64,000 nt of DNA from a virus. Both the position numbers and the translations under genes were made by a program. The notes beneath the pieces were generated by a model. It worked only from the letters and a program-made list of their open reading frames with translations. It had not been told where the DNA came from and did not search any database. The stretch covers positions 4,322-68,321 of IMG/VR virus record IMGVR_UViG_3300045988_138690. One strand, given 5' to 3'. Below are positions 1 through 64,000 of the stretch, one piece after another (positions within the stretch are counted from its first letter, which is position 1; every line of letters starts with the position of its first letter).

Positions 1-123
1 GCAAGATTATATGAGACAACTGTATCACGTTATGAAAGGCTTATTGAACACATGAAGATGAAGTTTGAAACTCTTGAACGTGCATTTATGGATGCGAAGG
101 AAACTTTCGACAGAGGAGCGTAG
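1..123 (+). CDS. 3' end of an ORF entering from the left edge (hypothetical, helical)
   Basis: Frame 1 is open from base 1 to TAG at 121-123, followed by a hairpin terminator. Confidence 0.3.
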   Translation, partial: ARLYETTVSRYERLIEHMKMKFETLERAFMDAKETFDRGA

Positions 124-126
124 AAA

Positions 127-158
127 TAAAAAAAGCTTCGTATTCCGAAGCCTTTATG
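127..158. terminator. Bidirectional hairpin terminator
   Basis: GCTTCG/CGAAGC stem (135-140/146-151), with an A-run on the left and a T-rich run on the right, between convergent ORFs. Confidence 0.5.
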
Positions 159-173
159 TTCAAGTGAAACCAT

Positions 174-368
174 TTATGCACCTTTGGTCTTGAGATGAAG
201 TATCTTCATTTCATAACTCACTTGTTTGTTTTGTATTTGCAGCTCTTTCTCAAGAACTGATATCCTTTCATAGGCAAGTTCCAGATCTTCAGACATTCGC
301 ATAGACTGTTGCATGAGGACTTTAATTTGCTTCATGAGGCGGAATACGGAAAGGTTAACTTCTTCCAT
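174..368 (-). CDS. Small coiled-coil protein, paralog of 29370-29546
   Basis: 64-aa ORF. The core LMKQIKVLMQQSMRMSEDLELAYERISVLEKE is about 60% identical by eye to the 29370 product. Divergent from the CI-like gene. Confidence 0.5.
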   Translation of the reverse strand: MEEVNLSVFRLMKQIKVLMQQSMRMSEDLELAYERISVLEKELQIQNKQVSYEMKILHLKTKGA

Positions 369-426
369 GATGTTTTATAGTTTAAAAGTTTGTTGATGTA
401 TTTAATACAACATTAATATTTTAAAA

Positions 427-457
427 ATGTTCAATGTTCATATATGTTATTGAACAT
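427..457. promoter_or_regulatory. Operator-like repeats in the divergent switch region
   Basis: ATGTTCA occurs at 427-433 and 434-440. The inverted copy ATTGAACAT (449-457) is complementary to 427-435. The site lies between divergent genes 174-368(-) and 496-834(+). Confidence 0.4.
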
Positions 458-495
458 GTTCCAAAAGATTTAATTTATTACAAAATAGTATTTTG

Positions 496-834
496 ATGGA
501 AAATAAGGATAATGCCGCATTACGTTTGCGGCAATTTGTGATGTATGCTAAAAGAGAAAAGCTTATAAAAAGCATTCGCCAGTTTGAGGGAATATGCGGC
601 TTGTCAAATGGATACGTGAATGTTTATTTACGAAAAGACCACGGTAATTTAGGAAGTGACAACATAGGTCGAATATCCAAAAATTTTCCAATGTTAAATC
701 TATACTGGCTATGCACCGGAGAAGGGGAAATGCTAAATTACGGGAGCCGGGAAAGGGAATATAAAGAGGTAATGGACATCATATCAGAATTGCAAGAAGC
801 CGTTAAAAAATTAAGGACGGACAATAATAAATAG
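496..834 (+). CDS. CI/Cro-like HTH transcriptional regulator
   Basis: HTH segment IRQFEGICGLSNGYVNVYL and motif NLYWLCTGEGEM, typical of phage CI-repressor N-terminal domains. The ATG at 496 is preferred over the TTG at 493. Confidence 0.7.
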   Translation: MENKDNAALRLRQFVMYAKREKLIKSIRQFEGICGLSNGYVNVYLRKDHGNLGSDNIGRISKNFPMLNLYWLCTGEGEMLNYGSREREYKEVMDIISELQEAVKKLRTDNNK

Positions 835-1020
835 AACAAATGTGATACCATAATTATTTTATTAATCGCATCGTATTGAAAATCAAATCAATGCAATAAG
901 CGCATAGTCCCGTACGCACCGCTATAATAGGGACGAGAAAATCGCCCCTATTTTGTTGTATATCAGATTGTTGTACAATAGTGTATACCATAAATAATGC
1001 GCAATTCGCATAAAAAACAG

Positions 1021-1054
1021 TGCCCGATTGTGCCTTTTTATGCCCGATTGTGCC
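1021..1054 (+). repeat. 14-bp direct repeat TGCCCGATTGTGCC x2 (candidate integrase arm sites)
   Basis: Exact copies at 1021-1034 and 1041-1054, 20 bp centre to centre, about 70-100 bp upstream of the integrase start. Confidence 0.6.
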
Positions 1055-1122
1055 CAATAAAAAGAGATTATGTGTTACCTTGTGTGATACCGATTTTCGT
1101 TCGATGCCTAAAAACTTACAAA

Positions 1123-2265
1123 ATGAAATATCCAACATTAAGGTTTGTCTTTGACCGGAAAAAGACCGCAACAAAAAGCCATAAGGCTTCCGTTCAGATA
1201 GAAGTCCTAAGTGAACGGAGAAGGAAATTCATAGGTACAGGCGTAAAATTGTATTCAGACCAGTGGGATGAAAGAAAAAAGGTTGTTAATTCAATGCAGA
1301 TGCATGAATTGAACCGAAGCCTTGATGAACAAATAAGGGTAATACAGGATTGGGTGAACGAGCTTATCCGTAAAAGAGAGCCGTTTGATTTTGACAGGCT
1401 TGATAAATTCATTAAGTTCACGAACAAATCGGAAAGTTTCATTGAATTTGCCGAAAGGAGATTGGAGGAAAGGCAGGATATAACAGAAAGCACAAAGAAG
1501 ACACATCGTACATTCACGGAGTCACTTAGGTCGTTCGGCCGTATCAATTATTTTTCCGATTTGACTAAAGAAAATATAACCATATATGATGACTGGCTGC
1601 ATGGGAAAGGGTATTCCCAACCTACCATCCACAATTACCATAAGCGGATGAAGCGTTATGTAAACGAAGCGATAAAATTTGAATTAATCGATAAAAACCC
1701 GTATTCAGGGCTTCATTTCGAACGTGGAAGGCATCAGATAAGGAAATACCTTACGGAGGATGAGCTAAAAAGAATAATGGAAGTGGAAATACCGTCTAAA
1801 ACCATTCAGCAGGTACGTGACTTGTTTGTTTTTCAGGCATACACCGGAATATCGTATGCAGACCTTGCAAAGTTTGACTTCAAGAATGATATCACAAAAA
1901 TAAACGGAAAGCTGGTAATTCAGGATATCCGGCAAAAAACAGAAGAAAGTTATTTTATAGTACTCCTTTCTCCGGCGGTTGCCATATTAGAAAGATACGG
2001 ATTTGTCCTTCCAATTATAAGTAACCAGCAATATAATTTAAGGCTTAAGATAGTGGCTGACTATGCCAAGATAGAAAAAAATCTAACCGTTCACATGGCG
2101 CGCCATACATTTGCTACAATGTGCTTGAATAACGGAGTAAGGATTGAAAATGTAAGCAGGATGTTAGGTCACTCCAACATAAGGACAACACAGGAATATG
2201 CGAAGGTACTTAATTCTGAGGTAGAAAAGTCATTCGACCTTCTGGAAAGAATGATAAAAAAATAG
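1123..2265 (+). CDS. int: Tyrosine integrase (Bacteroidota type with N-terminal arm-binding domain)
   Basis: The C-terminus HMARHTFATMCL...GHSNIRTTQEYAKV gives the R..HxxR..Y signature. The N-terminus MKYPTLRFVFDRKK is typical of Bacteroides integrases. The ATG at 1123 is preferred over the upstream extension. Confidence 0.9.
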   Translation: MKYPTLRFVFDRKKTATKSHKASVQIEVLSERRRKFIGTGVKLYSDQWDERKKVVNSMQMHELNRSLDEQIRVIQDWVNELIRKREPFDFDRLDKFIKFTNKSESFIEFAERRLEERQDITESTKKTHRTFTESLRSFGRINYFSDLTKENITIYDDWLHGKGYSQPTIHNYHKRMKRYVNEAIKFELIDKNPYSGLHFERGRHQIRKYLTEDELKRIMEVEIPSKTIQQVRDLFVFQAYTGISYADLAKFDFKNDITKINGKLVIQDIRQKTEESYFIVLLSPAVAILERYGFVLPIISNQQYNLRLKIVADYAKIEKNLTVHMARHTFATMCLNNGVRIENVSRMLGHSNIRTTQEYAKVLNSEVEKSFDLLERMIKK

Positions 2266-2269
2266 GAAA

Positions 2270-2308
2270 ATTAGGAGACCGAACGAATTAAATGGTCTCC
2301 TAATCTTT
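2270..2308. terminator. Bidirectional intrinsic terminator
   Basis: Perfect 10-bp stem TTAGGAGACC/GGTCTCCTAA (2270-2279/2293-2302) followed by TCTTTT, between convergent genes. Confidence 0.8.
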
Positions 2309-2313
2309 TACGC

Positions 2314-2730
2314 TTATTCATTATGTTTATGTCTATTGTATTTTTTCACAAATTCATGCCCGGATCTTAATGCGTCTGATAGTTGTTTTAAATCACAATT
2401 GTCCTGTATTTCCATTGTGAATTTAGGGAATTTATTTCTTATTAGTAAAAGTCTGTCGTTTTCGTCATCTTGCCTGAACTCGAATACAGGTGTAGGCATT
2501 GCAATTGAATACCAATGGGAAAACATATAGTTTCCCATCTCTGCCATTATATGAGCAAGTTTATTTGCACAATTATCATCGGATGTAAATTTACTGTCTT
2601 CGAGCACAGAAATACGTTGCGTTTCGTTGAACTTGTGTTCTTCAAACTTGCACACTATCAAGTTATCCGTGTCAGTCAGGACCCACCAGTTTGGAAAGTC
2701 CCGGCTTTTTTCTAATTTAAATCTGTTCAT
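2314..2730 (-). CDS. Hypothetical protein (138 aa)
   Basis: Long ORF, 3-nt gap to the upstream partner 2733-3188. No motif recognised. Confidence 0.6.
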   Translation of the reverse strand: MNRFKLEKSRDFPNWWVLTDTDNLIVCKFEEHKFNETQRISVLEDSKFTSDDNCANKLAHIMAEMGNYMFSHWYSIAMPTPVFEFRQDDENDRLLLIRNKFPKFTMEIQDNCDLKQLSDALRSGHEFVKKYNRHKHNE

Positions 2731-2732
2731 TT

Positions 2733-3188
2733 CTATATTATAGTTACAAATGATTCATCAATATATTCATATCCTATATACTTCATTTGTGCCTTATCAT
2801 TAGATCTGCACCACTTATGAAGCAAAACATTCATGTCATTGTTTATTTCTAATTCGAATTTATACTCCTTGCTTCGTTTAAATGGAAATTCCGTATATCC
2901 AGATAATAGCATGAAATCATTAATGGTTACCCCCGTGGAAAACCAGATAGTTTTACCGGACAATGAGGATGAACGAGACAAACGGAATTTCTTCCCAAAT
3001 ATTTCAACTTCCATGCCATCAGGGTTTTCTGCAATAACTTTTTCTGCAATTTCGGTTCGGAATTTAAGGTTTGTGCCTGCATATCCTATATGCGATGTTG
3101 CTTTAGGGCAATTAATATACTTCGGATTAGATAAGTCTCTACGAATGTCTTTTGCTCCGTTAATTAAGGATGTGATTTGAGTTTTCAT
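2733..3188 (-). CDS. Hypothetical protein (151 aa)
   Basis: Long ORF, first gene of a two-gene cassette. No motif recognised. Confidence 0.6.
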   Translation of the reverse strand: MKTQITSLINGAKDIRRDLSNPKYINCPKATSHIGYAGTNLKFRTEIAEKVIAENPDGMEVEIFGKKFRLSRSSSLSGKTIWFSTGVTINDFMLLSGYTEFPFKRSKEYKFELEINNDMNVLLHKWCRSNDKAQMKYIGYEYIDESFVTII

Positions 3189-3309
3189 AAAACAAACAGT
3201 TTTACGTGTGTCTCACGGCTGCACAACAGCTATTTTCTATATTGTAAATATACGTCTTATTTCTTTTTTAGCCAAATAAAGCTACAATTATTTTATGATC
3301 TTAAGGATA

Positions 3310-4242
3310 TTATTTAAAAAACTGTATGGCGTTTTTATCCAATTTGCCAATACCGCAACATATATACCCTTGGGTCATTTTTATATCTGAATGCCCCATT
3401 CTTTTGGAAATTTGAAGAATTGGCACGCCTAATTCCGCCAAGTTGGTAGCAAAACTTCTTCGGGCTGTATGGGACGCTATGAATTTCCATTTTTCGCCCG
3501 TTTCATTCTTCCCCCTTCGGAATAGTTTTACCCTTTCGTTTATCCCTGCTTTCCGGCATATATCCCGTATGGTATCGTTAAAGCTGCTATCGGAATACCT
3601 TTTCTTTCCGGCTATCGGGAGTAATTTGTGTAAAACTGGTTTTGCTTCGATAGTTGTTGCCGTTTTCGTTTTCTTGCTGACATAGTAAATATATCCGTTG
3701 CTTATGTTCTCATCCGTCATTTCCAATACATCCGAATGCCTTGCGCCCGTATAGCATCCGCACAGGAATTGCGCTAATATTATTTTCTCTTTCTCGTTTT
3801 CCGGGCGGTAACTTTCCAATATTGACAACTCGTTTAAGTTAAGATATACGCTTATGGAAGGCGTGTTTTTTACGCTTAATCTATCCTGATATCCAAGATA
3901 GGGTAAAGTAAATTCGTCCCGTGCATCGTTTAATACCGCCTTAATCATTGCAAAATAGGTTCTTCGTGAACTTTGCGCGCATCCTGAAAATACGGATGAT
4001 AAGTTATCTATATTTGATTTGGTAAAATCTTTCCAATCTGGTATAAAGCCAAGGTTGTTTTTAATTTTGGCAATTATCCCGTAATATTTAGGGTATTTGA
4101 GAATAAACCGCCCGCAAAAGGTGTTTTTCCAGTTCTTTACTTCTGGAAGTCCAGGTAATAAAAGTAGCCTATTCATCCTTTCCATTCCTTCCCGGCTCAT
4201 CTTGGAATTGAAAAGAAGCTTGTTTAATTCGTCCAGTTTCAT
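3310..4242 (-). CDS. Second tyrosine recombinase/integrase (310 aa)
   Basis: GARHSDV...HTARRSFATNLAELGVPILQISKRMGHSDIKMTQGYI gives the R..HxxR..Y catalytic signature. It lacks the arm-binding N-terminus of the first integrase. Confidence 0.85.
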   Translation of the reverse strand: MKLDELNKLLFNSKMSREGMERMNRLLLLPGLPEVKNWKNTFCGRFILKYPKYYGIIAKIKNNLGFIPDWKDFTKSNIDNLSSVFSGCAQSSRRTYFAMIKAVLNDARDEFTLPYLGYQDRLSVKNTPSISVYLNLNELSILESYRPENEKEKIILAQFLCGCYTGARHSDVLEMTDENISNGYIYYVSKKTKTATTIEAKPVLHKLLPIAGKKRYSDSSFNDTIRDICRKAGINERVKLFRRGKNETGEKWKFIASHTARRSFATNLAELGVPILQISKRMGHSDIKMTQGYICCGIGKLDKNAIQFFK

Positions 4243-4244
4243 GG

Positions 4245-4388
4245 CTATTTTTTTATTATGCCTTTCCTACACAAAATAACCGTAACAACAACACACGCAG
4301 CCCATAAAAGAAGTATAAAGCCTATACTACCAGTTGCGCCACAACATAGTAAAAATATGAATATTAACCATAAAGTTATACCTAACAT
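4245..4388 (-). CDS. Small hydrophobic membrane peptide (47 aa)
   Basis: MLGITLWLIFIFLLCCGATGSIGFILLLWAACVVVTVILCRKGIIKK. AAGGAGG lies 7 nt upstream, and the stop is 2 nt before the recombinase ATG. Below the ORF-track length cutoff. Confidence 0.35.
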   Translation of the reverse strand: MLGITLWLIFIFLLCCGATGSIGFILLLWAACVVVTVILCRKGIIKK

Positions 4389-4571
4389 TACTTATTCCTC
4401 CTTATTTTAAATTATTCGTTTATTCTTTATCGCCTACCCGGCAGCCGTATTACTGTCGGGGCATTATAACATGAACGTTGGTCGAAACCTCAACGTGCGT
4501 CTATGCTAATTGTGGCAATATATCCTTAATTTATTCGGTTATTAATTCTATAAACTTGCTTATCATATATC

Positions 4572-4805
4572 TTATTTAAATTCCACATTCAAACCGAAAT
4601 TTGCAAAATGTCGATCGATGCAGTTCGTTATAAATTCTAATGCATCCGGGTAGCTTCTGTTATTGCAGCAACCGAAAGCCCCGAAGGAACCGCAAAAACG
4701 CCCTTTGTTGAAACTATCCTTTGAAATGGTTGCTATTACCTTGTTATCTATTTGAAAGGCTGTATTTTCGCCCTGCTGGTTTACTGTTACTATAATTGTT
4801 TGCAT
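4572..4805 (-). CDS. Hypothetical protein (77 aa)
   Basis: ORF in the same-strand string of small genes. Confidence 0.5.
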   Translation of the reverse strand: MQTIIVTVNQQGENTAFQIDNKVIATISKDSFNKGRFCGSFGAFGCCNNRSYPDALEFITNCIDRHFANFGLNVEFK

Positions 4806-4823
4806 GATTGTTTGTTTTAATAG

Positions 4824-5279
4824 TTAATTGCATTCTGTTATCAGTATGGGAGAATTTTCATAGTTCACATTCCCGTATAACTCGCTTTCTATTTCTTTGC
4901 CTTTCTTTGGCTGGTAGTCCGTTCCTTGGACGTAGAAATTACCGTCAAATGGATATGCGTTAATATGTTTATGCGGTATGTCAGTTGCGCACATTCCAGC
5001 CCAATAAGGGTATCTAAATAGTTTACCGTCTTTGTCCCTTGCGATATAGAATTTTGCCAGATCTTTCTTATTATCGAAAAATACGGTTTTCTCGTTGATA
5101 GGCTCGTATTTGTCATTTATAGCGGATAAAGTATAAATCATTCCGCTAACCTTTACCCCGTTCAAATTGCAGCCTTTAATAAGTCTTTCCGTCTCTTTAC
5201 TTGCTGCTTCCATCGTTGTGAAAATGCAAGTATATAAGTTTTGACCTTTGCCCAAATAGGCGCGTACTTCGTAAATCAT
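4824..5279 (-). CDS. Hypothetical protein (151 aa)
   Basis: ORF in the same-strand gene string. Confidence 0.55.
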   Translation of the reverse strand: MIYEVRAYLGKGQNLYTCIFTTMEAASKETERLIKGCNLNGVKVSGMIYTLSAINDKYEPINEKTVFFDNKKDLAKFYIARDKDGKLFRYPYWAGMCATDIPHKHINAYPFDGNFYVQGTDYQPKKGKEIESELYGNVNYENSPILITECN

Positions 5280-5355
5280 TGTTTTGTTTTTTAGTTAGTA
5301 ATAGTTCCCGGCGGCGGTGTCGCTCCGCTTGTTGTCCTCCACGCCGGGATAATTA

Positions 5356-5544
5356 TTAAGCCTTGAATATAACAAGGTATTCCCCACCTCTTTTGCCTAT
5401 GTGTGTATGTTCGTAACGCCCTTTTTTGGCATTGTAATAAAATTCTCCGGTAACGTTATATTCCACGCCGTTAACCTCGTAAACCATACAACTATGATTA
5501 TTATTCATTCCTATCGCTTTTATTGCCTTCATATCTTTATTCAT
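5356..5544 (-). CDS. Hypothetical protein (62 aa)
   Basis: ORF in the same-strand gene string. Confidence 0.45.
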   Translation of the reverse strand: MNKDMKAIKAIGMNNNHSCMVYEVNGVEYNVTGEFYYNAKKGRYEHTHIGKRGGEYLVIFKA

Positions 5545-5635
5545 TTTCTTCGTTTACAAATTCCTTGATTTTCTCTATATCGGTGCAGCTGATGAACAAC
5601 ACGGAACCGAATAACAGTAACATAACGCCGAACAT
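5537..5635 (-). CDS. Tiny lipoprotein-like peptide (32 aa)
   Basis: MFGVMLLLFGSVLFISC... is a signal peptide plus Cys. The stop overlaps the next gene's start. Very short. Confidence 0.25.
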   Translation of the reverse strand: MFGVMLLLFGSVLFISCTDIEKIKEFVNEENE

Positions 5636-5648
5636 ATTATAAGCTGTT

Positions 5649-5984
5649 TTATCCGTTATTAACTGATTTGTACAATTCACGCGCAAATCGTTTAATCATT
5701 CTTTTGCGCTGAGTATAATTGTAACTATAATATAGTTTTTCCCATCGTTCGCACACTTTGCGCGCTTTTTCGTTGCTCGTTCCGAATGGAGCGTAACCGG
5801 TGCAGATAGCTATATTATTATACGGTTCGGGTAATTCGTATATATCAGCCGCCCAACCTTCTAAACGTTCGGTATGCCCTATCTTTGTAAGGTAGTTTAC
5901 TATACTCTGTATTTCGCAATAACCTAATGATATTACATTTTCTTTTCCGTAAATGCGATATATTTCTTTTCTTGTTGTCTTCAT
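5649..5984 (-). CDS. Hypothetical protein (111 aa)
   Basis: ORF in the same-strand gene string. Confidence 0.55.
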   Translation of the reverse strand: MKTTRKEIYRIYGKENVISLGYCEIQSIVNYLTKIGHTERLEGWAADIYELPEPYNNIAICTGYAPFGTSNEKARKVCERWEKLYYSYNYTQRKRMIKRFARELYKSVNNG

Positions 5985-6049
5985 AACATTGTTATTTTAG
6001 TGTGGATAAATGATTTTGATGTAGTAGGGGCTAACAAGCCCCGTTATTA

Positions 6050-6445
6050 TCAGCCTATAATATAGGGTTCTTTCATTGGTATGTATTCCATGCCATTAAG
6101 TTGGTAGATAGGAAGGAAGTTTCTAAACCAACCGTTACCGGCATCATAAAGACCTTTAAAAACAAAATCACAAGGAGAAGCACTATTAATTATTTTAAGA
6201 TCTCTATATCCAAAAACGTTACTTTCTCCGTTCTTCTTGATGAACTTCTTTAACCACTTCAAGCCCTGTTTGCCTTGTTCCTCTGTCAAGGGAATACCGT
6301 AACCGTCTCCGATACTTTCCAGCCAATCATAATTGATAACGTCTTTCTGTTCTCTGTTTGAACGGTTCTTTAATAGCTGTAATTGCTGTTTAGTGATTAC
6401 ACCGGCTTCTTTAATCTCTGAAAAGATACCTTCTAATGTCTTCAT
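6050..6445 (-). CDS. Hypothetical protein (131 aa from MKTLEGIF)
   Basis: The track ORF runs to 6571 but starts at a TTG and crosses the C8 tract. The ATG at 6445 is more plausible. Confidence 0.5.
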   Translation of the reverse strand: MKTLEGIFSEIKEAGVITKQQLQLLKNRSNREQKDVINYDWLESIGDGYGIPLTEEQGKQGLKWLKKFIKKNGESNVFGYRDLKIINSASPCDFVFKGLYDAGNGWFRNFLPIYQLNGMEYIPMKEPYIIG

Positions 6446-6533
6446 AACTGTAATATTTAAATGTTTATAATTCAACTTTATTACAGCGTTTAATTTTATT
6501 GGCGGATAATTTGGAAGTTTAAACCAAGATAAG

Positions 6534-6624
6534 TACCTTTGTTCCTGATTACGGGGGGGGTACTTATCCAAGTTATTCCCTTTCTTGAACCTGTTAGCAT
6601 TGCCAGTGTTAGCAGGTTCTTTTT
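6534..6624 (+). ncRNA. Candidate about 75-nt sRNA carrying the G8 tract
   Basis: TACCTTTG -7 box (6534-6541), G8 (6553-6560), hairpin GAACCTG/CAGGTTC (6587-6593/6613-6619) plus T5. No plus-strand ORF. Antisense to the 5' region of gene 6050-6445. Confidence 0.35.
6553..6560 (+). repeat. G8 homopolymer (context ACGGGGGGGGTA)
   Basis: Read directly. The same 12-mer recurs at 37461-37472. Confidence 0.95.
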
Positions 6625-6994
6625 ATCTCATCATAAAAACAACGCTTACAAGAATGTTATAACGCGCTTATTATTAGTGGTATATATAAACTTATTAAAT
6701 CAATACTTTATAATATCATATTAAATAACTGTATTACAGGAATATATAATATTATTAGCATAGGTTTAATAAGGGAATATTTTATCCCTTTCTTGTACTA
6801 CAAAGATAATAAAGACTTATCAGATATGCAAATATTTTACTATAATATTCACTGTATTATTAAATATATTTCTATGTTATGAAACATATGCTTTTTATGA
6901 TCGGATTTTGGATGAAGTATTTGTAACACATTGATACACATTGATTTATTATGCATATATCAAAATATTATTAGTATAATATTTAATATACCCA

Positions 6995-7002
6995 CCCCCC
7001 CC
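6995..7002 (+). repeat. C8 homopolymer (G8 on the minus strand)
   Basis: Read directly. Inverted relative to the 6553 tract, 434 bp away. Confidence 0.95.
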
Positions 7003-7249
7003 GATATTACATATGTAAATATTTAGTCATTCATTACTGCTCAAAATTTTTATTTTATTTTTTTATTTTCCTCCACTTTCCATTAGTCTATTTGCCTGCT
7101 TTTGCCCCTTTGCATTCCCGTTGTTTTTATATTTTTCCGATGTATTATTATCCTTCATTCTCTGTAGTTTAATTATTGTATACTACACTTTATATTCTAT
7201 TGAGATAAAATATATTATGAATTATATTGTATGATATGTATAAAATCTA

Positions 7250-7257
7250 TATATTTG
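7250..7257 (+). promoter_or_regulatory. -7 promoter box TATATTTG
   Basis: Matches the Bacteroidota TAnnTTTG consensus, about 110 nt upstream of the NTPase gene. Confidence 0.45.
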
Positions 7258-7364
7258 TAGAAAATATACTATGTATATGTGAATATATATTCTATAGAGC
7301 GTCCTGTTTTATACATATTATCAATTTGTTGTAATATAAATAACTGATATACAAATATTTGCTT

Positions 7365-8861
7365 ATGAATAGTTATTATGACCGCATATTGCATTTGATC
7401 ATCACTAATTTATGCACCCTTTCCGATGACGGGTTATTTGCCCGTTCATGCTCTGGTAATGATTATGCCGAAGCTTCCATGAATATCAAGGGTCTTGTGT
7501 TCAATGTCATGGCATCAAGTGATTTTCGTTATGTACATGGATGTTATTACCTGTTTACCGGGGAGATTTACGAGCCTGTCAATCCCGAACTTATAGGGAA
7601 GGCTGTCGAGGAGTGGTTAATACGGATGCGTGTCAGCAGTAAGGTTCTTCATTACTCCAGCAAGAAGTTCCAGGATGAAGCCAGGCTTTCTATCCGTATA
7701 AACAATCCTTTTTGTCCGGTATTCCATATCAAGGCTTACAAGAACGGTGTTGTGGATTTTACGGATGGCATCCTCCGTTCTTTTGACGCCAAGTACCATG
7801 TGATATACAAGCATCCGTATAATTACGATCCTTCTGCCAGATGTCCTATGTGGCAGTCTTTCCTTAAAACCGTATTGCCTGAACGTGACAGCAGGCTCAT
7901 ATTGCAGATGTATCTTGGCCTATGCACTTACGACCGTGGGAAAATGGTTGACAAGGTTGAAAACTGCCTTATGCTTTTCGGCACGGGAAGCAATGGGAAG
8001 TCTGTTATTTATGACACCATCACGGGTATATTTGGCAGGGAAAACGTTTCATCTATGGGATTGTTATCCCTTATCAAGGGAGGTGATGAAAGGTTGAGGA
8101 ATATAGCCCGTATAGACGGGAAGTTGGTTAACATGTGTCCAGAGATACAGGCAAGGGATATTTCCGGGTATGAGGACGCTTTCAAGACGCTCTGTTCCGG
8201 TGAGATGGTATATGGCAGGAATATAGGAGGCAATGTATACGAGGTGAGGAATGTACCTTGGATGATATTCAATATGAACAACCTTCCTAAGGCTTCCGAT
8301 ACTAGCTACGGGTATTTCAGGCGTTTCCTGTATGTTATGTTTGAGAATGTAATACCTGAGGAAATGCAGAACAAGCACCTTGCGGAGGATTTGAAGCAGG
8401 AATATCCGGGGATACTTAACTGGATAATAAGGGGTGGCAAATATTTGAAACAGAGGAAATTCGTATTCCCTAAAAGCGAAAACAGCGAGAAGCAGAAGCT
8501 TGTCGTTATGGGTGAAAGCAACATAACTTTTTCTTGGGCGTTTGCGCGCGGGGTAAGACCTTCCGCCAATACGAAAGGGGAACTGTTCACATGGATAAGG
8601 GCTTCTGACATGTATGACGACATGGTACGCTATGCGGAAGCAAACGGTTTTGAAAGTGTGAGTACTCAGGACTTCGGGCGGCAGCTCACTAAACTTGGGT
8701 TTGGCAAGATGAACAGGAGACGGGACTCAAGGGGTATCATATACAAGGTATTCGGATGTAACGAGGAGGAATTGAAGACCCCTGTCCCTATTGTAGCAGA
8801 CATGGATATGGACTTTGACGGGTATAACGGGGACGTGGAGTATGATGCGGAGGATATGTAG
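7365..8861 (+). CDS. D5/P4-family primase-associated NTPase (replicative helicase-like)
   Basis: CPMWQSFLKTVLP...LMLFGTGSNGKSV (Walker A) laid out as in the phage/plasmid primase P4-family C-terminal domain. The ATG at 7365 is preferred over the TTG at 7359. Confidence 0.8.
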   Translation: MNSYYDRILHLIITNLCTLSDDGLFARSCSGNDYAEASMNIKGLVFNVMASSDFRYVHGCYYLFTGEIYEPVNPELIGKAVEEWLIRMRVSSKVLHYSSKKFQDEARLSIRINNPFCPVFHIKAYKNGVVDFTDGILRSFDAKYHVIYKHPYNYDPSARCPMWQSFLKTVLPERDSRLILQMYLGLCTYDRGKMVDKVENCLMLFGTGSNGKSVIYDTITGIFGRENVSSMGLLSLIKGGDERLRNIARIDGKLVNMCPEIQARDISGYEDAFKTLCSGEMVYGRNIGGNVYEVRNVPWMIFNMNNLPKASDTSYGYFRRFLYVMFENVIPEEMQNKHLAEDLKQEYPGILNWIIRGGKYLKQRKFVFPKSENSEKQKLVVMGESNITFSWAFARGVRPSANTKGELFTWIRASDMYDDMVRYAEANGFESVSTQDFGRQLTKLGFGKMNRRRDSRGIIYKVFGCNEEELKTPVPIVADMDMDFDGYNGDVEYDAEDM

Positions 8862-8873
8862 GATTTTTTAATA

Positions 8874-8997
8874 TTCCGGTATGGTGGAACAATGAGAGAC
8901 ACTAAAGATAGTCGGAACAACAGAAAACCGTTGAGTTCTTCAAAAGCGTTGAAATTCGATAAGCAGAGCGTGCAGGTGCAAGTCCTGCTACCGGAAT
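8874..8997 (+). ncRNA. tRNA-like structured element (non-canonical, 124 nt)
   Basis: 8-bp closing stem TTCCGGTA/TACCGGAA (8874-8881/8989-8996), directly preceded by a T-arm-like hairpin GCAGG-TGCAAGT-CCTGC (8972-8988). Intergenic. Confidence 0.3.
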
Positions 8998-9042
8998 AAA
9001 TCATTTTATTATAGATATGTAAGACTCTTAAATAGACAAGAT

Positions 9043-9405
9043 ATGATAGTTCCAATAGATGATATGACTTTTAAAGAAAGCGAATATAATAGAGGTGGTA
9101 AAATTTGGAAAGCTTCTACATTATATGATTTTGCTAAGGCAAGGGAATATCCGGTTATGGATATGCCTATGTGGAATATAGATTTGACTATTGAACCTTT
9201 TGAGTGTAGTCAAATTCATAGCTTTATCTTTCAAATGAAAAGGGTGAGTGAATGTTCGCTTGATTATCCTATTATTTTGGATGAAGTGGGACAGATTGCT
9301 GACGGTTATCATAGGCTTTGCAAAGCTATATTGGAAGGGAAAGAGACAATAAAAGCTATCAGGCTGTTAGAAATGCCAGCACCGGATAGGATTGAAGAAC
9401 AATAA
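9043..9405 (+). CDS. ParB-like nuclease-domain protein
   Basis: The DGYHRLCKAILEG motif resembles the DGxHR core of ParB/Srx-fold domains. Confidence 0.5.
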   Translation: MIVPIDDMTFKESEYNRGGKIWKASTLYDFAKAREYPVMDMPMWNIDLTIEPFECSQIHSFIFQMKRVSECSLDYPIILDEVGQIADGYHRLCKAILEGKETIKAIRLLEMPAPDRIEEQ

Positions 9406-9416
9406 AATATTAAATT

Positions 9417-9827
9417 ATGAAAGACGGAGAAAAGTTACAGATTGGCAACTGGATTGCCGAAAAGGTAGAAATGGATGGTGTGGACTTCATGGAAGTGCGC
9501 ACGACGGATGGTGGCTTTAGGATTATGTACCGCATGGACTGCATGATGTACATGGCTATAGACTCTGTGAGCATGAAGGAAAAGGAGGCGATACAAGTAC
9601 TACTAAATAATGTTCTTGCGACCGCCAATTTGTTAGATGCGGGGTTTCAACATGATGTGATGATAGCCATTGGAAAAGTACTCGATCGGGTAAAATCTAA
9701 GCCTGTCAGTGACGAGGAAGATGCCAAGATACTTGCGGAGGAACGGGCGAAGTATGAGATAAAAAAGGAAATGGAGGAAGAAGATGGGGGAAATAGAGAA
9801 GGCGAAAGTCCTGAAAGCGGAGATTGA
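9417..9827 (+). CDS. Hypothetical protein with acidic C-terminus (136 aa)
   Basis: ORF in the same-strand string. Confidence 0.55.
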   Translation: MKDGEKLQIGNWIAEKVEMDGVDFMEVRTTDGGFRIMYRMDCMMYMAIDSVSMKEKEAIQVLLNNVLATANLLDAGFQHDVMIAIGKVLDRVKSKPVSDEEDAKILAEERAKYEIKKEMEEEDGGNREGESPESGD

Positions 9828-9975
9828 GAAGGACATCTCCGGTATGTTGGCTACTTATGAGAGAAATACGGGGCTTGTGGTGGGTGATATAGGGTTTGTT
9901 AGGCAGTCTGTCTTCGATGATATGGGAAATGAAATTAGCTTTCGGTATGTAGTGGAGATGACGGTTAAACTATGA
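9784..9975 (+). CDS. Hypothetical protein (63 aa)
   Basis: ORF overlapping the previous stop region. Confidence 0.4.
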   Translation: MGEIEKAKVLKAEIEKDISGMLATYERNTGLVVGDIGFVRQSVFDDMGNEISFRYVVEMTVKL

Positions 9976-9982
9976 AAGTGAA

Positions 9983-10210
9983 ATGAAACGGATAAGACTG
10001 TCTAAGGAAGAAAAAGAGGTGTTTAGGATGGTATCAAAATTTGGTGGGGAATGTCCTTCCACTTATCCTGCTCACGTATTTAATGCTTGTATAAGTTCTC
10101 TTGAAAGGAAAGGTCTTGTAAAGGCTCATTTCGTAAGAGGCGGAAGGTTGTATGGAGAGCAAAACTTACAGAGGAAGGCAAACACTATATATGCTCAAAT
10201 CCTAATTTAG
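9983..10210 (+). CDS. Small winged-helix-like protein (75 aa)
   Basis: The ISSLERKGLV segment resembles the recognition region of wHTH regulators. Weak call. Confidence 0.4.
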   Translation: MKRIRLSKEEKEVFRMVSKFGGECPSTYPAHVFNACISSLERKGLVKAHFVRGGRLYGEQNLQRKANTIYAQILI

Positions 10211-10341
10211 CAAATCCCATTGATATTAAAATGGTTGTATTTTCATTTCTATAACAGCGGCCGTGATTGCTTTAGTGACTCTGTTTGTTGGATGTTCGGC
10301 TGTTTTAAGACAATAGTCAGTTTTTATATCATGAAATAAAA

Positions 10342-10373
10342 GGGCACGGGAGTATTCTATGTACGCCGTGCCC
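10342..10373. terminator. Bidirectional hairpin terminator
   Basis: GGGCACGG/CCGTGCCC stem between convergent genes. Confidence 0.6.
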
Positions 10374-10399
10374 CTAAACTTTTTCCGGTTACGGATAAG

Positions 10400-10951
10400 C
10401 TATTCTTCATTTTCATCTTCTACTTTGGGAAGGGATTTTTTGCGTGCTTTGATGTATAGGGAGCATGATTTACAGGAAATCGGTAGATAGAAATGGACGG
10501 TGTTATCCTCTTCTATTGTTTCTTCTTTTTTCATTTGCTGGAGATCGGCTATTTTCATAAGGACATCGGCGCGTTCTTTTCCTTTTAGGTCTTTGACTGT
10601 GGCGGCAAGGGCATTTAGCACCTCGTCCTTGTCCCGGAACTTCCCGGTAAAGTCGTCTTCGGTTTCTTCTTTATCGTCTTTATCACACGAGGTCGGTATT
10701 TTCTTGAAACGTCCCAAGCGGATTGCCTTCTGCTTGGACTGCATATATGTAAGGATATTGGGATCATTTATGATCTTATCTATCTGCTCCTTGTTCCACT
10801 CATCGCTTAATGTGGGTTTGTATTGTCCGGTAGCTATAAACGCTTCGGTTGCATCCCAGCCCATCATTATCATATCTGCCATTGCACGTTCCAATACGGA
10901 TATGTCATACCGCTTGGTTTCATTAGTAAATCGCTTTGAATATTTAAGCAT
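10400..10951 (-). CDS. Possible terminase small subunit (183 aa)
   Basis: The N-terminal GWDATEAFIATG...IINDPNILTYMQSKQKA pattern resembles TerS proteins. Its position as the last gene of the packaging operon is atypical. Confidence 0.35.
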   Translation of the reverse strand: MLKYSKRFTNETKRYDISVLERAMADMIMMGWDATEAFIATGQYKPTLSDEWNKEQIDKIINDPNILTYMQSKQKAIRLGRFKKIPTSCDKDDKEETEDDFTGKFRDKDEVLNALAATVKDLKGKERADVLMKIADLQQMKKEETIEEDNTVHFYLPISCKSCSLYIKARKKSLPKVEDENEE

Positions 10952-10968
10952 ATTTTCTTGTTTTTAGG

Positions 10969-11757
10969 TTAATAGATAAATGCCATTCCGCATACGCAAT
11001 GGTTGTGCAGCGGAGGATACGGGTCTGACATCGGGTGAGCACGTATGGCATATTCATCACATATATGGCAAGGAAAACTGCTGGCTCTAAAAGTTATAAA
11101 ACCTTTTGCTCCGTTTTCTTCACCAAGAAGATAGGAGTATCTCATCCATCCTTCGGCTACCGCAAATACGGTAAGTCCTGAAAGAGCCGTAAAACTGCTG
11201 TTTGTACGCCCGACTCCGTAGCTTACGCCATCGGTCTGAATGCGCGTGGCATTCATGTTTCCTGCTTTGACGGCTTCTATAAAATCGGTATTTTCATAGG
11301 GGTGATCCAAATTATTGGATATAAGCTGTAGTGTATCCGTCTTAGATGTTCCGGCAAGCATGGATGCGGCTATGGCAGCTTCTAACTCATATTTGTATCG
11401 GTTGGTATATATAGCGTTACGCTCACCGAATGTTTTACCGTATGAGTTTCGGGTGATATATGCCAATACCTCATCTTCCTTATCATTGTGGGTGGCTACT
11501 GCAAGAGTGTATGTATAATCTTCTATTGTGGCACGTAAATCAGCAATAACAGCTTCCACTTCATGTTTCAGGTTCCGGTCTTGGGAGAAACGGAACATCC
11601 TTGGAGGAATGCTGTACTTACGAGATATGGATATTATCTTTTCAGCGGCACGGAGCATGGCGGCACGGAGATTGTTTTTTATGCTATTTTCCGCTTCAAG
11701 GCGCTTACGGATGTACTCCTTTGCTTCCTCTATTTCCTTATCCGACGGATACCTCAT
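10969..11757 (-). CDS. Head morphogenesis protein (SPP1 gp7 / Mu F-like)
   Basis: C-terminal CHICDEY...PPLHNHCVCG matches the PPxHPNCRC signature of the family. It follows the portal gene. Confidence 0.75.
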   Translation of the reverse strand: MRYPSDKEIEEAKEYIRKRLEAENSIKNNLRAAMLRAAEKIISISRKYSIPPRMFRFSQDRNLKHEVEAVIADLRATIEDYTYTLAVATHNDKEDEVLAYITRNSYGKTFGERNAIYTNRYKYELEAAIAASMLAGTSKTDTLQLISNNLDHPYENTDFIEAVKAGNMNATRIQTDGVSYGVGRTNSSFTALSGLTVFAVAEGWMRYSYLLGEENGAKGFITFRASSFPCHICDEYAIRAHPMSDPYPPLHNHCVCGMAFIY

Positions 11758-13319
11758 TCTTTTATTCCTTCTTCCACAGTTACCTTATTGCCTTCTTGCT
11801 TATTGGCTTCGGCTGTTTTTAACTCGAAAAGGAGGTCGGCTTGCTGTTCTTCCTTCTTTTCTTTTACAATCCTGTCCCATTCACCATTGGTCGTGTACAA
11901 GGTTTCTATGCGTTCTGATGCTGTTTTCTTGGAGCAAAAACCATTCTGTACGGCTGAAGCAAGGTCGGAAATTACAGTAGATGAATTTACGTGTACATAA
12001 GGTTCTATCCACCATTTCATATTAAGGTTGGTAAAGTCAATGGTTTTTTCCATTTCAACCCCATATCCATAAGAAAATATATCTACCATATCATCGAGAA
12101 AACCCTGATATTCGGAAGCGTCATTCATGGCTTTCTCCACAGCCGGAGAATATAGGATTTTCAGTGCCGCTGCTGGTAAATCCCCTGATTTCAATTCGGG
12201 AGGTTCAACAATGAAAGATTGCGTAAATATCATCTTGTATAGCGTATCGAGCTGTTTCATGTAACTTTCCGATGCGCTTTGGGCGCTTAAATAGGACACC
12301 TTGTCATCCGTTCCCATTGAAAGAGTTTTAATTGTACCGTTGGCATCATATTGGGCGTCAAGGTTACTTCCTTCACCTTGAAAAACAAGGGTTGGTTCCC
12401 CGAAAGCCTGATTGTTATGCGCCATTTGGGAGAAAGACATCTCGTAAGCGTCTATGCTGTCTTGGGAAGGGCTCCAGCACGCCCCATCTTCATCCCGATG
12501 GTACGCAACCGGAATACGCGGGAACCCATGTGGCACTCTTTCTCCGACCTGCGAATATCCGTCCAAGCCGAAAATGCCGAGTATCTTGTCCTTGATTGTT
12601 TTGGCGGCTTCTCCATTCTTTCTATATCGGTAGAAATACTTGTCATCCCATATTTCAAGCCACTCCGTAACCACTCCTCCGTTTTCGTCCATGTCATTGA
12701 ACGAACGCGCGAAAAGACGGAGTTTCCCGTTAAGCCCATAGTGTGGATAGCACGTATCACCGTTCTTGAAAGACAGCACCTTATACCCGAACACACCGTT
12801 GTCCAGATATCCCACAAAGGCCGTATCTCCGGTAGTCTTTACAGAACTGGCGGCATCGAAAAAAGCTATTTCCATGTTCTTTTTCAACCATCCTTCACGG
12901 TATGCATTAAATATGTCCTGTTCTTTCTGAGAGGGCTTAGGGCTACTTAATTCAAACTGTATATCGTTACCGCACAGATGTACCATTTGTTTTATTTTGA
13001 TTATCTGTTGGAATGCGAATGAGTATCTTGGTACAAACTCTGTATAATAACGGTTTTTTGTAGTTCCTGTATCGTTACCTTCTGCGTCATATATGGGAAC
13101 CTCCTCTACCCGTGTTATGTCTGGATATATATTCGGGTCATTTATGGAATGCCCGCTTGGATAGTATTCCCGAAGGAAATCCGCTTGCGTGACAATATTG
13201 AAAGACATATCGTCAAACGGCATTGGTACTTCTGTGGATGACGTAAAAATACCATGTGAATTACCGTTAGGCAATATTTTCTTCCAAGGTCTTTTTGTTT
13301 TTACTTCTTTTATATTCAT
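11754..13319 (-). CDS. Portal protein
   Basis: 521 aa, between TerL and the MuF-like gene, with 4-nt overlaps on both sides. Confidence 0.7.
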   Translation of the reverse strand: MNIKEVKTKRPWKKILPNGNSHGIFTSSTEVPMPFDDMSFNIVTQADFLREYYPSGHSINDPNIYPDITRVEEVPIYDAEGNDTGTTKNRYYTEFVPRYSFAFQQIIKIKQMVHLCGNDIQFELSSPKPSQKEQDIFNAYREGWLKKNMEIAFFDAASSVKTTGDTAFVGYLDNGVFGYKVLSFKNGDTCYPHYGLNGKLRLFARSFNDMDENGGVVTEWLEIWDDKYFYRYRKNGEAAKTIKDKILGIFGLDGYSQVGERVPHGFPRIPVAYHRDEDGACWSPSQDSIDAYEMSFSQMAHNNQAFGEPTLVFQGEGSNLDAQYDANGTIKTLSMGTDDKVSYLSAQSASESYMKQLDTLYKMIFTQSFIVEPPELKSGDLPAAALKILYSPAVEKAMNDASEYQGFLDDMVDIFSYGYGVEMEKTIDFTNLNMKWWIEPYVHVNSSTVISDLASAVQNGFCSKKTASERIETLYTTNGEWDRIVKEKKEEQQADLLFELKTAEANKQEGNKVTVEEGIKE

Positions 13320-14968
13320 CTTCTATAACGGTTAAACGGTTTTACTATTCTAGCAAATCGGGGTTTTACATGTGTTGTTTTCTTTATTTTGAATATCATA
13401 AACATAAACATGGCTTCGATAAAGTCAGGGGAATGCCCTACGATAGATTTCATTTCAGGCTTTTTTATAAGAGAGAACCCTTTGTCGGCTTCGTTGATGT
13501 TTTGGCGTATGGCCTTACGCTCCTTATTCAGTATAAGACATAAGGGAGTTCCTTTAAATTTCTTGTCTACCAAATCCTCATTGATTGATATCTCGCAGTT
13601 CATAAGCATATCGGCAAACATATACGCAGCCTGGGATTTCAGGTTTGCATAAATTCCCTTAAATTCTTCCGCAACAGCCTCACGGTTGTTGAACGGTACC
13701 GCTTTCGGGAAAAATCCCTTAAATGTCTGCCCAAGTCCGTTGAGGTCATATGTGAAGTTCTCTTCCCTCACATGCCATTCATTAAGCTTTGATTTTACGG
13801 CATTGACAGCCATACGGGAATTGAACTGGCATACATATATGTCTTGTATATGATTTCCCACCCATAACACCATTACCATGTTATCTCCACCTTCAAAAGC
13901 CACGTCGCATGATACCCTGCGTACATTGTCTCCCTGCTTGTAGGGAGCATGGTAGAAATTTTCCATGTGTTGGAGCTTTATCATATCGTCTCCTACGGAA
14001 CGGTATTTCCAGTTCCCGTCGAGGTCACGGGCTCTCTGTTCTTCGGACTGGTTGGCTAGGTTGGCTAGATAGGTAGGGTCGGAACGCATCAATTGTATAT
14101 TATCCGATAGTTTGGCTTCAATGAATGTGGCTGACTTTATAAACAAGTCTTGCGGTGTTCCGTATTGCTCATATTCCGGTCTCCAATATTTGTCTATCGT
14201 TTCCTTGCACTGCTGATATACTTCTTCTTTTGTATCCCCCCAATAAATACCGCTTGTGCTGTCTCCGTCCATAAAGCAATATCGCACTATTCCGTCACGT
14301 TCCGATATAGGGAAACCGTCTTCGCCAATCCACCAGTCTATGAATTTGGCTACCCAACTGTCAGGGTCGGGATTACAGGTACCAATTATGCGGTTTCGTA
14401 TAGAATAAGCATTACGGTTACAAGTAACCATATATTTGAACTTTGTGTAGTCCATATGGGTTATTTCGTCCACGCCAATATAAGAGTATTGGTGACCTTG
14501 GAAGCGTTTCTTGAAATCTTCCACGCTATCAGCGTGATAGGAAAATTCAAGAAATCCCCCTTTGTCGAAGTTCCATGTCATATCATTCTTAGACTTATTG
14601 TATTTTCCAAAAGGATTGTACAATTTATATGATGTTTCAACAAGGTCTGAAAGGTCATTTATCTCATGCCGCATAATTACAGACCGGAAGTTTTGATTTT
14701 TAATATCTTTCAAAGCTTCCATTAATAAAGTAAAAGATTTTGATCCTCCACGACATCCTCCCCCGATTATAATATCCGCACTTGAGTTGAGCATCTTTTC
14801 TTGCCCTCCCAATTGAGCTATTATTTTTAAGTGGTTAGGACGTTTCTTGTCCGAATCACGAAGGGACTGCACGTAATCACAATCAAGTACTTCGCAACCG
14901 TCCTTTGTAGTGGCTTTGTTGTCTATTACCTCCATATACGAAAAAAGAGCCGCATTAGCGCATGACAA
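13316..14968 (-). CDS. terL: Terminase large subunit
   Basis: Walker A-like IIGGGCRGGSKSF, Walker B-like YIGVDEITH, 550 aa, first gene of the operon. Confidence 0.85.
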   Translation of the reverse strand: MSCANAALFSYMEVIDNKATTKDGCEVLDCDYVQSLRDSDKKRPNHLKIIAQLGGQEKMLNSSADIIIGGGCRGGSKSFTLLMEALKDIKNQNFRSVIMRHEINDLSDLVETSYKLYNPFGKYNKSKNDMTWNFDKGGFLEFSYHADSVEDFKKRFQGHQYSYIGVDEITHMDYTKFKYMVTCNRNAYSIRNRIIGTCNPDPDSWVAKFIDWWIGEDGFPISERDGIVRYCFMDGDSTSGIYWGDTKEEVYQQCKETIDKYWRPEYEQYGTPQDLFIKSATFIEAKLSDNIQLMRSDPTYLANLANQSEEQRARDLDGNWKYRSVGDDMIKLQHMENFYHAPYKQGDNVRRVSCDVAFEGGDNMVMVLWVGNHIQDIYVCQFNSRMAVNAVKSKLNEWHVREENFTYDLNGLGQTFKGFFPKAVPFNNREAVAEEFKGIYANLKSQAAYMFADMLMNCEISINEDLVDKKFKGTPLCLILNKERKAIRQNINEADKGFSLIKKPEMKSIVGHSPDFIEAMFMFMIFKIKKTTHVKPRFARIVKPFNRYRR

Positions 14969-15003
14969 TTCACGCTAATACAGCTCTAGGCTTGGTTATA
15001 TCC

Positions 15004-15011
15004 GCAAATAT
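15004..15011 (-). promoter_or_regulatory. -7 box TATATTTG for the packaging operon
   Basis: The reverse complement of CAAATATA matches TAnnTTTG, 36 nt upstream of the terL ORF start. Confidence 0.45.
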
Positions 15012-15078
15012 ATGTATAAAATCTAAATTTTCATAGAAAATATACCAGTTTTTTGTTTGAAATATGAAATAAGGTATT

Positions 15079-15086
15079 TATATTTG
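15079..15086 (+). promoter_or_regulatory. -7 box TATATTTG
   Basis: TAnnTTTG, 19 nt upstream of the com-like ORF. Confidence 0.5.
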
Positions 15087-15104
15087 CAACATAATCAATA
15101 ATGT

Positions 15105-15290
15105 ATGATAAAAGTAAGGACTTCGTTGGATAATTTTTCTGTAAAGTCGGGAATGTCGCAAATGGTTACATGCCCTATATGTGGACAGAAAATGGGAGAA
15201 GTCAAATACTTAAACGGAGTAATAATGCTCAGAGTCCAATGCAGGCGATGCAGGAATTATATAAATGTTGATGTGACAGGAACGAAATAA
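15105..15290 (+). CDS. Mu Com-like zinc-finger protein
   Basis: CPICGQKMGEV...(18)...CRRCRNYINVD has the CxxC...CxxC layout and size of the Com family. The real start may be the internal MSQMV. Confidence 0.6.
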   Translation: MIKVRTSLDNFSVKSGMSQMVTCPICGQKMGEVKYLNGVIMLRVQCRRCRNYINVDVTGTK

Positions 15291-15311
15291 AGATTTAAAT
15301 ACATAAAGCCG

Positions 15312-15358
15312 ATAGAGCTGTGTTAGAGGAAAAACCTCTGATGCAGCTCTATTTTTTT
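15312..15358 (+). terminator. Strong nested hairpin plus T6
   Basis: Outer stem ATAGAGCTG/CAGCTCTAT (15312-15320/15344-15352), inner stem AGAGG/CCTCT, T-run 15353-15358. It ends 11 nt before the next start codon. Confidence 0.8.
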
Positions 15359-15369
15359 ATTCAAAAACT

Positions 15370-15996
15370 ATGGAAAAAGAAAAAATCTTATCCGCTCTGA
15401 TTGAGAAGCTTGGAAAAACCAGCTTTTCGCAGAAAACACTGGAAACATACGTGGATAAACATTTGCCCTCAGAGGGAACAGAGCCGGACGATGCTTATTG
15501 GGCATTACATACGGAAATTTTGAAAACCCTTGAAGGACAATACAACCATGATGTTGCCGTAGCCGTGGAAGAAGCAAAGAAAAACATTGCCACCCCACAA
15601 AATCCCGATCCAAAAACTGATCCTGTGGCTGATGATGCGATAACCAAGCGTCTGGAAGCTTTGGAAAAAGCGCTTGCCGACGAGAAGAAAAAATCTTCCG
15701 TGGATATGCTTAGAAATACGGTTTTAGGAAAGGGGGACGAGCTGAAAGTATCAAACAAGCCACTTTGGAACGATGTAGTAAAAATGGTGGAAGTAACGGA
15801 CGGTATGGATGACAGCCAGATGACCGAAACAGCCAAGAAACTATATGAGGAACGCCTTAAATCCTATTTCGGAGAAGGTGCGGCTCCTTATGGTGGCGGG
15901 AAAACCGTCTCACCGGATAACAAGGAGTATGAAAAGGAGCTTGATGATTTTTTCAGCCGTAAAGCGCAAGAGGGGAAGTTCCCTGAAAAGAAGTAA
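15370..15996 (+). CDS. Putative scaffolding protein
   Basis: 208 aa, acidic and helical, upstream of the capsid gene. Confidence 0.45.
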   Translation: MEKEKILSALIEKLGKTSFSQKTLETYVDKHLPSEGTEPDDAYWALHTEILKTLEGQYNHDVAVAVEEAKKNIATPQNPDPKTDPVADDAITKRLEALEKALADEKKKSSVDMLRNTVLGKGDELKVSNKPLWNDVVKMVEVTDGMDDSQMTETAKKLYEERLKSYFGEGAAPYGGGKTVSPDNKEYEKELDDFFSRKAQEGKFPEKK

Positions 15997-16016
15997 AACT
16001 AAAATCATTAAGGAAA

Positions 16017-16436
16017 ATGAGTACACTAGGAAATGTATTTGGCAAGACCTCCAAAGAATATGGGGGCGGCAAGAACATTTGGCATGAAGTGAAAGGGCAG
16101 TTTCCGGTAGGTGGAAAGATTACCAATATCTCTACCTATGTAGGTTCTGTCATTCCTTCCGGTTCAATGTGTAAGTTCGACCAGACAAAAGGTGAGATAA
16201 CCATTGTCAAGGCGAGCGAAGTAAAGACTGCTACGCAAGAGGGAGGTACCGTAGAGCCTTCTACCATAAAAGGGCTTTTGTACCACGACGTGTATGTAGA
16301 CGCGGATTTGGAGTCCCCATACGCTACGGGTGCGGTAGTTTTTGCAGGAGAGATTTATATTGACCGTCTGGCAGAAGAGATACCCGATGAGGTGCTGTCC
16401 GTACTGCCGATGATTGTTCCCATTCACGAAAAATAA
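16017..16436 (+). CDS. Putative head decoration/auxiliary capsid protein
   Basis: 139 aa, immediately before the major capsid gene (lambda D/E-like order). Call based on position only. Confidence 0.35.
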   Translation: MSTLGNVFGKTSKEYGGGKNIWHEVKGQFPVGGKITNISTYVGSVIPSGSMCKFDQTKGEITIVKASEVKTATQEGGTVEPSTIKGLLYHDVYVDADLESPYATGAVVFAGEIYIDRLAEEIPDEVLSVLPMIVPIHEK

Positions 16437-16450
16437 GGAGGCAGATAGAC

Positions 16451-17644
16451 ATGAGAACGAATGTAAAAAACTATTATGACCTGTTATCTTTTGGACTTGG
16501 AAACGCCCAATTCCAAAGCTTTGTAGATCGTTTCAACGATAAATACAATGTTCTGAATGTGGATGGATTCGACTGGGATAATGAAATTCAACTTGATTAT
16601 ACTTATGAACAGCTTATCAGCTCCCTGAATATTGCTACGCTTCCCGTATATGTTGACGAAGCATCCGAAGGGCTTGATAAAAGTTTTGGTAAATTCAGTA
16701 TTGGGTCTAACAAGATACCTACCCAGAGACATCGCTACCCAATCAGTGCCAAAATGTTGCGTGAGCAGATGATAATGATCCAGCGTTTTGGAGAAGCCGC
16801 CATGACACAGGGAGCTAGATACTCCATCCGAAACCTAATGTTTGACAGTACCGACAAATTGATCGCTGGTAACAGAAACGCATTGACGCACCAGCGTATG
16901 CGCATCGCTTCCAAGGGACAGTTTACCATTGATTTGGAAAATAATCCAAGAGGTATAAAAGGGCTGACTTTTGACTTTGGTATTCCTGCCGCAAACAAGG
17001 AAACCTTGAGCGGGACAGCAAGGTGGTGGACTACCTCGGAACATGTACCGGCAAACGAAGGATCCGCTTCCGATCCCATTCTTTTCTTGAAGAACAAGAG
17101 AAAGGAAATGAGAAAGAAGGGATTTCCACAAGGTCATTTTGAGATTGCCAGTGACCTGTGGGATGACTTGTTGACGCATACCAAGGTATTGTCTCGTATA
17201 GGGCTGTCCTTGTATCCGCAGGCGGCCAGTGCTACCAAGCCTGATACAGTAGGTGCGCAATATGCCCAGAACATGAGTGATGAAGCAAAAAAATCCGCTT
17301 TTGAAACCTTGGTGGGTTGTCCTATTGTCCCGAGAGATAGTATTGCGGCTGTGGAAAAATTCGATGAGGACGCAAAGGAAATCAAACCTGTGAACATCGA
17401 GAACTTTGATCCATTGAACGTGTCGTTTATCCCGGACGGGCAACTTGGAACCATCAAGTCCGTACAGCCTATTGTGCTAGCGGATGACCCGACAGAGCGC
17501 ATCGCATGGTTCGATGGAGGGCGCACCCTTCTTACCCAAAGATACGAGAGCAAGACAAGAACGATGTATATAGAAAGCGAGATGGCGGTTCTTTGTGTAC
17601 CGCAAATTCCGCAGTACATGTGCATCTATACTGTTACTGCTTAA
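16451..17644 (+). CDS. Major capsid protein
   Basis: 397 aa, positioned after the scaffold/decoration genes, with AGGAGG upstream. Call based on size and synteny. Confidence 0.65.
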   Translation: MRTNVKNYYDLLSFGLGNAQFQSFVDRFNDKYNVLNVDGFDWDNEIQLDYTYEQLISSLNIATLPVYVDEASEGLDKSFGKFSIGSNKIPTQRHRYPISAKMLREQMIMIQRFGEAAMTQGARYSIRNLMFDSTDKLIAGNRNALTHQRMRIASKGQFTIDLENNPRGIKGLTFDFGIPAANKETLSGTARWWTTSEHVPANEGSASDPILFLKNKRKEMRKKGFPQGHFEIASDLWDDLLTHTKVLSRIGLSLYPQAASATKPDTVGAQYAQNMSDEAKKSAFETLVGCPIVPRDSIAAVEKFDEDAKEIKPVNIENFDPLNVSFIPDGQLGTIKSVQPIVLADDPTERIAWFDGGRTLLTQRYESKTRTMYIESEMAVLCVPQIPQYMCIYTVTA

Positions 17645-17655
17645 CGTGAGATGAA

Positions 17656-18054
17656 ATGAAAAGCAATTCTCAAAATACAGTTACACTTGACACGACCATT
17701 GAAGGATATCTCCGTGGTTGTGTCGGGTTTGATGTCGATGACAGTGCCATAAGCAGCATACTTATAGATCGTGGGCTACTTCCTGGTACAGATGTGACTG
17801 AACTTGACAAACGGGCGAAAGAGTTGTGCAAAGCCGATCTTTATATGTGGTGCGCAAGCACTCCGAGCGTAAAGGGAAGCGTGGAGGACAGTCACGGGGT
17901 TTGGAAACACAAGGAAGGAGGAACTGAAAGTTCAGCTTTTGATAAACGTAACCTGCGTCAAATGGCAAACGACATTTATAGAAGGTATGGAGAGAATACG
18001 ATTGGTTCTACTATAAGAATGACTGCAAGGGGGATGAGGATATGGCGAAAGTAA
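17656..18054 (+). CDS. Head-tail connector/adaptor (putative)
   Basis: Position in the head-to-tail joining block. Confidence 0.4.
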   Translation: MKSNSQNTVTLDTTIEGYLRGCVGFDVDDSAISSILIDRGLLPGTDVTELDKRAKELCKADLYMWCASTPSVKGSVEDSHGVWKHKEGGTESSAFDKRNLRQMANDIYRRYGENTIGSTIRMTARGMRIWRK

Positions 18055-18368
18055 ATAATCCAAGCTTTCCGCACACGTGCAAGATTTACCGGATGGAGGG
18101 AGAAACTTCTTTCAGTGACGGGATTGAAACGGTTTTGTACGAGGGGGAGTGTTTGAAGTATGGCAGTAGCAACCTCCGTACATTCAAGACAGACAATGTG
18201 CTGAAAGGTGATTATGCAGTGGATGTGCCGGGTTTGATACTCGGAGTCAACAAGGGAGACTTTATAGACTTTACCGATTACAGCGGCACGTTTACAAGAA
18301 ACGTTATATCAGACCCTTCCCCGTCTGAAATGGGAAGCACGTTTTATTTCAATATGGCTAGCAACTAA
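18042..18368 (+). CDS. Head closure/neck protein (putative)
   Basis: Overlapping start. Synteny only. Confidence 0.4.
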   Translation: MAKVNNPSFPHTCKIYRMEGETSFSDGIETVLYEGECLKYGSSNLRTFKTDNVLKGDYAVDVPGLILGVNKGDFIDFTDYSGTFTRNVISDPSPSEMGSTFYFNMASN

Positions 18369-18372
18369 GGAT

Positions 18373-18918
18373 ATGGGAACAAATACGAAAGCTCTGGATA
18401 AAAGTTATGGAATACTCAAAGGACTTATGGAAAAACAGTTCATGGATATTCTGACACGGGCAGCTTATGGATTGCTTGTACATGCGGAGACTTCAAAAGA
18501 GTTCCATAACCTTACAGGGAATACGCTTACTTCCTATATGGTAGGAATATATTCGGAAGGTACATTAAAAAGGGTAGTAGCCATGAACGAGGCTGATGCG
18601 GTGGAACCTCCCACTCGTAAGAAACTTAGCCGTGGAAACGGAAGGGGGACTATATACGTGGAAGATTATGACAGTGGAAGGTTTATTCATGTAGCGAAAT
18701 ACAAGCTTATGCCTACGGATGAAGATTATGGTTACAATACTTCCAAAATGTTTTTGTCAGGGTATAAGCCCCAAACTACCAAAGGATTTGGCATTGTAAT
18801 GTGTACGGGTACTGAGTATTCCGAATATCTGGAAGCCGCACGGAGTCTTAACGTGCTTACTGAAACGTTCTATATTTCTCCAAGGGTCATTCTCCAAAAT
18901 CTAAAACCGATAAAATGA
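18373..18918 (+). CDS. Neck/tail completion protein (putative)
   Basis: Synteny only. Confidence 0.4.
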   Translation: MGTNTKALDKSYGILKGLMEKQFMDILTRAAYGLLVHAETSKEFHNLTGNTLTSYMVGIYSEGTLKRVVAMNEADAVEPPTRKKLSRGNGRGTIYVEDYDSGRFIHVAKYKLMPTDEDYGYNTSKMFLSGYKPQTTKGFGIVMCTGTEYSEYLEAARSLNVLTETFYISPRVILQNLKPIK

Positions 18919-18919
18919 C

Positions 18920-19333
18920 ATGGCACATGTAACGAGGTACTACATAAGTGAAATACTTGAGAATGTCTGCACAGATGTGACGGATGTCAGCAATAATGTA
19001 TTTCCTGAACACCGTCCTTCCGCTACCCAAAAGCAGATGGAAGATATGGTAGTGGTATCCCTTCCTGTAGCTTTCAACGAAAATAATGTATGTCAAACTA
19101 CCACTATCCGGTTTGAGCTTATGGCTCGTAATAGGGCTAACGGGATGGCATACACAAAAAGGCTTCAGGGAATGCTTGATGTTCTTATGGAAAAGTTTCC
19201 CATTACAGAGGAACGCTATTCCATAACAAAACCTTATGTCGCCCTCAAAGGCGATGACGGATTGGGTTTCACGGTTTGGAATGTGCAGGCTACGCTTATG
19301 GTGAATACAACAGACAGTTATCAATATGATTAA
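18920..19333 (+). CDS. Tail terminator-like protein (putative)
   Basis: Synteny only. Confidence 0.4.
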   Translation: MAHVTRYYISEILENVCTDVTDVSNNVFPEHRPSATQKQMEDMVVVSLPVAFNENNVCQTTTIRFELMARNRANGMAYTKRLQGMLDVLMEKFPITEERYSITKPYVALKGDDGLGFTVWNVQATLMVNTTDSYQYD

Positions 19334-19356
19334 TAAAATTTTAGGAGGAAAATAAT

Positions 19357-19941
19357 ATGCCAGGAATGACTATTACAAAAGGTCTTACAGACTTGAAAAC
19401 CCTTTTCAATGACATTGAGGAGGTTTATTACAAAAGTTCGGAGATTAAGGCATCCGACTTAGGCGCAAGTGCCTTGACTGTGGATATGGAGCTTCCCGTT
19501 CTTGAAGACGGTGTGAATTTAGATACGGGAGCTGCCGACGTGACGCAAATCAAGCTCACCACGGGTACTATCTGGACATCAAAAGCGGCAAAGGGAGACA
19601 GCGATATTTCGTTACAGGTAGCTTCTATTGCTGGAGCGGTAAATGAACTTTTCCTTGAAAAAGGAGCTGCTGTCGCTTCTGCTGCCGGGCTTATAGATGG
19701 AAATACATATAAGGGCAGCGGGTATAAACTTAACCCGAAAAAAGTAACCGGTGCTCTTGTGTTGCCAAGTAATGACAGAAGTACGATTATCGTGCTTGCA
19801 AATGTGGAAATGTATGCTTCCCTGATAGCGGCAGACGGTGACAATCCCGCATATTTCAATGTTACGGTAAGCCCAATGTCCAACTCGGATGGTGACGAAA
19901 TAATCATTTTGGAAAAAAGTACGGCATCCGACACGAAATGA
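19357..19941 (+). CDS. Major tail protein (putative)
   Basis: 194 aa, AGGAGG upstream, followed by a terminator and then the chaperone pair and the tape measure. Confidence 0.6.
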   Translation: MPGMTITKGLTDLKTLFNDIEEVYYKSSEIKASDLGASALTVDMELPVLEDGVNLDTGAADVTQIKLTTGTIWTSKAAKGDSDISLQVASIAGAVNELFLEKGAAVASAAGLIDGNTYKGSGYKLNPKKVTGALVLPSNDRSTIIVLANVEMYASLIAADGDNPAYFNVTVSPMSNSDGDEIIILEKSTASDTK

Positions 19942-19992
19942 TAATAAAAGAGTGTCCCGTCTCCTTAAGGGGATAGGCGTTAATTGAACAAA

Positions 19993-20028
19993 AAGGCGGT
20001 TGGCGTGTGCCGCCGCCTTCATTTTTTA
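19993..20028 (+). terminator. Intrinsic terminator after the major tail gene
   Basis: AAGGCGG/CCGCCTT stem (19993-19999/20013-20019) plus a T-run at 20022-20027. Confidence 0.7.
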
Positions 20029-20043
20029 TTAATACATAAATTT

Positions 20044-20535
20044 ATGGCAAAGAATAAAAAGGTGGAAAAAGCGACCATAGAACAGGAGCAGTTACTTAAT
20101 TCAGTGGTAGAGGACAAGAAGGATATAGTAGAGATAAGAGGACGTAAATTCAGGATAGGATGGCTGAGAAACCGGGCAAGAAGGAAGCTTACGGATATCG
20201 TCTTGAATGAAAAGGATGACAGCAAGGTTTCTTCCAAATGTTCAGCAGCCTTGGTACTGAACGGGTATTTCAAGATAAAGTTTTTCTATTGGTTTCTGTG
20301 GAGGTGGTTTTATTACGTTATGCAATATAGCGACAAGGAACTTTTGCCATTGGTTGAACTTTGTAAAAAAAAAGTACAAGTGGAGGATTACTGCATCATT
20401 ACAATATCTCTGACAGAAATGAAGGACACGATAAAGGCGATGACAAGAGAGGAAGTAAGTCGTATCCTTCAAGGGAATTTTATGGGGCAGCGTGGGCTAT
20501 CGGAGAAAAACACCCCTGTCTCACCGAACCCCTAA
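20044..20535 (+). CDS. Tail assembly chaperone (gpG-like)
   Basis: Sits immediately upstream of the tape measure. ATG at 20044 (MAKNKKVEK). Confidence 0.6.
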   Translation: MAKNKKVEKATIEQEQLLNSVVEDKKDIVEIRGRKFRIGWLRNRARRKLTDIVLNEKDDSKVSSKCSAALVLNGYFKIKFFYWFLWRWFYYVMQYSDKELLPLVELCKKKVQVEDYCIITISLTEMKDTIKAMTREEVSRILQGNFMGQRGLSEKNTPVSPNP

Positions 20536-20813
20536 AGTTGTTTTGGGGGCTTTGGACTATACCTATGTGGGGGTATTATGACACTTACACAGCCGCCCAA
20601 ATTGAACTCATGGCATGTGATTGTCCTGTGACAGTATACGGGAAAGGCAGTTCCGGAAGCAAAGGAAATAAAAATAATAAAGGAGAAAATTTCAAAAGGG
20701 TGGACGCATTGGACGTGATGGAACGTGCGGAACGATGGGAACGTAAGTACGGGAAAGACGGTGCGGGCATAACCTTGGATTTAAGAGGTTTTAAGTTGGG
20801 TAACAAAATATAG
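20367..20813 (+). CDS. -1 frame extension of the chaperone (gpGT-like; needs a frameshift)
   Basis: The -1 frame is open from 20367 to 20813 and begins inside the A9 run 20365-20373. There is no good independent start (TTG at 20538). Confidence 0.45.
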   Translation, partial: KKSTSGGLLHHYNISDRNEGHDKGDDKRGSKSYPSREFYGAAWAIGEKHPCLTEPLKLFWGLWTIPMWGYYDTYTAAQIELMACDCPVTVYGKGSSGSKGNKNNKGENFKRVDALDVMERAERWERKYGKDGAGITLDLRGFKLGNKI

Positions 20814-20824
20814 GAGGTATTTGT

Positions 20825-23800
20825 ATGGCAGATTTAGGCTCATTGTTTTACTCGTTGTATCTGAAAGATCATACGGACGAAGACCTGGACAAAATAAAGA
20901 AGAAATTAGAAAATATTCGTATAGAACTTGGTTATGATTTTAACGAAAATACCGTTGATGCTTTTTTAAAGAAACTTAGGGACACAGGCAAGGCTATATC
21001 AGACAACAAGGCTGCGCAATTATCTTCTGATAACGTGGCGAAAGCCGCGCAGGACACCCGCCTTAAACAGATGGAACGCGAAGCTAGGATATTGGGAGAT
21101 ATTCAGGCTAAGAAGTCAAAAGCCATGCAGCCTATCGATAGCGCCCTAAACTATGCAAGGACACGGGAAGCCATATCATTACCATACGAAAGTATTTCCT
21201 ATAAGAATGCCCAGAACCGACTCGCGTCATATATAAAGTCTCTTTCGCGGGAAGCGGATGCCCAGGAACGCATGAGAAAAGCCGCAGAGAAAAGTATTGC
21301 CACCCGTGAACGGGAAGCAAAGGCTGCACAAAGACAAACCAATGCAAACAACCATCTTAACACATCCATCGGACAGCAAAGCAGGCTTTTGACAGGACTT
21401 AGAGACCAGTTACTCAATGTATACTCCATATATTCGCTGGAACGGTTTGCCACTTCCCTGGTTGAAATAGGCGGGGAATTCCAGAAGCAGCGTATAGCGT
21501 TGCAAGCCATGCTTGGTGACGCAGCAAAGGCAGATGCCATGTACTCGCAGATCAAGGGTCTTGCCATTGAGAGTCCTTTTAATTTTAAGGAATTAATGGG
21601 TTATACAAAGCAGCTTTCCGCATTTTCAATACCCTATAACGAATTGTACGACACAACCAAACGTCTTGCTGATATTTCAAGCGGGCTTGGCGTGGATATG
21701 GGACGCATCATACTTGCTTATGGACAGGTGCGTAGCGCGGCTTTCCTCCGTGGGCAGGAAGTGAGGCAGTTTACGGAAGCTGGCATTCCGTTGCTTGATG
21801 AGTTGGCAAAAAAATTCTCTCAACTTGAAAACCGTGTCGTAAGCGTTGGAGAGGTGTTTGATAAGATAAGCAGGCGGGAAGTCCCATTCCAGATGGTGAA
21901 GGATGTTCTTTGGGACTTAACCAACGAGGGCGGGAAATTCTATAACATGCAGGAGGTTCTTACCGAAAGTCTGTCGGGTAAGCTGGCTAAGTTGAAAGAC
22001 AGTTATGAGATTATGCTTTCGGAGATAGCACAAGCGAATAATGGTCTATTAGGAGGAACGCTTGACATGCTCTCTTCCGTTACGGATCATTGGAGAGAAT
22101 TACTTCCTGTATTGTCTGGAATTATAGCTTCTTATGGGGCTTACAAAGCTGTCCTTATATCAGTAAACGCTATTCAGAAGGCTAATTTGGCGATAAACAA
22201 GATATCAGCTATAGTTGAGGTTGCAAGGGCTATTCAAGGACTTACAAGAGTGACTAAAGCACAGGCTGTTGCACAATACGCCTTGAATGCAGCAATGGCA
22301 GCAAACCCTTACTATTTAGTTGCCGCTGCAATAGGGGTGTTGATAGGTAGTATGGTATATTTAGCAAACGCAGAGACATCTGCGGAAAAAGCTACAAAGC
22401 ATCATCGCGAAGAACAGGAAAAATTTCAGAGTACTCTTGATGAAAGGAAATCCGAAATAGATGAACTTGTACGCACTATTCAAGATGAGACAGAAACTGA
22501 ATACAGACAAATATCAGCTTATGAAAAATTGAAAACACTTTCTCCTGCTTTGACGGACGCTTATTCACGGGAACAGTTGGCTGTATTAGAATTGTCAAAA
22601 GCACAAAAAGTGCTTAATGAAGAACGGGATAAACTTAATTACGACAATATAATTAAGAATATAAATAAATACACATCCGCTATAAATGGACTCAAAAGAA
22701 AATTGGGAGATAAGTCTTACAATCAGACTATCATATCAGAGGATATTAGTAACGCTCAAGATAACCTAGATAAATGGAAACAGGATCTTAGCGATTACAA
22801 TCGTCTAAAAAAAGAAGCGGAAGATAGCGTGAAACCAGTAGAAGTTAGATTATTCGAAGCAAAAGCGAGCAAGGATAAGATACAACAAGAATTTCTTGCT
22901 GCAAAAATGGCTTTTGAATTAGAACAGGAAAAATTTAAAAAAGGAGAAATTCTTCAAATACCTATTGATGTAGAACTTAGGTTTATAAATGCGCAAAATG
23001 CATTGAAAGATATAATAAATAAAATTTCCAGTTTGCCATCTGATGTAAACGAAGTTATTAGAAATAAGTCATATTGGGAAAGCATAAAAAAAGATGCCGA
23101 AGAAGCAAGAGACGATCTCGACGTATCCTTAGTGGGAGGTGAAAGGTGGAACAAACTTACAGAAACTATTAAAAATGCACAAAAAGAACTAGATAAATTT
23201 TCTGATAAAGAAAAAGCCAAAGACCATATAGCTGAATTTTGGAAAAAACGTATTGACTTAATAGACAAGGCTCTTTCCTCTTATAAGGAATGGAGTGCAT
23301 TAGAAGGAAAAGATGCTGCTTCAAACAGGGTAAAGGAAAATGTTGGGTTTAAAGAACTTTTCAATAAAAACAATGGGTTTTCACTTGACTTGGATAATCC
23401 GGAAGAAGCATGGAAGTTCGTACTTGGGAAACTAGGTAAGATAGAAAAACAGAAAGAATTGAGCCTATCCATAGAGATGAAACTTGACAAGAGCGCACAA
23501 GGTAAGATAAAGGAGGAACTTGATAAGTCTCTTAAAGAAATTCAATTATATGTTGATGATACCACAAAGAAGTGGGACTTGTTCAAATCCATACGAGAGA
23601 AAACGGGCAACAAAAAGTTTGCAATGCAGCTTGCTTTCGGTGAACTGAATGTTGGTGAAACGGATATGCTGAAAGGTTTCCGTGAGGAAATAGAAAAAGG
23701 CATAGAAGGGAAAGGAATATCCTTTGAGGATGTGTTGAAAATGGATGAAGCATCAATGAAGGATGCAGGCATTTCGTCCATAGAGCCATACGTGAAAGCC

Positions 23801-25837
23801 TACAATGACGGTATGATGCAGCTAAGAAAAGATACAGCCGATAACTTGGCTGAACTTGTAAGCAAATACCGTGACTATGCTACACAGGTGACGGAGATTG
23901 AGAACAAGCTGAATGATGATTTGGCTGACATAGAGAGCAACCGCCATAAACTTGAATCTGGTGGTGTGGATGTTGACAAAATGATTGCCGAACGCAGGAA
24001 GCAGGCTAATGAAGAGAAAGGAAGCGTAGCTTTTGAACAGTTTAAAGAATCTTCCGACTGGGTACGAATATTCGATGATTTGGATAGGGTTTCAAATGCC
24101 ACACTGGATTCAATGATTGATAAGGTGAAAGAGTTTGCTTCCTCCCAGAAACTTTCCGTGGAAGAGACGAAGGAACTTGTAGAAGCCTTACGTAAACTAA
24201 GAGGAGAGCAAACGGAACGTAACCCTTTCAAGGTTGTGGCAGGCGCTTTGAAAAATATCAAAGATGCAAAAAATGCAGTTAAGAATGCAACTACCAAAAG
24301 CGAAAAAGATAAAGCAGATAATGACTTATCGGGTGCTTATGGAGACTTAAACAATGGGATTACTGCCGTTATCGGTAAGTTTGACGCCCTATCTTCTGCC
24401 GCTGATATGCTTGGTGGCATGTTTGAAGCACTTGGCGCAGGTGATGGCCTTTCTTCTGCCGCAGGATTGATTGGTGGAGGTCTGCAAGGTGCATCGCAAG
24501 GAATGGGCATAGCTACATCTCTGTTTGGTGCAGCGGCTGGTCCATGGGGAGCTGCGGCCGGAGCAGCGGTAAGCCTCATTACAGGAATTGCGCAGATGCA
24601 CGACAAGAGGCTTGAAAAGAGTATCAATGAAAGCAAAAATCGTGTTGAGGAATTAAAGGCTGCATACGATAATCTGAATGCTTCTGTGGAAAGATTTGGA
24701 GATACGGGAACAAGAGCAGTAGAACAGCAACTTGCCCTGTATGGACAGTTGAATGAACAGGTACAGAGGAGTGGAAGTTCTCTAAGCACAAGTTATTCTA
24801 TCGTATATGAAGTTCTGAAAAATAGCGATAAATATGCAGAGCATTTGAAGGAACAGATAAAAGCCGGAGAACTTGCAGCTAGAGGATTATCCAAGTTTTT
24901 TGGAACAAATATTAAGATTTTCTCTGTAGAAGCTGATAAAGAAGCCTTGAAAGCACTTGAAGATGTAGGTGTAGGTGGAACAGAAGCATTGAAAACCTAT
25001 CAAGCTCAATACGTTTCACTCGTGGCTCAACGAAGGGAACTTGAGGGACAGCTTCGTGACGAAGAAGGTAAAAAGGATTCGGATAGTGGAAAAATTTCTG
25101 ATTATCAACAGCAGATAAATGAATTGAATGAGCAGATACGTTACTTTATTGAGGATTTAGCCAAGGAATTGTATGCAATAGATTTTGACGGTTGGGCAGG
25201 TCAGATAAGCGATGCGCTCATAAATGCGTTTGCAAACGGGGAAGATGCTGCATTGGCTTTCGATGATGTAGTGAACAACATAATGAAGGATGTAGCTAAT
25301 TCTATTCTGAAAAATTTGGTTATTTCGCCAATGATGGAGAAATTACAGCGGAAGTTATTCGGTGACGAAAACGGGAATGGTGGAGTTTTCAAATCTTTTG
25401 AAGATTTGAATAACAATACAAATATTGCTGCTTCCGCTATCAAAGATTTCTTTGATACGGAGGGTAATGCCATGCTGGATGCTTCACAAAAATTCCTTGA
25501 AGCTTTTGATAAGGCTACTGGAGGCGCATTGGCGGCTACCGGAGAAAGCGACACTTCCGGTCTGTCAAAAGGAATACAGGGTGTTACGGAAGATACGGCA
25601 AATTTACTCGCTTCTTATCTGAATGCCACGAGACAAGACGTAAGCGTGAAGAGGATTTTGCAGGAAAAATTTTTTAATGAAGAGTTCCCAAAAATGAGTC
25701 TTATAGCACAGGCGCAGTTACAACAGCTGAATGCGATAGCAAGAAATACGGAAAGAAATGCACAGTTTACAGAAGAAATACTGGATTTATTTAATATGGT
25801 TGTAGATAAAGGTGGAAGAAATGTGAGGATGCACTAA
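20825..25837 (+). CDS. Tail tape measure protein
   Basis: 1670 aa. Conserved TMP core ESPFNFKELMGYTKQLSAF...RGQEVRQFTEAGIPLL, long coiled coils, hydrophobic and Gly-rich segments. Confidence 0.9.
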   Translation: MADLGSLFYSLYLKDHTDEDLDKIKKKLENIRIELGYDFNENTVDAFLKKLRDTGKAISDNKAAQLSSDNVAKAAQDTRLKQMEREARILGDIQAKKSKAMQPIDSALNYARTREAISLPYESISYKNAQNRLASYIKSLSREADAQERMRKAAEKSIATREREAKAAQRQTNANNHLNTSIGQQSRLLTGLRDQLLNVYSIYSLERFATSLVEIGGEFQKQRIALQAMLGDAAKADAMYSQIKGLAIESPFNFKELMGYTKQLSAFSIPYNELYDTTKRLADISSGLGVDMGRIILAYGQVRSAAFLRGQEVRQFTEAGIPLLDELAKKFSQLENRVVSVGEVFDKISRREVPFQMVKDVLWDLTNEGGKFYNMQEVLTESLSGKLAKLKDSYEIMLSEIAQANNGLLGGTLDMLSSVTDHWRELLPVLSGIIASYGAYKAVLISVNAIQKANLAINKISAIVEVARAIQGLTRVTKAQAVAQYALNAAMAANPYYLVAAAIGVLIGSMVYLANAETSAEKATKHHREEQEKFQSTLDERKSEIDELVRTIQDETETEYRQISAYEKLKTLSPALTDAYSREQLAVLELSKAQKVLNEERDKLNYDNIIKNINKYTSAINGLKRKLGDKSYNQTIISEDISNAQDNLDKWKQDLSDYNRLKKEAEDSVKPVEVRLFEAKASKDKIQQEFLAAKMAFELEQEKFKKGEILQIPIDVELRFINAQNALKDIINKISSLPSDVNEVIRNKSYWESIKKDAEEARDDLDVSLVGGERWNKLTETIKNAQKELDKFSDKEKAKDHIAEFWKKRIDLIDKALSSYKEWSALEGKDAASNRVKENVGFKELFNKNNGFSLDLDNPEEAWKFVLGKLGKIEKQKELSLSIEMKLDKSAQGKIKEELDKSLKEIQLYVDDTTKKWDLFKSIREKTGNKKFAMQLAFGELNVGETDMLKGFREEIEKGIEGKGISFEDVLKMDEASMKDAGISSIEPYVKAYNDGMMQLRKDTADNLAELVSKYRDYATQVTEIENKLNDDLADIESNRHKLESGGVDVDKMIAERRKQANEEKGSVAFEQFKESSDWVRIFDDLDRVSNATLDSMIDKVKEFASSQKLSVEETKELVEALRKLRGEQTERNPFKVVAGALKNIKDAKNAVKNATTKSEKDKADNDLSGAYGDLNNGITAVIGKFDALSSAADMLGGMFEALGAGDGLSSAAGLIGGGLQGASQGMGIATSLFGAAAGPWGAAAGAAVSLITGIAQMHDKRLEKSINESKNRVEELKAAYDNLNASVERFGDTGTRAVEQQLALYGQLNEQVQRSGSSLSTSYSIVYEVLKNSDKYAEHLKEQIKAGELAARGLSKFFGTNIKIFSVEADKEALKALEDVGVGGTEALKTYQAQYVSLVAQRRELEGQLRDEEGKKDSDSGKISDYQQQINELNEQIRYFIEDLAKELYAIDFDGWAGQISDALINAFANGEDAALAFDDVVNNIMKDVANSILKNLVISPMMEKLQRKLFGDENGNGGVFKSFEDLNNNTNIAASAIKDFFDTEGNAMLDASQKFLEAFDKATGGALAATGESDTSGLSKGIQGVTEDTANLLASYLNATRQDVSVKRILQEKFFNEEFPKMSLIAQAQLQQLNAIARNTERNAQFTEEILDLFNMVVDKGGRNVRMH

Positions 25838-25869
25838 AAAAGGGATGGCTATTCCCATCCCTTCATTGA

Positions 25870-26115
25870 TTATTTTATCATTTGCATTTTGATAAGTAAA
25901 GACATCTTATTCGGGAAACTTTCCCCACTGTCCTCATTCCATTTTTTGGCAGCTTCAAGTTGTTCTTCTATACCTATTGTAGTATATTCTACAGCTTTGT
26001 AAAGATGACCTTTAAACTCAAATTTTTGATTAGGGAATGAATAGAGGGGATAATCTGATAAAAGAGCATCATGTTCTACTTTTTCTCCTTAAAAGTCTAA
26101 AATAATTTTTTCCAT
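25870..26115 (-). pseudogene. Small ORF interrupted by an in-frame TAA at codon 9
   Basis: MEKIILDF*GEKVEHDALLSDYPLYSFPNQKFEFKGHLYKAVEYTTIGIEEQLEAAKKWNEDSGESFPNKMSLLIKMQMIK is one frame of 82 codons with a single internal stop. Confidence 0.4.
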
Positions 26116-26164
26116 ATTATTAAAATTAAATGTTTATGCAAAGTTATAATTTAAAAACGATATT

Positions 26165-26674
26165 ATGAACGAACTTAACAAGAAACTTAGAGACCGGGCT
26201 ATAGAGCTTGGTCTATGCAAACAATGGAAGGGTGAATGGGACAAAGATCGTACCCAGGACGAACTAATTAAGATGTGGAAGAAAGGCAGTGACTTTTGCT
26301 TTGAGAAGCACGATTTCCCCAATAAGGAGTTTATAAAGGCTTACTTTGATAGGAAAGTATTGAACGACAATCTTGTTTTCGTGGATGAAATAGTCAATAT
26401 CACCAATGGAGAAAGCGGTACATGGGTGATAAACGGTAACTGTACTGGTAATATCTCTTTTGGAGGATTTGCGGCTGCAAGATTGTATGTAAGGCATGAT
26501 TGCGATGTCTCTATTGATGTATCGGGAATGTCTAAGGTGTTTGTATCGGTATATAACAATGCCAAAGTAAACGTAAAGCAAAGTGGTAGCTCAAAGGTAT
26601 ATGTGTACAAGAAAAGCCCCTCCTGCGAGGTGGATTTGGACGGAGATGTAATGGCGAGAGAGGGAAGTATTTAA
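26165..26674 (+). CDS. Hypothetical protein with beta-helix-like C-terminal repeats (169 aa)
   Basis: N-terminal LGLCKQWKGEW domain followed by V-x-V-x repeats. Confidence 0.6.
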   Translation: MNELNKKLRDRAIELGLCKQWKGEWDKDRTQDELIKMWKKGSDFCFEKHDFPNKEFIKAYFDRKVLNDNLVFVDEIVNITNGESGTWVINGNCTGNISFGGFAAARLYVRHDCDVSIDVSGMSKVFVSVYNNAKVNVKQSGSSKVYVYKKSPSCEVDLDGDVMAREGSI

Positions 26675-26680
26675 TTGTAA

Positions 26681-26748
26681 TAGTCAAGACTTGTTCTGAC
26701 AGTTTTTTTGTCCGATAGTAAAACAAATGTCAGAACAAGTCTTGACTA
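26681..26748. terminator. 68-bp palindrome (perfect 21-bp arms), bidirectional terminator
   Basis: TAGTCAAGACTTGTTCTGACA (26681-26701) and its exact reverse complement (26728-26748), between convergent genes. Confidence 0.75.
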
Positions 26749-26773
26749 ATTCACATTAACTATCAATATCAAA

Positions 26774-27697
26774 CTATCTATTCAATCGTTTTATAAATGA
26801 TATATCAGACAGCAGCGTTTTCTTTTCGTTGTCTGATAATATTTCATTATCTGATACAATTAATTCTTCCAGGTATTCAGTAAATCCAGTAACATCCTTA
26901 TTTATTTTCTCTTTGTACAATTCAATTGTTTTTGGAAGCCCCATTCTGCCTTCACCGTAGGTATCAGATAGAAGTTTTAATATATCACTATTTACTTCTG
27001 AATAGTCATTACCCTCATGTAATATTTGTATTTTAGAAGTGTTATCAACTTCTTTAGCTTGTCTTTCTATTATGATAGACAATACAGAACTTACTTTCTT
27101 TATAAATTCTTTAGATTCTGCATATCTTGCTTTTATTTGAATAGAGGGCATTGATAAATTGTTTATTGTTATAACCATTGAATAAACAACTACTTCTTGT
27201 ATTTTTGTATTAGAAGTTGTGCCTATTTCTCTTTTGCCTGTAGTTCCTCCGATAACAGCACCTGTACCTCCTAAAAGCACTCCTCCTACGGTCGCTCTAC
27301 CTATCATACTTGAAGTTTTAGCTTTTGATGTTCCACTTGTGGAAGTGATGGATGAACTAATTCTCCCATCTTCGTATATATCTACTTTTATGATGTCAGA
27401 AAAATTAAACATCCATGTTTCTTCCCCATATTTAAGATATACTACCTTAGACGATTCGTAAACTTCTATATTTGAATACGGACATTTGGATTGGTATCCA
27501 AAAGATATTTCGCCATACTTTCTTATCCTTTCTTCTTTTTCTAATTCTTCTTTTTCTTTTCTATTTTTATTTTCAATTTCTCTTTTTTTCTGTAGTTCTT
27601 GTATCTTTCTTATTTCATTGGCTTCTTTATTGTCCCCTATTGTTTTCAATACTCCAAATACTATACCAATTATTATACCTAAAATAATATAAGTCAT
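26774..27697 (-). CDS. Single-pass membrane protein with K/E coiled coil and a glycine zipper (307 aa)
   Basis: N-terminal TM MTYIILGIIIGIVFGVL, a K/E-rich segment, an S/T-rich linker, and GRATVGGVLLGGTGAVIGGTTG. Confidence 0.65.
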   Translation of the reverse strand: MTYIILGIIIGIVFGVLKTIGDNKEANEIRKIQELQKKREIENKNRKEKEELEKEERIRKYGEISFGYQSKCPYSNIEVYESSKVVYLKYGEETWMFNFSDIIKVDIYEDGRISSSITSTSGTSKAKTSSMIGRATVGGVLLGGTGAVIGGTTGKREIGTTSNTKIQEVVVYSMVITINNLSMPSIQIKARYAESKEFIKKVSSVLSIIIERQAKEVDNTSKIQILHEGNDYSEVNSDILKLLSDTYGEGRMGLPKTIELYKEKINKDVTGFTEYLEELIVSDNEILSDNEKKTLLSDISFIKRLNR

Positions 27698-27801
27698 TTT
27701 ATTGTTTTTTAATTTATATGCAAATATAGGCCATAATCAGCATTTGTTGTTATAATATACATCATGTTATTAAACATGTTTGCTTTTTCAAAGAGAATGC
27801 A

Positions 27802-27809
27802 TATCTTTG
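27802..27809 (+). promoter_or_regulatory. -7 box TATCTTTG
   Basis: Matches TAnnTTTG at the head of a non-coding leader. Confidence 0.5.
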
Positions 27810-27812
27810 CAA

Positions 27813-27967
27813 TGACTGATACAACATAATAATTCTTGGGCAAAATAAAGCGAATACATTTTGTACAAGATATTGGGAAACCCTCTAAGGTGGCAGAAAG
27901 GAAACAATCTGCGACATCTATGCCCTGTGTATGTTGTGTCAGTCACACCTACGGAGGGTTTCTTTTT
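27813..27967 (+). ncRNA. Structured leader/sRNA with alternative pairings
   Basis: Segment A (27813-27827) pairs with B (27931-45) over 15 bp. The stem GAAACCCTC/GAGGGTTTC (27877-85/27954-62) is followed by T5. B can alternatively pair with C (27986-99). Confidence 0.45.
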
Positions 27968-27984
27968 ATCATAATTCGTTTAAT

Positions 27985-28176
27985 ATGACTGACACAACGA
28001 ATTTAACTTTACCTACCTCCTACCAAAAGGCGGTAATCGGCATCCTTCTGAAAGAGAAGAAGATGCTCCGACGTATCAAACGCAGAAAAGGGCTTGTACC
28101 TTTCTGTGCAGTGCTAACCCTCTACCTTTTCCATTTGTTCCTATATCCGTTTGTCAAACTTGCAAGGTGGATTTGA
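27985..28176 (+). CDS. Small tail-anchored membrane peptide (63 aa)
   Basis: MTDTTNL...KEKKMLRRIKRRKG followed by the hydrophobic LVPFCAVLTLYLFHLFLYPFV. The start codon lies inside complementary segment C. Confidence 0.35.
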   Translation: MTDTTNLTLPTSYQKAVIGILLKEKKMLRRIKRRKGLVPFCAVLTLYLFHLFLYPFVKLARWI

Positions 28177-28522
28177 TAATTGTTGATTTACTTGCTTAGT
28201 TAGTATATAAAATTCTGTGATAATGCGGTATATATTTTGTATATCGTATGAGTAATTGTATGTAAATTTACTTATTTGATTGCTTGATTAATTGATTTAT
28301 TTATCAGATAATCAATAAGTTAAATATAAAATATCCTATTGCGTAATTGATTTTTGTTACTAACTTAGCAGGCAGAAACAACGTTGTTAGTCGTTCTTCG
28401 TGGTTGTCGAACGACTGGAATAAAGATATTATTGGGCATTTCCCTTTGGAGCAGACAACCACATTAGGCTTCATCGGGATTTGCCCTTTACTTTTTAATA
28501 TAGGAATAAAACGAATCAAGAT

Positions 28523-29272
28523 ATGAACGAATTAGTTTTCAAAGGTCAGAACGAACAAGTTTTGACTAACAGCCTATTGGTTGCTGAAAAGTTCTGCAAA
28601 GAACATGGTGATGTATTAAAAGCCATTGATGCTTTAGTTGATAAATTGTCTGAAAATCAATGTGAAGGATATTTTGCGGAAACATCAATTGATGTTCCTC
28701 AACCTAATGGTGGAGTAAGAAATTCACGTGTTGTAGTCATGAATCGTGATGGGTTTACTTTACTTGTTATGGGGTTCACTGGTAAGAAAGCCCTAAAATT
28801 CAAATTGGAATATATCGCAGCCTTCAACGCCATGGAGAAAGCATTGAAAGAACAACAAAACAAAAAACTTTCTGGCGCAGAATTTCTTCTTGAGCAAGCA
28901 AAGTTAATGGTTGAGCAAGAACGCAGACTTTCAAATGTAGAGAATGAGATTGAGGCAATAAAGAAAGAACGAGAAGAAAACGGGAAATTCCTATTGTCAG
29001 TGTCTATGTCTTCGGAAGAATTACCGCAGCTGTCTATGCGCGACAACATCCGTCAACTAGTAAACAAATACGCATCCGCCATGAATATAAGGCAGCAAGA
29101 CGTATGGCACAAGATTTATGACCAGCTGTATTACCTATATCATATCTCCATACGGAACTACAAGAAAGCAAGACGAGACGAATCCAAACTTGAAATAGCG
29201 GAGAGAAATCATTTCCTTGATAAGATATACAATATCATATCGAATTTGGTTCGTGAGATGAATATCTCCTAA
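28523..29272 (+). CDS. Rha-family phage regulatory protein
   Basis: N-terminal VLTNSLLVAEKFCKEHGDVLKAIDAL matches the Rha-domain signature (ttS..iAe.fgK.H.nVLr.I). Confidence 0.75.
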   Translation: MNELVFKGQNEQVLTNSLLVAEKFCKEHGDVLKAIDALVDKLSENQCEGYFAETSIDVPQPNGGVRNSRVVVMNRDGFTLLVMGFTGKKALKFKLEYIAAFNAMEKALKEQQNKKLSGAEFLLEQAKLMVEQERRLSNVENEIEAIKKEREENGKFLLSVSMSSEELPQLSMRDNIRQLVNKYASAMNIRQQDVWHKIYDQLYYLYHISIRNYKKARRDESKLEIAERNHFLDKIYNIISNLVREMNIS

Positions 29273-29369
29273 TAGTTATCATAAATATAATCACTTTTTT
29301 AAGGTTGCACACGCCATGCAGCCTTGAAAATCTATGTACCACTTTACTTATATTAAAAAAATTAACATT

Positions 29370-29546
29370 ATGGAAAACAAAATAGAAATACTTATAAAAC
29401 AGAACAGGATGCTTATGCAGCAATTGCTACGCATATCAGAAGACTTGGAACTTGCGCAAGAAAAGATAGCCAAGCTGGAAAAATCCGAATGTACAGGAAG
29501 CCTTAAAACGAAAAACCCCCACATGAAGATATTGAACCGTATATGA
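29370..29546 (+). CDS. Small coiled-coil protein, paralog of 174-368
   Basis: MENKIEILIKQNRMLMQQLLRISEDLELAQEKIAKLEKS, followed by a terminator. Confidence 0.5.
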   Translation: MENKIEILIKQNRMLMQQLLRISEDLELAQEKIAKLEKSECTGSLKTKNPHMKILNRI

Positions 29547-29559
29547 TAAAAAAACAAAG

Positions 29560-29594
29560 GGTGCAGTAGTTTTTATACTCACTGCGCCTTTTTT
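29560..29594 (+). terminator. Intrinsic terminator
   Basis: 8-bp stem (29560-67/29581-88) plus T6. Confidence 0.7.
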
Positions 29595-29634
29595 GTAGTA
29601 CAATAAAACATTTGATTGTATCACGTTATAGCCC

Positions 29635-30057
29635 TTATTCCAGTTCTTTCCCGGTCAAATCAAAATATATGTTTTGAAGCTGATGCAGATATTCAATGGG
29701 GATATTGGATAAAGGATATTCGGCACTGTTTATAGACACGAATAGTTTAGCGTCATTCACTCCATCATTATATAGGTATCGTCCGTATGACAATTCGATA
29801 TCGTTGCAGAACCCGTTATATTCCTTTGTAAATCCGCTTTTCAGGAGTAATTCCTCTGTCAATGGGATGGGTTCTACCATGGAAACCGGAACTTCACTAT
29901 AGCAAACCCCGTCGCCTACCTTACATTCCAGATACAAGTAATTGCGTTTTATGGCTTCCACTTTGCATACAGTGCCAGCAGGAACTTGGGTTATTACAAA
30001 AGTGTAATCATCTGATAATCTCACATAGTTCCCTAATTTTAAATTTTCTGTTTTCAT
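29635..30057 (-). CDS. Hypothetical protein (140 aa from MKTENLKL)
   Basis: ORF. The internal ATG is preferred over the Tyr-rich extension. Confidence 0.5.
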   Translation of the reverse strand: MKTENLKLGNYVRLSDDYTFVITQVPAGTVCKVEAIKRNYLYLECKVGDGVCYSEVPVSMVEPIPLTEELLLKSGFTKEYNGFCNDIELSYGRYLYNDGVNDAKLFVSINSAEYPLSNIPIEYLHQLQNIYFDLTGKELE

Positions 30058-30171
30058 GACAAGTTGATAATAATTTGTGTAAATATAATAATAAATGGGA
30101 TGTGTCAATGCATATAAAGATGTTTTTGTGTATATTTTCTATGTTTTTGTAGATTATATAATAAATATTTG

Positions 30172-30179
30172 TATATTTG
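30172..30179 (+). promoter_or_regulatory. -7 box TATATTTG restarting tail-gene transcription
   Basis: TAnnTTTG about 100 nt upstream of the Dit-like gene. Confidence 0.5.
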
Positions 30180-30281
30180 CAATGAGTAATCCATAATATA
30201 AGCTACATAAAGCCGTAAGAGCTTGGAATGGTACAATATATATTATTGTTCCCGTTTCAGGCTCTTTTTTTATCAAAGGAA

Positions 30282-30794
30282 ATGAACGAACCGTATTCCA
30301 TATTATTCCAGAAGATGAAGTCGGGTGCACCCGTTAAAGACCTTTTCGATAATTTCGGGATGGTGTGTACAGATTTCCCGTTGCCTTCTCCGGGTGATGT
30401 AAAAGACTTGCCAAAGCGTGACTGGGCAGAAGAAGACGGTGAAGATACCTTTATTCCGGATACTTTACCTCTAAAAGCGTATGACATTAAAATAAGTGTA
30501 TGCTACGAGGGAACAAAAGGCACGGCTATGGATAAGTTGGAGATGTTGCTTGACTATCTTACTGGAGAGGATAATTATGGTTCACGGTTGAAGATATACA
30601 ATGCCAAGACCCATACGGGAAGGCAGGACGTATATCTGACGAAAATAAGCGATACGGAATTGTGGCAAGGATACGATAGTGAAATTCTTGAGTTTAATAT
30701 GGAGCTGCATATGTGTGATCCGAAAACAAGGATTATCCCAAGTTATAAGACAGGTAGCAGTACAGTTGTTGAAAATTTGGTTGTAAGGAGTTGA
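30282..30794 (+). CDS. Distal tail protein (Dit-like)
   Basis: Position before the Tal-like gene. The N-terminus resembles siphovirus tail-family proteins. ATG at 30282. Confidence 0.55.
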   Translation: MNEPYSILFQKMKSGAPVKDLFDNFGMVCTDFPLPSPGDVKDLPKRDWAEEDGEDTFIPDTLPLKAYDIKISVCYEGTKGTAMDKLEMLLDYLTGEDNYGSRLKIYNAKTHTGRQDVYLTKISDTELWQGYDSEILEFNMELHMCDPKTRIIPSYKTGSSTVVENLVVRS

Positions 30795-30798
30795 CGAT

Positions 30799-33700
30799 AT
30801 GGGTTGGATAGTATATAGTAAAGACGGACAAACTGAAAGATGTGTACTACACAAGCTTGAATACAACGGAACTTTTATGGGTGAACGCACCGTATCTGCT
30901 ACATTGTCCTCTGAAAAAAAAATAGAATTCAATATATTTGACTACATTGAATACAGAGGGGAACGTTTCGAGCTCGACCTACTTCCTACCGTAAAGAAGA
31001 TATCAAGTAATAATTATAGTTATGATCTTCGTTTTGTATCGTTGAAATATGAGCTTGAACGATGTATGATGAGAGACATAGTTCCTAACGACAACGGAAT
31101 AGTTTATCCTACTCCTCTGACTATTGAATTTACTGGAACAGTCAAATACCTTACTGAGAGGATACAGGCATGCCTTGATGTCATGTATGGAAAGGGAGTA
31201 TGGAGCATTATCATTGCAGAAGGCACGGAAAGCGAAGAAAAAAGTATCTCAATGAGTAACCAAAACTGTTGGGATGCCCTTTCTCTTGTAAACACGGAAT
31301 ATAAGCTTAATTATTTTGTAAAAGGAAGAAACGTCACTATCGGCGGTGAGGAGCCTGTGGTTGACAATGTATTTGAGTACGGTAAAGGAAAAGGGTTATA
31401 TGAGATAGAAAGAATTTCCGATTCATACACAGGAGTAGTAACAAAGCTTCGCGCATACGGTGGAACAAGAAACCTTGACTACAGCTACCCTAAGCTTCCC
31501 GAATGGAAGGATAGCGTTCTTCCAGCCAACTATGCCTTATCTCCTTTGCGTCTTATGCTACCAAGCTTTAAGACTGACGGAGTCACTGATTTTGTATTGG
31601 CTTCTGATGAAGCAATTGCTAAATATGGCATTCGTGAAGGTGTAATAACCTACGATGATATTTACCCTTCTATTACAGGAATGAAGAATTCGTCAGGACA
31701 GGCAATTGACGAAATAAAAAGCGTAAGCGCTATAACGAGCGATACTCAACCAACCTTTACTGTAGGATTGTATGATTTAGGATTTGATCTAAGTGAGAGT
31801 ATTACTACCGATGAGGCGCAGCTTTCCATGAAATCCGGAGCGTTACAAGGATATACTTTCAATATAACCAAGATAGATAAGTCTTCGGACGGTAGCTATA
31901 TCCTTACGCTTGGGAGAAATACTCTCGAAGAAGGAGACACTGGGAATTTTACCGTTCCCAACAAGGATTGGAACATGAAATCCGGTGATAAATTTGTGCT
32001 TCTCAATATCCTCATGCCTCAAGAGTACATACGGAATGCCGAGAACAGACTTCTTTCAAGGGCGAAAGAGTATCTTGCCAAATACAGTAGTACGAATTAT
32101 TCCTACAACATTGGCATGGATGAAATTTTCATGGCAAGAAACGTAAACTTCTATAATGATATTATGGAAGGGAAACGACTTACAGTAAACGATAAAGAAA
32201 TAGGAATAAATAATGAAAATATAATTATCCAGTCTCTTACGATAAATGAAGGGAAAGGAATAATTCCGACATTTGAGGTTACGCTTAACAATGAACCAAC
32301 AGCAAGTACCCTTGATAGGATACAAGGTCAAATAAGCGAAGTAGAAGCAAGCGTAAACAATAAGTTCTCTTCTGATAGCGAACTTGCTAGACAATACAGA
32401 AAGAAGCTCGACAAGTCCGTGTGGGACAGCGTTTTTAAAATACACTACGATAATGCGGAAGCTCCTGAAAAGATAACATCCTTAGAGGTGTTAGTGGGTC
32501 TTTGGACGGATAAATGGATTTCTGCAAAAGGTATTGACGAGGGTTCCGGCAGTAGCGGTGAAGGCGGTGCATCCGCATTGTACCAATTGAACGACGTATC
32601 CAAGAATGCGGCAGGTAATGGTGTCCTTGGTGCTGAAAAGAATTCCCTTCTCGCTTATGACGGCACGCACTGGTACGGAATACCCCAATCTGCCATATCC
32701 CCCGATTTGGCGGGCTATGCAAAAGAGGAATGGGTCACTTCGCAATTGTCGGGATACGCCACTGTGGAAAGCCTGAATACCGTATCCGACAGGCTGAATG
32801 ACTTTCTTGTTGGCACCGACACGGACAACATCATCAACAAATGGAAAGAGCTTGAGAATTTCCTTTCCGGTTTTACGGAAACCGATACCCTTGCCGGGGC
32901 GTTGGGTAACAAGGCTGACAAATCCACCAAGGTAATAGCAGGTGCCGGTCTGATCGGTGGCGGTGATTTGTCTTCAAACATAACGTTCGCCCTTCCCGCT
33001 ACCGGGGTGTCTGCCGGAACTTATTCTAAGGTAACGGTTGATGTATATGGCAGGGTTACTTCGGGCGCTTCATTATCGGTGGATGATATTCCTTCCTTAT
33101 CCATAAGCAAGATAACAGGCTTGCAGGACGTACTTGACAACAAGCTTGATAAGAAAGACTTCACAGACTTGTTCGAGCGGATAAACATCGGCACTGATGC
33201 ATCCCCTAAATATGCAATCCATGCGAAATACGGGCTTTATGCCGATTGGCTATCGGCAAAGGGCGTTGACGAGGGTTCCGGAAGTGGCGGGTTGGATGAG
33301 ACTGAGCTGTGGTCTATTCTTGGGAATTCAGGTAATGAACAGATATCATTAACGCACTTGACGGAGGCATTGTCCGGTTACGCCACGCAGGACTGGGTGA
33401 CCGGGCAGCTCTCCGGTGTTGGCGGTGGCTCGGTAGACGGCATTATCCTTAACGGCAAGACATATTCCCCTGACGAGGAAACGAAGCTTATTACGTTGCC
33501 GGATTATCCTACATCCATGGACTGGGGAAGCATTACCAATACACCTTCTACATTGGCAGGATATGGTATTACCGATGCTTACACCAAAGCGGAGTCTAAC
33601 GCTAACTATGTTATAAAGTCTGGCGACACAATGACAGGTGATTTGAATGTCAGAGGTCAGTTACATGCAGGTGATGAACAGTTTGTAGCTACCTTGTTAT

Positions 33701-35895
33701 ACACTTTTATCGGAAAGGAAAAAGGTATTTATTTTTCTAATGACGCAAATAATGACTTGTTATATGTAAATACTCATTATAACAGGGTTCACAAATCTGG
33801 TTCTTTTACTATAAACGAAAAAACAGGAGTAATAGTATTTTCTAATAATCCTATTATTAGAAGTACCACCAATGCATATTGTAAATTAGAAATATCTGGC
33901 AATTCTAAAGGAGAATTTGGGGCTATCTCATCAGGTATATACTTATATAATTCAGTACGTGCTAATTTTTTATGGTATCGTGACGATGGCTCTTTGACCT
34001 TTGAAGGTAAAAAAATCCTTCATGAAGGCAACTATTCAGGAGTATTGGATAATCGTTATGTCCTCAAGTCGGGGGATACGATAACGGGAGATTTACATTT
34101 TAGCAGCAATACAAAGATTTATTTTAACAATAACGAAAATTTTAGTATTGGTTCTAATGGTAGTGTTGGTACATATTTAAAATACGGATCCAATATACTA
34201 AGAGTAACAAGTGACCACCCATACTACAATAACGATAAGATTTGGCACGCAGGCAACGACGGTTCAGGTTCGGGTCTGAATGCGGATTTGTTGGACGGAT
34301 TTCATAAAGGAGACATATACGGTGCTGTAGATCATAATAATGATTTAAATAACGTTATTGCTAAAAGCGACGGTATAGCATGGATTGGTTATCCGTATGC
34401 AGGAAGTGAGTCAATTCTTAATCAGCCATTAGGAAATAATGTAACTGATGCCCGTGGAGTAATGACATTTTATAATTATTACCCGCTTCAAATGTCATGG
34501 AGATATAATGATGCATCAAGTTTTTGGATGAGGACTAGATATAACGGTGTATGGAATAGCTGGTATGAAGTAGCTTTCACTAACGGGAATATAGCATCCG
34601 CCACAAGGCTGCAAACGCCACGTACTATTTGGGGGCAATCATTTGACGGTACAAGCAATATCAGCGGGTGGTTATCAGGAGCTACCACAATAGAATGCTC
34701 TACTGGTGTAAGAAGCAGAACGATATGTATTGAAACTGAAAGTGATGGTACTGCCGGAAGTAGAGGTAGTGAGATAAATTGTTTTATTTCTCCTTTGTAT
34801 TTACAGTACGCAACATCTTATGGCGTAATAATGTGTAACGGCGGTGGCAACGTAGGAATAGGAACTGTTTCGCCAGGTTATAAACTCCATGTTAACGGAG
34901 ACATTTTAGCTAATGGATATATACATAGTGTAAACAATGGCGTATCCAGTTCCTTTGGTGCGCAAAATTCAAGTTACTGCCATATAAGCACTAATGCTCC
35001 TGCGTTTTGGTTTAGTAGCGAATTAAGAATAAACGGAAGTATTCTTCCGTATGAAGGTAGTCACTGGATAGGTACTGAAGATAGTCCTTGGGGATATGTA
35101 TTCAGTAATGGATGGTTCAGATCATTGGGTAACACTGGATGGTATAATCAGACATATAGCGGCGGCATCTACATGACTGACAGCACTTATGTAAGGGTAT
35201 ACAGTAAGGAATGGTTCAGGTCTGACATGTATTCTGCCGGAAGTGGTGGATACCAAGATGATGCGTACAGTGCGGCTTATAACGCATGTGTTAGTAGTGG
35301 TGATAGTTATTGCTGTTATTCCTTCGTTCGTTATGGAGTAAGACCTTTCGGTATTGGATTTAATACCGATAACGAGATATGGCTTGGCACTCCTAATACA
35401 AACAGGACAGCCGCTGCACAATGGCTGCACATAAATTCCTCCGGTGTATGGACTAACGGGTATATGACAGCCAAAGAAACATCCGACAGACGTTTAAAGA
35501 AAGATTTCGACTACCATGTGGACTACCAGCAGCGCATACTCGATCTCGGAAAGATAGTTGACTTCAACTATAACGAGAAAGCTCTTACAAGAAGTGTCGG
35601 TTATGCGGACGACAAGCGCCACACCTCTGTAATCTATCAGGACGCTTTGAAGGCAAATATTACGGGTTTCTGCATGGAGGCTGATGATGGTTACGGGGTA
35701 ATCAATCCGATATGTCCCGACCTCATATTTACGGCTATCGGTGCAATCCAGATGAATATCATGGGACTACGGGACATTGCCGGAAGGACGGAGACTCTTG
35801 AAGAGAAGGTTGCCCGCCTTGATAAGGAGAATAAAAAAATGAAGTCCACTATAAATAAGTTGAAATCAATAATACGTAATACAGGTGCGTTATGA
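30799..35895 (+). CDS. Tail-associated/fibre protein with a C-terminal S74 intramolecular chaperone domain
   Basis: 1698 aa. Tal-like N-terminus, repeated fibre modules (SGDTMTGDL/SGDTITGDL; W[IL]SAKG[IV]DEGSGS x2), and C-terminal TSDRRLKKDF..., the Ser-Lys autoproteolytic chaperone signature. Confidence 0.8.
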   Translation: MGWIVYSKDGQTERCVLHKLEYNGTFMGERTVSATLSSEKKIEFNIFDYIEYRGERFELDLLPTVKKISSNNYSYDLRFVSLKYELERCMMRDIVPNDNGIVYPTPLTIEFTGTVKYLTERIQACLDVMYGKGVWSIIIAEGTESEEKSISMSNQNCWDALSLVNTEYKLNYFVKGRNVTIGGEEPVVDNVFEYGKGKGLYEIERISDSYTGVVTKLRAYGGTRNLDYSYPKLPEWKDSVLPANYALSPLRLMLPSFKTDGVTDFVLASDEAIAKYGIREGVITYDDIYPSITGMKNSSGQAIDEIKSVSAITSDTQPTFTVGLYDLGFDLSESITTDEAQLSMKSGALQGYTFNITKIDKSSDGSYILTLGRNTLEEGDTGNFTVPNKDWNMKSGDKFVLLNILMPQEYIRNAENRLLSRAKEYLAKYSSTNYSYNIGMDEIFMARNVNFYNDIMEGKRLTVNDKEIGINNENIIIQSLTINEGKGIIPTFEVTLNNEPTASTLDRIQGQISEVEASVNNKFSSDSELARQYRKKLDKSVWDSVFKIHYDNAEAPEKITSLEVLVGLWTDKWISAKGIDEGSGSSGEGGASALYQLNDVSKNAAGNGVLGAEKNSLLAYDGTHWYGIPQSAISPDLAGYAKEEWVTSQLSGYATVESLNTVSDRLNDFLVGTDTDNIINKWKELENFLSGFTETDTLAGALGNKADKSTKVIAGAGLIGGGDLSSNITFALPATGVSAGTYSKVTVDVYGRVTSGASLSVDDIPSLSISKITGLQDVLDNKLDKKDFTDLFERINIGTDASPKYAIHAKYGLYADWLSAKGVDEGSGSGGLDETELWSILGNSGNEQISLTHLTEALSGYATQDWVTGQLSGVGGGSVDGIILNGKTYSPDEETKLITLPDYPTSMDWGSITNTPSTLAGYGITDAYTKAESNANYVIKSGDTMTGDLNVRGQLHAGDEQFVATLLYTFIGKEKGIYFSNDANNDLLYVNTHYNRVHKSGSFTINEKTGVIVFSNNPIIRSTTNAYCKLEISGNSKGEFGAISSGIYLYNSVRANFLWYRDDGSLTFEGKKILHEGNYSGVLDNRYVLKSGDTITGDLHFSSNTKIYFNNNENFSIGSNGSVGTYLKYGSNILRVTSDHPYYNNDKIWHAGNDGSGSGLNADLLDGFHKGDIYGAVDHNNDLNNVIAKSDGIAWIGYPYAGSESILNQPLGNNVTDARGVMTFYNYYPLQMSWRYNDASSFWMRTRYNGVWNSWYEVAFTNGNIASATRLQTPRTIWGQSFDGTSNISGWLSGATTIECSTGVRSRTICIETESDGTAGSRGSEINCFISPLYLQYATSYGVIMCNGGGNVGIGTVSPGYKLHVNGDILANGYIHSVNNGVSSSFGAQNSSYCHISTNAPAFWFSSELRINGSILPYEGSHWIGTEDSPWGYVFSNGWFRSLGNTGWYNQTYSGGIYMTDSTYVRVYSKEWFRSDMYSAGSGGYQDDAYSAAYNACVSSGDSYCCYSFVRYGVRPFGIGFNTDNEIWLGTPNTNRTAAAQWLHINSSGVWTNGYMTAKETSDRRLKKDFDYHVDYQQRILDLGKIVDFNYNEKALTRSVGYADDKRHTSVIYQDALKANITGFCMEADDGYGVINPICPDLIFTAIGAIQMNIMGLRDIAGRTETLEEKVARLDKENKKMKSTINKLKSIIRNTGAL

Positions 35896-36995
35896 GTCAT
35901 AGTAATGGAATAATAAGTGAGCCTATAAATTTTTCCGACCCCTACATAGTTACAGGTACAGGGAAATATAACGGTGGGTATGACGTTGGTTATATCTGCT
36001 CAAATGCCCATGGCAGGACTGTCATGTGGGCGAAGAATAAGCCTATGCGCAATAGCAAGATGGAAGACTTGACAAACGAAGAAAAACGTATAGGGAAATA
36101 TGGGCTTCTCATTCCTGAAAGCAGTCTTAATGGCGCATATCAATATCTTCCTCCCCGTGGAGGTGACAGTGAACCGTATCGTATCACAGATTGGATAGGC
36201 TATAACCACAACTCCCCGTGTTTCATCAGGGTTGATTTCCCTGAACACATGTACCTTAACCAGTGGAATACCATTAACGTGTGGCTTGACAGCAGGGCTA
36301 GTGGCAATTTCAACGACAAGGCGATCAGCATATTGGACTTGTTCCATGACACGGACTATTATATCAGCCTTGTGGTACAGGGTGCAGAGGGGCGGGTTGT
36401 CGTGCTGACAGATCCGACACCTATTAAAACCCTTTGCGGTGAAAACGGTCAGAAACTCGTTACCTTCAACGTGGGGAATTCCGATTTCACGGATATGCAC
36501 ACTACAGCCAAATTCTACGTGGTTGCCAATTCAAGCAACAGTACTGATTATAATGTAAATACCATGCACAGTTTGGAAGCCGTTCCCGGGTTAAGCTGGC
36601 GTGAATATTCTTTGGAAAAATACGAAGAACCCAAGCTCAAACTCATCAGCGGTAAGTTTGATTATTATGTGGATGATACCGAATACGAGTTCTACGCACG
36701 AGGATGTACGCTTGTACTTGACAGCCCGTACACCGTTGACAAGCAGGTATCATTCGTATGCAAGGCAAACGTGTCATACGACAACATGGAAGGCGGTGGG
36801 GGTCATGAAATGTTCGGTGGCGTTTTCACCGTCAAGCCGGGACGGAATACGGTTACTATAGCTTCCACCCCGGTAGACTACAGTATCCGGCTTGATAGTT
36901 CGGGTACGGACATCGACATGTATGTGAACTATTCCATAGCGCAGTCCCCTGAATATCATGAGTATTTCTACAGGGAGTTTTACAGGTATGAATAA
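35892..36995 (+). CDS. Fibre/receptor-binding-like protein, paralog A
   Basis: The N-terminal ~110 aa are conserved with 37623-38768 (SNGIISEPI..SDPY..GKYNGGYD.GYICSN.HG...RITDWIGYNH). The C-termini diverge. Confidence 0.55.
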   Translation: MSHSNGIISEPINFSDPYIVTGTGKYNGGYDVGYICSNAHGRTVMWAKNKPMRNSKMEDLTNEEKRIGKYGLLIPESSLNGAYQYLPPRGGDSEPYRITDWIGYNHNSPCFIRVDFPEHMYLNQWNTINVWLDSRASGNFNDKAISILDLFHDTDYYISLVVQGAEGRVVVLTDPTPIKTLCGENGQKLVTFNVGNSDFTDMHTTAKFYVVANSSNSTDYNVNTMHSLEAVPGLSWREYSLEKYEEPKLKLISGKFDYYVDDTEYEFYARGCTLVLDSPYTVDKQVSFVCKANVSYDNMEGGGGHEMFGGVFTVKPGRNTVTIASTPVDYSIRLDSSGTDIDMYVNYSIAQSPEYHEYFYREFYRYE

Positions 36996-37009
36996 TTAAA
37001 AACAATTAT

Positions 37010-37399
37010 ATGGAAAAGATCAGATCATTATCGGACAAACGCCTTATCGTGGAATGCACGGTTAACGGCAGGCAAGGCAATTTCCTTGTTGACACGGGTG
37101 CGTCGGTAGGCTTGATAGCCGAAGACAGGGTAAGGAAGTTCGGGTTGCTTGAAGGCAGGCGTTATCCCGGTACGCTCATCGGTGCCGGAGGTGAAATAAG
37201 TGGCGTGCGTTATTGCAACACGTTTGCCAACCTGAAAGGAAAGGACATCCCCCAGTTCCTTATTGCCGACATCTCAGCGGTGAGGGAAAGCATAAGGAGG
37301 GAGACGGGAGTCGAGATACTTGGCATAATATCATTGCCGCAGATGAAGATTGCAGGAATGCAAGTCGACGCGAACGATAACCTTATAATAATTGAGTGA
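37010..37399 (+). CDS. Retropepsin-like (clan AA) aspartic protease
   Basis: FLVDTGASVGLI carries the D-T-G active-site motif. At 129 aa it is the size of a single-domain enzyme that would work as a dimer. Confidence 0.7.
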   Translation: MEKIRSLSDKRLIVECTVNGRQGNFLVDTGASVGLIAEDRVRKFGLLEGRRYPGTLIGAGGEISGVRYCNTFANLKGKDIPQFLIADISAVRESIRRETGVEILGIISLPQMKIAGMQVDANDNLIIIE

Positions 37400-37400
37400 T

Positions 37401-37502
37401 ATGGAAAGAGAGAAAGCAGACCTGCTCATATCAGGAAACCTTATTTGTAAACAAATGTTAACGGGGGGGGTAAAATCCACCCTTGTAAAAAAGAGAAATT
37501 AA
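37401..37502 (+). CDS. 33-codon uORF containing the G8 tract
   Basis: The ATG is 2 nt after the protease stop, and its TAA abuts the ATG at 37503 (taaATG). G8 at 37463-37470 lies inside it. Confidence 0.3.
   Translation: MEREKADLLISGNLICKQMLTGGVKSTLVKKRN
37463..37470 (+). repeat. G8 homopolymer (context ACGGGGGGGGTA)
   Basis: Read directly. Identical 12-mer to 6551-6562. Confidence 0.95.
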
Positions 37503-38768
37503 ATGAGTACTTCGATGTTGGGGATGCGCTACATATTGACGGTGATGTTGTTGTTGACAGTTTCGACAGCAAAGGCTATAACGTCGTCGTTACTGGTGCC
37601 GTTGTGGCACAAGGAGGTGGTTATGGGCTATAGCAACGGGACTATAACCGCACCTGTATCCGCTTCCGATCCGTACGCCGTACTTGGAGTTGGCAAATAC
37701 AATGACGGATATGATTGGGGGTATATATGCAGCAACCGGCACGGTAAAACCAACATGTGGAGCAAATTTAAGCCTGTTAGGTATAGCAAGCCTGATGATC
37801 TGTCTTTTGAAGACCGGAAGTATAAGGGATTTGGCTTTGAGATAATGCCACCGCAGGAGGATGCCATTCGTGCGAATGCCCAAAAATATGCGTATCTTGC
37901 TCCAAGGGGAGGGCAATTTAATGAATGGTTCAGGATTACCGACTGGATAGGTTACAATCATTATGCCCGACCGCCGTTAGACATGAATAGCAGCCATTTC
38001 CCCGATTATTGGGATTTCGACGAAACGGACACTGTCACTGTTGAAATGTTGGGCAACTGGGACGCGTCTGAAATGGAGTTCAGCGATTTTGGATCATTGG
38101 GAGAGTATTACCCTGCAATCTGTGTCATAGACCGTAACAACCCGCAAAATTACCAGTGGAAGACCGGGTTGGAACGGTTCAAGGAACATGGTATGCTGCC
38201 TATCGGTCTGTTCAGTTATGAGAGCATGTTCTTGTCCGATTACGTGGAATATTTCATAGTGGCGGCACGCGATTATAAGGAAACGTTCGAGGAGGAGAAA
38301 TCAACCGTTTTCCTGCCTATCCCGTCACTGGAAGGGCAAACATTTCACATAAATGTTTATAACTGGCAAGCAAAAGCTCCTACGGTTAACCTGTACAAGA
38401 TTGTTTGGAATGGCAATGAGCACAATTACGAGGCTCCTCCAAGCTCTATCAGTGTCGGAAGTGTCCGTGACTTCAAGCTAGGGTTTATATGGGAGATCAC
38501 CAACAATAATGACCAGCCGCTTTATATCGAGCCGGAAAGCATAATGATACATGCAAGGGAAAGCAACGGGCGTTTTGAAGCGTGGTTCTACAGCTCTCAT
38601 CTTGATACGGCAACGATTGATCCGGGTGAGACGTGGACGTGGCAAATGGAGTTTGACAATACGTACACCATCAGTGACTACGAAGGTTATTACGATATAG
38701 CTGCGACATTCTATTATAACGATAATAATTTATGGGATAATTCCTTTAATGTATATGGAGGATATTGA
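37503..38768 (+). CDS. Fibre/receptor-binding-like protein, paralog B (alternative start 37623)
   Basis: The long form adds a Sec-signal-like MSTSMLGMRYILTVMLLLTVSTAKA. The short form starts at MGYSNGTITAPV (37623), preceded by AAGGAGGTGG, and aligns with the start of paralog A. Confidence 0.6.
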   Translation: MSTSMLGMRYILTVMLLLTVSTAKAITSSLLVPLWHKEVVMGYSNGTITAPVSASDPYAVLGVGKYNDGYDWGYICSNRHGKTNMWSKFKPVRYSKPDDLSFEDRKYKGFGFEIMPPQEDAIRANAQKYAYLAPRGGQFNEWFRITDWIGYNHYARPPLDMNSSHFPDYWDFDETDTVTVEMLGNWDASEMEFSDFGSLGEYYPAICVIDRNNPQNYQWKTGLERFKEHGMLPIGLFSYESMFLSDYVEYFIVAARDYKETFEEEKSTVFLPIPSLEGQTFHINVYNWQAKAPTVNLYKIVWNGNEHNYEAPPSSISVGSVRDFKLGFIWEITNNNDQPLYIEPESIMIHARESNGRFEAWFYSSHLDTATIDPGETWTWQMEFDNTYTISDYEGYYDIAATFYYNDNNLWDNSFNVYGGY

Positions 38769-38791
38769 TTATTAACTAAATAAAAACAATT

Positions 38792-39127
38792 ATGGAAGCA
38801 ATTCAAGTAAACGTAAATCAAGGTACTCTGTTAAGAAGTACGTTCAAAAATTCGACAATCACCTCATCCAACATCAAGTTGATGGGCGACGAGCTTGTCA
38901 TGGAAGGTAACAAAGTGGTAATGTACAAGGGAAGTGTGCGCAAGTCTGATGAAACGGTTATCGGCACGTTCAGTTACAACAATGGATACAGCAGTATAGG
39001 TGGACCGGCAGGCGAGGGATACCGTTGCGAGGTTCTTGTAAATAAGGAAGAGGGTGCGGTTCTACAGGTAGAAGCCACCAACACCCTTCTCGTGGGTATC
39101 GGCAAGTTGCAGGAAACTAATGTATAA
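38792..39127 (+). CDS. Hypothetical protein (111 aa)
   Basis: ORF in the late-gene string. Confidence 0.5.
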   Translation: MEAIQVNVNQGTLLRSTFKNSTITSSNIKLMGDELVMEGNKVVMYKGSVRKSDETVIGTFSYNNGYSSIGGPAGEGYRCEVLVNKEEGAVLQVEATNTLLVGIGKLQETNV

Positions 39128-39147
39128 CAATTAAAACAATAACTATC

Positions 39148-39474
39148 ATGGAAAATAAAGAAAAGAAAGCAGAAGAAAAGAAAGTAGTTGACTTCACAGG
39201 CGTGGAGATTGAGAATATTGACGGGTCTAAAGAAAAGGTATGCCTTGTGGAAGAAGGTAAGGACGTGGTTGTCGGAATTATTGTAAAGCAATTTGCCAAT
39301 ACTGTTTATTCGCAGTCCAAAGACATAGGCGAAGTGGAATTAGCCCGTACCATCTACAAGACGGGGAAGGCTGAAATGGACAAATCACAGGCAAGCGCCT
39401 TGAAAAAGTATGCGGAAAACTACCCATACGTGTTGCGTACTGCCATAGAAAGTGCTTTTGACGTGTTCGACTAA
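39148..39474 (+). CDS. Hypothetical protein (108 aa)
   Basis: ORF in the late-gene string. Confidence 0.5.
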   Translation: MENKEKKAEEKKVVDFTGVEIENIDGSKEKVCLVEEGKDVVVGIIVKQFANTVYSQSKDIGEVELARTIYKTGKAEMDKSQASALKKYAENYPYVLRTAIESAFDVFD

Positions 39475-39699
39475 ATAAAAATCCCGTCCTGCCCATCACG
39501 GGTCAGACGGGAATGGATATGCCCGATATGTACAATAAAACCAAATTGTCAACAAATAAACAAACAGCAAACTATCAAGCATATCCCGTCAATAAAATGA
39601 GTAGATATCCATCGCATATCCTCACGGATTTGAAAAATATCTTAATACCTTGCAAATATACTGATAATTGGTTTTGGCAAACAATTTTGAAACGATAAA

Positions 39700-40167
39700 A
39701 TGAAGAGTAACATTATTACCCAAAGTATACCGGGCGGGTTCTCGGTAATAGCGAGCAGCTTTATTGTACAGTCATTGGAGCACATGATACCGTGGCTGAT
39801 AGTCTCATTTTCGGTTATTGTATGTGATTTGGCATTCGGAGTGAGAAAAAGTTTATTGATGAATGAGGAAGTACGTTTCTCCGGGGCTATACGCCGTACT
39901 ATGGGTAAGATGGTGACATACTTCGCATTCGTATGCATGGTTGTGATGATAAACATTGCTTCGGGCGACAAATGGAACATTGATATATATTCATGCCTGT
40001 TGATATGCTTTATTGAGTTTTGCTCCATAATAAGCAACATATTAAAGCCTAAGGGATATGATTTCGACATATTGAAGGCTTTAGGCTTATTCGGTAAAAA
40101 AGTTTTTAATGTTGACAAGGAAGATATAAGTGATATAATAACTAAAGATAAGGAGGACAAGAAATAA
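39700..40167 (+). CDS. Holin
   Basis: 155 aa with 3-4 predicted TM helices. VCDLAFGVRKS... resembles the phage holin (LL-H/TcdE-like) family. Confidence 0.65.
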   Translation: MKSNIITQSIPGGFSVIASSFIVQSLEHMIPWLIVSFSVIVCDLAFGVRKSLLMNEEVRFSGAIRRTMGKMVTYFAFVCMVVMINIASGDKWNIDIYSCLLICFIEFCSIISNILKPKGYDFDILKALGLFGKKVFNVDKEDISDIITKDKEDKK

Positions 40168-40276
40168 ATTTAATTGATTTTGTTTTCATTGCGCCGTTTG
40201 CTTTTTATGTCATAATCTATGCATTTGCGGTAAAAGAAACCAAATATAATAATAACTAACGAAAGGAATAAATCTG

Positions 40277-41032
40277 ATGAGAAAGATACGGATAAAAAAT
40301 GACATAAATGTCACCCTTTCCATAAAACGTGACGGTTCAATCGAAGACCTTACCGGAAAGGATTTGGCTATTGTCATGCAGGTCGGATACTTAAAGGCTG
40401 CCATCGAGGATTTTACCGTCGATGGGAACAAGGTAGGCTTTCTTTTCCCGGCATTGCAGCAGAAGCATACCGGAGTGTATTCCATCACCATACAGGTAAG
40501 GGATGGCGATGCCGTGAACACAGTGGACAAGTGTGACGCATTCGAGCTTGTGTCGTGCAGTTGCAATGTAGGCGGTACGGATGAGCCTAATATCGAAACC
40601 GTATCATTGGAATATTCTTTAGACCTTAAGACCGATACGGGCGGTTCTTCTTCGGGAGGCGGGGGAACAGGTGACTACAGAGACCTTGCCAATAAGCCTA
40701 AAATCAACGGCATCACCCTTGACGGGAACAATACCCTTGGAGAACTCGGCATACAACCGGAAGGCGAATATCTCACAAAGCAGGATATTCCGGATTTGAA
40801 GGGTAAAGACGGGAAGTCCGCTTATCAGATTTGGATTGATGCGGGAAATTCCGGTACGGAAGAGGATTTCCTTGTATCGTTGAAGGGTGCTGACGGGCAT
40901 ACCCCGGTAAAAGGTACGGACTACTTTACCTCTGATGACGTGTCACAAATTGTCAATGATGTGACAGCGGCCATATCCGGTCAGATTGATGGGATAAACG
41001 CCATTGTAGGTACGGAAGGAGGTGAAGCATGA
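40277..41032 (+). CDS. Tail-fibre-like protein
   Basis: Ig-like N-terminus, Gly-rich linker, and the GKDGKSAYQIWIDAGNSGTEEDFLVSLKGADG motif common in phage fibre proteins. Confidence 0.55.
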   Translation: MRKIRIKNDINVTLSIKRDGSIEDLTGKDLAIVMQVGYLKAAIEDFTVDGNKVGFLFPALQQKHTGVYSITIQVRDGDAVNTVDKCDAFELVSCSCNVGGTDEPNIETVSLEYSLDLKTDTGGSSSGGGGTGDYRDLANKPKINGITLDGNNTLGELGIQPEGEYLTKQDIPDLKGKDGKSAYQIWIDAGNSGTEEDFLVSLKGADGHTPVKGTDYFTSDDVSQIVNDVTAAISGQIDGINAIVGTEGGEA

Positions 41033-42156
41033 GCACGCTTGGCGAACTGAAATCAAACATATTATCGGTGATATCCAAGATGAAGGAAAACCTTGTTTCC
41101 AAAGGGGTACAGGTCAGCGATGCCGATACGTTGCATACATTGGCTGATAAGGTCAATGATATACAGGGGCAACCCGCCAACCCCAACATTTATACTGTAG
41201 ACTTGTCGGTATACAATTATACGGAGGAGGAGCTTGCCGAAGCGAAGGCGATACTTGACTACAACATTGTAGGAATATGGCAATCCGAGGAAGCGCAGAA
41301 GATACTTGGAATGCCGGAGTCTTCATACGGATTTTCTTCCATAAGTGACATGATATACAATAACGGTTGCGTGCGGCCAATACTTGTCCCAAGAATTACG
41401 CTTAGGGTTGGGGCGGTAAATCTGCAAATACCTACGGGTATCGCTTTAAGTACTGCCATATACAGGGGAGCGATGAACTATGAGGGATTGGGTACCGACG
41501 ACAAGCGGGCACGTAATTTCTCAGCGGCATGCAGGAGCAATTATGGTATCACAAGGTTGCCGGGAGGAAACTGGAAGGAGACATGCGGGATTGCGGACAT
41601 GATGTTTGAAAACTGCACAAGCCTTATCGATGTAGACCTTGAACTGCCGAATTGCACTTCTTGTACGAGCATTATGGGTAGTTGCTCCGAACTTAAGAAG
41701 GCACGCCTTGTAATTCCGAAGGTAGAAAGCAGCAGACAGTTTTTCAGGAGCTGTACCTCTTTGGAAGATGCATATATTGACATGCCTTTGAATGATAGGT
41801 TCGACTACAGCCTTGAAAGGTGTACGGGACTTAAGAAACTTACCATAATATTCGGGGCAAACATAGGAAGCTACAACAATTGCTTTAGCTGGGAATTTCC
41901 TGGCAACTACACTTTGCTGAAGAATATATGCATGCATCCTTATGCCACTGTTCTCAACCTGTCAACCATATCAAAGTGGGGTACGGATACTCCTGAAAAC
42001 AGGCAATCACTGGTTGATACCCTGATAACGTATTCTTATGACAGGGCATCCGCAGGTTACAGCGCTGCTGCCGTATCCCTCCATGCTGATGTAAAGGCTT
42101 TATTGACAGAAGAAGAACTGACGCAAATCACCGACAAAGGTTACACAATAGCATAA
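41029..42156 (+). CDS. BspA-type leucine-rich-repeat protein
   Basis: Repeats of the form F.nCtsL..v.lp (FENCTSLIDVDLELPNCTSCTSIMGSCSELKKARLVIP...FFRSCTSLEDAYIDMP). Confidence 0.6.
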   Translation: MSTLGELKSNILSVISKMKENLVSKGVQVSDADTLHTLADKVNDIQGQPANPNIYTVDLSVYNYTEEELAEAKAILDYNIVGIWQSEEAQKILGMPESSYGFSSISDMIYNNGCVRPILVPRITLRVGAVNLQIPTGIALSTAIYRGAMNYEGLGTDDKRARNFSAACRSNYGITRLPGGNWKETCGIADMMFENCTSLIDVDLELPNCTSCTSIMGSCSELKKARLVIPKVESSRQFFRSCTSLEDAYIDMPLNDRFDYSLERCTGLKKLTIIFGANIGSYNNCFSWEFPGNYTLLKNICMHPYATVLNLSTISKWGTDTPENRQSLVDTLITYSYDRASAGYSAAAVSLHADVKALLTEEELTQITDKGYTIA

Positions 42157-42160
42157 TTAT

Positions 42161-42361
42161 ATGATAACGCTTAAATCAAAAACCGGGTATGTGTTTACCC
42201 AATCGGCTGAAATCCCCCTTGAACAGAGGGTGTATGCCAAAGAATTGTACTTGGCGGTAAATGATACTCCTGGCAACTGGAAGGAGATTACCGATGAAGA
42301 AGCTGCATCCATGCAGGAAGAGTTGAACAAAATAACCAAGGAGGAAGGAAATGAATATTAA
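42161..42361 (+). CDS. Hypothetical protein (66 aa)
   Basis: ORF overlapping the endolysin start. Confidence 0.45.
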   Translation: MITLKSKTGYVFTQSAEIPLEQRVYAKELYLAVNDTPGNWKEITDEEAASMQEELNKITKEEGNEY

Positions 42362-42791
42362 GGACTATTTCGACATTCAGGAACTTGTATGCCGTCATGT
42401 GTACGATAAGTTCGGGGAAAGCGCTTGGCAGTTCTTTGACAGCCGCCTGCTTGAAACGTTGCTTGTTATCCGTGAGAAGCTTGGCAAGCCTATCCTTGTG
42501 AACAATTGGCAGGTTGGCGGCAACCTCACACAAAGAGGTTTTAGATGTAATGTATGCCAGCTTGTCGCTGAAAAGACAAGGCTTGAAAAAGTGTACGTAT
42601 CGGCACACATGCAAGGCACGGGTATAGACTTCGATGTAAAGGGCATGACGGCTCTTGAAGCCCGCAACTGGATTAAGGCAAACCAGATACTCCTTCCTTA
42701 TCCAATAAGGCTGGAACAGGATGTTACGTGGGTGCATCTTGACATGCGAAATGACGGCACAAGGGGAAAGGTAGTGTACTTCAAAGGGTAA
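42351..42791 (+). CDS. Endolysin, peptidase M15 family
   Basis: SAHMQGTGIDFD (H-x6-D) and WVHLD give the zinc ligands typical of M15 peptidoglycan peptidases. Confidence 0.75.
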   Translation: MNIKDYFDIQELVCRHVYDKFGESAWQFFDSRLLETLLVIREKLGKPILVNNWQVGGNLTQRGFRCNVCQLVAEKTRLEKVYVSAHMQGTGIDFDVKGMTALEARNWIKANQILLPYPIRLEQDVTWVHLDMRNDGTRGKVVYFKG

Positions 42792-42937
42792 TATTGATTT
42801 TAATTTCGTTCTTTGACATGTTGGGATTACCGTTAATCGTTTTTGCAAATGTGAATAACACACGTGTGGCATAATTTATATGTTAAATATATTGTTTTCT
42901 TTCTTATAAAAACTGATATTTGCGATAATTAAACCTC

Positions 42938-43801
42938 ATGAGACATATAGCTATGAATATAAAATTTGAAGGTCAAACGCATCAAATTGATGCAAACACC
43001 CTTATATCTTCATTGGTTCATTATCAGACAGTAATCAATGAAGCGAACCGGATTTACGGAAATGGGACAAGAAATATTACCTTAAAAGTAAATGCGATTA
43101 ATAAAGGATCATTTGTTGTAGATGTTTCTATCGAAGAAGGTCTTAAGGGATTATTCTCAAATGATACTATAAACTATATTGCGGGGCTTGTAACCATAAT
43201 AGGAGGAGTGTATGGTGCTTACTCTCACTTGAAAGGGAAGCCCGCAAAAAACAAAGAGGATATTAATAGTATCTCAATAAAAACCGGAAAGAATAGTAAT
43301 ATTGAAATCAATCAAAATATTGTAAACGTGTATAACCAGCCAGTCGTGCGTGAAGCTATATCTAAAACAATTCAAATGGCAGACGAAGACCCATGCGTTG
43401 ACGGTGTTAGTATAGATAATGGCGAGGGGTTTAAAACAGAGTTCAAGAAAGAAGACTTTAAAGAACTTATATATAATGACTTTGATAAAGAAGAAGATAT
43501 TCCAAACGAAAAGATAGAGGAGGTTGAAGCTCTTCTTACTATAATTGCTTTAAATTTTGAATCCGGAAGTAAATGGCAGTTTATTTATAACGGCTTTAAA
43601 ATACCGATGATAGTAAAAGATGATGCTTTGATGAAAAAAATAGATGAAGGTGAAAGGTTCGGAAAGGGAGATGCAATAAAAGTAAGAATGAGAATACTTA
43701 AGAGGTATAACAATCAATATAAAACCTACGAAAACAAATCTTATAAAATCGTAGAGTTTTATGAACATATAATAGCACCTAAACAATCCGATATATTCTA
43801 A
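42938..43801 (+). CDS. Orphan protein with a central hydrophobic helix (287 aa)
   Basis: Stand-alone ORF with its own terminator. Visibly AT-rich and K/N/I-rich. No motif recognised. Confidence 0.6.
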   Translation: MRHIAMNIKFEGQTHQIDANTLISSLVHYQTVINEANRIYGNGTRNITLKVNAINKGSFVVDVSIEEGLKGLFSNDTINYIAGLVTIIGGVYGAYSHLKGKPAKNKEDINSISIKTGKNSNIEINQNIVNVYNQPVVREAISKTIQMADEDPCVDGVSIDNGEGFKTEFKKEDFKELIYNDFDKEEDIPNEKIEEVEALLTIIALNFESGSKWQFIYNGFKIPMIVKDDALMKKIDEGERFGKGDAIKVRMRILKRYNNQYKTYENKSYKIVEFYEHIIAPKQSDIF

Positions 43802-43813
43802 GATTAAATATAG

Positions 43814-43850
43814 AAGGCGGTAATTCCAACAAGGTTTCACCGCCTTTTTT
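43814..43850 (+). terminator. Intrinsic terminator
   Basis: AAGGCGGT/ACCGCCTT stem plus a T-run. Confidence 0.75.
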
Positions 43851-43896
43851 GTGTCCGGGCGGTATCCAAGTTCGGACACCCTTTATTGTTGGATAT

Positions 43897-44391
43897 ATGA
43901 AATGTAATATTGGTGAATTTCGTAGGCTTCTTCTTTGGGCTGCAATAGGCATATTGGCAATGCTGTTATCATCTATGCTCTCTTCGTGCCGAACGAGGAC
44001 GGTCTATGTGCCCGTTGAAACCAAAGTCCTTGACAGTATCATCCTGCATGATACGACATTCCAAGAGAAGTTGGTACCTTATAAGGATAGCGTATCCATT
44101 GCTGATACTGCTTCATTTTTATGCAACCCATACGCATACAGCTATGCCGGTTACAGCAATGGCATGTTGCATCATTCACTTGGCATATACCCGTTTGCCA
44201 CAGTAAGGGTAAATGTCCCGTATTTCATTGAAAAGATAAGAAGGATTGAAGTGCCGAAGCCTTATCCGGTGGAAAGGGAATTGTCATGGTGGAATAAATT
44301 TAAAGTCAGATATGGTAATGTCAGCCTGTTTGCCAATTTGGTTTTCATAGCCTTTTTGGTGTACAAAATAATAAAGAAATTAAAGATGTAG
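43897..44391 (+). CDS. Lipoprotein with a C-terminal TM helix (unimolecular-spanin-like)
   Basis: Signal peptide with the lipobox-like LSSC, and a C-terminal VSLFANLVFIAFLVYKII. Start taken at MKCNIGEF. Confidence 0.45.
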   Translation: MKCNIGEFRRLLLWAAIGILAMLLSSMLSSCRTRTVYVPVETKVLDSIILHDTTFQEKLVPYKDSVSIADTASFLCNPYAYSYAGYSNGMLHHSLGIYPFATVRVNVPYFIEKIRRIEVPKPYPVERELSWWNKFKVRYGNVSLFANLVFIAFLVYKIIKKLKM

Positions 44392-44603
44392 AAGTCAGCT
44401 TGTAGTTGGCGCTCTTTTTGGGGCTTAGAGTGGAAAGAAAGCCCCCAACGTTCAAATTAATATTGCCACATAAAAATTTGAAAAAGCATAAGATACCGCA
44501 CGTTGGAGGCTTAATATCTTCAACACGGTATCTTGTGCTTTGTTCATATGGATCAAATATTTTATGTGGCAGGGCAAAGGTAAGCATAAAAATCATAAAA
44601 ACT

Positions 44604-44897
44604 ATGTGTAAGTCAGAAATCTTTGCCGAAACAATCAATCTCGTCTCCCGTGAGACTGAAATTCCTGTTAACCAAATACTTTCTTCAAAGAAGGATACGG
44701 AAACGGTTGATGCCCGCTATCTCCTTGTTTCCCTTCTTTCCGACAGGGGTATGTATCCGTCACAGATAGCCTCTCACATCAATAAGACCAAACGTGCGGT
44801 GAACTACATGATTACCAATTTCCGTATGCGTATGGAAAGTGGGAAAATGTTGAGAATATATTGGGAAAACATTAGGAAATCGTTGGGAAGCAACTGA
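44604..44897 (+). CDS. DnaA C-terminal-like HTH protein
   Basis: ILSSKKDTETVDARYLLVSLLSDRGMYPSQIASHINKTKRAVNYMI resembles the DnaA domain IV pattern. Confidence 0.45.
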   Translation: MCKSEIFAETINLVSRETEIPVNQILSSKKDTETVDARYLLVSLLSDRGMYPSQIASHINKTKRAVNYMITNFRMRMESGKMLRIYWENIRKSLGSN

Positions 44898-44920
44898 TTT
44901 TTTGATAGTTATCGTATATA

Positions 44921-44946
44921 TACTTTTGTAAACGGTCATATGACCG
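44921..44946 (+). promoter_or_regulatory. -7 box TACTTTTG plus a perfect 14-bp palindrome CGGTCATATGACCG
   Basis: Box at 44921-44928 and palindrome at 44933-44946, covering the expected transcription start 19 nt before the ATG at 44965. Confidence 0.5.
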
Positions 44947-44964
44947 GAATAAAAAGTATATATT

Positions 44965-45927
44965 ATGAGCGAAACAAAAACGTATGTGTTTCCTGAAAGT
45001 GGAAACAATGGCGGTGGTGGCATGATGGCGATGCTTGCTCCACTGTTGCAGCAGAAGGGCATAGATCCTAATCTGCTTGTTGCCATGAACGGCCGTAACA
45101 ATAACGGCTTCGGTGGAGAGGGTTCATGGTTTATCTGGGTGATTTTCTTGTTCTTCCTCATGGGATGGGGTAACAACGGATGGGGAAATGGCGGTTTCGG
45201 TGGTGGCAATGGTGCAGCCGGCATACCCAATTTGATTAACAATGACGCAGGAAGGGAATTGTTAATGAGCGCTATCCAAGGTAACGGACAAGCCATAAAC
45301 AACCTGGCTACAAACCTTAACTGTTCAATCGGTCAAGTCCAACAGGCTATCAATGGCGTAATGTCACAAATCCAACAGGTAGGTAACCAGGTAGGACAAA
45401 GTTCAATGCAGATAATAAACGCTATCCAATCCGGCAACTGTCAGATTGCACAACAAATTGCGTCTTGTTGCTGCGAGAACCGCCTTGCGATTTGCCAACA
45501 GACCAACACGCTTCAAAATGCCATCAACGGTGTGGCTACCGGACAGGAGAGGGGATTTGCATCCGTGGCTTATGAGACACAGCGCCAGACTTGCGACCTT
45601 CAAAACTCCATTAAGGACAGTACACAGCAAATTCTTGCCGGACAACGTGCTGCTGAGATGCGTGAGATGCAGAACAAGATCGACAAGCTTCGTGAGGAGA
45701 ACAGCAATTACAAGACATCTGCCATGACTTCTCAGATTGTAGGTCAGGCAACAGCCCCACTTGGAGCAGCTTTGAGCGATTTAAGCTCTCGTCTTGCCAA
45801 GATCGAGTGTGCCCAACCTCCCACATTCCCGATGCCGTATTGTCCTGCAAGTGGGAATTACGTGCCGGTGAACTATTCTGTTCCTGTTAATTTCGGTGTA
45901 TCTACATTGGGAACTTGCGGTTGCTAA
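44965..45927 (+). CDS. G/N/Q/C-rich membrane protein of unknown function (320 aa)
   Basis: Gly-Asn-Trp-rich N-terminus flanking a TM helix (WFIWVIFLFFLMGW), a long Q/N-rich helical region with CCC, and a Cys-rich C-terminus ...GTCGC. Confidence 0.65.
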   Translation: MSETKTYVFPESGNNGGGGMMAMLAPLLQQKGIDPNLLVAMNGRNNNGFGGEGSWFIWVIFLFFLMGWGNNGWGNGGFGGGNGAAGIPNLINNDAGRELLMSAIQGNGQAINNLATNLNCSIGQVQQAINGVMSQIQQVGNQVGQSSMQIINAIQSGNCQIAQQIASCCCENRLAICQQTNTLQNAINGVATGQERGFASVAYETQRQTCDLQNSIKDSTQQILAGQRAAEMREMQNKIDKLREENSNYKTSAMTSQIVGQATAPLGAALSDLSSRLAKIECAQPPTFPMPYCPASGNYVPVNYSVPVNFGVSTLGTCGC

Positions 45928-45941
45928 GAAAGGAGGTAATT

Positions 45942-46448
45942 ATGTTATATCCTAACTTAATGTATCCTTATTGGCTTCCAAGCCCTTTTCTGATGAACCT
46001 CTCCGCAAGGGGGATTAGACGGATTGACATTAACGGTATCTATGAACTTTCGACGAATGCCGTCCAGTTGACAGACGCAAGCGTAGATTATGGCATTAAT
46101 CCTTCCTGCTACAATGCGTTGCCATGTGAAAGCATAATTCTTTTAAAAGTTCATGCCGATGTACCGGCTGGTGGTGAAGCATTACCTGTATACGTAATAA
46201 CCCCTAACATGGGTCAGACTACACTGGCTACTGCCGGGGTTACTTCCGGCACATCGAAAGTTCCTGTTGTGGATAGCAATAACAATCCGGTCACCGGTAC
46301 TGATGTCACAGGTACTACGGAACGCCTTGCTTATTTGAATAAGCGCACAGGTGTTATACGTTTTCTGGAATTTACCGCTTCAACACCTACTGCCGCCAGT
46401 AATGACGCTCCGTCGGTAGCAAGCGTAAATGTCACAAAGTCAAAGTAA
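45942..46448 (+). CDS. Hypothetical protein (168 aa)
   Basis: AAGGAGG lies 5 nt upstream of the ATG. Same operon. Confidence 0.6.
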   Translation: MLYPNLMYPYWLPSPFLMNLSARGIRRIDINGIYELSTNAVQLTDASVDYGINPSCYNALPCESIILLKVHADVPAGGEALPVYVITPNMGQTTLATAGVTSGTSKVPVVDSNNNPVTGTDVTGTTERLAYLNKRTGVIRFLEFTASTPTAASNDAPSVASVNVTKSK

Positions 46449-46494
46449 AAACAATGGGCGGGAGAAATCCCGCTCCTTAAAGAGTTAATTAATT

Positions 46495-47028
46495 ATGCCT
46501 TTTCAGAATTTAAGAGTAAACAGCGAGTTCTTTGTCCTTCATAAGGACGGCACTCCTTATATTGAAGTAGGTTCCGTTGTCGGGGTTTCCAATCCTGTAC
46601 AGGAGTTTATGCAGCAGCCAGTCCCTTATGGGCAACCTCCAAGGATGGTAGTTGACGTAACAATCAAGGTAGGGGAACAAACGGTTACTTTCCAGAAGAT
46701 ACCTGCAATGTCTGACATTGCCGATGCGAACTTTCCCGGAGGTGGTAACATGGTCATATCAGGCTCAAGGGAGTCCATGAATGCGGAAGTTGCCGCCATG
46801 CGTAACCGTTCCTCTGAAATATTGGGTAAAGTAGATTACCACCGTTCAGTGATGGAGGCATGTGACAACATGCTCCAGATCCTTAATCCGGAATTGGCTG
46901 AACGCCAGCGTCAGGATGCTGAGAATAAAGCCCTAAGGAAGGAGCTTAGTGAACTGAAGGCGATGATGGCTGATTTCTTCAAATCTTCTGATAAGGCATC
47001 TGGTAATAACAATTCTAAAAAACAATAG
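46495..47028 (+). CDS. Hypothetical protein with a C-terminal coiled coil (177 aa)
   Basis: ORF in the same operon. Confidence 0.6.
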   Translation: MPFQNLRVNSEFFVLHKDGTPYIEVGSVVGVSNPVQEFMQQPVPYGQPPRMVVDVTIKVGEQTVTFQKIPAMSDIADANFPGGGNMVISGSRESMNAEVAAMRNRSSEILGKVDYHRSVMEACDNMLQILNPELAERQRQDAENKALRKELSELKAMMADFFKSSDKASGNNNSKKQ

Positions 47029-47029
47029 T

Positions 47030-47317
47030 ATGATGATGATTGAAATTTCCGAAAGCAAGGTCGAGAAAATGTCCGACTATGCGGAAAAGATGCTTCGCTA
47101 CGGCGGCAAGCTCATGCAGTGCATAGAGGAGCTTTCCGAAGGCGAGGGTATGGGCGAACGCCGGGATGATGACCGTTATTATGACGACGACCGTTATTAT
47201 GACGAGGAAAACATGGGCGAACGCGGTGGCTACGGTGGCGGCTCAGGCCGTGGAGGTAGTGGTATGGGACAGAGACGTGGAGTCCGTGGAACCGGGCGTT
47301 ATTCCCGTTACCGTTAA
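47030..47317 (+). CDS. Bipartite acidic / RGG-rich protein (95 aa)
   Basis: DDDRYYDDDRYYDEE followed by GERGGYGGGSGRGGSGMGQRRGVRGTGRYSRYR. Confidence 0.55.
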   Translation: MMMIEISESKVEKMSDYAEKMLRYGGKLMQCIEELSEGEGMGERRDDDRYYDDDRYYDEENMGERGGYGGGSGRGGSGMGQRRGVRGTGRYSRYR

Positions 47318-47364
47318 GTTTAACCGGGGAGGGCGCAAGCCCTCCCTGTAATCATTAAAAAATT

Positions 47365-47790
47365 ATGAGATACAGGGAACCTTTAGATATAAGAGATAAA
47401 AGACCTGAAGAAATGGAGGCATATTTGAGCAATTTCGGCTGGCACTTTAATAAAAAGATGTGCGACTTTGCCGTTTCTTTAATGAAAAGAATAAATCCGG
47501 CCACAGGTAAAAAGGAACGTATTGAACCTGTTTCAAAGGAAAAGGCAGAAGAACTTCTTACAAAATATGGAGTAAAGCTGGATAATAATTCACTTTATGA
47601 TTTCGTGTACGTAATCAATATGGGTAAAGCCGACTTTTTCAAATCCTCTATTCCTGATGAACAGCATCTTGCCATGTATGTCAAGGATGTGATTGATGAC
47701 CCTGACGCTCCAGACGGAACGACAATGCGTCGTTGGTATGCAACTATGATTGCGTCCGGTGAACCTATAGAATGGGACGAAATGGTATAA
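47365..47790 (+). CDS. Hypothetical protein (141 aa)
   Basis: ORF in the same operon. Confidence 0.6.
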   Translation: MRYREPLDIRDKRPEEMEAYLSNFGWHFNKKMCDFAVSLMKRINPATGKKERIEPVSKEKAEELLTKYGVKLDNNSLYDFVYVINMGKADFFKSSIPDEQHLAMYVKDVIDDPDAPDGTTMRRWYATMIASGEPIEWDEMV

Positions 47791-47793
47791 GGT

Positions 47794-48228
47794 ATGATAC
47801 GCCAACAGTTTACTCTTGAAAGGTATGACTGGAACGTCTCCGTATATTATGCCGTGGATGCCTATTATGTCAATGAAATAATAGACCGTATGTATTCTAT
47901 TGGATGTGACGGGGAAATGCTCCGTACAGCCTATGAGAATATGAGTTCGGGTAAAATGAATACCGGAGTCACATATTCCAACTTCCGGGACAGGGAAACG
48001 GTGATGGTTATAGCCATTACTTCCTCTTCAAAGGAGTTTGAGAAATCTTGGCGGCATGAGTGCGGGCATCTGGCTACCCACATATGCCAAGCGCTTGACA
48101 TAACCCCGTATGGAGAGGAAATCCAATATATCGGGGATGATATAGTGGAAAAAACGTGGAAGTGCGCTCACCCGTTGCTGTGTGAGTGTGACTGCTGCAA
48201 AAATAAAGTTAAACAATTAATAGATTAA
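47794..48228 (+). CDS. Small HExxH-motif protein (144 aa)
   Basis: WRHECGHLATH contains HExxH. The C-terminus is Cys-rich (CAHPLLCECDCC). Confidence 0.55.
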   Translation: MIRQQFTLERYDWNVSVYYAVDAYYVNEIIDRMYSIGCDGEMLRTAYENMSSGKMNTGVTYSNFRDRETVMVIAITSSSKEFEKSWRHECGHLATHICQALDITPYGEEIQYIGDDIVEKTWKCAHPLLCECDCCKNKVKQLID

Positions 48229-48232
48229 AGTT

Positions 48233-48499
48233 ATGTACCAAAATTCAAAAATTGAAGCAAGATGCGAGGCGGTCAGAATGGCTGCATGTGTAAAAGACGT
48301 TACGAGTGATAACTTACTCGAAATGGCTAAGAAGATAGAAAATTATATCGTGGGAGACATTGAGCTTCCGGATATTTATGACCCGAACGCCAATTTTAAG
48401 GAATTGGTAGAAAAAATATCTAATAGAGTTGTTGATGGAAATGAAAAAAGAACTCCTGGAGTTGAGCCTAATTTGATAAATACACTTGCAAATGCGTAG
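48233..48499 (+). CDS. Hypothetical protein (88 aa)
   Basis: ORF in the same operon. Confidence 0.5.
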   Translation: MYQNSKIEARCEAVRMAACVKDVTSDNLLEMAKKIENYIVGDIELPDIYDPNANFKELVEKISNRVVDGNEKRTPGVEPNLINTLANA

Positions 48500-48656
48500 T
48501 AAACAGATCAGAAAGGCATTGAAGAGCGACACCCCCATCAATAGCATGTACGCTCTTATCCCGGAGAGCAGGCGTGATGCTTTCAAACGTTTTGCCTCTT
48601 ACTTTGGTTTTACAGAAAACAATATTAAATCCATTTTATCAAATGAGAAACGATAG
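48492..48656 (+). CDS. Hypothetical small protein (54 aa)
   Basis: The ATG overlaps the previous stop. An imperfect hairpin follows at 48676-48714. Below the track cutoff. Confidence 0.3.
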   Translation: MRSKQIRKALKSDTPINSMYALIPESRRDAFKRFASYFGFTENNIKSILSNEKR

Positions 48657-48675
48657 GCTTGACATATTGATTGAA

Positions 48676-48714
48676 CAGACGGAAGACATCCCACATTGGA
48701 TGTTCTGCCGTCTG
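48676..48714. terminator. Imperfect hairpin between convergent transcription units
   Basis: CAGACGG...CCGTCTG outer stem and GACATCC/GGATGT inner stem. No clear T-run. Confidence 0.35.
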
Positions 48715-48768
48715 ATGGCTGTATTGCAATGGAACGTTTAGAACGTGTTGAACGGTTTGTTCATTGGA

Positions 48769-48951
48769 TTATACCGCTTGCTGTTTTGGCGAGGGTTGTC
48801 TCTTTGTTGTTGTAACTGTCTTTCCCCATATCATCGCATTATACAACGAAGCGGCATATAGTTTAACTTCTTCCTTGCTATCGAGGAATTCTACTTTTAA
48901 CGCAGCTCTCATAGCTTCCGTGTAAAGGTTCTTGTCTATCTTATCTTCCAT
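48769..48951 (-). CDS. Hypothetical protein (60 aa)
   Basis: Last ORF of the minus-strand early string. Confidence 0.4.
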   Translation of the reverse strand: MEDKIDKNLYTEAMRAALKVEFLDSKEEVKLYAASLYNAMIWGKTVTTTKRQPSPKQQAV

Positions 48952-49071
48952 ATAAATGTTCTATTTTTTAAATAAATATTGTTGTTGTCTCAAAAAATAC
49001 GGGTGTTATAATTTCTTTTATGTTCTATTTTTAATAAAACACAAAACATCCTTACATATATGTTGATACAA

Positions 49072-49515
49072 TCACCTGCATTTAACTTTAGTAAGCCCAT
49101 ATTTGGCAAGCTTCAGATATATTGTCCTGACGCTAACATTAAGCATTTCGGCTATTTTTCGGGGATGAATATTATCCTCTTTGTATAACTTGGTGATATT
49201 CTCTTCTGATAATGGGTCTATGAACGATTTATTAGGTTCATCTATTCCCAATCGCTTACGTGCCTTCCGGGCATATTCTTCGTTTTGCTTGTCTTTCGTT
49301 ACGTAGATTACGGTAATTTTATTAAGGCGAAGAGGAACCAAGTTCTTTTCAAACTGTTTGCGCTTCTCTATCAGGTGTTCCGCATCCCCGTTGACCGTTG
49401 TGTCTATCTTCTTGTATTGTTCAGGCAGACGGGCGTGTCTGTCTCTTAGTTTCTTTTCGGTTGCTCTCATGATTTTACTTCCACTTTTACCAAGTTCTGT
49501 ACTTCTTCTTCCCAA
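49072..49515 (-). CDS. Fis-type HTH protein
   Basis: C-terminal PRKIAEMLNVSVRTIYLKLAKYGL. Confidence 0.55.
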   Translation of the reverse strand: MGRRSTELGKSGSKIMRATEKKLRDRHARLPEQYKKIDTTVNGDAEHLIEKRKQFEKNLVPLRLNKITVIYVTKDKQNEEYARKARKRLGIDEPNKSFIDPLSEENITKLYKEDNIHPRKIAEMLNVSVRTIYLKLAKYGLTKVKCR

Positions 49516-49685
49516 ACGTCTCCCTCATTGCCTTCAAAGTCGAGATAAACCGTATCTTTAGGGCTTGGATTGTTGAAACTGGAAAGCAACCCTACTACCT
49601 GCATCGGTATTGAAAGTCGCTCTCCTTGTGGTGACGGGAGTTTTATTTTCACCCAGTCACCGATTCTTAAAGATGTTATTTTCAT
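49467..49685 (-). CDS. Hypothetical protein (72 aa)
   Basis: ORF in the early string. Confidence 0.45.
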   Translation of the reverse strand: MKITSLRIGDWVKIKLPSPQGERLSIPMQVVGLLSSFNNPSPKDTVYLDFEGNEGDVWEEEVQNLVKVEVKS

Positions 49686-50188
49686 TGATTTAATATCTTA
49701 ATTGCTCGTTCGACATCATTTTCTGACAATCCTAAATAGGTATCAGTCTTGATAAAATGTTCTGCTTGTTCAAGAAGCATATCGCTGTCATCGTCAAGTA
49801 TCACGTAATTGAAATCAATTCCAATTTCTTTATAGTTCCAGTTTTTACCGTTGTCAGAGTGAATATGGGTATCAATCCATTGCTTTATCTCAACTCCGCG
49901 AGGGATACCGAGATGAACACCTTGCATAACGTAGGCATACGCTTTTATAGTTACTCCAATAATCCTGTCAGCGTATGGAAATGGGAATGGTACTAATGGC
50001 CTTATAGTTGTCAATTCTCCTTTTGTATCTTCTACCGTATTTTTCCTCCACGATGAAGATATGATAATTTTAGCATCTGTCGCATCTATAATCTTCCCAA
50101 GTAAATCACACGCATCCTTATCAAGTGCATAATGAGACTTCTGCGTGGAAATAACTCCGTCTATATCAAGAAATATAATTTTCATCAT
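49682..50188 (-). CDS. HAD-superfamily phosphatase-like protein
   Basis: KIIFLDIDGVIS (DxDG motif I), IISSSWR (motif II), and ILDDDSD. Confidence 0.6.
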   Translation of the reverse strand: MMKIIFLDIDGVISTQKSHYALDKDACDLLGKIIDATDAKIIISSSWRKNTVEDTKGELTTIRPLVPFPFPYADRIIGVTIKAYAYVMQGVHLGIPRGVEIKQWIDTHIHSDNGKNWNYKEIGIDFNYVILDDDSDMLLEQAEHFIKTDTYLGLSENDVERAIKILNQ

Positions 50189-50342
50189 TTTATTATTCCA
50201 ATTTTATGATACCACTTATCCGCATGGCTGAACCATCCAAGCATGAACGGTTTGCCGAAAACAGTTACTTTGTAGAGTTTACTCATGTGTTAATTTGACT
50301 ATTAAAATCGTTAATAAATTTCCTTACTTGTAGGCTAAAACC

Positions 50343-50473
50343 TATATTTGTACCGCATTTGATTTGGAGCATTAACACCTCCAACCCGGCGAACTGTCAT
50401 TCGCCACCCCTCTTGTCCATTCTCCCTGAGAAAAGACATTTAAGCCCAATGTCCTGTAACTTTGGGCTTTTTT
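50343..50473 (+). ncRNA. Candidate about 115-nt sRNA with its own promoter and terminator
   Basis: TATATTTG box at 50343-50350, no ATG-initiated ORF, internal hairpins (GGCGAA/TTCGCC), and a terminator AAGCCCAA/TTGGGCTT plus T-run (50442-50473). Opposite strand to its neighbours. Confidence 0.45.
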
Positions 50474-50559
50474 AGTTGCACTTGACAGGGTGCAGCTTAA
50501 AGCTTGCTAATACAGGTTAGTAGGCAAAACGGAGAGGAGGTGTTATTGTGAAAAATCAA

Positions 50560-50682
50560 ATGCAAAATGAAAACGGCAAAACTCGTATTTTCTGTCGGTA
50601 TATCATAAGGAACGGTAAGCGGATATATCCAAAACATTCCAAATACTTTTCTTTCTTGGTAGATAGTAAGAAAGTGGCGTAA
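50560..50682 (+). CDS. Small basic protein (40-44 aa)
   Basis: GGAGAGGAGG upstream. MQNENGKTRIFCRYIIRNGKRIYPKHSKYFSFLVDSKKVA. Followed by a terminator. Confidence 0.35.
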   Translation: MQNENGKTRIFCRYIIRNGKRIYPKHSKYFSFLVDSKKVA

Positions 50683-50693
50683 TGCCGTTTTGA

Positions 50694-50718
50694 GGGGATG
50701 TACAGGCATCCCTTTTTT
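50694..50718 (+). terminator. Intrinsic terminator
   Basis: GGGATG/CATCCC stem plus T6. Confidence 0.7.
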
Positions 50719-50977
50719 ACTCGTATATTTCTTTACTTTTCAGTTTATCAAGGAACTTTTCATCTCCCGAATAGTCGGCACCGATAGCCTTTTTGCTTTC
50801 AACAATCTGTTCCAAAATGGTTATAGCTTCCTTTTTCACTTCTTCCACCTCGTTGTAACCGCAAGTATTGTCAATCAATCTTTCGATGTTTGATTTAGGT
50901 TTAGAAATCTGCTCGTTGAGTTTATTCAATCTCCAGTAGCAGAAATCAATGGTAGCGATGTGTTCCAGTTTATTCAT
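50717..50977 (-). CDS. Hypothetical protein (86 aa)
   Basis: ORF in the early string. Confidence 0.5.
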   Translation of the reverse strand: MNKLEHIATIDFCYWRLNKLNEQISKPKSNIERLIDNTCGYNEVEEVKKEAITILEQIVESKKAIGADYSGDEKFLDKLKSKEIYE

Positions 50978-51213
50978 TCCTTTTCAAATATTTCAATACA
51001 TTTCTTAACTCCATCGTTAAAACCCTGCTTATATCCTCTTGCATGTTCTCCGGTAGTATATACCACCATTGACAGCCAAAATATAAGGATACATGCCACC
51101 TTATACCAACCGGGTAGTGAGATAGAAAACGGCTTTAATGTTATTGTAAGTTCGCCAACCCATAATAGACCTGTTATGAATATAGCTGTAAATAAGATTG
51201 TTTTCATAGTCAA
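50974..51213 (-). CDS. Small membrane protein (79 aa)
   Basis: Two hydrophobic helices. Confidence 0.5.
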   Translation of the reverse strand: MTMKTILFTAIFITGLLWVGELTITLKPFSISLPGWYKVACILIFWLSMVVYTTGEHARGYKQGFNDGVKKCIEIFEKE

Positions 51214-51791
51214 TATCTTTTTCCGTTCAACATAGGTCTTAATTCATTGTACAACATTTTCTGATTGACATGCCATAGCAAATCCATGTTCAAATGTTTG
51301 GCGAGACCAAAGATAGCCAGTAACATGTAATTTAACTGTTCTTCAAATGAACAACCATATTCATATTCGTATCGTATAGGGATTGTAGAGATAGCATATA
51401 TGCTTTCTGTGAAGGTTTCACCATTGCAGCTTTCTGATAAATCATCTATTTCTTCTTCTGAAAATTCCTTGATATCTATCTTACGCAGTCCGCACAAGTC
51501 AAGCAGGCGTATAACTGCATCGGCAAGTTCATCCTCGATGGTATCTTTGATATATCTATTGAATACGTTGATAAACTTTTCTTCATTTGTTAGCCACCCT
51601 TGACACTCGGTATATTCACCGATCTTATGCTTTTCTTTATCAAAGTGTCTACTTTTTCTGTCCGATTCCACAGCTTCCATAAGCTCTGAAATGATAAGAC
51701 AAAGGTGGTGTTCGTTACTCAATTCTCTGTCGTGGAAACCGTGCTCGCAGGCGGTCTTATAAGCGCGATCGCGTAGTTCATTTAAATTCAT
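51210..51791 (-). CDS. MazG-like nucleotide pyrophosphohydrolase
   Basis: SELMEAVES and EDELADAVIRLLDL are the paired metal-binding helices typical of the MazG/all-alpha NTP-PPase fold. Confidence 0.55.
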   Translation of the reverse strand: MNLNELRDRAYKTACEHGFHDRELSNEHHLCLIISELMEAVESDRKSRHFDKEKHKIGEYTECQGWLTNEEKFINVFNRYIKDTIEDELADAVIRLLDLCGLRKIDIKEFSEEEIDDLSESCNGETFTESIYAISTIPIRYEYEYGCSFEEQLNYMLLAIFGLAKHLNMDLLWHVNQKMLYNELRPMLNGKRY

Positions 51792-51861
51792 GTTTTATAT
51801 TATTTAAATTATCTAACTCTTGTTTAATTAACTTGTCTATTTTATCGGCTTTCTCATACCG

Positions 51862-52074
51862 TTATTCTTCAACCAGCTTACTTTTCAGCCATTGAAGCTG
51901 ATTCATATAAATAACATCATCACGGTCTGAAACCCTACGGGTGTATTCCCTTATCTCATTCAGCTTGTCCTCCATGCGCCTATGCCATCTGCTTACCATG
52001 ATTAGGACAAATCCTAATGCAATGGCATTGAATAAAGAGATGGAGACTTTAATTATCAGTTCCACGGTTTCCAT
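51862..52074 (-). CDS. Small membrane protein (70 aa)
   Basis: One hydrophobic helix. Confidence 0.45.
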   Translation of the reverse strand: METVELIIKVSISLFNAIALGFVLIMVSRWHRRMEDKLNEIREYTRRVSDRDDVIYMNQLQWLKSKLVEE

Positions 52075-52082
52075 AATAAATT

Positions 52083-52778
52083 TTAATCAATCAGTTCAAA
52101 TTCGTAAACGAAGACATAGGGATTCGATTTCCATGTACCCTTGCAGGATATTCTGTCTATCAAAGCGGCAAATGCTTCTTGTGGTGTGTTCCCCGATAAA
52201 TGCAATACTCTGCCTGATTTGCACCTGTATGTGACGATATAGTAGTTCAGTTCTTTCTTTTTTCCGTCAGCTATAATAGCATACGATTTCATTGTTTTTA
52301 CACCTTCCTTGAAACAATCTTCATCGCTAATATTCTGTAGCTTTTCTATCTTAACGTCTGTAATGCGAACATGGTGGGGCATGAGGTCAGCGCGGACAAA
52401 CATTTTATTTTTCCAGCCGGGTGCGAATTTGGTTTTAGTATAAAATCCTATTCCGTCCTTATCATTAAGTGCGATTTCGGGATTCATCCCTAAACTTTCA
52501 TAACTTTGCGCAATGGCAACAACTTCACCGACTTTGTATTTTGGAATATTCCAACCCGTAAAGTCTCCTTTGTCGTTTTTCCAACCAAAAGCATAATTTA
52601 ATGGAGATACTATGTTCCCGTCATTATCGTAATCATTTGGTTCAAAAACGGGGAATACAATATCATAAGTTTCATTTGGTCTGTCATACTTGCAGACCCT
52701 TCTCGTCATAGTCTTCCGACCATCCAATACGGCTTGGGTTAAACCGTATTTATCATTAAACATTATTTTCTTAGCCAT
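52083..52778 (-). CDS. ASCH-domain-like protein
   Basis: N-terminal MFNDKYGLTQAVLDGRKTMTRRV pattern. Confidence 0.5.
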   Translation of the reverse strand: MAKKIMFNDKYGLTQAVLDGRKTMTRRVCKYDRPNETYDIVFPVFEPNDYDNDGNIVSPLNYAFGWKNDKGDFTGWNIPKYKVGEVVAIAQSYESLGMNPEIALNDKDGIGFYTKTKFAPGWKNKMFVRADLMPHHVRITDVKIEKLQNISDEDCFKEGVKTMKSYAIIADGKKKELNYYIVTYRCKSGRVLHLSGNTPQEAFAALIDRISCKGTWKSNPYVFVYEFELID

Positions 52779-52779
52779 A

Positions 52780-53229
52780 TCATATAAGTTTTAACGCTTC
52801 TTGCAAACCTGCTTCAAGTGCTTCCTCGTAGGTACCCCATTTCCCTCCATCGTTTGTTCTTTTATAAGTAGAACAGGCTATATGAGTTCCATTGTCAGCT
52901 TTAGATATTTCGTATCCATAGCCATAGCCATAAGCACAGTTATATACACATATATGCAGGTTCTTGGTTTCACGCAGCCACTTTTGAGCGACAGACTGAG
53001 GAGGAGATGATATTAAATAGGTTGATAAATTACAATGAAGGCAAGTGCCGTTACAGAAGAGATACTTCTCACATAATTCTGGAACAGGCAATGTGTTGTA
53101 ATACATTTTAATCCTATCGCCATCTTTATACAATGTACCATCGTTTTTATAAGCGTATAATGTTCTTTCATCAAATCCTTTTTCTTTCAGCAGCTTCGCT
53201 GTCTCTAATGTTACAAGTTCTTCGGTCAT
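52780..53229 (-). CDS. Hypothetical protein (149 aa)
   Basis: ORF in the early string. Confidence 0.55.
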   Translation of the reverse strand: MTEELVTLETAKLLKEKGFDERTLYAYKNDGTLYKDGDRIKMYYNTLPVPELCEKYLFCNGTCLHCNLSTYLISSPPQSVAQKWLRETKNLHICVYNCAYGYGYGYEISKADNGTHIACSTYKRTNDGGKWGTYEEALEAGLQEALKLI

Positions 53230-53231
53230 AG

Positions 53232-53663
53232 TTATTCCTCCATTTCTTTAAAGTGTTCAATCAGTTCGTTTACGGAAGCCTTATGCCATTTAAGAGATAC
53301 TTCTAATATACTGTCATAGTCTTTATTATAAACCCAAACTCCTTCAGGTGAAATAAACCATTGAAACTTATCGGTATCATCCCTCAATGCAGAGATAGCT
53401 AAGAAAAGTTCTTCGTTGGTTCCGCAATCAATTCTTCCTTCTTTGGTGATAGTATCTGCATCATATACCACTCCATATAAATTACCATAAGACGTTGTGA
53501 TAGCCTTTCCCTCTTCGATACTTTTATGACTTCCCTTGCCGTCATAATTATGTGCATCTAAAGTTGCATCACCAAAATTAAGAATTTCATATCCCAATTT
53601 TTCCAGCTTCTTCCGAAGTTCCTGTGTATTTTTGAGTATAAAGCACGGTGTTGTAAATTTCAT
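53232..53663 (-). CDS. Hypothetical protein (143 aa)
   Basis: ORF in the early string. Confidence 0.55.
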   Translation of the reverse strand: MKFTTPCFILKNTQELRKKLEKLGYEILNFGDATLDAHNYDGKGSHKSIEEGKAITTSYGNLYGVVYDADTITKEGRIDCGTNEELFLAISALRDDTDKFQWFISPEGVWVYNKDYDSILEVSLKWHKASVNELIEHFKEMEE

Positions 53664-53672
53664 AATTCCTCC

Positions 53673-53897
53673 TTATTTATTTTTGATTATTTCTCCAACA
53701 TTTTTAGGTGTTTCACGACAAGATGTAATAGTCACTTTGCCACGATTGATAAAACAGCTACAGTCAAACAAATCCATACATACTTGGTAATCCATCTCTT
53801 CACATTTCTCGTGTAGAGAGCATAAATCGCAACAAGTATATTGATGCACTGCTTCATGCAGTACTCCGTCTATTATTATTCCGTTCTTTATTTCCAT
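53673..53897 (-). CDS. Cys-rich small protein (74 aa)
   Basis: Eight Cys residues, so a possible zinc binder. Confidence 0.5.
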   Translation of the reverse strand: MEIKNGIIIDGVLHEAVHQYTCCDLCSLHEKCEEMDYQVCMDLFDCSCFINRGKVTITSCRETPKNVGEIIKNK

Positions 53898-53899
53898 CG

Positions 53900-54211
53900 T
53901 TATTCTCCTTTCAGTTTCTTTATTAGTGCATCAGCGAAACCAATACTCCATTCTGCCACCATATTTGAATCAGCATCCATTATCTGTTGATGTGAATTAC
54001 CACAAAATCCTTGCATAGCAGATTTAGCCAGTTCATAACGTCTTTGTTCCCAATCAATTACTAAATTCCCAACATTCAAAAAGTCTAGTTCGTATTCTCT
54101 GAAAACCATATTATCGCATACATATAGGTTATCTCCGCTATGTTGCGCGTTGATATTTACTTTTGGAATTACATCTATCGTAACTCCGGTTGCTCTCACT
54201 CTTGCTTTCAT
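53900..54211 (-). CDS. Hypothetical protein (103 aa)
   Basis: ORF in the early string. Confidence 0.5.
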   Translation of the reverse strand: MKARVRATGVTIDVIPKVNINAQHSGDNLYVCDNMVFREYELDFLNVGNLVIDWEQRRYELAKSAMQGFCGNSHQQIMDADSNMVAEWSIGFADALIKKLKGE

Positions 54212-54618
54212 TATTCACCCTCCTTTTTAATATATCCATTTTCAATACACCAGCACAGCATATAGTAGGATGCGTCAATGAGTTCTTTACTCTCTGTCAT
54301 ATTTAATATAGAACGTGAATAAGGTTCCATATATAAACATGTATAGCTATTTTCAAGCTTCTGTAAGGTTAGTACATGTGTGCCAATAAAACAAGGCTGC
54401 TTGTCTAAAATGTCCTGCAAGGTGTAAGCTGGATATTCATGTTTCATATTTGACTGACTTACAAAAATGTAAGGTTCTTCCTCTATTTCATCAGTTCCAT
54501 TGATTATAGCATCGGCAGTAGGTAAATACTGCCAGTGCATACTTGCATCGCTCGTATCTAAAGAGAGTTCCTGCAAGTGCTTCATCTGATCTATTGATAA
54601 TACTTGTTTTGATTTCAT
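54211..54618 (-). CDS. Hypothetical protein (135 aa from MKSKQVL)
   Basis: The internal ATG forms an ATGA overlap with the upstream mini-ORF. Confidence 0.5.
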   Translation of the reverse strand: MKSKQVLSIDQMKHLQELSLDTSDASMHWQYLPTADAIINGTDEIEEEPYIFVSQSNMKHEYPAYTLQDILDKQPCFIGTHVLTLQKLENSYTCLYMEPYSRSILNMTESKELIDASYYMLCWCIENGYIKKEGE

Positions 54619-54761
54619 AATTCGTAAGATAAAATTACAGCCGTTAATGCAATGAAAATGATTGCTACTATCAAGAAGATAGATAGACATCCCTTTTCGT
54701 ATTCTTCATCTTCCGATGGTGTGTTTTCGTTATACCAATCTAATGGATGCTTTAATTTCAT
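54615..54761 (-). CDS. Small tail-anchored membrane peptide (48 aa)
   Basis: MKLKHPLDWYNENTPSEDEEYEKGCLSIFLIVAIIFIALTAVILSYEL. Below the track cutoff. Confidence 0.3.
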   Translation of the reverse strand: MKLKHPLDWYNENTPSEDEEYEKGCLSIFLIVAIIFIALTAVILSYEL

Positions 54762-54763
54762 AT

Positions 54764-54949
54764 CTAATCTCCTTTCTCCTCAATATATTTTTCTGTAAAC
54801 TTGATAATTGTCTCTAAGAAAATACGGGTTGCATTATCAGATATAATACATCTACCACCGCTGTTCCCAATCTCATGCCTTTGGATTGAAAAGAACGCAT
54901 ACTCCTTTTTAGTGAGCGCGTACCATGCTACTTTTATTCGTTCAATCAT
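54764..54949 (-). CDS. Hypothetical protein (61 aa)
   Basis: ORF in the early string. Confidence 0.45.
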   Translation of the reverse strand: MIERIKVAWYALTKKEYAFFSIQRHEIGNSGGRCIISDNATRIFLETIIKFTEKYIEEKGD

Positions 54950-54952
54950 GTG

Positions 54953-55315
54953 TTAATCTCCTTTTTCTTTAATCCGTTCCAGTACATCCTTGTTGGTTTC
55001 AAGTATCTCATCAAAAGAGGGAATGGGCATCCAGGCAATTTCTTCATAATACATAGCTAATTTTGTTGCCCAATCTCCATTTTCATAGTAATTTTCCGAT
55101 ATAAAATATCCACCATTATGTTTCATCCTATTAAGAACTAATACTTTATTTTTAGTTTCCGGCAACCGTTCCTTAACGCTTATCCAAGGGGATTGCTTTG
55201 CCTGCCATTCGACACCAGCTTTGAAGTCTTTTTCGCTTTGCCACATATCTGGTTGAGAGTTCCATGCCCATTGCGAAGAGTACTCTCTTGCCGCTTCTTC
55301 TAATGTCTGTTTCAT
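54953..55315 (-). CDS. DUF551-like protein
   Basis: The WISVKERLPE motif is typical of DUF551 phage proteins. Confidence 0.5.
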   Translation of the reverse strand: MKQTLEEAAREYSSQWAWNSQPDMWQSEKDFKAGVEWQAKQSPWISVKERLPETKNKVLVLNRMKHNGGYFISENYYENGDWATKLAMYYEEIAWMPIPSFDEILETNKDVLERIKEKGD

Positions 55316-55317
55316 AA

Positions 55318-55476
55318 TCAATTATCTTCTACTATTACAGTTTCTATCCTTTCATGTTTAGGGTTGTTACCTTTTAATAGGTCTCTTTTTATCCTATCGG
55401 CAATACGTTCATTACAAATGGTATTCTTATCCTCGTAATCGTAAGAAATTATAATGGTTATTTTCTTCTGTTTCAT
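55318..55476 (-). CDS. Hypothetical small protein (52 aa)
   Basis: MKQKKITIIISYDYEDKNTICNERIADRIKRDLLKGNNPKHERIETVIVEDN. Below the track cutoff. Confidence 0.3.
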   Translation of the reverse strand: MKQKKITIIISYDYEDKNTICNERIADRIKRDLLKGNNPKHERIETVIVEDN

Positions 55477-55816
55477 AGCTTATTTCTTTTTCTTGATTTA
55501 ACCTTAATAGGATTACTCTTTGTTCCGGTACCGAACCACTCCAAACGGTAGCCATGTATCCGGAGCCAATATTTAAAATATGATATAGTTGTTTGTTTTA
55601 TAAAAAAATTGTTTTAATAAGAGCACACCCGAATAATGATAAAGTGTCGAATTTTAAAATTATTGCAGAAATGGATGTGCCCTTTGATTATTATTAGTTT
55701 AATTTATTCGTACATACTTACCTGCTATATCACACGCTTTCAGCACTTCTGCATTTTCTTCTCCAAAAACGATAAAATAATCTATTTTTAGATTTTAGGT
55801 TCATTTCTGTATTGAA

Positions 55817-56572
55817 TTATACAAATAATGATTGTTGCACACGTGATAACACTAATCTATTAGCTTCACGAAAAAAATCTTTTTTAATTTCAAATCCGTA
55901 TGCTTTACGCCCCAACTGAGCGGCAGCCAACAAAGTAGAGCCACTTCCTGCACATGGGTCAATCACTACATCTCCTTTATCGGTGAATATCTCTATCAGT
56001 CTACGAAGCAAGGGAACCGGCTTCTGTGTCGGATGTATTTTGGGAGTTTCATTATCCCTTACCCAGTCGAAGCAGTTAAATATCATCCGCCCGTCATTGT
56101 TGAACTTGGGCAACTTATCTCGGTATAACAGCAAGCCATATTCACAATTACCGACAATTTTCATATTAGCCTTTAATACCTGCGCGGAAAAATCCTTTCG
56201 GAAAACAAGGTTAATGTAGTTATTTAACCCGTATCTCTTGCCAAGTTCAATATATCTAAACTGATCCTCAAACTCACAAAAAATAATCATGCAAGGTGCT
56301 TTGCCTTTTTCTTTTGGCTCTTTTACCAGCATTTGGCTACAGAAGTGAATAAACTCTGCCGGACGGAAATCTTTGTCCGTATCGAAAAACTCTTTTCCGG
56401 CTTTATCGCTCTCACCGTTCTTATTATCTCCATCTACATACCATGATGGGTTAGAGGCATAGGCATTATTTCCAAGATTGTAGGGAACATCGGCTATAAT
56501 AAGCTGGGCTTTGGGTATTTGATACCTTTTGAAATTTTGGAAGTGATCATTATATAATTCTATGTCTTTCAT
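55817..56572 (-). CDS. DNA methyltransferase (N6-A/N4-C, beta class), no cognate nuclease seen
   Basis: Motif IV IIADVPYNLG is N-terminal and motif I VIDPCAGSGSTLLAA is C-terminal. Confidence 0.8.
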   Translation of the reverse strand: MKDIELYNDHFQNFKRYQIPKAQLIIADVPYNLGNNAYASNPSWYVDGDNKNGESDKAGKEFFDTDKDFRPAEFIHFCSQMLVKEPKEKGKAPCMIIFCEFEDQFRYIELGKRYGLNNYINLVFRKDFSAQVLKANMKIVGNCEYGLLLYRDKLPKFNNDGRMIFNCFDWVRDNETPKIHPTQKPVPLLRRLIEIFTDKGDVVIDPCAGSGSTLLAAAQLGRKAYGFEIKKDFFREANRLVLSRVQQSLFV

Positions 56573-56913
56573 GGCTTCACCTCCTTCGGTTTCCAGTCAG
56601 CAGACAACTTCGCCCATACGCGGAACTTGCTGTCAAAATCATCCAAATCCCTGAACATATCCATCTTTGACTTGTCGGTTTCAACAAGAGATGCAAATTC
56701 CCTGAAATACATGTCAGCGCTCCTGACAAAATTATTGTGAAGTCTCTTCAGGTTCCCAAGGAGCAATCCCTTGGATTTCATTAGGTCTGACGCTTCCTCC
56801 GACAACATATTAGCTTCACAGTTCAAGATGTGCGCTGCCGAAAGAAGGCTGTTCAGACGGTTCATGCTGCCATCAGCTTCGGCAGCTTGTATCAAATCTT
56901 TCTTTGGTTTCAT
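56569..56913 (-). CDS. Hypothetical protein (114 aa)
   Basis: ORF in the early string. Confidence 0.5.
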   Translation of the reverse strand: MKPKKDLIQAAEADGSMNRLNSLLSAAHILNCEANMLSEEASDLMKSKGLLLGNLKRLHNNFVRSADMYFREFASLVETDKSKMDMFRDLDDFDSKFRVWAKLSADWKPKEVKP

Positions 56914-56926
56914 AATCGTGTATAAA

Positions 56927-57115
56927 TTACTTTTTTCTTATCTGTAAAAATCCGCGTTTCTCACATTCACGCAGCAACTCCATATCTTCGTCCTTTATAT
57001 CACATGGTGTTTCATGGTTGACGCTCATATAGTCTGATATCCCGAATTTTCGGCATATATCGTGATAGAAACGTTTGTTTCGGCCTCTTGCAGTCCAACA
57101 TACTGTTAGCTTCAT
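56927..57115 (-). CDS. Hypothetical protein (62 aa)
   Basis: ORF in the early string. Confidence 0.45.
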   Translation of the reverse strand: MKLTVCWTARGRNKRFYHDICRKFGISDYMSVNHETPCDIKDEDMELLRECEKRGFLQIRKK

Positions 57116-57930
57116 ATTGAAAACAAATTAAGGAATTTGTTCACAAAGAAAACTTGTCCTTTGCCTGTTATTTTAGTAGTCAGTGTAGTATGTAAAACCC
57201 CGTTATTTCCGGAACGCACGCCTTTTTTGATTACAAATAACCCTTGTTCGATATACTTCTGATTAGGTACATTATACCTTTCTCCATGTTTGCCTAAATA
57301 TCCGTTTTCACGCATCCAAGCAAACAATTTCTTTTCACCTATATTGTATCCATTCTGCGCAATGAGCTTTGCAAGCTCTCCGATAAGGCATGAACTTTCC
57401 GCCCCTCTAAAAGCGTTTGTAAATGTTACGGCTGGTTTTGTTTCTTCAATTATGTTTTTGTTTTGTTCTTTGAGGATTTGATTTTCACAAGCTATCCTTT
57501 GCTTTTCCTCGCGTTCGCTCTTTAACTGTGTGGCAAGGCTGATAACAAGGTCTGGGTTGTTTATCATTTGTTCAAGCGTCGGCTGCGTAGCGGTCATGCC
57601 GTATTGAAGTAACTCTTTGATGCGCTTATTACACCATATAGCAAAAGCCGGGCTTAGCCAACGGGCAAACTCTAAGGCTACATCTTCGTGCATCCATGTG
57701 CCTTGTTCATTATTTCCTCCTTTAACTACTTGAATTAGTGCCGATATGGGAATATGCATATCGGCTGAGAGTGCTTCTGCAAACTCGGTAGTAGTTTTCA
57801 GCCTAAGCCAATCACCTACCAATTTTCCGAACGGTTTAGCCATTTCGGTTGCATTCACCATTACGTTATCTCCTTTTGAAAAATGAATTATAGTTCCGTT
57901 GTAATCGAATTTAATAATTGAAGTGTTCAT
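57112..57930 (-). CDS. KilA-N / KilAC (antirepressor-type) protein
   Basis: N-terminal VMVNATEMAKPFGKLVGDWLRLKTTTEF (KilA-N-like) and C-terminal LIGELAKLIAQNGYNIGEKKLFAWMRENGYL (KilAC/ANT-like). Confidence 0.7.
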   Translation of the reverse strand: MNTSIIKFDYNGTIIHFSKGDNVMVNATEMAKPFGKLVGDWLRLKTTTEFAEALSADMHIPISALIQVVKGGNNEQGTWMHEDVALEFARWLSPAFAIWCNKRIKELLQYGMTATQPTLEQMINNPDLVISLATQLKSEREEKQRIACENQILKEQNKNIIEETKPAVTFTNAFRGAESSCLIGELAKLIAQNGYNIGEKKLFAWMRENGYLGKHGERYNVPNQKYIEQGLFVIKKGVRSGNNGVLHTTLTTKITGKGQVFFVNKFLNLFSI

Positions 57931-58043
57931 AATATTTAATTTTTTAGATTTTACTCAATAGAAAAGTTTCTCTCCCTTTTTCCGGAAAGTGAGGTAGCCC
58001 GATAAAAGGCTACCCAACACGATAAGTATTTCAATCATGGCTG

Positions 58044-58676
58044 TTATTTCTTGACTATTCCCGTTCTTCTGTATTCATCCCACTTGTCATACTGCTTCGT
58101 TTCGACAAGATAGTGGAAGCATGAGCACTTGAGTTCTATTTCCCTGCGTTCGCTCCACCTTGTCCATTTGAGCATTTCTTTCGTGAACTGCAGTTCTTTT
58201 TCAAGCATTGCGATTTTCCGTTTGTCGGCTGCGCTTGACTTGGCAACCTTTGGTACAATCTCATTCACCTTGTGAAATACTTCACGATATACATCAAATA
58301 CGGGGCGAACCTTGCGGGCAATGAAGAACTCCATGCAGGGTAAGGAGAGGTAGCAATCGTATTTTACTCCGTTTACTAAGTTTTTGACTGTTACCACCTT
58401 CGCATTTTGGCAAAGGTAAAAATCAACACCTTCAATAAAACTATTTTTCAATTCTCGGAAAGCATCTCCTTTTCTTGTGTACACAAGCGGATAAACCGAA
58501 TCAAGATTTACCGGAAATTCTTCTTTTGATTTTGATAATTCAAGCACCGCCATGAAGTAGCGTTTGATTTCGCTTGTGGTACTTAGTAGAGATAACGATA
58601 CAGTTGTCGCACTGTTAGGCGCAAAGAGGGGCATACTATTGTTCTGCTCAACTCTGATTTCATTGTACTTTGGCAT
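58044..58676 (-). CDS. Hypothetical protein (210 aa)
   Basis: ORF in the early string. Confidence 0.55.
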   Translation of the reverse strand: MPKYNEIRVEQNNSMPLFAPNSATTVSLSLLSTTSEIKRYFMAVLELSKSKEEFPVNLDSVYPLVYTRKGDAFRELKNSFIEGVDFYLCQNAKVVTVKNLVNGVKYDCYLSLPCMEFFIARKVRPVFDVYREVFHKVNEIVPKVAKSSAADKRKIAMLEKELQFTKEMLKWTRWSERREIELKCSCFHYLVETKQYDKWDEYRRTGIVKK

Positions 58677-58916
58677 TTGATAAATGAAATTTGAGTTATA
58701 GATATAAAGAAAGCCGTTAGCTTCCCTTTACTCGCCAAAGTACGACTATAATAGTTTCCAATTACAGCCTATCAAGGAAGTCTAACGGCTTATATCTTTG
58801 CGATATAGCAGTCAAAACGACATAAAATATGCCGTAATCAGAATACTATACATATCATACTTTGGCGAAGTATGCCGCAAAGATACTAACTCAAATCAAA
58901 ATGCCAAAGGAAAAGC

Positions 58917-59558
58917 CTATTTTTTATCAAACTTATGCAACCTGTTATACTTGTAATTCCCTATCTCGAATCTATTCTCAAAGAATATGTTGTTTATCTC
59001 GCACATCTTCATGTAATCGGCATTGGCGTATAAATCTCCTCCTGCCATTTTCGCAAAAAGAATTTCCTTGTATTCTTCACGTGATATGTTTTCAGATGTA
59101 TTATGCTCAATCTTTACATCATTGAAAGAATGTATTATTTCGTCACGCTCTCTATCGTAAGTAGCAAACCAGTTCATTATTACAGAACCGTCAATGCGAC
59201 CGTAAAACTTACCGTATGCCGAATTTTCACGTGCACGTTTAAAGCAAAGACATACATCTTCAATGCGGAAATAGTAGTATTTTTCAAGAATAGAGTTAAC
59301 GACGGAAGCGACTTGATAATCATTCATATCTTCCCTCGTTCTTCCATAAAACAAAAGTGTGCCTTCTATGAACTTGACAAGAACTGCCTTTATGCAATCA
59401 GAGTTAGCGGATTTCCATTGTGACAGCTGGATTGGCGGAGAATTAATCGCTTGTTTAATGGTTGTTATCTCGCTACTGATGTTCTTGCAGATAGCTATCA
59501 GCTGCTTGGAAGATAGAACCGCTATTTCCTTGCTTGTTAGTGTAATTTCTGTTCCCAT
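58917..59558 (-). CDS. Hypothetical protein (213 aa)
   Basis: ORF that overlaps the upstream gene by 86 nt, so the start is uncertain. Confidence 0.5.
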   Translation of the reverse strand: MGTEITLTSKEIAVLSSKQLIAICKNISSEITTIKQAINSPPIQLSQWKSANSDCIKAVLVKFIEGTLLFYGRTREDMNDYQVASVVNSILEKYYYFRIEDVCLCFKRARENSAYGKFYGRIDGSVIMNWFATYDRERDEIIHSFNDVKIEHNTSENISREEYKEILFAKMAGGDLYANADYMKMCEINNIFFENRFEIGNYKYNRLHKFDKK

Positions 59559-59895
59559 TATTTCTAAAGCTATTATTACTCCAGCGCGCTAATCTCTTAC
59601 TAACTTCAAATGTCTTTTCTTTCTCGAACCTCATTTTCCGTCCCCCGCATTCAGACCAGTATTCATAAAATTCAATCAGCATATGATCAGGATATTGACC
59701 TTGATAAAAAAGCACTTCATCCTTAAACTTCTCCTTCCTTTCATCTATATTCTTTAATCCTGAAATTTTATTATTATAGCTAAACCCTGCTAAGAAAGCT
59801 TCCTCTAAAGACTTATCTTTATTGTTGCACGCCCATTCATGGGCTATTCTATCTATCTCCATAAAATCTAATTTTTTATAATTCAACTTCCTCAA
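59473..59895 (-). CDS. Hypothetical protein (140 aa)
   Basis: ORF in the early string. Confidence 0.5.
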   Translation of the reverse strand: MRKLNYKKLDFMEIDRIAHEWACNNKDKSLEEAFLAGFSYNNKISGLKNIDERKEKFKDEVLFYQGQYPDHMLIEFYEYWSECGGRKMRFEKEKTFEVSKRLARWSNNSFRNNGNRNYTNKQGNSGSIFQAADSYLQEHQ

Positions 59896-60241
59896 TTACA
59901 AATTCTATTCTTGGATTGAGTTTGTCAACCAATTTGCGCGCATGTATTTCTACACATTGACGGTCATTCTTTATTGCTTTACACGATTGAAGACAATCAA
60001 GTAAAATTTTAAAAGCATTGTCAAGATCAGGACGCAAGTTTTCGTGGTACACATCTACGTTTATCTTGAAGAACCCTTTTATTTTTTTGTCTCGAATGCC
60101 GCATTGTACATAAAAAGTTTTTTCGTACTCTTTAAGAACTTTCTGCTTAGCCAAAGAACCATGACCGTACAATGTAACAATCTTGTAACAATTGGATTTA
60201 CTCGGTATCTTCCCCCTTATTATCTGTTTATCATATATCAT
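59876..60241 (-). CDS. rusA: RusA-like Holliday junction resolvase
   Basis: 121 aa. RPDLDNAFKILLDCLQ matches the RusA D-x-D-N...K...D signature. Confidence 0.65.
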   Translation of the reverse strand: MIYDKQIIRGKIPSKSNCYKIVTLYGHGSLAKQKVLKEYEKTFYVQCGIRDKKIKGFFKINVDVYHENLRPDLDNAFKILLDCLQSCKAIKNDRQCVEIHARKLVDKLNPRIEFVIEEVEL

Positions 60242-60423
60242 ATATATTTTATTTTCAATTCAACATTCACAGGTTTGTCTTTCATCGTAGAGAAAGCATC
60301 AAGCAGCTTATCCTTGATTGTTTCCAAAGGTTTTGTTAGGATATGGCTCTCTATCACTGTAAGCGGTAGTTTTTTACCGCTGTATGTAATGAGAGCCATA
60401 GAGGTGATTACGTATGGTTTCAT
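60238..60423 (-). CDS. Hypothetical protein (61 aa)
   Basis: ORF with ATGA start/stop coupling. Confidence 0.45.
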   Translation of the reverse strand: MKPYVITSMALITYSGKKLPLTVIESHILTKPLETIKDKLLDAFSTMKDKPVNVELKIKYI

Positions 60424-60584
60424 GTATTGTAAAATTTCTTTGCCTGCCTTGCAATCTTTTTGTTTAGCTTACTTAGCATCTCATACTGTTTGCTGTCACT
60501 GCCTGCATTACGAATATCACGCTTTCGGTCTATCACAAATTTTTGAATGATTGCAATTTCGGTTTTGGTTAATGTAAGTCTCAT
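60420..60584 (-). CDS. Hypothetical small protein (54 aa)
   Basis: MRLTLTKTEIAIIQKF... has an N-terminus similar to the 61291-61488 product (MKLTLTKQEALLLQKL). Below the track cutoff. Confidence 0.35.
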   Translation of the reverse strand: MRLTLTKTEIAIIQKFVIDRKRDIRNAGSDSKQYEMLSKLNKKIARQAKKFYNT

Positions 60585-60600
60585 GGTAAATATATTTAGA

Positions 60601-60625
60601 GGAGAAGTCCCGAATCGAACGGGAC
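60601..60625 (-). other. tRNA 3'-half-like segment (T-arm plus acceptor 3' strand)
   Basis: The minus strand reads TCCCG-TTCGATT-CGGGA-CTTCTCC. No matching 5' half, D arm or anticodon arm lies within tRNA distance. Confidence 0.5.
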
Positions 60626-60654
60626 GCGCTGTTTTGCTGGAATTATTGAAACTG

Positions 60655-60885
60655 AATATAAACTAACTTTAAATAATCATGGCAAATCACACTATGTCAT
60701 TCCAATACTTTCAGCGTTACCATATTCTCCATGTTCTCGTCAGTTCCCGTATACAGTGCCATTGGCGTAACCCTGATTGGGCTTGACGGAAGAGAACAAA
60801 AACTACCTCATACAAGGCTATTGTTCCCGGATAGGCGGTCAATCCACACCGGGATAGTCAACATTGGGATAAAATATAAACTAAC
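60655..60885. repeat. 13-bp direct repeat AATATAAACTAAC bounding about 200 bp of non-coding DNA
   Basis: Exact copies at 60655-60667 and 60873-60885. Confidence 0.7.
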
Positions 60886-60929
60886 CTGAACCTTTCACAG
60901 GACTTCTACATCAGTAGAGGGCTTTTGGT

Positions 60930-61331
60930 TTATTTTATTAAGTCTAAAATCTTTGTTTTGGCAATAGCATCCAGCTTCATGTCTTGAAGCCCCTGCTTCA
61001 TGTATTCCGCCGCCTTTTTGTTGGCATCATCCATGTTCTTTGCCGCTATGAGAACGTAATATTTATTCTCTTTTTCTTTCCCGTTGTCGTCAACAAAAAC
61101 TTCAACAAGGGTTATCTTATAAAAGAACTCATCATCCTGCTTTTCATTGACAATCTCACGTATCTTGCTACGGCTGATTGCGAAAACGTCACAATTACCG
61201 TTGTATAGTTCATTGCCTTTTAGTTCGACATGACCGAAAAGTTCATCATCGGTAATATATTGTTCGGTGACTTCTTTTTCATCGCCTTTGTTATTGGTCT
61301 TGTTGACCTTCAGCTTTAGTTCGTAGTACAT
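60930..61331 (-). CDS. Hypothetical protein (133 aa)
   Basis: ORF in the early string. Confidence 0.55.
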   Translation of the reverse strand: MYYELKLKVNKTNNKGDEKEVTEQYITDDELFGHVELKGNELYNGNCDVFAISRSKIREIVNEKQDDEFFYKITLVEVFVDDNGKEKENKYYVLIAAKNMDDANKKAAEYMKQGLQDMKLDAIAKTKILDLIK

Positions 61332-61488
61332 TATTGTTCTGTTTTAAAATTTGTCTTTTGATTTTCTTGCTAAGCTTCCCGACAAAACGTCCATGCTTCT
61401 CCGTCGTTCCATCGGGCAGGCATTCCTTGTAGGAGTAAAGTAGCTTTTGCAGGAGAAGCGCTTCCTGTTTTGTGAGGGTGAGTTTCAT
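61291..61488 (-). CDS. Hypothetical protein (65 aa)
   Basis: ORF in the early string. Confidence 0.4.
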   Translation of the reverse strand: MKLTLTKQEALLLQKLLYSYKECLPDGTTEKHGRFVGKLSKKIKRQILKQNNNVLRTKAEGQQDQ

Positions 61489-61506
61489 TGGATTAAACCT
61501 TATAAG

Positions 61507-61887
61507 TTAAAATGGCAGTTGGTCGTCATCTTCAATTTGCGCAGCCGGAGCTTCCACGGCAGCAGCCGCATTGCTTGAACCCTCAAACTCATAAGGCTTG
61601 AAGTCTCCAAGATAAACCTTTGACTTGGTTTCCGCTTCCGTCTTGTTCGCATCCCTGTATTGCTTTGATAAAAACTGCTTGCAATAATGCGTCTTACCAA
61701 ACTGGCTCGGTTCTCTTCGCTCGTTGATGTTTAGCCCAAGATATACGGACTTCGCTTTCAGATTTTCGTCCATGCTTACATACAAGTCATTTTCCTCTAT
61801 CGGGATGACAATACACTTTTTGTTTTTGATTGTTGCTATGCCTGTCTTTTCAAGCTTCAGCAAATCTATGCTTCCGGTTAAATTCAT
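61507..61887 (-). CDS. SSB-like protein with an acidic C-terminal tip
   Basis: The sequence ends ...QIEDDDQLPF, like the DDDIPF partner-binding tip of bacterial SSBs. It is adjacent to the exonuclease/annealase pair. Confidence 0.45.
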   Translation of the reverse strand: MNLTGSIDLLKLEKTGIATIKNKKCIVIPIEENDLYVSMDENLKAKSVYLGLNINERREPSQFGKTHYCKQFLSKQYRDANKTEAETKSKVYLGDFKPYEFEGSSNAAAAVEAPAAQIEDDDQLPF

Positions 61888-62552
61888 TTTTTGTTAAGTA
61901 TTTGATTAATAATTTCATTTGCAGCCGTTATCCGCTTCTCAAATTCGGCTATTACATCTTCATCCCTTGTTATCTCTACAATGTGAATGTTATGTTTCAA
62001 GAACGGGCAGAAAACGACAAAATCCGCTTTGTCTAAACCTGTACAGGACATCTCCGCTTGTGTTTGGTAGAAGTATATAGGATTTACTGATTTAAGTGTA
62101 TCGTTATCCTTGATCTCGTTCATATACTCCATGAACTTTTTAGGAGTTGGGCATTTCACCTCTACCACCTTTCTTAAAGCATCTTTAATTGCTATCCGGT
62201 CAGGTGAAGCGGAGAAGTAAGGTATTGTAGGATGCTGTATGCTTTCACACTCTTCAAGTTTGCATCCTGCGACAAGTTGGTAACGTTCTGCCGCAAATTC
62301 CTCGACCTCGTTCCCCCAATCAGTATATTTATTACTGAAGCTTACTTGCTGCTGGTATATCTCGAAGTAGTAATCGTCTTCAATATACTTAGGGAGTAGA
62401 TTTCTCTCTGCGCACACTTCATATATATAGGAAAGGGCTGTCTTTCCAAACAGTTCCCCTTTCTTCCCGCTTGTCATAAGGTCTCCAATGCGACTTCCCG
62501 TAAAAAAACCAATTCGAGACTTCAACCATTCACTTGAATTTTGTTCTATCAT
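61884..62552 (-). CDS. YqaJ/lambda-exonuclease-like recombination exonuclease
   Basis: SEWLKSRIGFFTGSRIGDLM N-terminus and a VEVKCP (PD-(D/E)xK) motif. Confidence 0.8.
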   Translation of the reverse strand: MIEQNSSEWLKSRIGFFTGSRIGDLMTSGKKGELFGKTALSYIYEVCAERNLLPKYIEDDYYFEIYQQQVSFSNKYTDWGNEVEEFAAERYQLVAGCKLEECESIQHPTIPYFSASPDRIAIKDALRKVVEVKCPTPKKFMEYMNEIKDNDTLKSVNPIYFYQTQAEMSCTGLDKADFVVFCPFLKHNIHIVEITRDEDVIAEFEKRITAANEIINQILNKK

Positions 62553-63403
62553 TGCGCTGGCTGGTTAAAGATTTCACCTGTTGTTTTATCAGCTACCGGC
62601 TCCATTGCCTTTCTCATAGCTTCTTTTTTTGCTTCCTTGCTTCCTCTGATTGGCTTCATAAGTTCATCAACGGTAGTATCTCCGTCTTTCAGAGACTGAA
62701 CAATTCCAAGAAGCAACGCTATTTCATCCGCTTTAATCTGATTGATTGTTTGTTTGTCGCACAACTTAATTGTTTCCTCCTCTGTAATACCGTATTCATC
62801 AAACAAGAAGTCTATTGCACCTTTTCTTCTTTTGATTATTTTTTCTTCATCGGATAGATCACCGGTGATAAATTTTTGTGCGGCCTTATATACCTTTTCA
62901 ACCACCGCTTTAGGAACAACGGCAAACACCGCATTTCTGTATGCAATGCTATTTGCTGCATTTCCGGTAACGGTAATCATATCATCGCTGAACCTATTTC
63001 CGTTTTTACCTACAATGCTTCTTCTCACCTCAAAGGCAGAGGCTACGTTAGCTTCCAAATCCCAGCAGGTGCCTCTACTGATTATTTGCTTGTCGGTGAT
63101 TTGAACTACCTTAGCTTCTGTTCTCATATTTCCCCAATTGGAAACAATAATCTTTGCAAGGTGAACGGACGGCCCGGTAATAGGCTTTCCACCGCGAGGC
63201 AACGCATACCCGCAGCTTTGAGCCGTTTCTGCATCCATTGTTGCCATAGCAATAGAATTGTCAACGCACCTTTTGATGCTTCTTGGATATTGTTTTGCTG
63301 TTGCAACTTGACTATCTACGTTTGCGCGTTCAACTGCATCTACCTGTACGATTTGAACATCTTGTGCTTCTACTGGAAGCACTTCATAATTTTCTAAACC
63401 CAT
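62549..63403 (-). CDS. Single-strand annealing protein (putative)
   Basis: Gene immediately upstream of the exonuclease, with a 4-nt overlap. Start taken at MGLENYE because the 63484 start would overlap the upstream gene by 62 nt. Confidence 0.5.
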   Translation of the reverse strand: MGLENYEVLPVEAQDVQIVQVDAVERANVDSQVATAKQYPRSIKRCVDNSIAMATMDAETAQSCGYALPRGGKPITGPSVHLAKIIVSNWGNMRTEAKVVQITDKQIISRGTCWDLEANVASAFEVRRSIVGKNGNRFSDDMITVTGNAANSIAYRNAVFAVVPKAVVEKVYKAAQKFITGDLSDEEKIIKRRKGAIDFLFDEYGITEEETIKLCDKQTINQIKADEIALLLGIVQSLKDGDTTVDELMKPIRGSKEAKKEAMRKAMEPVADKTTGEIFNQPAQ

Positions 63404-63422
63404 TATTTCTATATTTATTAGT

Positions 63423-63659
63423 TTAACAATATCTTGATAACCCCTGGATGACACAAAGGCCCATTCTCTCTTCTTCAAGCTCATCAGGGGTATAATCGTA
63501 TTGACTACATTCTATCTCTGTGCGCAACTCCTCTATATCTTCCTCTATAAGCTGGATAACCTCCTCCTTTGAAGAATATCCGTATTCAGGAAGATACGCC
63601 AAAGAGGAGGACTTTACTTTGTTCAGTTCCTTATATAATTCTTCAAGTTCATTTTCCAT
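63423..63659 (-). CDS. Acidic hypothetical protein (78 aa)
   Basis: ORF in the early string. Confidence 0.45.
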   Translation of the reverse strand: MENELEELYKELNKVKSSSLAYLPEYGYSSKEEVIQLIEEDIEELRTEIECSQYDYTPDELEEERMGLCVIQGLSRYC

Positions 63660-63770
63660 TATTTTTGCTTTTAAACCGCCTGTACAAGGTTAAATTAAAA
63701 CGGTGCGCACTTCGTTTCTCTCGCGGCTTTTAGTACAGTAATAGCACTACCTTATTGCGGTTGGAATAGG

Positions 63771-64000
63771 TCAAACCTCTATTATCTCAAATTTTCCTTT
63801 TCTGATATATATCTTATGGTTATAGTAATCTTTGACTATTGCGTAATCAGATTTCGGTCTAATATTACCCGTACAATCTTCTACATAAGAATTGCCGTAG
63901 GCTTCCACCGTTGCACTGTCGTAGGCTTCCACCGTTGCATTGCCGCAGGCTTCCACCGTTGCACTGCCGCAGGCTTTCACCGTTGCACTGTCGTAGGCTT
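63771..64000 (-). CDS. C-terminal part of a repeat protein (ATVEAYGN octapeptide repeats), continues beyond the right edge
   Basis: The frame stays open upstream of the GTG at 63980 out to the window edge. Confidence 0.55.
   Translation of the reverse strand, partial: AYDSATVKACGSATVEACGNATVEAYDSATVEAYGNSYVEDCTGNIRPKSDYAIVKDYYNHKIYIRKGKFEIIEV
63901..64000. repeat. 24-nt tandem repeat, at least 4 copies
   Basis: GCTTCCACCGTTGCACTGTCGTAG-like units at 63901, 63925, 63949 and 63973. Coding (8-aa repeat). Confidence 0.85.

What the first reader, a model, noticed from the sequence alone, without database searches (positions are those of the whole stretch)
25838..30227. 4.4-kb accessory island splitting the tape-measure and distal-tail genes
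In siphovirus tail modules the tape measure gene is normally followed directly by the Dit gene. Here the tape measure ends at 25837 and the Dit-like gene starts at 30282.

In between are at least seven small genes on both strands:
- an interrupted ORF;
- a 169-aa repeat protein;
- a 307-aa membrane protein;
- a structured leader plus a 63-aa peptide;
- a Rha-family regulator;
- a 58-aa coiled-coil protein;
- a 140-aa protein.

The island has its own -7 box (27802) and its own terminators (26681-26748 and 29560-29594). A further -7 box at 30172 at its right edge restarts tail-gene transcription. By eye it is more AT-rich than the flanking structural genes.

This is the architecture of lysogen-expressed cargo, such as superinfection exclusion, defence or regulation. 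Apart from Rha, none of the products matches a family I can name.
Basis: partly seen in the sequence, partly recalled or inferred. Interest (0 to 1): 0.7.

Follow-up and report, generated by a model that had tools for sequence, protein, structure and literature searches.

The report
RNA-controlled antirepressor cassette inside tail genes
A gut Bacteroidales prophage carries, wedged between its tail genes, a swappable block whose core looks like a phage-P1-style immunity switch (a small antisense RNA predicted to block an antirepressor operon), flanked by unrelated cargo genes.

Summary
Every listed feature is in the sequence, but the island is smaller and more mosaic than described. The 169-aa gene follows the tape measure in every relative that has it, so it belongs to the tail module. 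The variable part is 26675-30281 plus a 0.35-kb insert at 25814-26161. It has the lowest G+C of the window. It is absent from environmental relatives and differs in content among gut relatives.

The "structured leader" is a c4-2 RNA (Rfam RF02944, 27876-27965). Thirteen of its bases are exactly complementary to the start codon region of the 63-aa ORF. A second copy of that target sits 3 nt after the -7 box. Across relatives the antisense segment and both targets change together, giving at least 10 specificities. The genes downstream are always antirepressor families (Rha, KilA-N/ANT, Bro-N/ANT, AntA). This matches the c4-icd-ant (immI) layout of phage P1.

A conserved structured RNA with no Rfam match lies just upstream of rha. 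The 307-aa protein belongs to Pfam PH_gly_zipper. It and the 140-aa gene are window-specific cargo of untested function. A second c4-like module lies at 58.7 kb.

Verdict: a new variant of a known kind, with moderate to good interest. No step has been tested by experiment.

The parts
20825..25837 (+). Tape measure gene (left flank, context)
   Evidence: PF20155 TMP_3 at 1.1e-16 and phrog_9959 at 5.5e-100.
25814..26161 (-). Window-specific 0.35-kb insert between the TMP gene and p169. It holds a small minus-strand ORF (25870-26115) interrupted by an in-frame TAA at codon 9, with a TAACTTTG box at 26139-26146 (-) upstream and a hairpin at 25840-25863 downstream.
   Evidence: In the other close relatives p169 starts 27-59 nt after the TMP gene. 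Relative L033 has an intact 80-aa ORF here with the same first 8 residues. The blastn breakpoints are, the hairpin and the box.
26165..26674 (+). p169: a conserved tail-module gene, not cargo. The C-terminal half is a beta-solenoid.
   Evidence: It lies directly after the TMP gene in L001-L008, L030, L032, L039, L040, L045 and L051, at 35-95% identity. It hits phrog_10156 at 2.4e-29. In the AlphaFold2 model, residues 70-166 are confident 10-residue beta repeats. There is no significant fold or PDB match.
26682..26747 (.). Perfect 20-bp inverted repeat between the convergent p169 and p307 genes (candidate two-way terminator).
   Evidence: Read. It was picked up as spurious microRNA-like hairpins on both strands.
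26774..27697 (-). p307: a membrane-anchored PH_gly_zipper protein. It is window-specific cargo, transcribed divergently from the c4-2 promoter, with a TATATTTG box at 27721-27728 (-).
   Evidence: PF27000 is precomputed for the 100%-identical P0001. There is a hydrophobic segment at residues 1-23. The gene is absent from L001-L007 and L033. A 74%-identical copy sits at the same site in lineage L051, whose p169 and Dit are only 43-45% identical.
27802..27809 (+). -7 box TATCTTTG: candidate promoter of the c4-2 operon.
   Evidence: Match. The box is kept, with the same spacing to the upstream target copy, in most modules, although some boxes deviate from TAnnTTTG. The consensus is from PMC7366714.
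27813..27828 (+). a1: upstream copy of the antisense target, 3 nt after the -7 box.
   Evidence: 16 bp of complementarity to 27930-27945, with one G-U pair. It covaries with the antisense segment: 100% of cells paired and 4 pairs changed on both sides. It is predicted to bind more strongly than a2 in all 11 modules tested.
27876..27965 (+). c4-2 antisense RNA. The antisense segment is 27933-27945. The outer stem plus U-run is terminator-like.
   Evidence: RF02944 at 41.3 bits (gathering score 41), E = 2.8e-7. Relative L002 scores 43.7 bits. Two outer-stem pairs are compensated.
27985..28176 (+). 63-aa ORF in the icd position. The a2 target (27986-27998) covers its start codon.
   Evidence: Exact 13-nt complement of the antisense segment. 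The protein is conserved at 67-90% across modules of different specificity. The frame breaks upstream of this ATG in relatives, which fixes the start. There is one hydrophobic segment at residues 35-60.
28374..28501 (+). Conserved structured RNA just upstream of rha. P2 hairpin is 28390-28415 with loop GUGGUUGUC at 28400-28408. The long hairpin is 28434-28486 with loop GACAACCAC at 28454-28462. A U-rich tail follows.
   Evidence: 84% identical to LoVEphage DNA. A strict pattern gave 26 IMG/VR hits. Every variant folds the same way although the stems differ in sequence. All 7 P2 pairs are compensated. With the loop-loop helix included, 99.3% of cells pair and 0 of 500 shuffles reach the covariation score or the percentage paired. 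No Rfam match at E <= 10.
28523..29272 (+). Rha-family regulator / antirepressor.
   Evidence: PF09669 at 1.2e-25, phrog_373 'anti-repressor' at 5.7e-38 and TIGR02681. Only the N-terminal ~150 residues are shared with L001 and L002.
29370..29546 (+). 58-aa protein, the last gene of the cassette.
   Evidence: Present in all close relatives about 170 nt upstream of Dit. It is 88-91% identical in protein (about 95% in DNA) in other backbones, where it also follows an Ant gene. No family match.
29560..29594 (.). 8-bp GC-rich hairpin flanked by an A-run and a U-run, between the convergent 58-aa and 140-aa genes.
   Evidence: Read. It lies in the window-specific segment 29550-30130.
29635..30057 (-). 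p140: window-specific cargo gene, with an SH3-like N-terminal domain.
   Evidence: Absent at this site in all relatives. It has 83 homologues in Bacteroidales and phage sequence, none with a Pfam domain. They sit in varied phage positions. The AlphaFold2 model has pLDDT 91.9, but Foldseek gave only weak SH3 hits.
30172..30273 (+). Conserved -7 box TATATTTG (30172-30179), then a hairpin of about 21 bp plus U7 (30217-30273), ending 9 nt before the Dit-like start codon.
   Evidence: The box and hairpin are conserved in L001, L003, L005, L007 and L033. Folding energy is -28 kcal/mol, z = -5.1.
30282..30794 (+). Dit-position gene (right flank, context).
   Evidence: Gene order is conserved, at 39-95% identity in relatives. 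No family or PDB match.
58665..58885 (-). Second c4-like module of the same design and a different specificity. It has a box TATCTTTG (58885-58878), a1 CGCCAAAGTAT (58867-58857), an RNA at about 58790-58705 with antisense GTACTTTGGCG (58743-58733), and a2 TGCCAAAGTAC (58675-58665) over the ATG of a 210-aa ORF. A KilA-N/ANT gene (57112-57930) follows.
   Evidence: Rfam does not detect it. Homologous modules in IMG/VR carry at least 8 further specificities. Relative contig UViG_3300045988_138617 holds both the island and a homologue of the 210-aa ORF with its own complementary triple, so both kinds of module occur in one phage genome.

Best explanation
The stretch is a recombination hot spot in the tail module of a temperate Bacteroidales siphophage. 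Its conserved core (27802-29546) is a secondary-immunity cassette built like immI of phage P1.

Proposed mechanism:
1. A -7 promoter starts a transcript whose first bases are a copy of the target (a1).
2. Next comes the c4-2 RNA, whose outer stem and U-run probably end most transcripts.
3. Read-through RNA carries the second target copy (a2) over the start codon of a 63-aa membrane-peptide ORF. It then carries a structured leader, the Rha-type antirepressor and a 58-aa gene.
4. In a lysogen, free c4-2 RNA pairs with a2 through 13 bases. Bacteroidota mRNAs lack Shine-Dalgarno sites, so covering the start region should block translation of the small ORF. As in P1, this would keep the antirepressor off and the prophage silent.
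5. The five variable bases inside the duplex set the specificity. A resident c4-2 would therefore silence the cassette of an incoming phage only if that phage has the same type.
6. a1 is predicted to bind the antisense segment more strongly than a2 does. It may mask the segment within the unprocessed transcript, giving a newly arrived genome a short window of expression.

Around this core, unrelated genes have been inserted with their own signals: the PH_gly_zipper membrane protein p307, p140, and a decayed small ORF. These are most likely lysogen-expressed cargo.

Shown here: RNA family membership, the complementarities and their covariation, the gene families, and the mosaic structure.
Inferred: transcript ends, action in trans, the polar effect on rha, the target of Rha, and every cargo function.
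For: RNA and targets:
- The Rfam c4-2 match reaches the gathering score.
- The antisense segment is an exact 13-nt complement of the start region of the 63-aa ORF. A 16-bp complement lies 3 nt after the -7 box.
- In the 95%-identical alignment of window, L001, L002 and L004, variable columns cluster in the three elements: 12 of 39 columns against 23 of 198, Fisher p = 0.005.
- All 128 cells pair. Four of the 13 antisense:a2 pairs and four of the 13 a1:antisense pairs changed on both sides. None of 500 shuffles reaches the covariation score, the percentage paired or the count of doubly changed cells.
- A triple scan found 61 hits in 1.87 Mb, against 5 in shuffled sequence. The hits sitting next to a -7-type box give at least 10 specificities.
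- Mean duplex energy is -20.0 kcal/mol for cognate pairs and -8.1 for non-cognate pairs.

Link to antirepressors:
- In lineage L051 the target lies directly on the Rha/ANT start codon, with no small ORF in between.
- The downstream genes in relatives are KilA-N/ANT, Bro-N/ANT, AntA and Ant.
- The window's second module shows the same design upstream of a KilA-N/ANT gene.

Lifestyle and mosaic structure:
- Two integrase genes point to a temperate lifestyle.
- Island presence and absence are.

Background: P1 immI is summarised in PMC8198154. The lack of Shine-Dalgarno sites in Bacteroidota is from PMC7366714.
Against: - There are no transcript data, so the promoter, the RNA ends and any processing are unverified.
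- The Rfam score passes the cut-off by only 0.3 bit, and the default whole-window scan missed the match.
- The antisense segment lies partly inside the second hairpin of c4-2, not in a free loop.
- Antisense and target are 40 nt apart on one strand, so the covariation is equally compatible with pairing only in cis.
- A 346-nt spacer with its own structured RNA separates the small ORF from rha. That RNA has a consensus -7 box in several relatives and a near-consensus box (TAACTTAG) here, so control of rha by c4-2 may be weak or absent in this phage.
- No primary repressor was found in the window.
- Rha proteins are not proven antirepressors.
- Only one recognition segment was found, where P1 has two.
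Confidence: 0.68

Rival explanations
1. The antisense/target pairing works only within one molecule. The region would be a cis-acting leader that hides the small ORF's start codon, with a1 as the competing strand, and no trans-acting immunity RNA would exist.
For: All three elements lie on one strand within 190 nt, and covariation cannot tell cis from trans. a1 is predicted to bind better than a2 in all 11 modules, which fits a switch between two intramolecular helices.
Against: The RNA matches the c4-2 family and folds as a closed unit with a terminator-like stem and U-run. The five-base code differs while the remaining ~220 columns stay nearly identical. That is the pattern expected if selection favours new immunity types, and a purely cis hairpin has no obvious need for it.
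Confidence: 0.15
2. c4-2 and the 63-aa hydrophobic peptide form a type I toxin-antitoxin (addiction or abortive-infection) pair, and control of the antirepressor is incidental.
For: The small ORF has one hydrophobic segment after a basic stretch. Its translation start is covered by an antisense RNA. The peptide is conserved across modules of different specificity. A 346-nt spacer separates it from rha.
Against: In L051 and in the second module the same kind of RNA targets the start of Rha/ANT or of a 210-aa ORF, not a small peptide. An antirepressor gene always follows. P1 Icd is itself a growth inhibitor within immI (PMC11897509, abstract seen), so the two readings can both hold.
Confidence: 0.2
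3. One reading: the whole stretch is a loose collection of lysogen-expressed cargo for superinfection exclusion or defence, with Rha as just one more passenger.
For: p307, p140 and the interrupted ORF are window-specific and lie on the opposite strand. p307 and the interrupted ORF have an exact -7-type box upstream, whereas none was found for p140. p307 and p140 end at hairpins shared with the converging genes. Relatives carry other cargo at the same place: a UvrD helicase and a NYN nuclease. PH_gly_zipper genes elsewhere lie beside integrases or beside putAbiC and PIN genes.
Against: The central 1.7 kb is an ordered, conserved cassette that also occurs outside tail genes. p169 is a core tail-module gene. 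PADLOC returned nothing for any product.
Confidence: 0.15
4. All the genes are virion or tail-assembly components specific to this phage group.
For: They sit inside the tail module, and p169 is conserved with the tail genes.
Against: Relatives with the same TMP, Dit and Tal genes lack everything between p169 and Dit. The content differs among close relatives. The genes lie on both strands, and several belong to regulator families.
Confidence: 0.03

Closest known systems
immI region of coliphages P1 and P7 (c4 antisense RNA - icd - ant1/2)
   Same: - An antisense RNA is encoded upstream of its own target, on the same strand and in the same operon.
- One target copy lies upstream of the RNA and one lies over the translation start of the first small ORF.
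- An antirepressor gene follows.
- Related phages differ by matched changes in the RNA and its targets, as in P1/P7 heteroimmunity.
(P1 facts are from PMC8198154, and from my memory of Citron & Schuster 1990. The features here are.)
   Different: - There is one contiguous 11-16-nt recognition segment, not two (a', b').
- The promoter is of the Bacteroidota -7 type, and there is no Shine-Dalgarno site to cover.
- The small ORF encodes a hydrophobic peptide with no shown relation to Icd.
- 346 nt and a further structured RNA separate the small ORF from the antirepressor, where P1 has coupled or overlapping genes.
- The antirepressor is of Rha, KilA-N, Bro-N or AntA type.
- The cassette sits inside the tail module.
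- RNase P processing is unknown here.
c4-2 RNA motif (Rfam RF02944; Weinberg et al. 2017, PMC5737381)
   Same: The window RNA and that of relative L002 reach the family's gathering score and fit its consensus structure.
   Different: In its main text, the paper only calls the motif a likely distant homologue of a previously described RNA. Its supplement is not held in the library. I found no paper in the library that describes targets, a duplicated target, specificity types or gene context for c4-2 in Bacteroides phages.
immI region of Salmonella phage P22 (sieA, mnt, arc, ant, sar RNA), recalled from memory
   Same: An antirepressor under antisense-RNA control is embedded among late structural genes just upstream of a tail gene, next to a membrane protein for superinfection exclusion. 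This parallels p307 plus the c4-2/Rha cassette lying upstream of Dit.
   Different: The P22 sar RNA is transcribed from the opposite strand across the ant start, and protein repressors (Mnt, Arc) dominate control. No homology to P22 was tested here.
Type I toxin-antitoxin systems
   Same: A small hydrophobic peptide has its translation start covered by a small RNA.
   Different: The RNA is encoded on the same strand, upstream and in the same transcript. The pair is always followed by an antirepressor gene, and sister modules lack the peptide.
Morons (independently transcribed accessory genes inserted between structural genes of temperate phages)
   Same: p307, p140 and the interrupted ORF show presence/absence among relatives, lie on the opposite strand and have lower G+C. 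p307 and the interrupted ORF have an exact -7-type box, and p307 and p140 end at hairpins.
   Different: Their functions are unknown, and no expression data exist.

Membership tests
Rfam RF02944 c4-2 RNA | Covariance-model score at or above the curated gathering score (41 bits) | tested here: met
   41.3 bits, E = 2.8e-7, full-length match to model positions 1-79. Relative L002 scores 43.7 bits. The default filters missed the match on the whole window.
Rfam RF02944 c4-2 RNA | Consensus fold: a long outer stem, an inner stem and two hairpins | tested here: met
   All 19 tested pairs (outer stem, inner stem and first hairpin) form in all four sequences, and two outer-stem pairs are compensated. 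The second hairpin was not counted. Its 3' arm overlaps the antisense segment, and it is present in the Rfam alignment. The minimum-energy fold agrees overall.
P1-type immI system | Antisense RNA complementary to the translation-initiation region of the first ORF downstream in the same operon | tested here: met
   A 13-nt exact complement covers the ATG of the 63-aa ORF. It is kept through matched changes in at least 10 specificity types.
P1-type immI system | A second copy of the target upstream of the RNA (a1b1 in P1) | tested here: met
   A 16-bp complement lies 3 nt after the -7 box, and it covaries with the antisense segment.
P1-type immI system | Two separate recognition segments (a' and b') | tested here: not met
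   Only one contiguous segment was found. No other complement of 7 nt or more stands out from the chance level.
P1-type immI system | The downstream gene is an antirepressor that inactivates the primary repressor | tested here: inconclusive
   At family level the answer is yes: Rha/phrog_373 'anti-repressor' here, and KilA-N/ANT, Bro-N/ANT, AntA and Ant in relatives. Binding to a repressor cannot be tested with these tools, and no repressor was identified.
P1-type immI system | Expression of the small ORF is tightly coupled to expression of ant | tested here: not met
   A 346-nt non-coding spacer with a terminator-like structured RNA lies between the two genes.
P1-type immI system | The RNA is released from the operon transcript by RNase P and acts in trans | not testable with these tools
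   This needs transcript mapping and genetics.
P1-type immI system | The small ORF is homologous to Icd | not tested
Pfam, PHROGs, NCBIfam and PADLOC gave no hit for the 63-aa product or for the 81-aa ORF that contains it.
Pfam PF09669 Phage_pRha | HMM score above the gathering score (29.9 bits) | tested here: met
   90.4 bits, covering profile positions 1-91 of 91. TIGR02681 scores 69 bits against a cut-off of 45.95.
Pfam PF27000 PH_gly_zipper | HMM match to the family | tested here: met
   The hit is precomputed for the 100%-identical protein P0001 and for all 20 other homologues. The local Pfam-A scan returned no family for this protein, so no score was obtained here.
Distal tail protein (Dit) | Sequence or fold similarity to known Dit proteins | tested here: inconclusive
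   No Pfam, PHROG, NCBIfam or PDB sequence hit, and no structure was predicted. Only the conserved TMP-(p169)-X-Tal order supports the label.
Known anti-phage defence systems (PADLOC-DB) | HMM match of any island product | tested here: not met
   0 families for all six products.
Type I toxin-antitoxin | A small hydrophobic toxin whose translation is blocked by an RNA antitoxin | tested here: inconclusive
   The hydrophobic segment at residues 35-60 and the covered start codon are present. Toxicity cannot be tested, and sister modules lack the peptide.

The most novel reading that the evidence does not exclude
The island is the secondary-immunity centre of a large group of gut Bacteroidales phages, and it stacks two RNA devices.
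1. A c4-2 switch with a duplicated target. A five-base code makes dozens of mutually blind immunity types, and at least two independent copies occur per genome.
2. A so-far undescribed leader RNA with two complementary hairpin loops and a terminator-like stem. It gates Rha/Ant genes in many phages, including LoVEphage, and would be a new class of phage riboregulator.
Probability: 0.35. Interest if true: 0.75.

Novelty: new variant of a known kind. Interest (0 to 1): 0.6.

Why it matters
How Bacteroides prophages are kept silent, and what makes one immune to another, is poorly understood. The c4-2 motif has had no assigned target in the literature searched here.

This locus gives a concrete model that a mutant can test: an RNA, two target copies, a five-base specificity code and an antirepressor operon. 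The model recurs in many gut phage genomes with many specificities.

If it holds:
- Immunity groups of gut Bacteroidales phages could be predicted from sequence.
- A set of short, mutually non-interfering RNA repressor/target pairs would be available for Bacteroides genetics.
- A second, unnamed structured RNA could be studied as a regulator of antirepressor genes.

The work also shows that the TMP-Dit junction of this phage group is a hot spot where accessory genes are exchanged.

Tried and rejected
- Rfam at gathering thresholds on the whole window found nothing. The c4-2 hit appeared only with the more permissive E-value search on 4.5 kb.
- No tRNA or tmRNA gene in the window.
- PADLOC gave no hit for any island product. 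NCBIfam hit only Rha.
- PDB sequence searches for p169 and the Dit-like protein found nothing below E = 0.2.
- Foldseek against the PDB gave only weak SH3-domain hits for p140 (best E = 0.02) and generic beta-solenoids for p169 (best E = 0.15). Neither is used for function.
- The sigma-70 promoter scan was at chance level and does not apply to Bacteroidota. The terminator scan found only the hairpin at 25840.
- TAnnTTTG is not enriched in the window, so boxes are cited only where position and conservation support them.
- The genome-contig scan returned one distant Paludibacter MAG, so the host could not be named.
- Megablast against GenBank phages found no close relative.
- A Pfam search of ten ORFs beside and downstream of the integrase genes found no repressor.
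- A second (b'-like) recognition segment was looked for and not found.
- The tRNA-like stretch after the LoVEphage copy of the leader RNA is not called by ARAGORN.
- The supplement of Weinberg 2017 is not held, and one literature search was swamped by the C4-2 cell line.
- I considered that the 81-aa ORF (27931-28176) was the real gene and rejected it, because the frame breaks upstream of the ATG at 27985 in relatives.
- I considered that the conserved block upstream of rha was coding and rejected it. Its variants differ by indels that are not multiples of three, and by compensating stem changes.

Full report
**What is in the sequence**

The window is a temperate, Bacteroidales-type siphophage.
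- It has two tyrosine integrase genes at 1-4.2 kb, plus terminase, portal and capsid genes.
- The tape measure gene (TMP) lies at 20825-25837 (PF20155, phrog_9959).
- A 170-aa ORF starts at 30282, followed by a 1698-aa tail-fibre-like ORF.
- A 100%-identical copy lies on a human-gut metagenome contig (L047).
- The stretch 26675-30281 has 33.4% G+C, against about 41% for the flanking tail genes. It is essentially the lowest-G+C stretch of that size in the window.

**Where the island really begins and ends**

I collected relatives through the Dit-like protein and mapped the window's proteins onto them.
- The 169-aa gene follows the TMP gene directly in every close relative and in Bacteroides phage LoVEphage (50% identity).
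- In five distant, mostly environmental relatives (L008, L032, L039, L040, L045), TMP-p169-Dit-Tal are contiguous.
- Three further relatives (L042-L044) have the TMP gene directly followed by Dit.
- p169 is therefore part of the tail module. Its C-terminal half is predicted as a regular beta-solenoid. No fold or family match says what it does.

The accessory region proper runs from the end of p169 to Dit. It is 3.6 kb here, 4.5-7 kb in L001-L007 and L033, about 3.3 kb in LoVEphage, and 0.06-0.13 kb in most of the distant relatives.

blastn breakpoints show a mosaic.
- Window-specific segments:
  - 25814-26161;
  - 26675-27750 (p307);
  - 28840-29285 (the C-terminal half of Rha);
  - 29550-30130 (a hairpin plus p140).
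- Conserved segments:
  - 27751-28840;
  - 29286-29549;
  - 30131 onwards.

**The 'structured leader' is a c4-2 RNA with a duplicated target**

An E-value search of Rfam placed RF02944 (c4-2) at 27876-27965, with 41.3 bits against a gathering score of 41. The RNA of relative L002 scores 43.7 bits.

Three elements are complementary:
- The antisense segment GTTGTGTCAGTCA (27933-27945) is the exact reverse complement of TGACTGACACAAC (27986-27998). That target covers the ATG at 27985 of the 63-aa ORF.
- A near-copy, TGACTGATACAACATA (27813-27828), lies 3 nt after the -7 box TATCTTTG. It pairs over 16 bp with one G-U pair.

In relatives all three elements change together:
- L001 has GTTGTGACGTTCA / TGAACGTCACAAC / TGAACGTTACAAC.
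- L002 has GTTGTGTCAAGCA / TGCTTGACACAAC / TGCTTGATACAAC.
- L017 and L021 differ by TAGCA/TGCTA against TGACA/TGTCA.

The statistics agree:
- Window, L001, L002 and L004 are 95% identical over 237 columns. The variable columns concentrate in the three elements (Fisher p = 0.005).
- All cells pair, and four pairs in each helix changed on both sides. None of 500 shuffles reaches the observed covariation score.
- A blind scan for such triples found 61 in 1.87 Mb of collected loci, against 5 in shuffled sequence. The hits that sit next to a -7-type box define at least 10 specificities.
- Predicted duplex energies average -20 kcal/mol for cognate pairs and -8 for non-cognate pairs. One nearly cross-reactive pair exists, L005/L033.

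**What the RNA controls**

Downstream of the small ORF, the window has a Rha-family protein (PF09669; phrog_373 'anti-repressor'). Relatives have Rha plus KilA-N/ANT, Bro-N/ANT or AntA proteins.

In a different phage backbone (L017), the same cassette carries a phrog_130 Ant gene among non-tail genes.

In lineage L051 there is no small ORF. The target TGCTAACAGAT abuts the ATG of a Rha/ANT fusion, and the upstream copy again lies 3 nt after TATCTTTG.

The window holds a second module of the same design on the minus strand at 58665-58885.
- It has another specificity (GTACTTTGGCG / TGCCAAAGTAC).
- Its target covers the ATG of a 210-aa ORF, which is followed by a KilA-N/ANT gene. Rfam misses this module.
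- Homologues of it in IMG/VR add at least 8 more specificities.
- One relative contig carries both the island and a homologue of the 210-aa ORF with its own complementary triple, so both kinds of module occur in one phage genome.

This architecture is that of immI of phage P1: a promoter, an upstream target copy, the c4 RNA, a target over the start of icd, then ant. In P1, c4 is needed for full repression of the antirepressor (PMC8198154). That P1 and P7 are heteroimmune through matched changes in the RNA and its targets is recalled from memory (Citron & Schuster 1990).

**A second structured RNA upstream of rha**

Between the small ORF and rha lie 346 nt.
- The last 128 nt (28374-28501) are 84% identical to LoVEphage DNA.
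- A strict pattern for this block occurs in 26 IMG/VR stretches.
- Every variant folds into the same layout:
  - a hairpin presenting CGUGGYUGUC in its loop;
  - a long composite hairpin presenting GRCARCCACAUUA in its loop;
  - a U-rich tail.
- The stems differ in sequence between variants. There are five versions of the first stem and three or four versions of the second.
- In a nine-sequence alignment, all seven pairs of the first stem are compensated.
- The two loops are complementary over 9 bp, with one compensated position.
- Several copies have a consensus -7 box about 8 nt upstream. The window has TAACTTAG, one mismatch from the consensus.
- In the window and in the L001- and L011-type variants, the tail ends about 22 nt before the antirepressor start codon. 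L014 and L021 each carry two copies.
- No Rfam family matches.

I read this block as a leader or attenuator of antirepressor genes. In LoVEphage it may be a free-standing small RNA. Its ligand or partner is unknown.

**Cargo genes**

p307:
- It carries Pfam PF27000 (PH_gly_zipper). It has an N-terminal membrane anchor and, by eye, a glycine-rich GGVLLGGTGAVIGG stretch.
- It is absent from the closest relatives.
- A 74%-identical copy sits at the same place and in the same divergent orientation in lineage L051. The tail proteins of that lineage are only 43-45% identical, so the gene has moved between backbones.
- More distant family members lie next to integrases and an ORF6N gene, or next to putAbiC, PIN and DUF4160/DUF2442 genes.
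- This fits an exclusion or defence role but does not show one.

p140:
- It is inserted between the 58-aa gene and Dit only in this phage.
- Its model is confident (pLDDT 91.9), but only an SH3-like N-terminal domain is recognisable.
- Homologues occupy varied positions in other phages.

Other genes:
- The interrupted minus-strand ORF has an intact 80-aa counterpart in L033.
- The 58-aa gene always closes the cassette, also in other backbones where it is 88-91% identical in protein and about 95% in DNA. No family is known for it.

**Transcription signals**

TAnnTTTG matches are not enriched in the window. The matches at 27802, 27721 (-), 26139 (-) and 30172 are intergenic and correctly oriented. 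Those at 27802 and 30172 are conserved in relatives.

The conserved box at 30172 is followed by a strong hairpin with U7 at 30217-30273 (-28 kcal/mol, z = -5.1), ending 9 nt before the Dit-like start codon. 'Restart of tail transcription' is therefore not straightforward. Either this hairpin ends the cassette's transcripts, or tail-gene expression needs antitermination.

**Mechanism, with shown and inferred steps separated**

Shown:
- the RNA family;
- the three complementary elements and their covariation;
- the position of the target on start codons;
- the antirepressor families downstream;
- the mosaic and presence/absence pattern.

Inferred:
- Transcription starts at about 27813.
- Most transcripts end after the c4-2 outer stem.
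- Free c4-2 pairs in trans with a2 and blocks translation. Bacteroidota lack Shine-Dalgarno sites and rely on the sequence around the start codon (PMC7366714).
- This lowers Rha synthesis by polarity.
- Rha counteracts the prophage repressor.
- a1 is predicted to bind the antisense segment more strongly than a2 in all 11 modules tested. I suggest it masks the antisense segment in the unprocessed transcript.

Weak points:
- There are no expression data.
- The Rfam score is at the threshold.
- The antisense segment lies partly within a hairpin.
- No repressor was identified.
- The spacer and leader RNA could uncouple rha from c4-2 in this particular phage.

**Rival readings**

Three rivals remain open:
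- pairing only in cis;
- a type I toxin-antitoxin pair formed by c4-2 and the hydrophobic peptide;

The second can hold together with the main model. The third is right for p307, p140 and the decayed ORF, but not for the core. A structural role for all the genes is excluded by the relatives that lack them.

**Novelty**

The RNA family and the P1 paradigm are known, so this is not a new kind of system. As far as the searched library shows, the following are new:
- the assignment of targets to c4-2;
- the duplicated target next to a Bacteroidota promoter;
- the single-segment five-base code with many types;
- two modules per genome;
- the position inside a tail module;
- the additional leader RNA with no Rfam family.

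I rate it a new variant of a known kind, with interest 0.6.

Noticed in passing
window 58665-58885 (-), with ORFs 58044-58676 (-) and 57112-57930 (-): A second c4-like antisense module lies here. It has a -7 box, an upstream target copy, an RNA containing a GGAAAC stretch as in the consensus first-hairpin loop of c4-2, and a target over the ATG of a 210-aa ORF, followed by a KilA-N/ANT gene. Its specificity differs from the island's module, and Rfam does not detect it.
   Followed up: partly
window 30172-30273: A conserved -7 box is followed within about 40 nt by a hairpin of about 21 bp plus U7 (z = -5.1), ending 9 nt before the Dit-like start codon. This promoter-then-terminator layout suggests that tail-tip genes need antitermination, or that the hairpin is the terminator of the antirepressor cassette.
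   Followed up: partly
L030 (LoVEphage MW660583) 3001-3123; L014 3363-3516 and 4211-4362; L021 3719-3872 and 4554-4708: The structured RNA found upstream of rha also occurs in LoVEphage, directly after a consensus -7 box and before a Rha-KilA gene pair. It occurs twice per locus in L014 and L021. LoVEphage has the same TMP-p169-[island]-Dit layout.
   Followed up: partly
immediately 5' of the outer stem of the c4-like RNAs (window 27866-27872; 58797-58792 on the minus strand; L003, L011, L014, L017, L022, L051): A short motif, (A)GATAT(T/A), precedes the RNA in 8 of 9 sequence-divergent variants. It may be a processing or recognition signal.
   Followed up: no
L025 7040-7228 and 8258-8470: Two c4-like modules with different specificities lie in tandem, about 1.2 kb apart, in one IMG/VR locus.
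   Followed up: no
L001 4627-6756 (-); L051 7330-8022: Relatives carry other cargo at the same hot spot: a 709-aa UvrD-type helicase in L001 and L002, and a NYN-domain nuclease in L051, L053 and L055.
   Followed up: no
window 25870-26115 (-) versus L033 4004-4246 (-): The interrupted small ORF has an extra in-frame TAA after codon 8 relative to an intact 80-aa ORF in L033. The two share the promoter region and the first 8 residues, then diverge completely.
   Followed up: partly
window 997-2265 (+) and 3310-4242 (-): Two tyrosine recombinase genes lie about 1 kb apart at the left end of the window. No repressor gene was recognisable in the ten ORFs tested between 2.3 and 16 kb.
   Followed up: no
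window 22500-23500: The middle of the tape measure gene drops to 32-35% G+C, nearly as low as the island. Low G+C alone therefore does not mark foreign DNA in this phage.
   Followed up: no
L030 about 3160-3250: Downstream of the LoVEphage copy of the leader RNA is a stretch with a T-arm-like GGTTCGATTCC motif. ARAGORN does not call a tRNA there.
   Followed up: partly

What the first reader, a model, noticed from the sequence alone, without database searches (positions are those of the whole stretch)
27802..28176. Leader with three mutually complementary 13-15-nt segments, one of which covers a start codon
A TATCTTTG -7 box (27802-27809) is followed by three related segments.
- Segment A is TGACTGATACAACAT (27813-27827).
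- Segment B is ATGTTGTGTCAGTCA (27931-27945). It is the reverse complement of A (14 Watson-Crick pairs plus 1 G-U).
- Segment C is TGACTGACACAACG (27986-27999). It is a second near-copy of A and pairs with B over 14 bp (13 Watson-Crick pairs plus 1 G-U).

Segment C begins one base into the ATG (27985) of a 63-aa ORF. That ORF encodes a basic stretch followed by one hydrophobic helix.

A 9-bp stem (27877-85/27954-62) followed by T5 encloses B. So B can pair with A or with C, but not both, and a terminator-like helix sits in between.

This is the logic of an attenuator or riboregulator, or of the folded 5' UTRs that gate type I toxin peptides. Alternatively, the three copies (two direct, one inverted) could be DNA operators for a repressor such as the adjacent Rha-family protein.
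Basis: seen in the sequence. Interest (0 to 1): 0.65.

Follow-up and report, generated by a model that had tools for sequence, protein, structure and literature searches.

The report
Phage c4-type antisense RNA switch
The three matching segments are a small phage regulatory RNA (Rfam family c4-2, related to the c4 immunity RNA of phage P1) and its two target sites in a Bacteroides prophage; related phages change all three in step, so the pairing is real, but the kind of system is already known.

Summary
The motif TGACTGAYACAAC occurs three times in the window, against 0.00 expected by chance.

Segment B lies inside a ~90-nt structured RNA (27876-27967). This RNA matches Rfam c4-2 (RF02944), which is in the same clan as the P1/P7 c4 antisense RNA.

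The layout copies the annotated P1 immI operon:
- Here: promoter, A, c4-like RNA carrying B, C on the start codon, small ORF, antirepressor-like gene.
- P1: promoter, a1/b1, c4, a2/b2, icd, ant.

In 152 related viral, genome and metagenome loci the RNA scaffold is almost invariant. A 5-nt stretch of B occurs in five versions, and A and C change with it (about 99% of cells paired; slid controls 36-52%). In most relatives C sits on the start codon of an antirepressor gene (Rha, AntA or KilA-N domain plus a KilAC domain).

Best explanation: a trans-acting antisense immunity RNA blocks translation initiation at C. A is a competing upstream copy that can sequester B and prevent the terminator-like closing stem from forming.

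The type I toxin and DNA-operator readings are not favoured.

Verdict: new member of a known kind, with some variant features. Moderate interest.

The parts
27763..27778 (.). Palindrome CATGTT-ATTA-AACATG next to the -33 element. Candidate operator for a protein repressor, by analogy with the C1 operator Oc4 upstream of the P1 c4 promoter. Inferred only.
   Evidence: Present in the relatives that share the 63-aa ORF (L101, L141, L163). L141 carries a compensated change (TATGTT..AACATA). The P1 analogy comes from the annotation.
27779..27809 (+). Bacteroides-type promoter: -33 TTTG (27779-82) and -7 TAnnTTTG (TATCTTTG, 27802-09). It predicts a transcription start at about 27813, the first base of A.
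   Evidence: Both motifs keep the same spacing in relatives with four otherwise dissimilar upstream sequences. Consensus as quoted in PMC7366714. The transcription start itself was not measured.
27813..27827 (+). Segment A: upstream copy of the target, the counterpart of P1 a1/b1. It pairs with B over 15 bp (14 Watson-Crick plus 1 G-U).
   Evidence: In the A:B helix, 99.3% of cells are paired across 20 distinct sequences, and 5 pairs change on both sides.
27834..27870 (+). Predicted spacer hairpin between A and the c4-like RNA.
   Evidence: Predicted in the A-blocked fold of every specificity type. Its function was not tested.
27876..27967 (+). c4-2 family RNA. Closing stem (27876-86 with 27953-63), inner stem, hairpin 1 with a GGAAAC loop, hairpin 2, a single-stranded junction, and a U5 tail (27963-67).
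   Evidence: Rfam RF02944: 41.3 bits against a gathering score of 41, E 9.4e-7, full-length match. MFE -35.4 kcal/mol, z -4.4. G-U pairs in the stems fit only the + strand. A homologous position in L186 scores 48.9 bits.
27931..27945 (+). Segment B: the antisense element of the RNA, the counterpart of P1 b'/a'. The constant half AUGUUGUG lies in hairpin 2. The variable specificity half lies mostly in the single-stranded junction AGUCA.
   Evidence: unpaired probability about 0.9 for the junction. Five variants are seen in 152 loci.
27986..27999 (+). Segment C: target site over the start codon and codons 2-5 of the first ORF, the counterpart of P1 a2/b2.
   Evidence: In the C:B helix, 99.6% of cells are paired and 5 pairs change on both sides. 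C starts one base into the ATG in all relatives, whatever gene follows.
27985..28176 (+). 63-aa ORF: basic stretch followed by one hydrophobic helix. It occupies the position of P1 icd but is not homologous to it.
   Evidence: No Pfam or PHROG family. Nine close homologues only. The frame stays open behind three different leaders, with dN/dS 0.2-0.55. No similarity to P1 Icd.
28523..29272 (+). Rha-family, antirepressor-like gene downstream. Whether it is transcribed from the c4 promoter is not known.
   Evidence: Pfam Phage_pRha 1.2e-25. PHROG 373 'anti-repressor' 5.7e-38. Relatives that carry the 63-aa ORF also have an Rha, AntA or Bro-N gene about 350 nt downstream.

Best explanation
This is the antisense-RNA immunity module of a temperate Bacteroides prophage. 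It works like the immI (c4-icd-ant) operon of phages P1 and P7.

Proposed sequence of events:
1. A Bacteroides-type promoter starts a transcript at about 27813.
2. The first 15 nt of that transcript are segment A.
3. About 60 nt further on lies a ~90-nt structured RNA of the Rfam c4-2 family. Its closing stem and U5 tail look like a terminator.
4. The RNA displays segment B, partly in a single-stranded junction.
5. Released as a stable small RNA, it pairs through B with segment C on read-through transcripts. C covers the start codon and codons 2-5 of the first ORF.
6. That pairing blocks translation initiation. Bacteroidetes mRNAs lack Shine-Dalgarno sequences, so the start-codon region itself is the target.
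7. This keeps the downstream lytic or antirepressor function silent in a lysogen and in superinfecting phages of the same specificity type.

The 5-nt variable part of B sets the specificity, which gives heteroimmunity groups.

Segment A is a built-in competitor. In the unprocessed transcript, A:B pairing is as stable as, or more stable than, the c4 fold. It excludes the terminator-like closing stem. A therefore probably decides whether a given transcript ends as c4 RNA or reads through into the ORF. It can also be titrated by free c4 RNA.

Shown:
- the sequence anatomy;
- the family match;
- three-way compensatory variation;
- the target position on start codons of antirepressor genes;
- the alternative folds.

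Inferred:
- the transcription start;
- termination or processing;
- action in trans;
- translational block;
- the role of A.
For: 1. Family match.
- Rfam c4-2 hit over the full model (41.3 bits, E 9.4e-7).
- A more divergent relative, upstream of a homologous small ORF, scores 48.9 bits.

2. Same order of parts as P1.
- The P1 record annotates promoter, a1, b1, c4 RNA, a2, b2, icd (73 aa), ant1/2.
- Its notes read 'repression of icd ant translation'.

3. Covariation.
- 152 related loci carry five versions of B: GTGACGTTCA, GTGTCAAGCA, GTGTTAAGCA, GTGACAGTCA, GTGTCAGTCA.
- A and C match B in all but four loci.
- A:B is 99.3% paired and C:B 99.6% paired. Five pairs change on both sides in each helix. 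Slid controls give 36-52%.

4. Imperfections fit RNA on the + strand. One G-U in A:B is always present, at either of two positions. There is also a terminal G-U in C:B.

5. Target position is constant.
- C starts one base into the ATG in all relatives.
- The gene behind it differs: Rha+KilAC, AntA+KilAC or KilA-N+KilAC antirepressors, or the 63-aa ORF.
- Only 17 nt separate the U5 tail from the ATG, so the ORF must be read from the same transcript.

6. Same logic with unrelated sequence.
- L189 has a 16-nt A, B and C of different sequence, with C ending 2 nt before the ATG.
- L186 has two-block complementarity like P1.

7. Alternative folds.
- The A:B fold and the c4 fold are 0 to 5.8 kcal/mol apart in all types.
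- The variable part of B is largely unpaired in the c4 fold.

8. Context is a temperate phage: integrases, portal, terminase, capsid, tape measure.

9. Published background.
- c4 RNA represses Ant synthesis, and icd is required for ant expression (PMC8546580, PMC8201110).
- c4-2 is called a likely distant homologue of a known RNA (PMC5737381).
Against: - The Rfam score is only just above the gathering score. A standard gathering-threshold scan of the whole window reports nothing.
- There are no expression data. The transcription start, the 3' end, processing and action in trans are all inferred.
- The related loci were collected with an exact 21-mer from hairpin 1, so the invariance of that hairpin is partly by selection. 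The sequences are close relatives. The five types probably stand for roughly six base changes in B, not many independent events.
- In the window the antirepressor-like Rha gene is 346 nt beyond the small ORF. It is preceded by its own conserved leader, which in other phages follows a promoter box. Its control by the c4-like RNA is therefore uncertain.
- The small ORF is not related to Icd.
- The simple terminator scan did not call the closing stem plus U5, because its loop is too large for that tool.
Confidence: 0.8

Rival explanations
1. A purely cis-acting transcription attenuator. B pairs with A (antiterminator) or lets the closing stem plus U5 form (terminator). Some other signal decides between them. 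No stable trans-acting RNA is made.
For: - Two mutually exclusive folds lie 0-5.8 kcal/mol apart in all types.
- A U-run follows the closing stem in all three lineages.
- A would be transcribed first and could capture B before the 3' strand of the closing stem exists.
Against: - This reading does not explain C. C is as well conserved and covaries as well as A, and it always sits on the start codon.
- Variation is concentrated in a 5-nt stretch of B within an otherwise constant scaffold. That is what selection on trans specificity (heteroimmunity) predicts. A cis-only helix could drift anywhere along its length.
- The RNA belongs to the clan of a proven trans-acting RNA.
- This rival is compatible with the best explanation as a sub-mechanism rather than a replacement.
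Confidence: 0.1
2. A type I toxin-antitoxin pair. The 63-aa membrane peptide is the toxin, and the structured RNA is its antitoxin, blocking its translation.
For: - The peptide has a basic stretch and one hydrophobic helix and is under purifying selection.
- The RNA is complementary to its start region.
- P1 Icd, which occupies the same position, is itself growth-inhibitory (PMC11897509, abstract).
Against: - In about 95% of the related loci the same RNA and target cassette is fused directly to antirepressor genes, and the peptide is absent.
- Wherever the peptide occurs, an antirepressor-like gene follows.
- RNA and target lie on one strand in one transcript unit. This is the c4 arrangement, not the usual divergent or overlapping type I layout.
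Confidence: 0.06
3. A, B and C are three DNA operators (two direct, one inverted) for a protein repressor such as Rha or a CI-like protein. They change together because the protein's specificity changes.
For: Copies of one motif in both orientations would also appear complementary, and would co-vary between phages.
Against: - Every difference between the copies is a transition that keeps a G-U pair on the + strand RNA.
- In L186 the two blocks are spaced differently in A and in B (3 against 4 nt), which suits an RNA internal loop but not a fixed protein site.
- All three sites lie downstream of the predicted start, at +1, about +120 and about +175. None overlaps the -33 or -7 elements.
- B sits inside a conserved RNA fold with an Rfam match.
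- C tracks the start codon, not the promoter.
- Close homologues of the window's Rha gene in 80 other viral contigs have no such RNA within 3 kb.
Confidence: 0.03

Closest known systems
immI operon of phages P1 and P7 (c4 antisense RNA, icd, ant1/ant2; Rfam C4 RF01695 and c4-a1b1 RF03163)
   Same: - Order of parts: promoter, upstream target copy, structured RNA with the antisense element, downstream target copy at the translation start of a small first ORF, antirepressor gene.
- Position of the antisense bases: the loop side of hairpin 2 and the 3' junction of a closing-stem, two-hairpin fold.
- Target and RNA lie on one transcript.
- Specificity differs between related phages, with compensating changes.
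   Different: - The antisense element is one continuous 14-15 nt segment, not two blocks of 7 and 8 nt.
- The target covers the start codon and codons 2-5, not a ribosome-binding site 10-47 nt upstream.
- The RNA ends in a U-run after the closing stem, suggesting termination. The P1 RNA is processed and has no U-run.
- In most relatives the antirepressor is the direct target and there is no small ORF.
- The small ORF is unrelated to Icd.
- The RF01695 model does not match.
- The host is Bacteroides rather than enterobacteria.
c4-2 RNA motif (Rfam RF02944; Weinberg et al. 2017, PMC5737381)
   Same: Full-length match to the covariance model at or above the gathering score in the window, and clearly above it in the relative L186. 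Closing stem, inner stem, two hairpins and a U tail.
   Different: - Hairpin 2 carries 18 nt where the model has 7.
- The score is marginal, and a standard whole-window scan misses the hit.
- In the paper library I found no description of target sites, specificity types or regulated genes for c4-2. The supplementary text of the 2017 paper was not available.
sar antisense RNA and ant of phage P22 immI (from my own knowledge, not checked here)
   Same: A small phage RNA that blocks translation of an antirepressor gene by pairing over its initiation region.
   Different: sar is transcribed from the opposite strand of its target. It is therefore fully complementary, has no upstream decoy copy and has no c4-like fold.
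Type I toxin-antitoxin systems such as hok/sok
   Same: A small hydrophobic peptide whose translation start is covered by a small RNA, with alternative folds of the leader.
   Different: The RNA and target cassette is mostly attached to antirepressor genes, not to the peptide. RNA and target are co-directional in one transcript.

Membership tests
c4-2 RNA (Rfam RF02944) | Covariance-model score at or above the curated gathering score (41 bits) | tested here: met
   41.3 bits, E 9.4e-7, model positions 1-79 of 79, in a 3-kb search. This is marginal: the whole-window gathering scan lists nothing. The relative L186 scores 48.9 bits.
c4-2 RNA (Rfam RF02944) | Fold: long closing stem, inner stem enclosing two hairpins, single-stranded 3' junction, U-rich tail | tested here: met
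   The MFE of 27876-27966 gives this fold (-35.4 kcal/mol, z -4.4). The stems are 97-100% paired in 20 sequences, with two pairs changed on both sides in the closing stem. Most stem pairs never vary, so covariation support for the fold itself is thin.
P1/P7-type c4 immunity system (immI) | The antisense element of the RNA is complementary to a site at the translation start of the first downstream ORF (a2/b2) | tested here: met
   B:C has 13 Watson-Crick pairs plus 1 G-U over the ATG and codons 2-5. 99.6% of cells are paired, with 5 compensated positions.
P1/P7-type c4 immunity system (immI) | A second copy of the target lies between the promoter and the RNA (a1/b1) | tested here: met
   A:B is 15 bp including 1 G-U. 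99.3% of cells are paired, with 5 compensated positions. The P1 record annotates a1/b1 in the same place.
P1/P7-type c4 immunity system (immI) | The regulated operon encodes an antirepressor | tested here: met
   Relatives have Rha+KilAC, AntA+KilAC or KilA-N+KilAC proteins starting at C. In the window itself, an Rha-family gene (PHROG 'anti-repressor') lies 346 nt after the small ORF. Co-transcription was not shown.
P1/P7-type c4 immunity system (immI) | The first ORF is icd (a homologue of P1 Icd) | tested here: not met
   No BLASTP alignment between the 63-aa product and P1 Icd. The two fall in different or no PHROG families.
P1/P7-type c4 immunity system (immI) | The RNA matches the C4 model RF01695 | tested here: not met
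   In the window only c4-2 of that clan is listed, and overlapping matches from one clan are reduced to the best, so a weaker C4 match would be hidden. The P1 locus gives C4 at 68.8 bits and c4-a1b1 at 51 bits.
P1/P7-type c4 immunity system (immI) | Specificity differences between related phages are carried by compensating changes in the RNA and its targets | tested here: met
   Five B variants in 152 loci, with A and C matched in all but four.
P1/P7-type c4 immunity system (immI) | The RNA is cut out of the operon transcript (RNase P in P1) and acts in trans to give immunity | not testable with these tools
   Needs RNA mapping and genetics. The sequence shows only that the ORF has no room for a promoter of its own (17 nt after the U5).
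Type I toxin-antitoxin | The small toxic peptide is the constant partner of the RNA | tested here: not met
   The peptide is found in the window and in 4 of the first 100 related viral loci (L101, L115, L141, L163). The others have antirepressor genes at C.
Transcription attenuator | Mutually exclusive terminator and antiterminator folds of similar stability | tested here: inconclusive
   The A:B fold excludes the closing stem and is 0-5.8 kcal/mol more stable than the c4 fold in seven representatives. Termination at the U5 was not measured.

The most novel reading that the evidence does not exclude
The upstream copy A may be a working sensor rather than a leftover duplicate.

Proposed mechanism:
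- In a nascent transcript, A captures B. This prevents the terminator-like closing stem from forming and lets RNA polymerase read into the antirepressor operon.
- Free c4-type RNA from a resident prophage titrates A. The closing stem then forms, so the transcript ends as more c4 RNA.
- The module would therefore measure its own RNA level.

This would give a function to the a1/b1-type sites. The P1 genome record still lists those sites only as 'putative' targets.

The five seed variants would define at least five heteroimmunity groups among common human-gut Bacteroides phages.
Probability: 0.3. Interest if true: 0.65.

Novelty: new member of a known kind. Interest (0 to 1): 0.45.

Why it matters
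Little is known about how temperate Bacteroides phages, which are abundant in the human gut, maintain lysogeny and exclude relatives.

- **A concrete, testable switch.** The locus is a small RNA whose 5-nt seed predicts which phages are immune to which. Its targets sit on antirepressor genes of several domain types.
- **A gap in routine annotation.** A member of an Rfam family can be missed by a standard scan.
- **A cleaner case of the upstream copy.** Here the upstream target copy is a continuous 15-nt helix with a conserved single G-U and a near-isoenergetic competing fold. The role of such copies is unsettled even in P1, so this locus could help resolve it.

Tried and rejected
- **tRNA or tmRNA:** none in the window.
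- **Intrinsic-terminator scan:** no call in 27400-28700. The closing stem encloses about 65 nt, outside that tool's loop limit, so this says little.
- **Homologues of the window's Rha gene as a route to relatives:**
  - 80 viral loci were found, but none has the RNA within 3 kb, by blastn or by my covariance model R1.
  - Some of those contigs carry the RNA elsewhere. The Rha gene and the RNA module are therefore not a fixed pair.
- **Model R1:** it was built from near-identical sequences (effective number 0.93) and does not reach the diverged relatives L186 and L189. It is useful only for close copies.
- **GenBank phage records:** no match to 27800-28200, so no isolated phage in that collection has this RNA type.
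- **Genome collection:** four hits to the 21-mer. Two are real (MAGs labelled Bacteroides and Odoribacter) and two are chance matches.
- **Other targets of B in the window:** nothing beyond A and C with up to 3 mismatches at above-chance frequency. RNA duplex scans give only interrupted, chance-level duplexes.
- **63-aa ORF:** no Pfam or PHROG family and no similarity to Icd.
- **Literature:** the original P1 c4 papers and the P1 genome paper are not in the library, and the supplement of the c4-2 paper is not held. Details of P1 c4 processing therefore rest on the GenBank annotation and my own knowledge.

Full report
**1. The observation**

- -7 box TATCTTTG, 27802-27809;
- A = TGACTGATACAACAT, 27813-27827;
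- B = ATGTTGTGTCAGTCA, 27931-27945;
- C = TGACTGACACAACG, 27986-27999, starting one base into the ATG at 27985 of a 63-aa ORF;
- the 9-bp stem 27877-85 with 27954-62, followed by T5.

The repeat finder lists A/B as 16 nt at 94% complementary, B/C as 13 nt at 100%, and A/C as a 14-nt direct repeat. The motif TGACTGAYACAAC occurs three times in the window. None of 100 dinucleotide-preserving shuffles contains it even once.

**2. What it is**

An Rfam scan of 26500-29500 gives one credible hit: c4-2 RNA (RF02944, clan CL00128) at 27876-27965 on the + strand.
- The score is 41.3 bits against a gathering score of 41, with E 9.4e-7 and a full-length match.
- B lies in the 3' side of its second hairpin and the single-stranded junction that follows.
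- On its own the RNA folds into the model's shape at -35.4 kcal/mol, z -4.4.
- The hit is marginal, and the standard gathering-threshold scan of the whole window misses it.

The 2017 paper that defined c4-2 calls it a likely distant homologue of a previously described RNA (PMC5737381). The clan partner is the c4 antisense RNA of phages P1 and P7 (PMC2864571).

**3. Comparison with P1**

The annotated P1 genome (NC_005856) lists, in this order:
- a C1 operator;
- the promoters of c4;
- 'putative a1' and 'b1' target sites;
- the 77-nt C4 RNA;
- target sites a2 and b2, annotated 'repression of icd ant translation';
- icd (73 aa, 'apparently required for expression of ant');
- the antirepressor genes ant1 and ant2.

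Rfam recognises C4 (68.8 bits) and c4-a1b1 (51 bits) there.

The window has the same order: promoter, A, c4-like RNA with B, C, small ORF, and then an Rha-family gene. That gene scores Pfam Phage_pRha 1.2e-25 and PHROG 'anti-repressor' 5.7e-38.

In P1, b' lies in the loop of hairpin 2 and a' in the 3' junction. In the window, the constant half of B lies in hairpin 2 and the variable half in the junction. Published summaries state that c4 RNA represses Ant synthesis and that icd is needed for ant expression (PMC8546580; PMC8201110).

**4. Relatives and covariation**

How the relatives were collected:
- An exact 21-mer from hairpin 1 finds 100 IMG/VR viral contigs.
- It also finds two metagenome-assembled genomes (MAGs), labelled Bacteroides and Odoribacter, and 49 metagenome contigs, mostly human gut.

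What varies:
- The RNA scaffold is nearly invariant.
- Five adjacent positions of B occur in five versions. Counts over 152 loci: GTGACGTTCA 71, GTGTCAAGCA 51, GTGTTAAGCA 22, GTGACAGTCA 4, and the window's GTGTCAGTCA 4.
- A and C carry the matching version in all but four loci.

Pair counts on an alignment of 20 distinct sequences (A1):
- The A:B helix is 99.3% paired, with five pairs changed on both sides.
- The C:B helix is 99.6% paired, with five pairs changed on both sides.
- Sliding the partner by 1-3 columns gives 36-52% paired.

Further points:
- All imperfections are G-U pairs on the + strand. One occurs in every A:B helix, at either of two positions, and one is at the end of C:B. The closing stem also contains G-U pairs.
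- Five of five variable-seed columns are polymorphic, against 14 of 86 other columns of the RNA (from A2). The variation is therefore concentrated where trans specificity would be set.
- Caveat: these are close relatives, and the five types probably stand for about six base changes in B, each mirrored twice.

**5. What the target controls**

C always starts one base into an ATG, but the gene differs:
- about 251-aa AntA + KilAC proteins;
- 254-aa Rha + KilAC proteins;
- a 264-aa KilA-N + KilAC protein;
- in the window and four viral loci, the 63-aa ORF.

All start M-x-x-T-T-N. Residues 2-3 follow the seed, and TTN is encoded by the constant half of the target. The promoter, RNA, target and first six codons thus form a cassette that has been joined to different antirepressor genes.

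Wherever the small ORF occurs, an Rha, AntA or Bro-N gene follows about 350 nt later.

The small ORF:
- has no family assignment and only nine close homologues;
- has dN/dS of 0.2-0.55 with the frame kept open;
- shows no similarity to Icd.

It is a positional analogue of icd, not a homologue.

**6. The same logic with other sequences**

Homologues of the small ORF with different N-termini led to two further leaders.
- **L186** has a c4-2 RNA scoring 48.9 bits. Its antisense region matches, in two blocks as in P1, one site just after a TAnnTTTG box and another ending at the ATG.
- **L189** has an RNA that Rfam does not recognise. It has a similar fold (long closing stem, U7). It carries a 16-nt A, B and C of quite different sequence (CGCTAAACATCAATAG), with C ending 2 nt before the ATG.

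Three lineages therefore share the three-site design.

**7. Promoter and translation start**

- The -7 box and a TTTG at the -33 position keep their spacing in relatives with four otherwise unrelated upstream sequences.
- They fit the Bacteroides consensus quoted in PMC7366714.
- This places the start at about 27813, so A would be the 5' end of the transcript.
- The same paper notes that Bacteroidetes mRNAs lack Shine-Dalgarno sequences. That fits a target on the start codon itself.
- Only 17 nt lie between the U5 and the ATG, so the ORF must be read from transcripts that pass through the RNA.

**8. Alternative folds**

- For 27813-27968 the MFE (-46.1 kcal/mol) contains the A:B helix and lacks the closing stem.
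- With A blocked, the c4 fold forms at -45.0 kcal/mol.
- In six other representatives the A:B fold is 0 to 5.8 kcal/mol more stable.
- In the c4 fold the junction AGUCA, which is part of the variable seed, is about 90% unpaired.

From this I infer that A competes with the c4 fold and with the terminator-like stem. Its exact role is not shown.

**9. Context**

The window is a temperate siphovirus-type prophage with two tyrosine integrases, a primase/helicase-like gene, portal, terminase, capsid, a 1670-aa tape measure and a 1698-aa tail protein. The module sits between the tape-measure region and the distal tail genes. In LoVEphage and Phocaeicola phage PV4-TP1, an Rha or KilA gene occupies the same position.

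**10. Rivals**

- **Cis-only attenuator.** It does not explain C, or the concentration of variation in the seed.
- **Type I toxin-antitoxin pair.** The peptide is absent from about 95% of relatives.
- **DNA operators.** This is contradicted by the G-U-only imperfections, by the different block spacing in L186, by the position of all three sites downstream of the start, and by the RNA fold around B.

**11. Verdict**

This is a member of the c4 clan of phage antisense immunity RNAs (Rfam c4-2), together with its upstream and downstream target sites. It works like P1 immI.

It differs from P1 in having:
- a continuous 14-15-nt antisense segment;
- a target on the start codon;
- a terminator-like 3' end;
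- in most relatives, direct control of the antirepressor;
- a non-homologous small ORF.

I found no description of targets or specificity types for c4-2 in the paper library, but the kind of system is known.

Novelty: new member of a known kind. Interest: 0.45.

Noticed in passing
window 28376-28511 (also L186 4449-4584, L190 1801-1923): A second conserved non-coding element lies just 5' of the Rha gene.
- It is 97.8% identical in L186, about 84% identical in LoVEphage and Phocaeicola phage PV4-TP1, and present in 56 IMG/VR contigs.
- In most of these it starts right after a TAnnTTTG box.
- It precedes Rha, Bro-N, AntA or KilA-N genes.
- The consensus fold has a first hairpin with six pairs changed on both sides, and a long second hairpin ending in a U-run.
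- The loop of hairpin 1 (GUGGUUGUC) is complementary to the apical loop of hairpin 2 (GACAACCAC).
- No Rfam family matches it.

It looks like an undescribed structured leader or small RNA attached to antirepressor genes.
   Followed up: partly
window 27763-27778: Palindrome CATGTT-ATTA-AACATG directly next to the -33 TTTG of the c4 promoter. It is present in L101, L141 and L163, with a compensated change in L141. It is a candidate protein operator, by analogy with the C1 operator Oc4 of P1.
   Followed up: partly
L284 (contig SKEE01000006.1, 280,720 bp): The only locus where the RNA and its sites disagree. B is of the ACGTTC type, while A and C are of the TTAAGC type (4 mismatches plus a wobble). 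It may be a natural recombinant that escapes its own RNA, or an assembly chimera of two co-resident phages.
   Followed up: no
L136, L167, L295: Target C carries a single T-to-C change, which puts a C-A mismatch in the middle of the B:C duplex. A and B are unchanged. This could be an escape (virulent-like) variant.
   Followed up: no
L097 and at least 10 other related loci; also L145, L081, L104: The antirepressor ORF that starts at C is cut short (34, 72, 107 or 113 aa) in a sizeable minority of contigs. The cause could be decay of the gene in some prophages, or sequencing errors.
   Followed up: no
window 26680-26749: A long, nearly perfect hairpin (about 22-bp stem) between the convergent ORFs 26165-26674 (+) and 26774-27697 (-). 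It produces spurious microRNA hits on both strands in Rfam. It is probably a bidirectional terminator.
   Followed up: no
window 57112-57930 (- strand): A second antirepressor-type gene (KilA-N + KilAC domains) lies elsewhere in the prophage. There is no c4-like RNA nearby, and no site complementary to B.
   Followed up: partly
window 27985-28002 and the start of the target ORFs in L081-L180: Unrelated proteins (the 63-aa peptide and the Rha, AntA and KilA-N antirepressors) all begin M-x-x-T-T-N. These codons are dictated by the RNA target site, and the cassette boundary lies right after codon 6.
   Followed up: yes
window 27967-27984 and 28506-28523: The 18 nt just upstream of the small ORF's ATG are 83% complementary to the 18 nt just upstream of the Rha ATG (pair I4). 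In AT-rich DNA this may be chance. It was not examined in relatives.
   Followed up: no
window, whole: The c4-2 hit appears only when a short stretch is searched with permissive filters. The gathering-threshold scan of the whole window reports nothing, and a 46-kb search did not list the equivalent RNAs of L101 and L163. Routine annotation will therefore miss this RNA type.
   Followed up: yes
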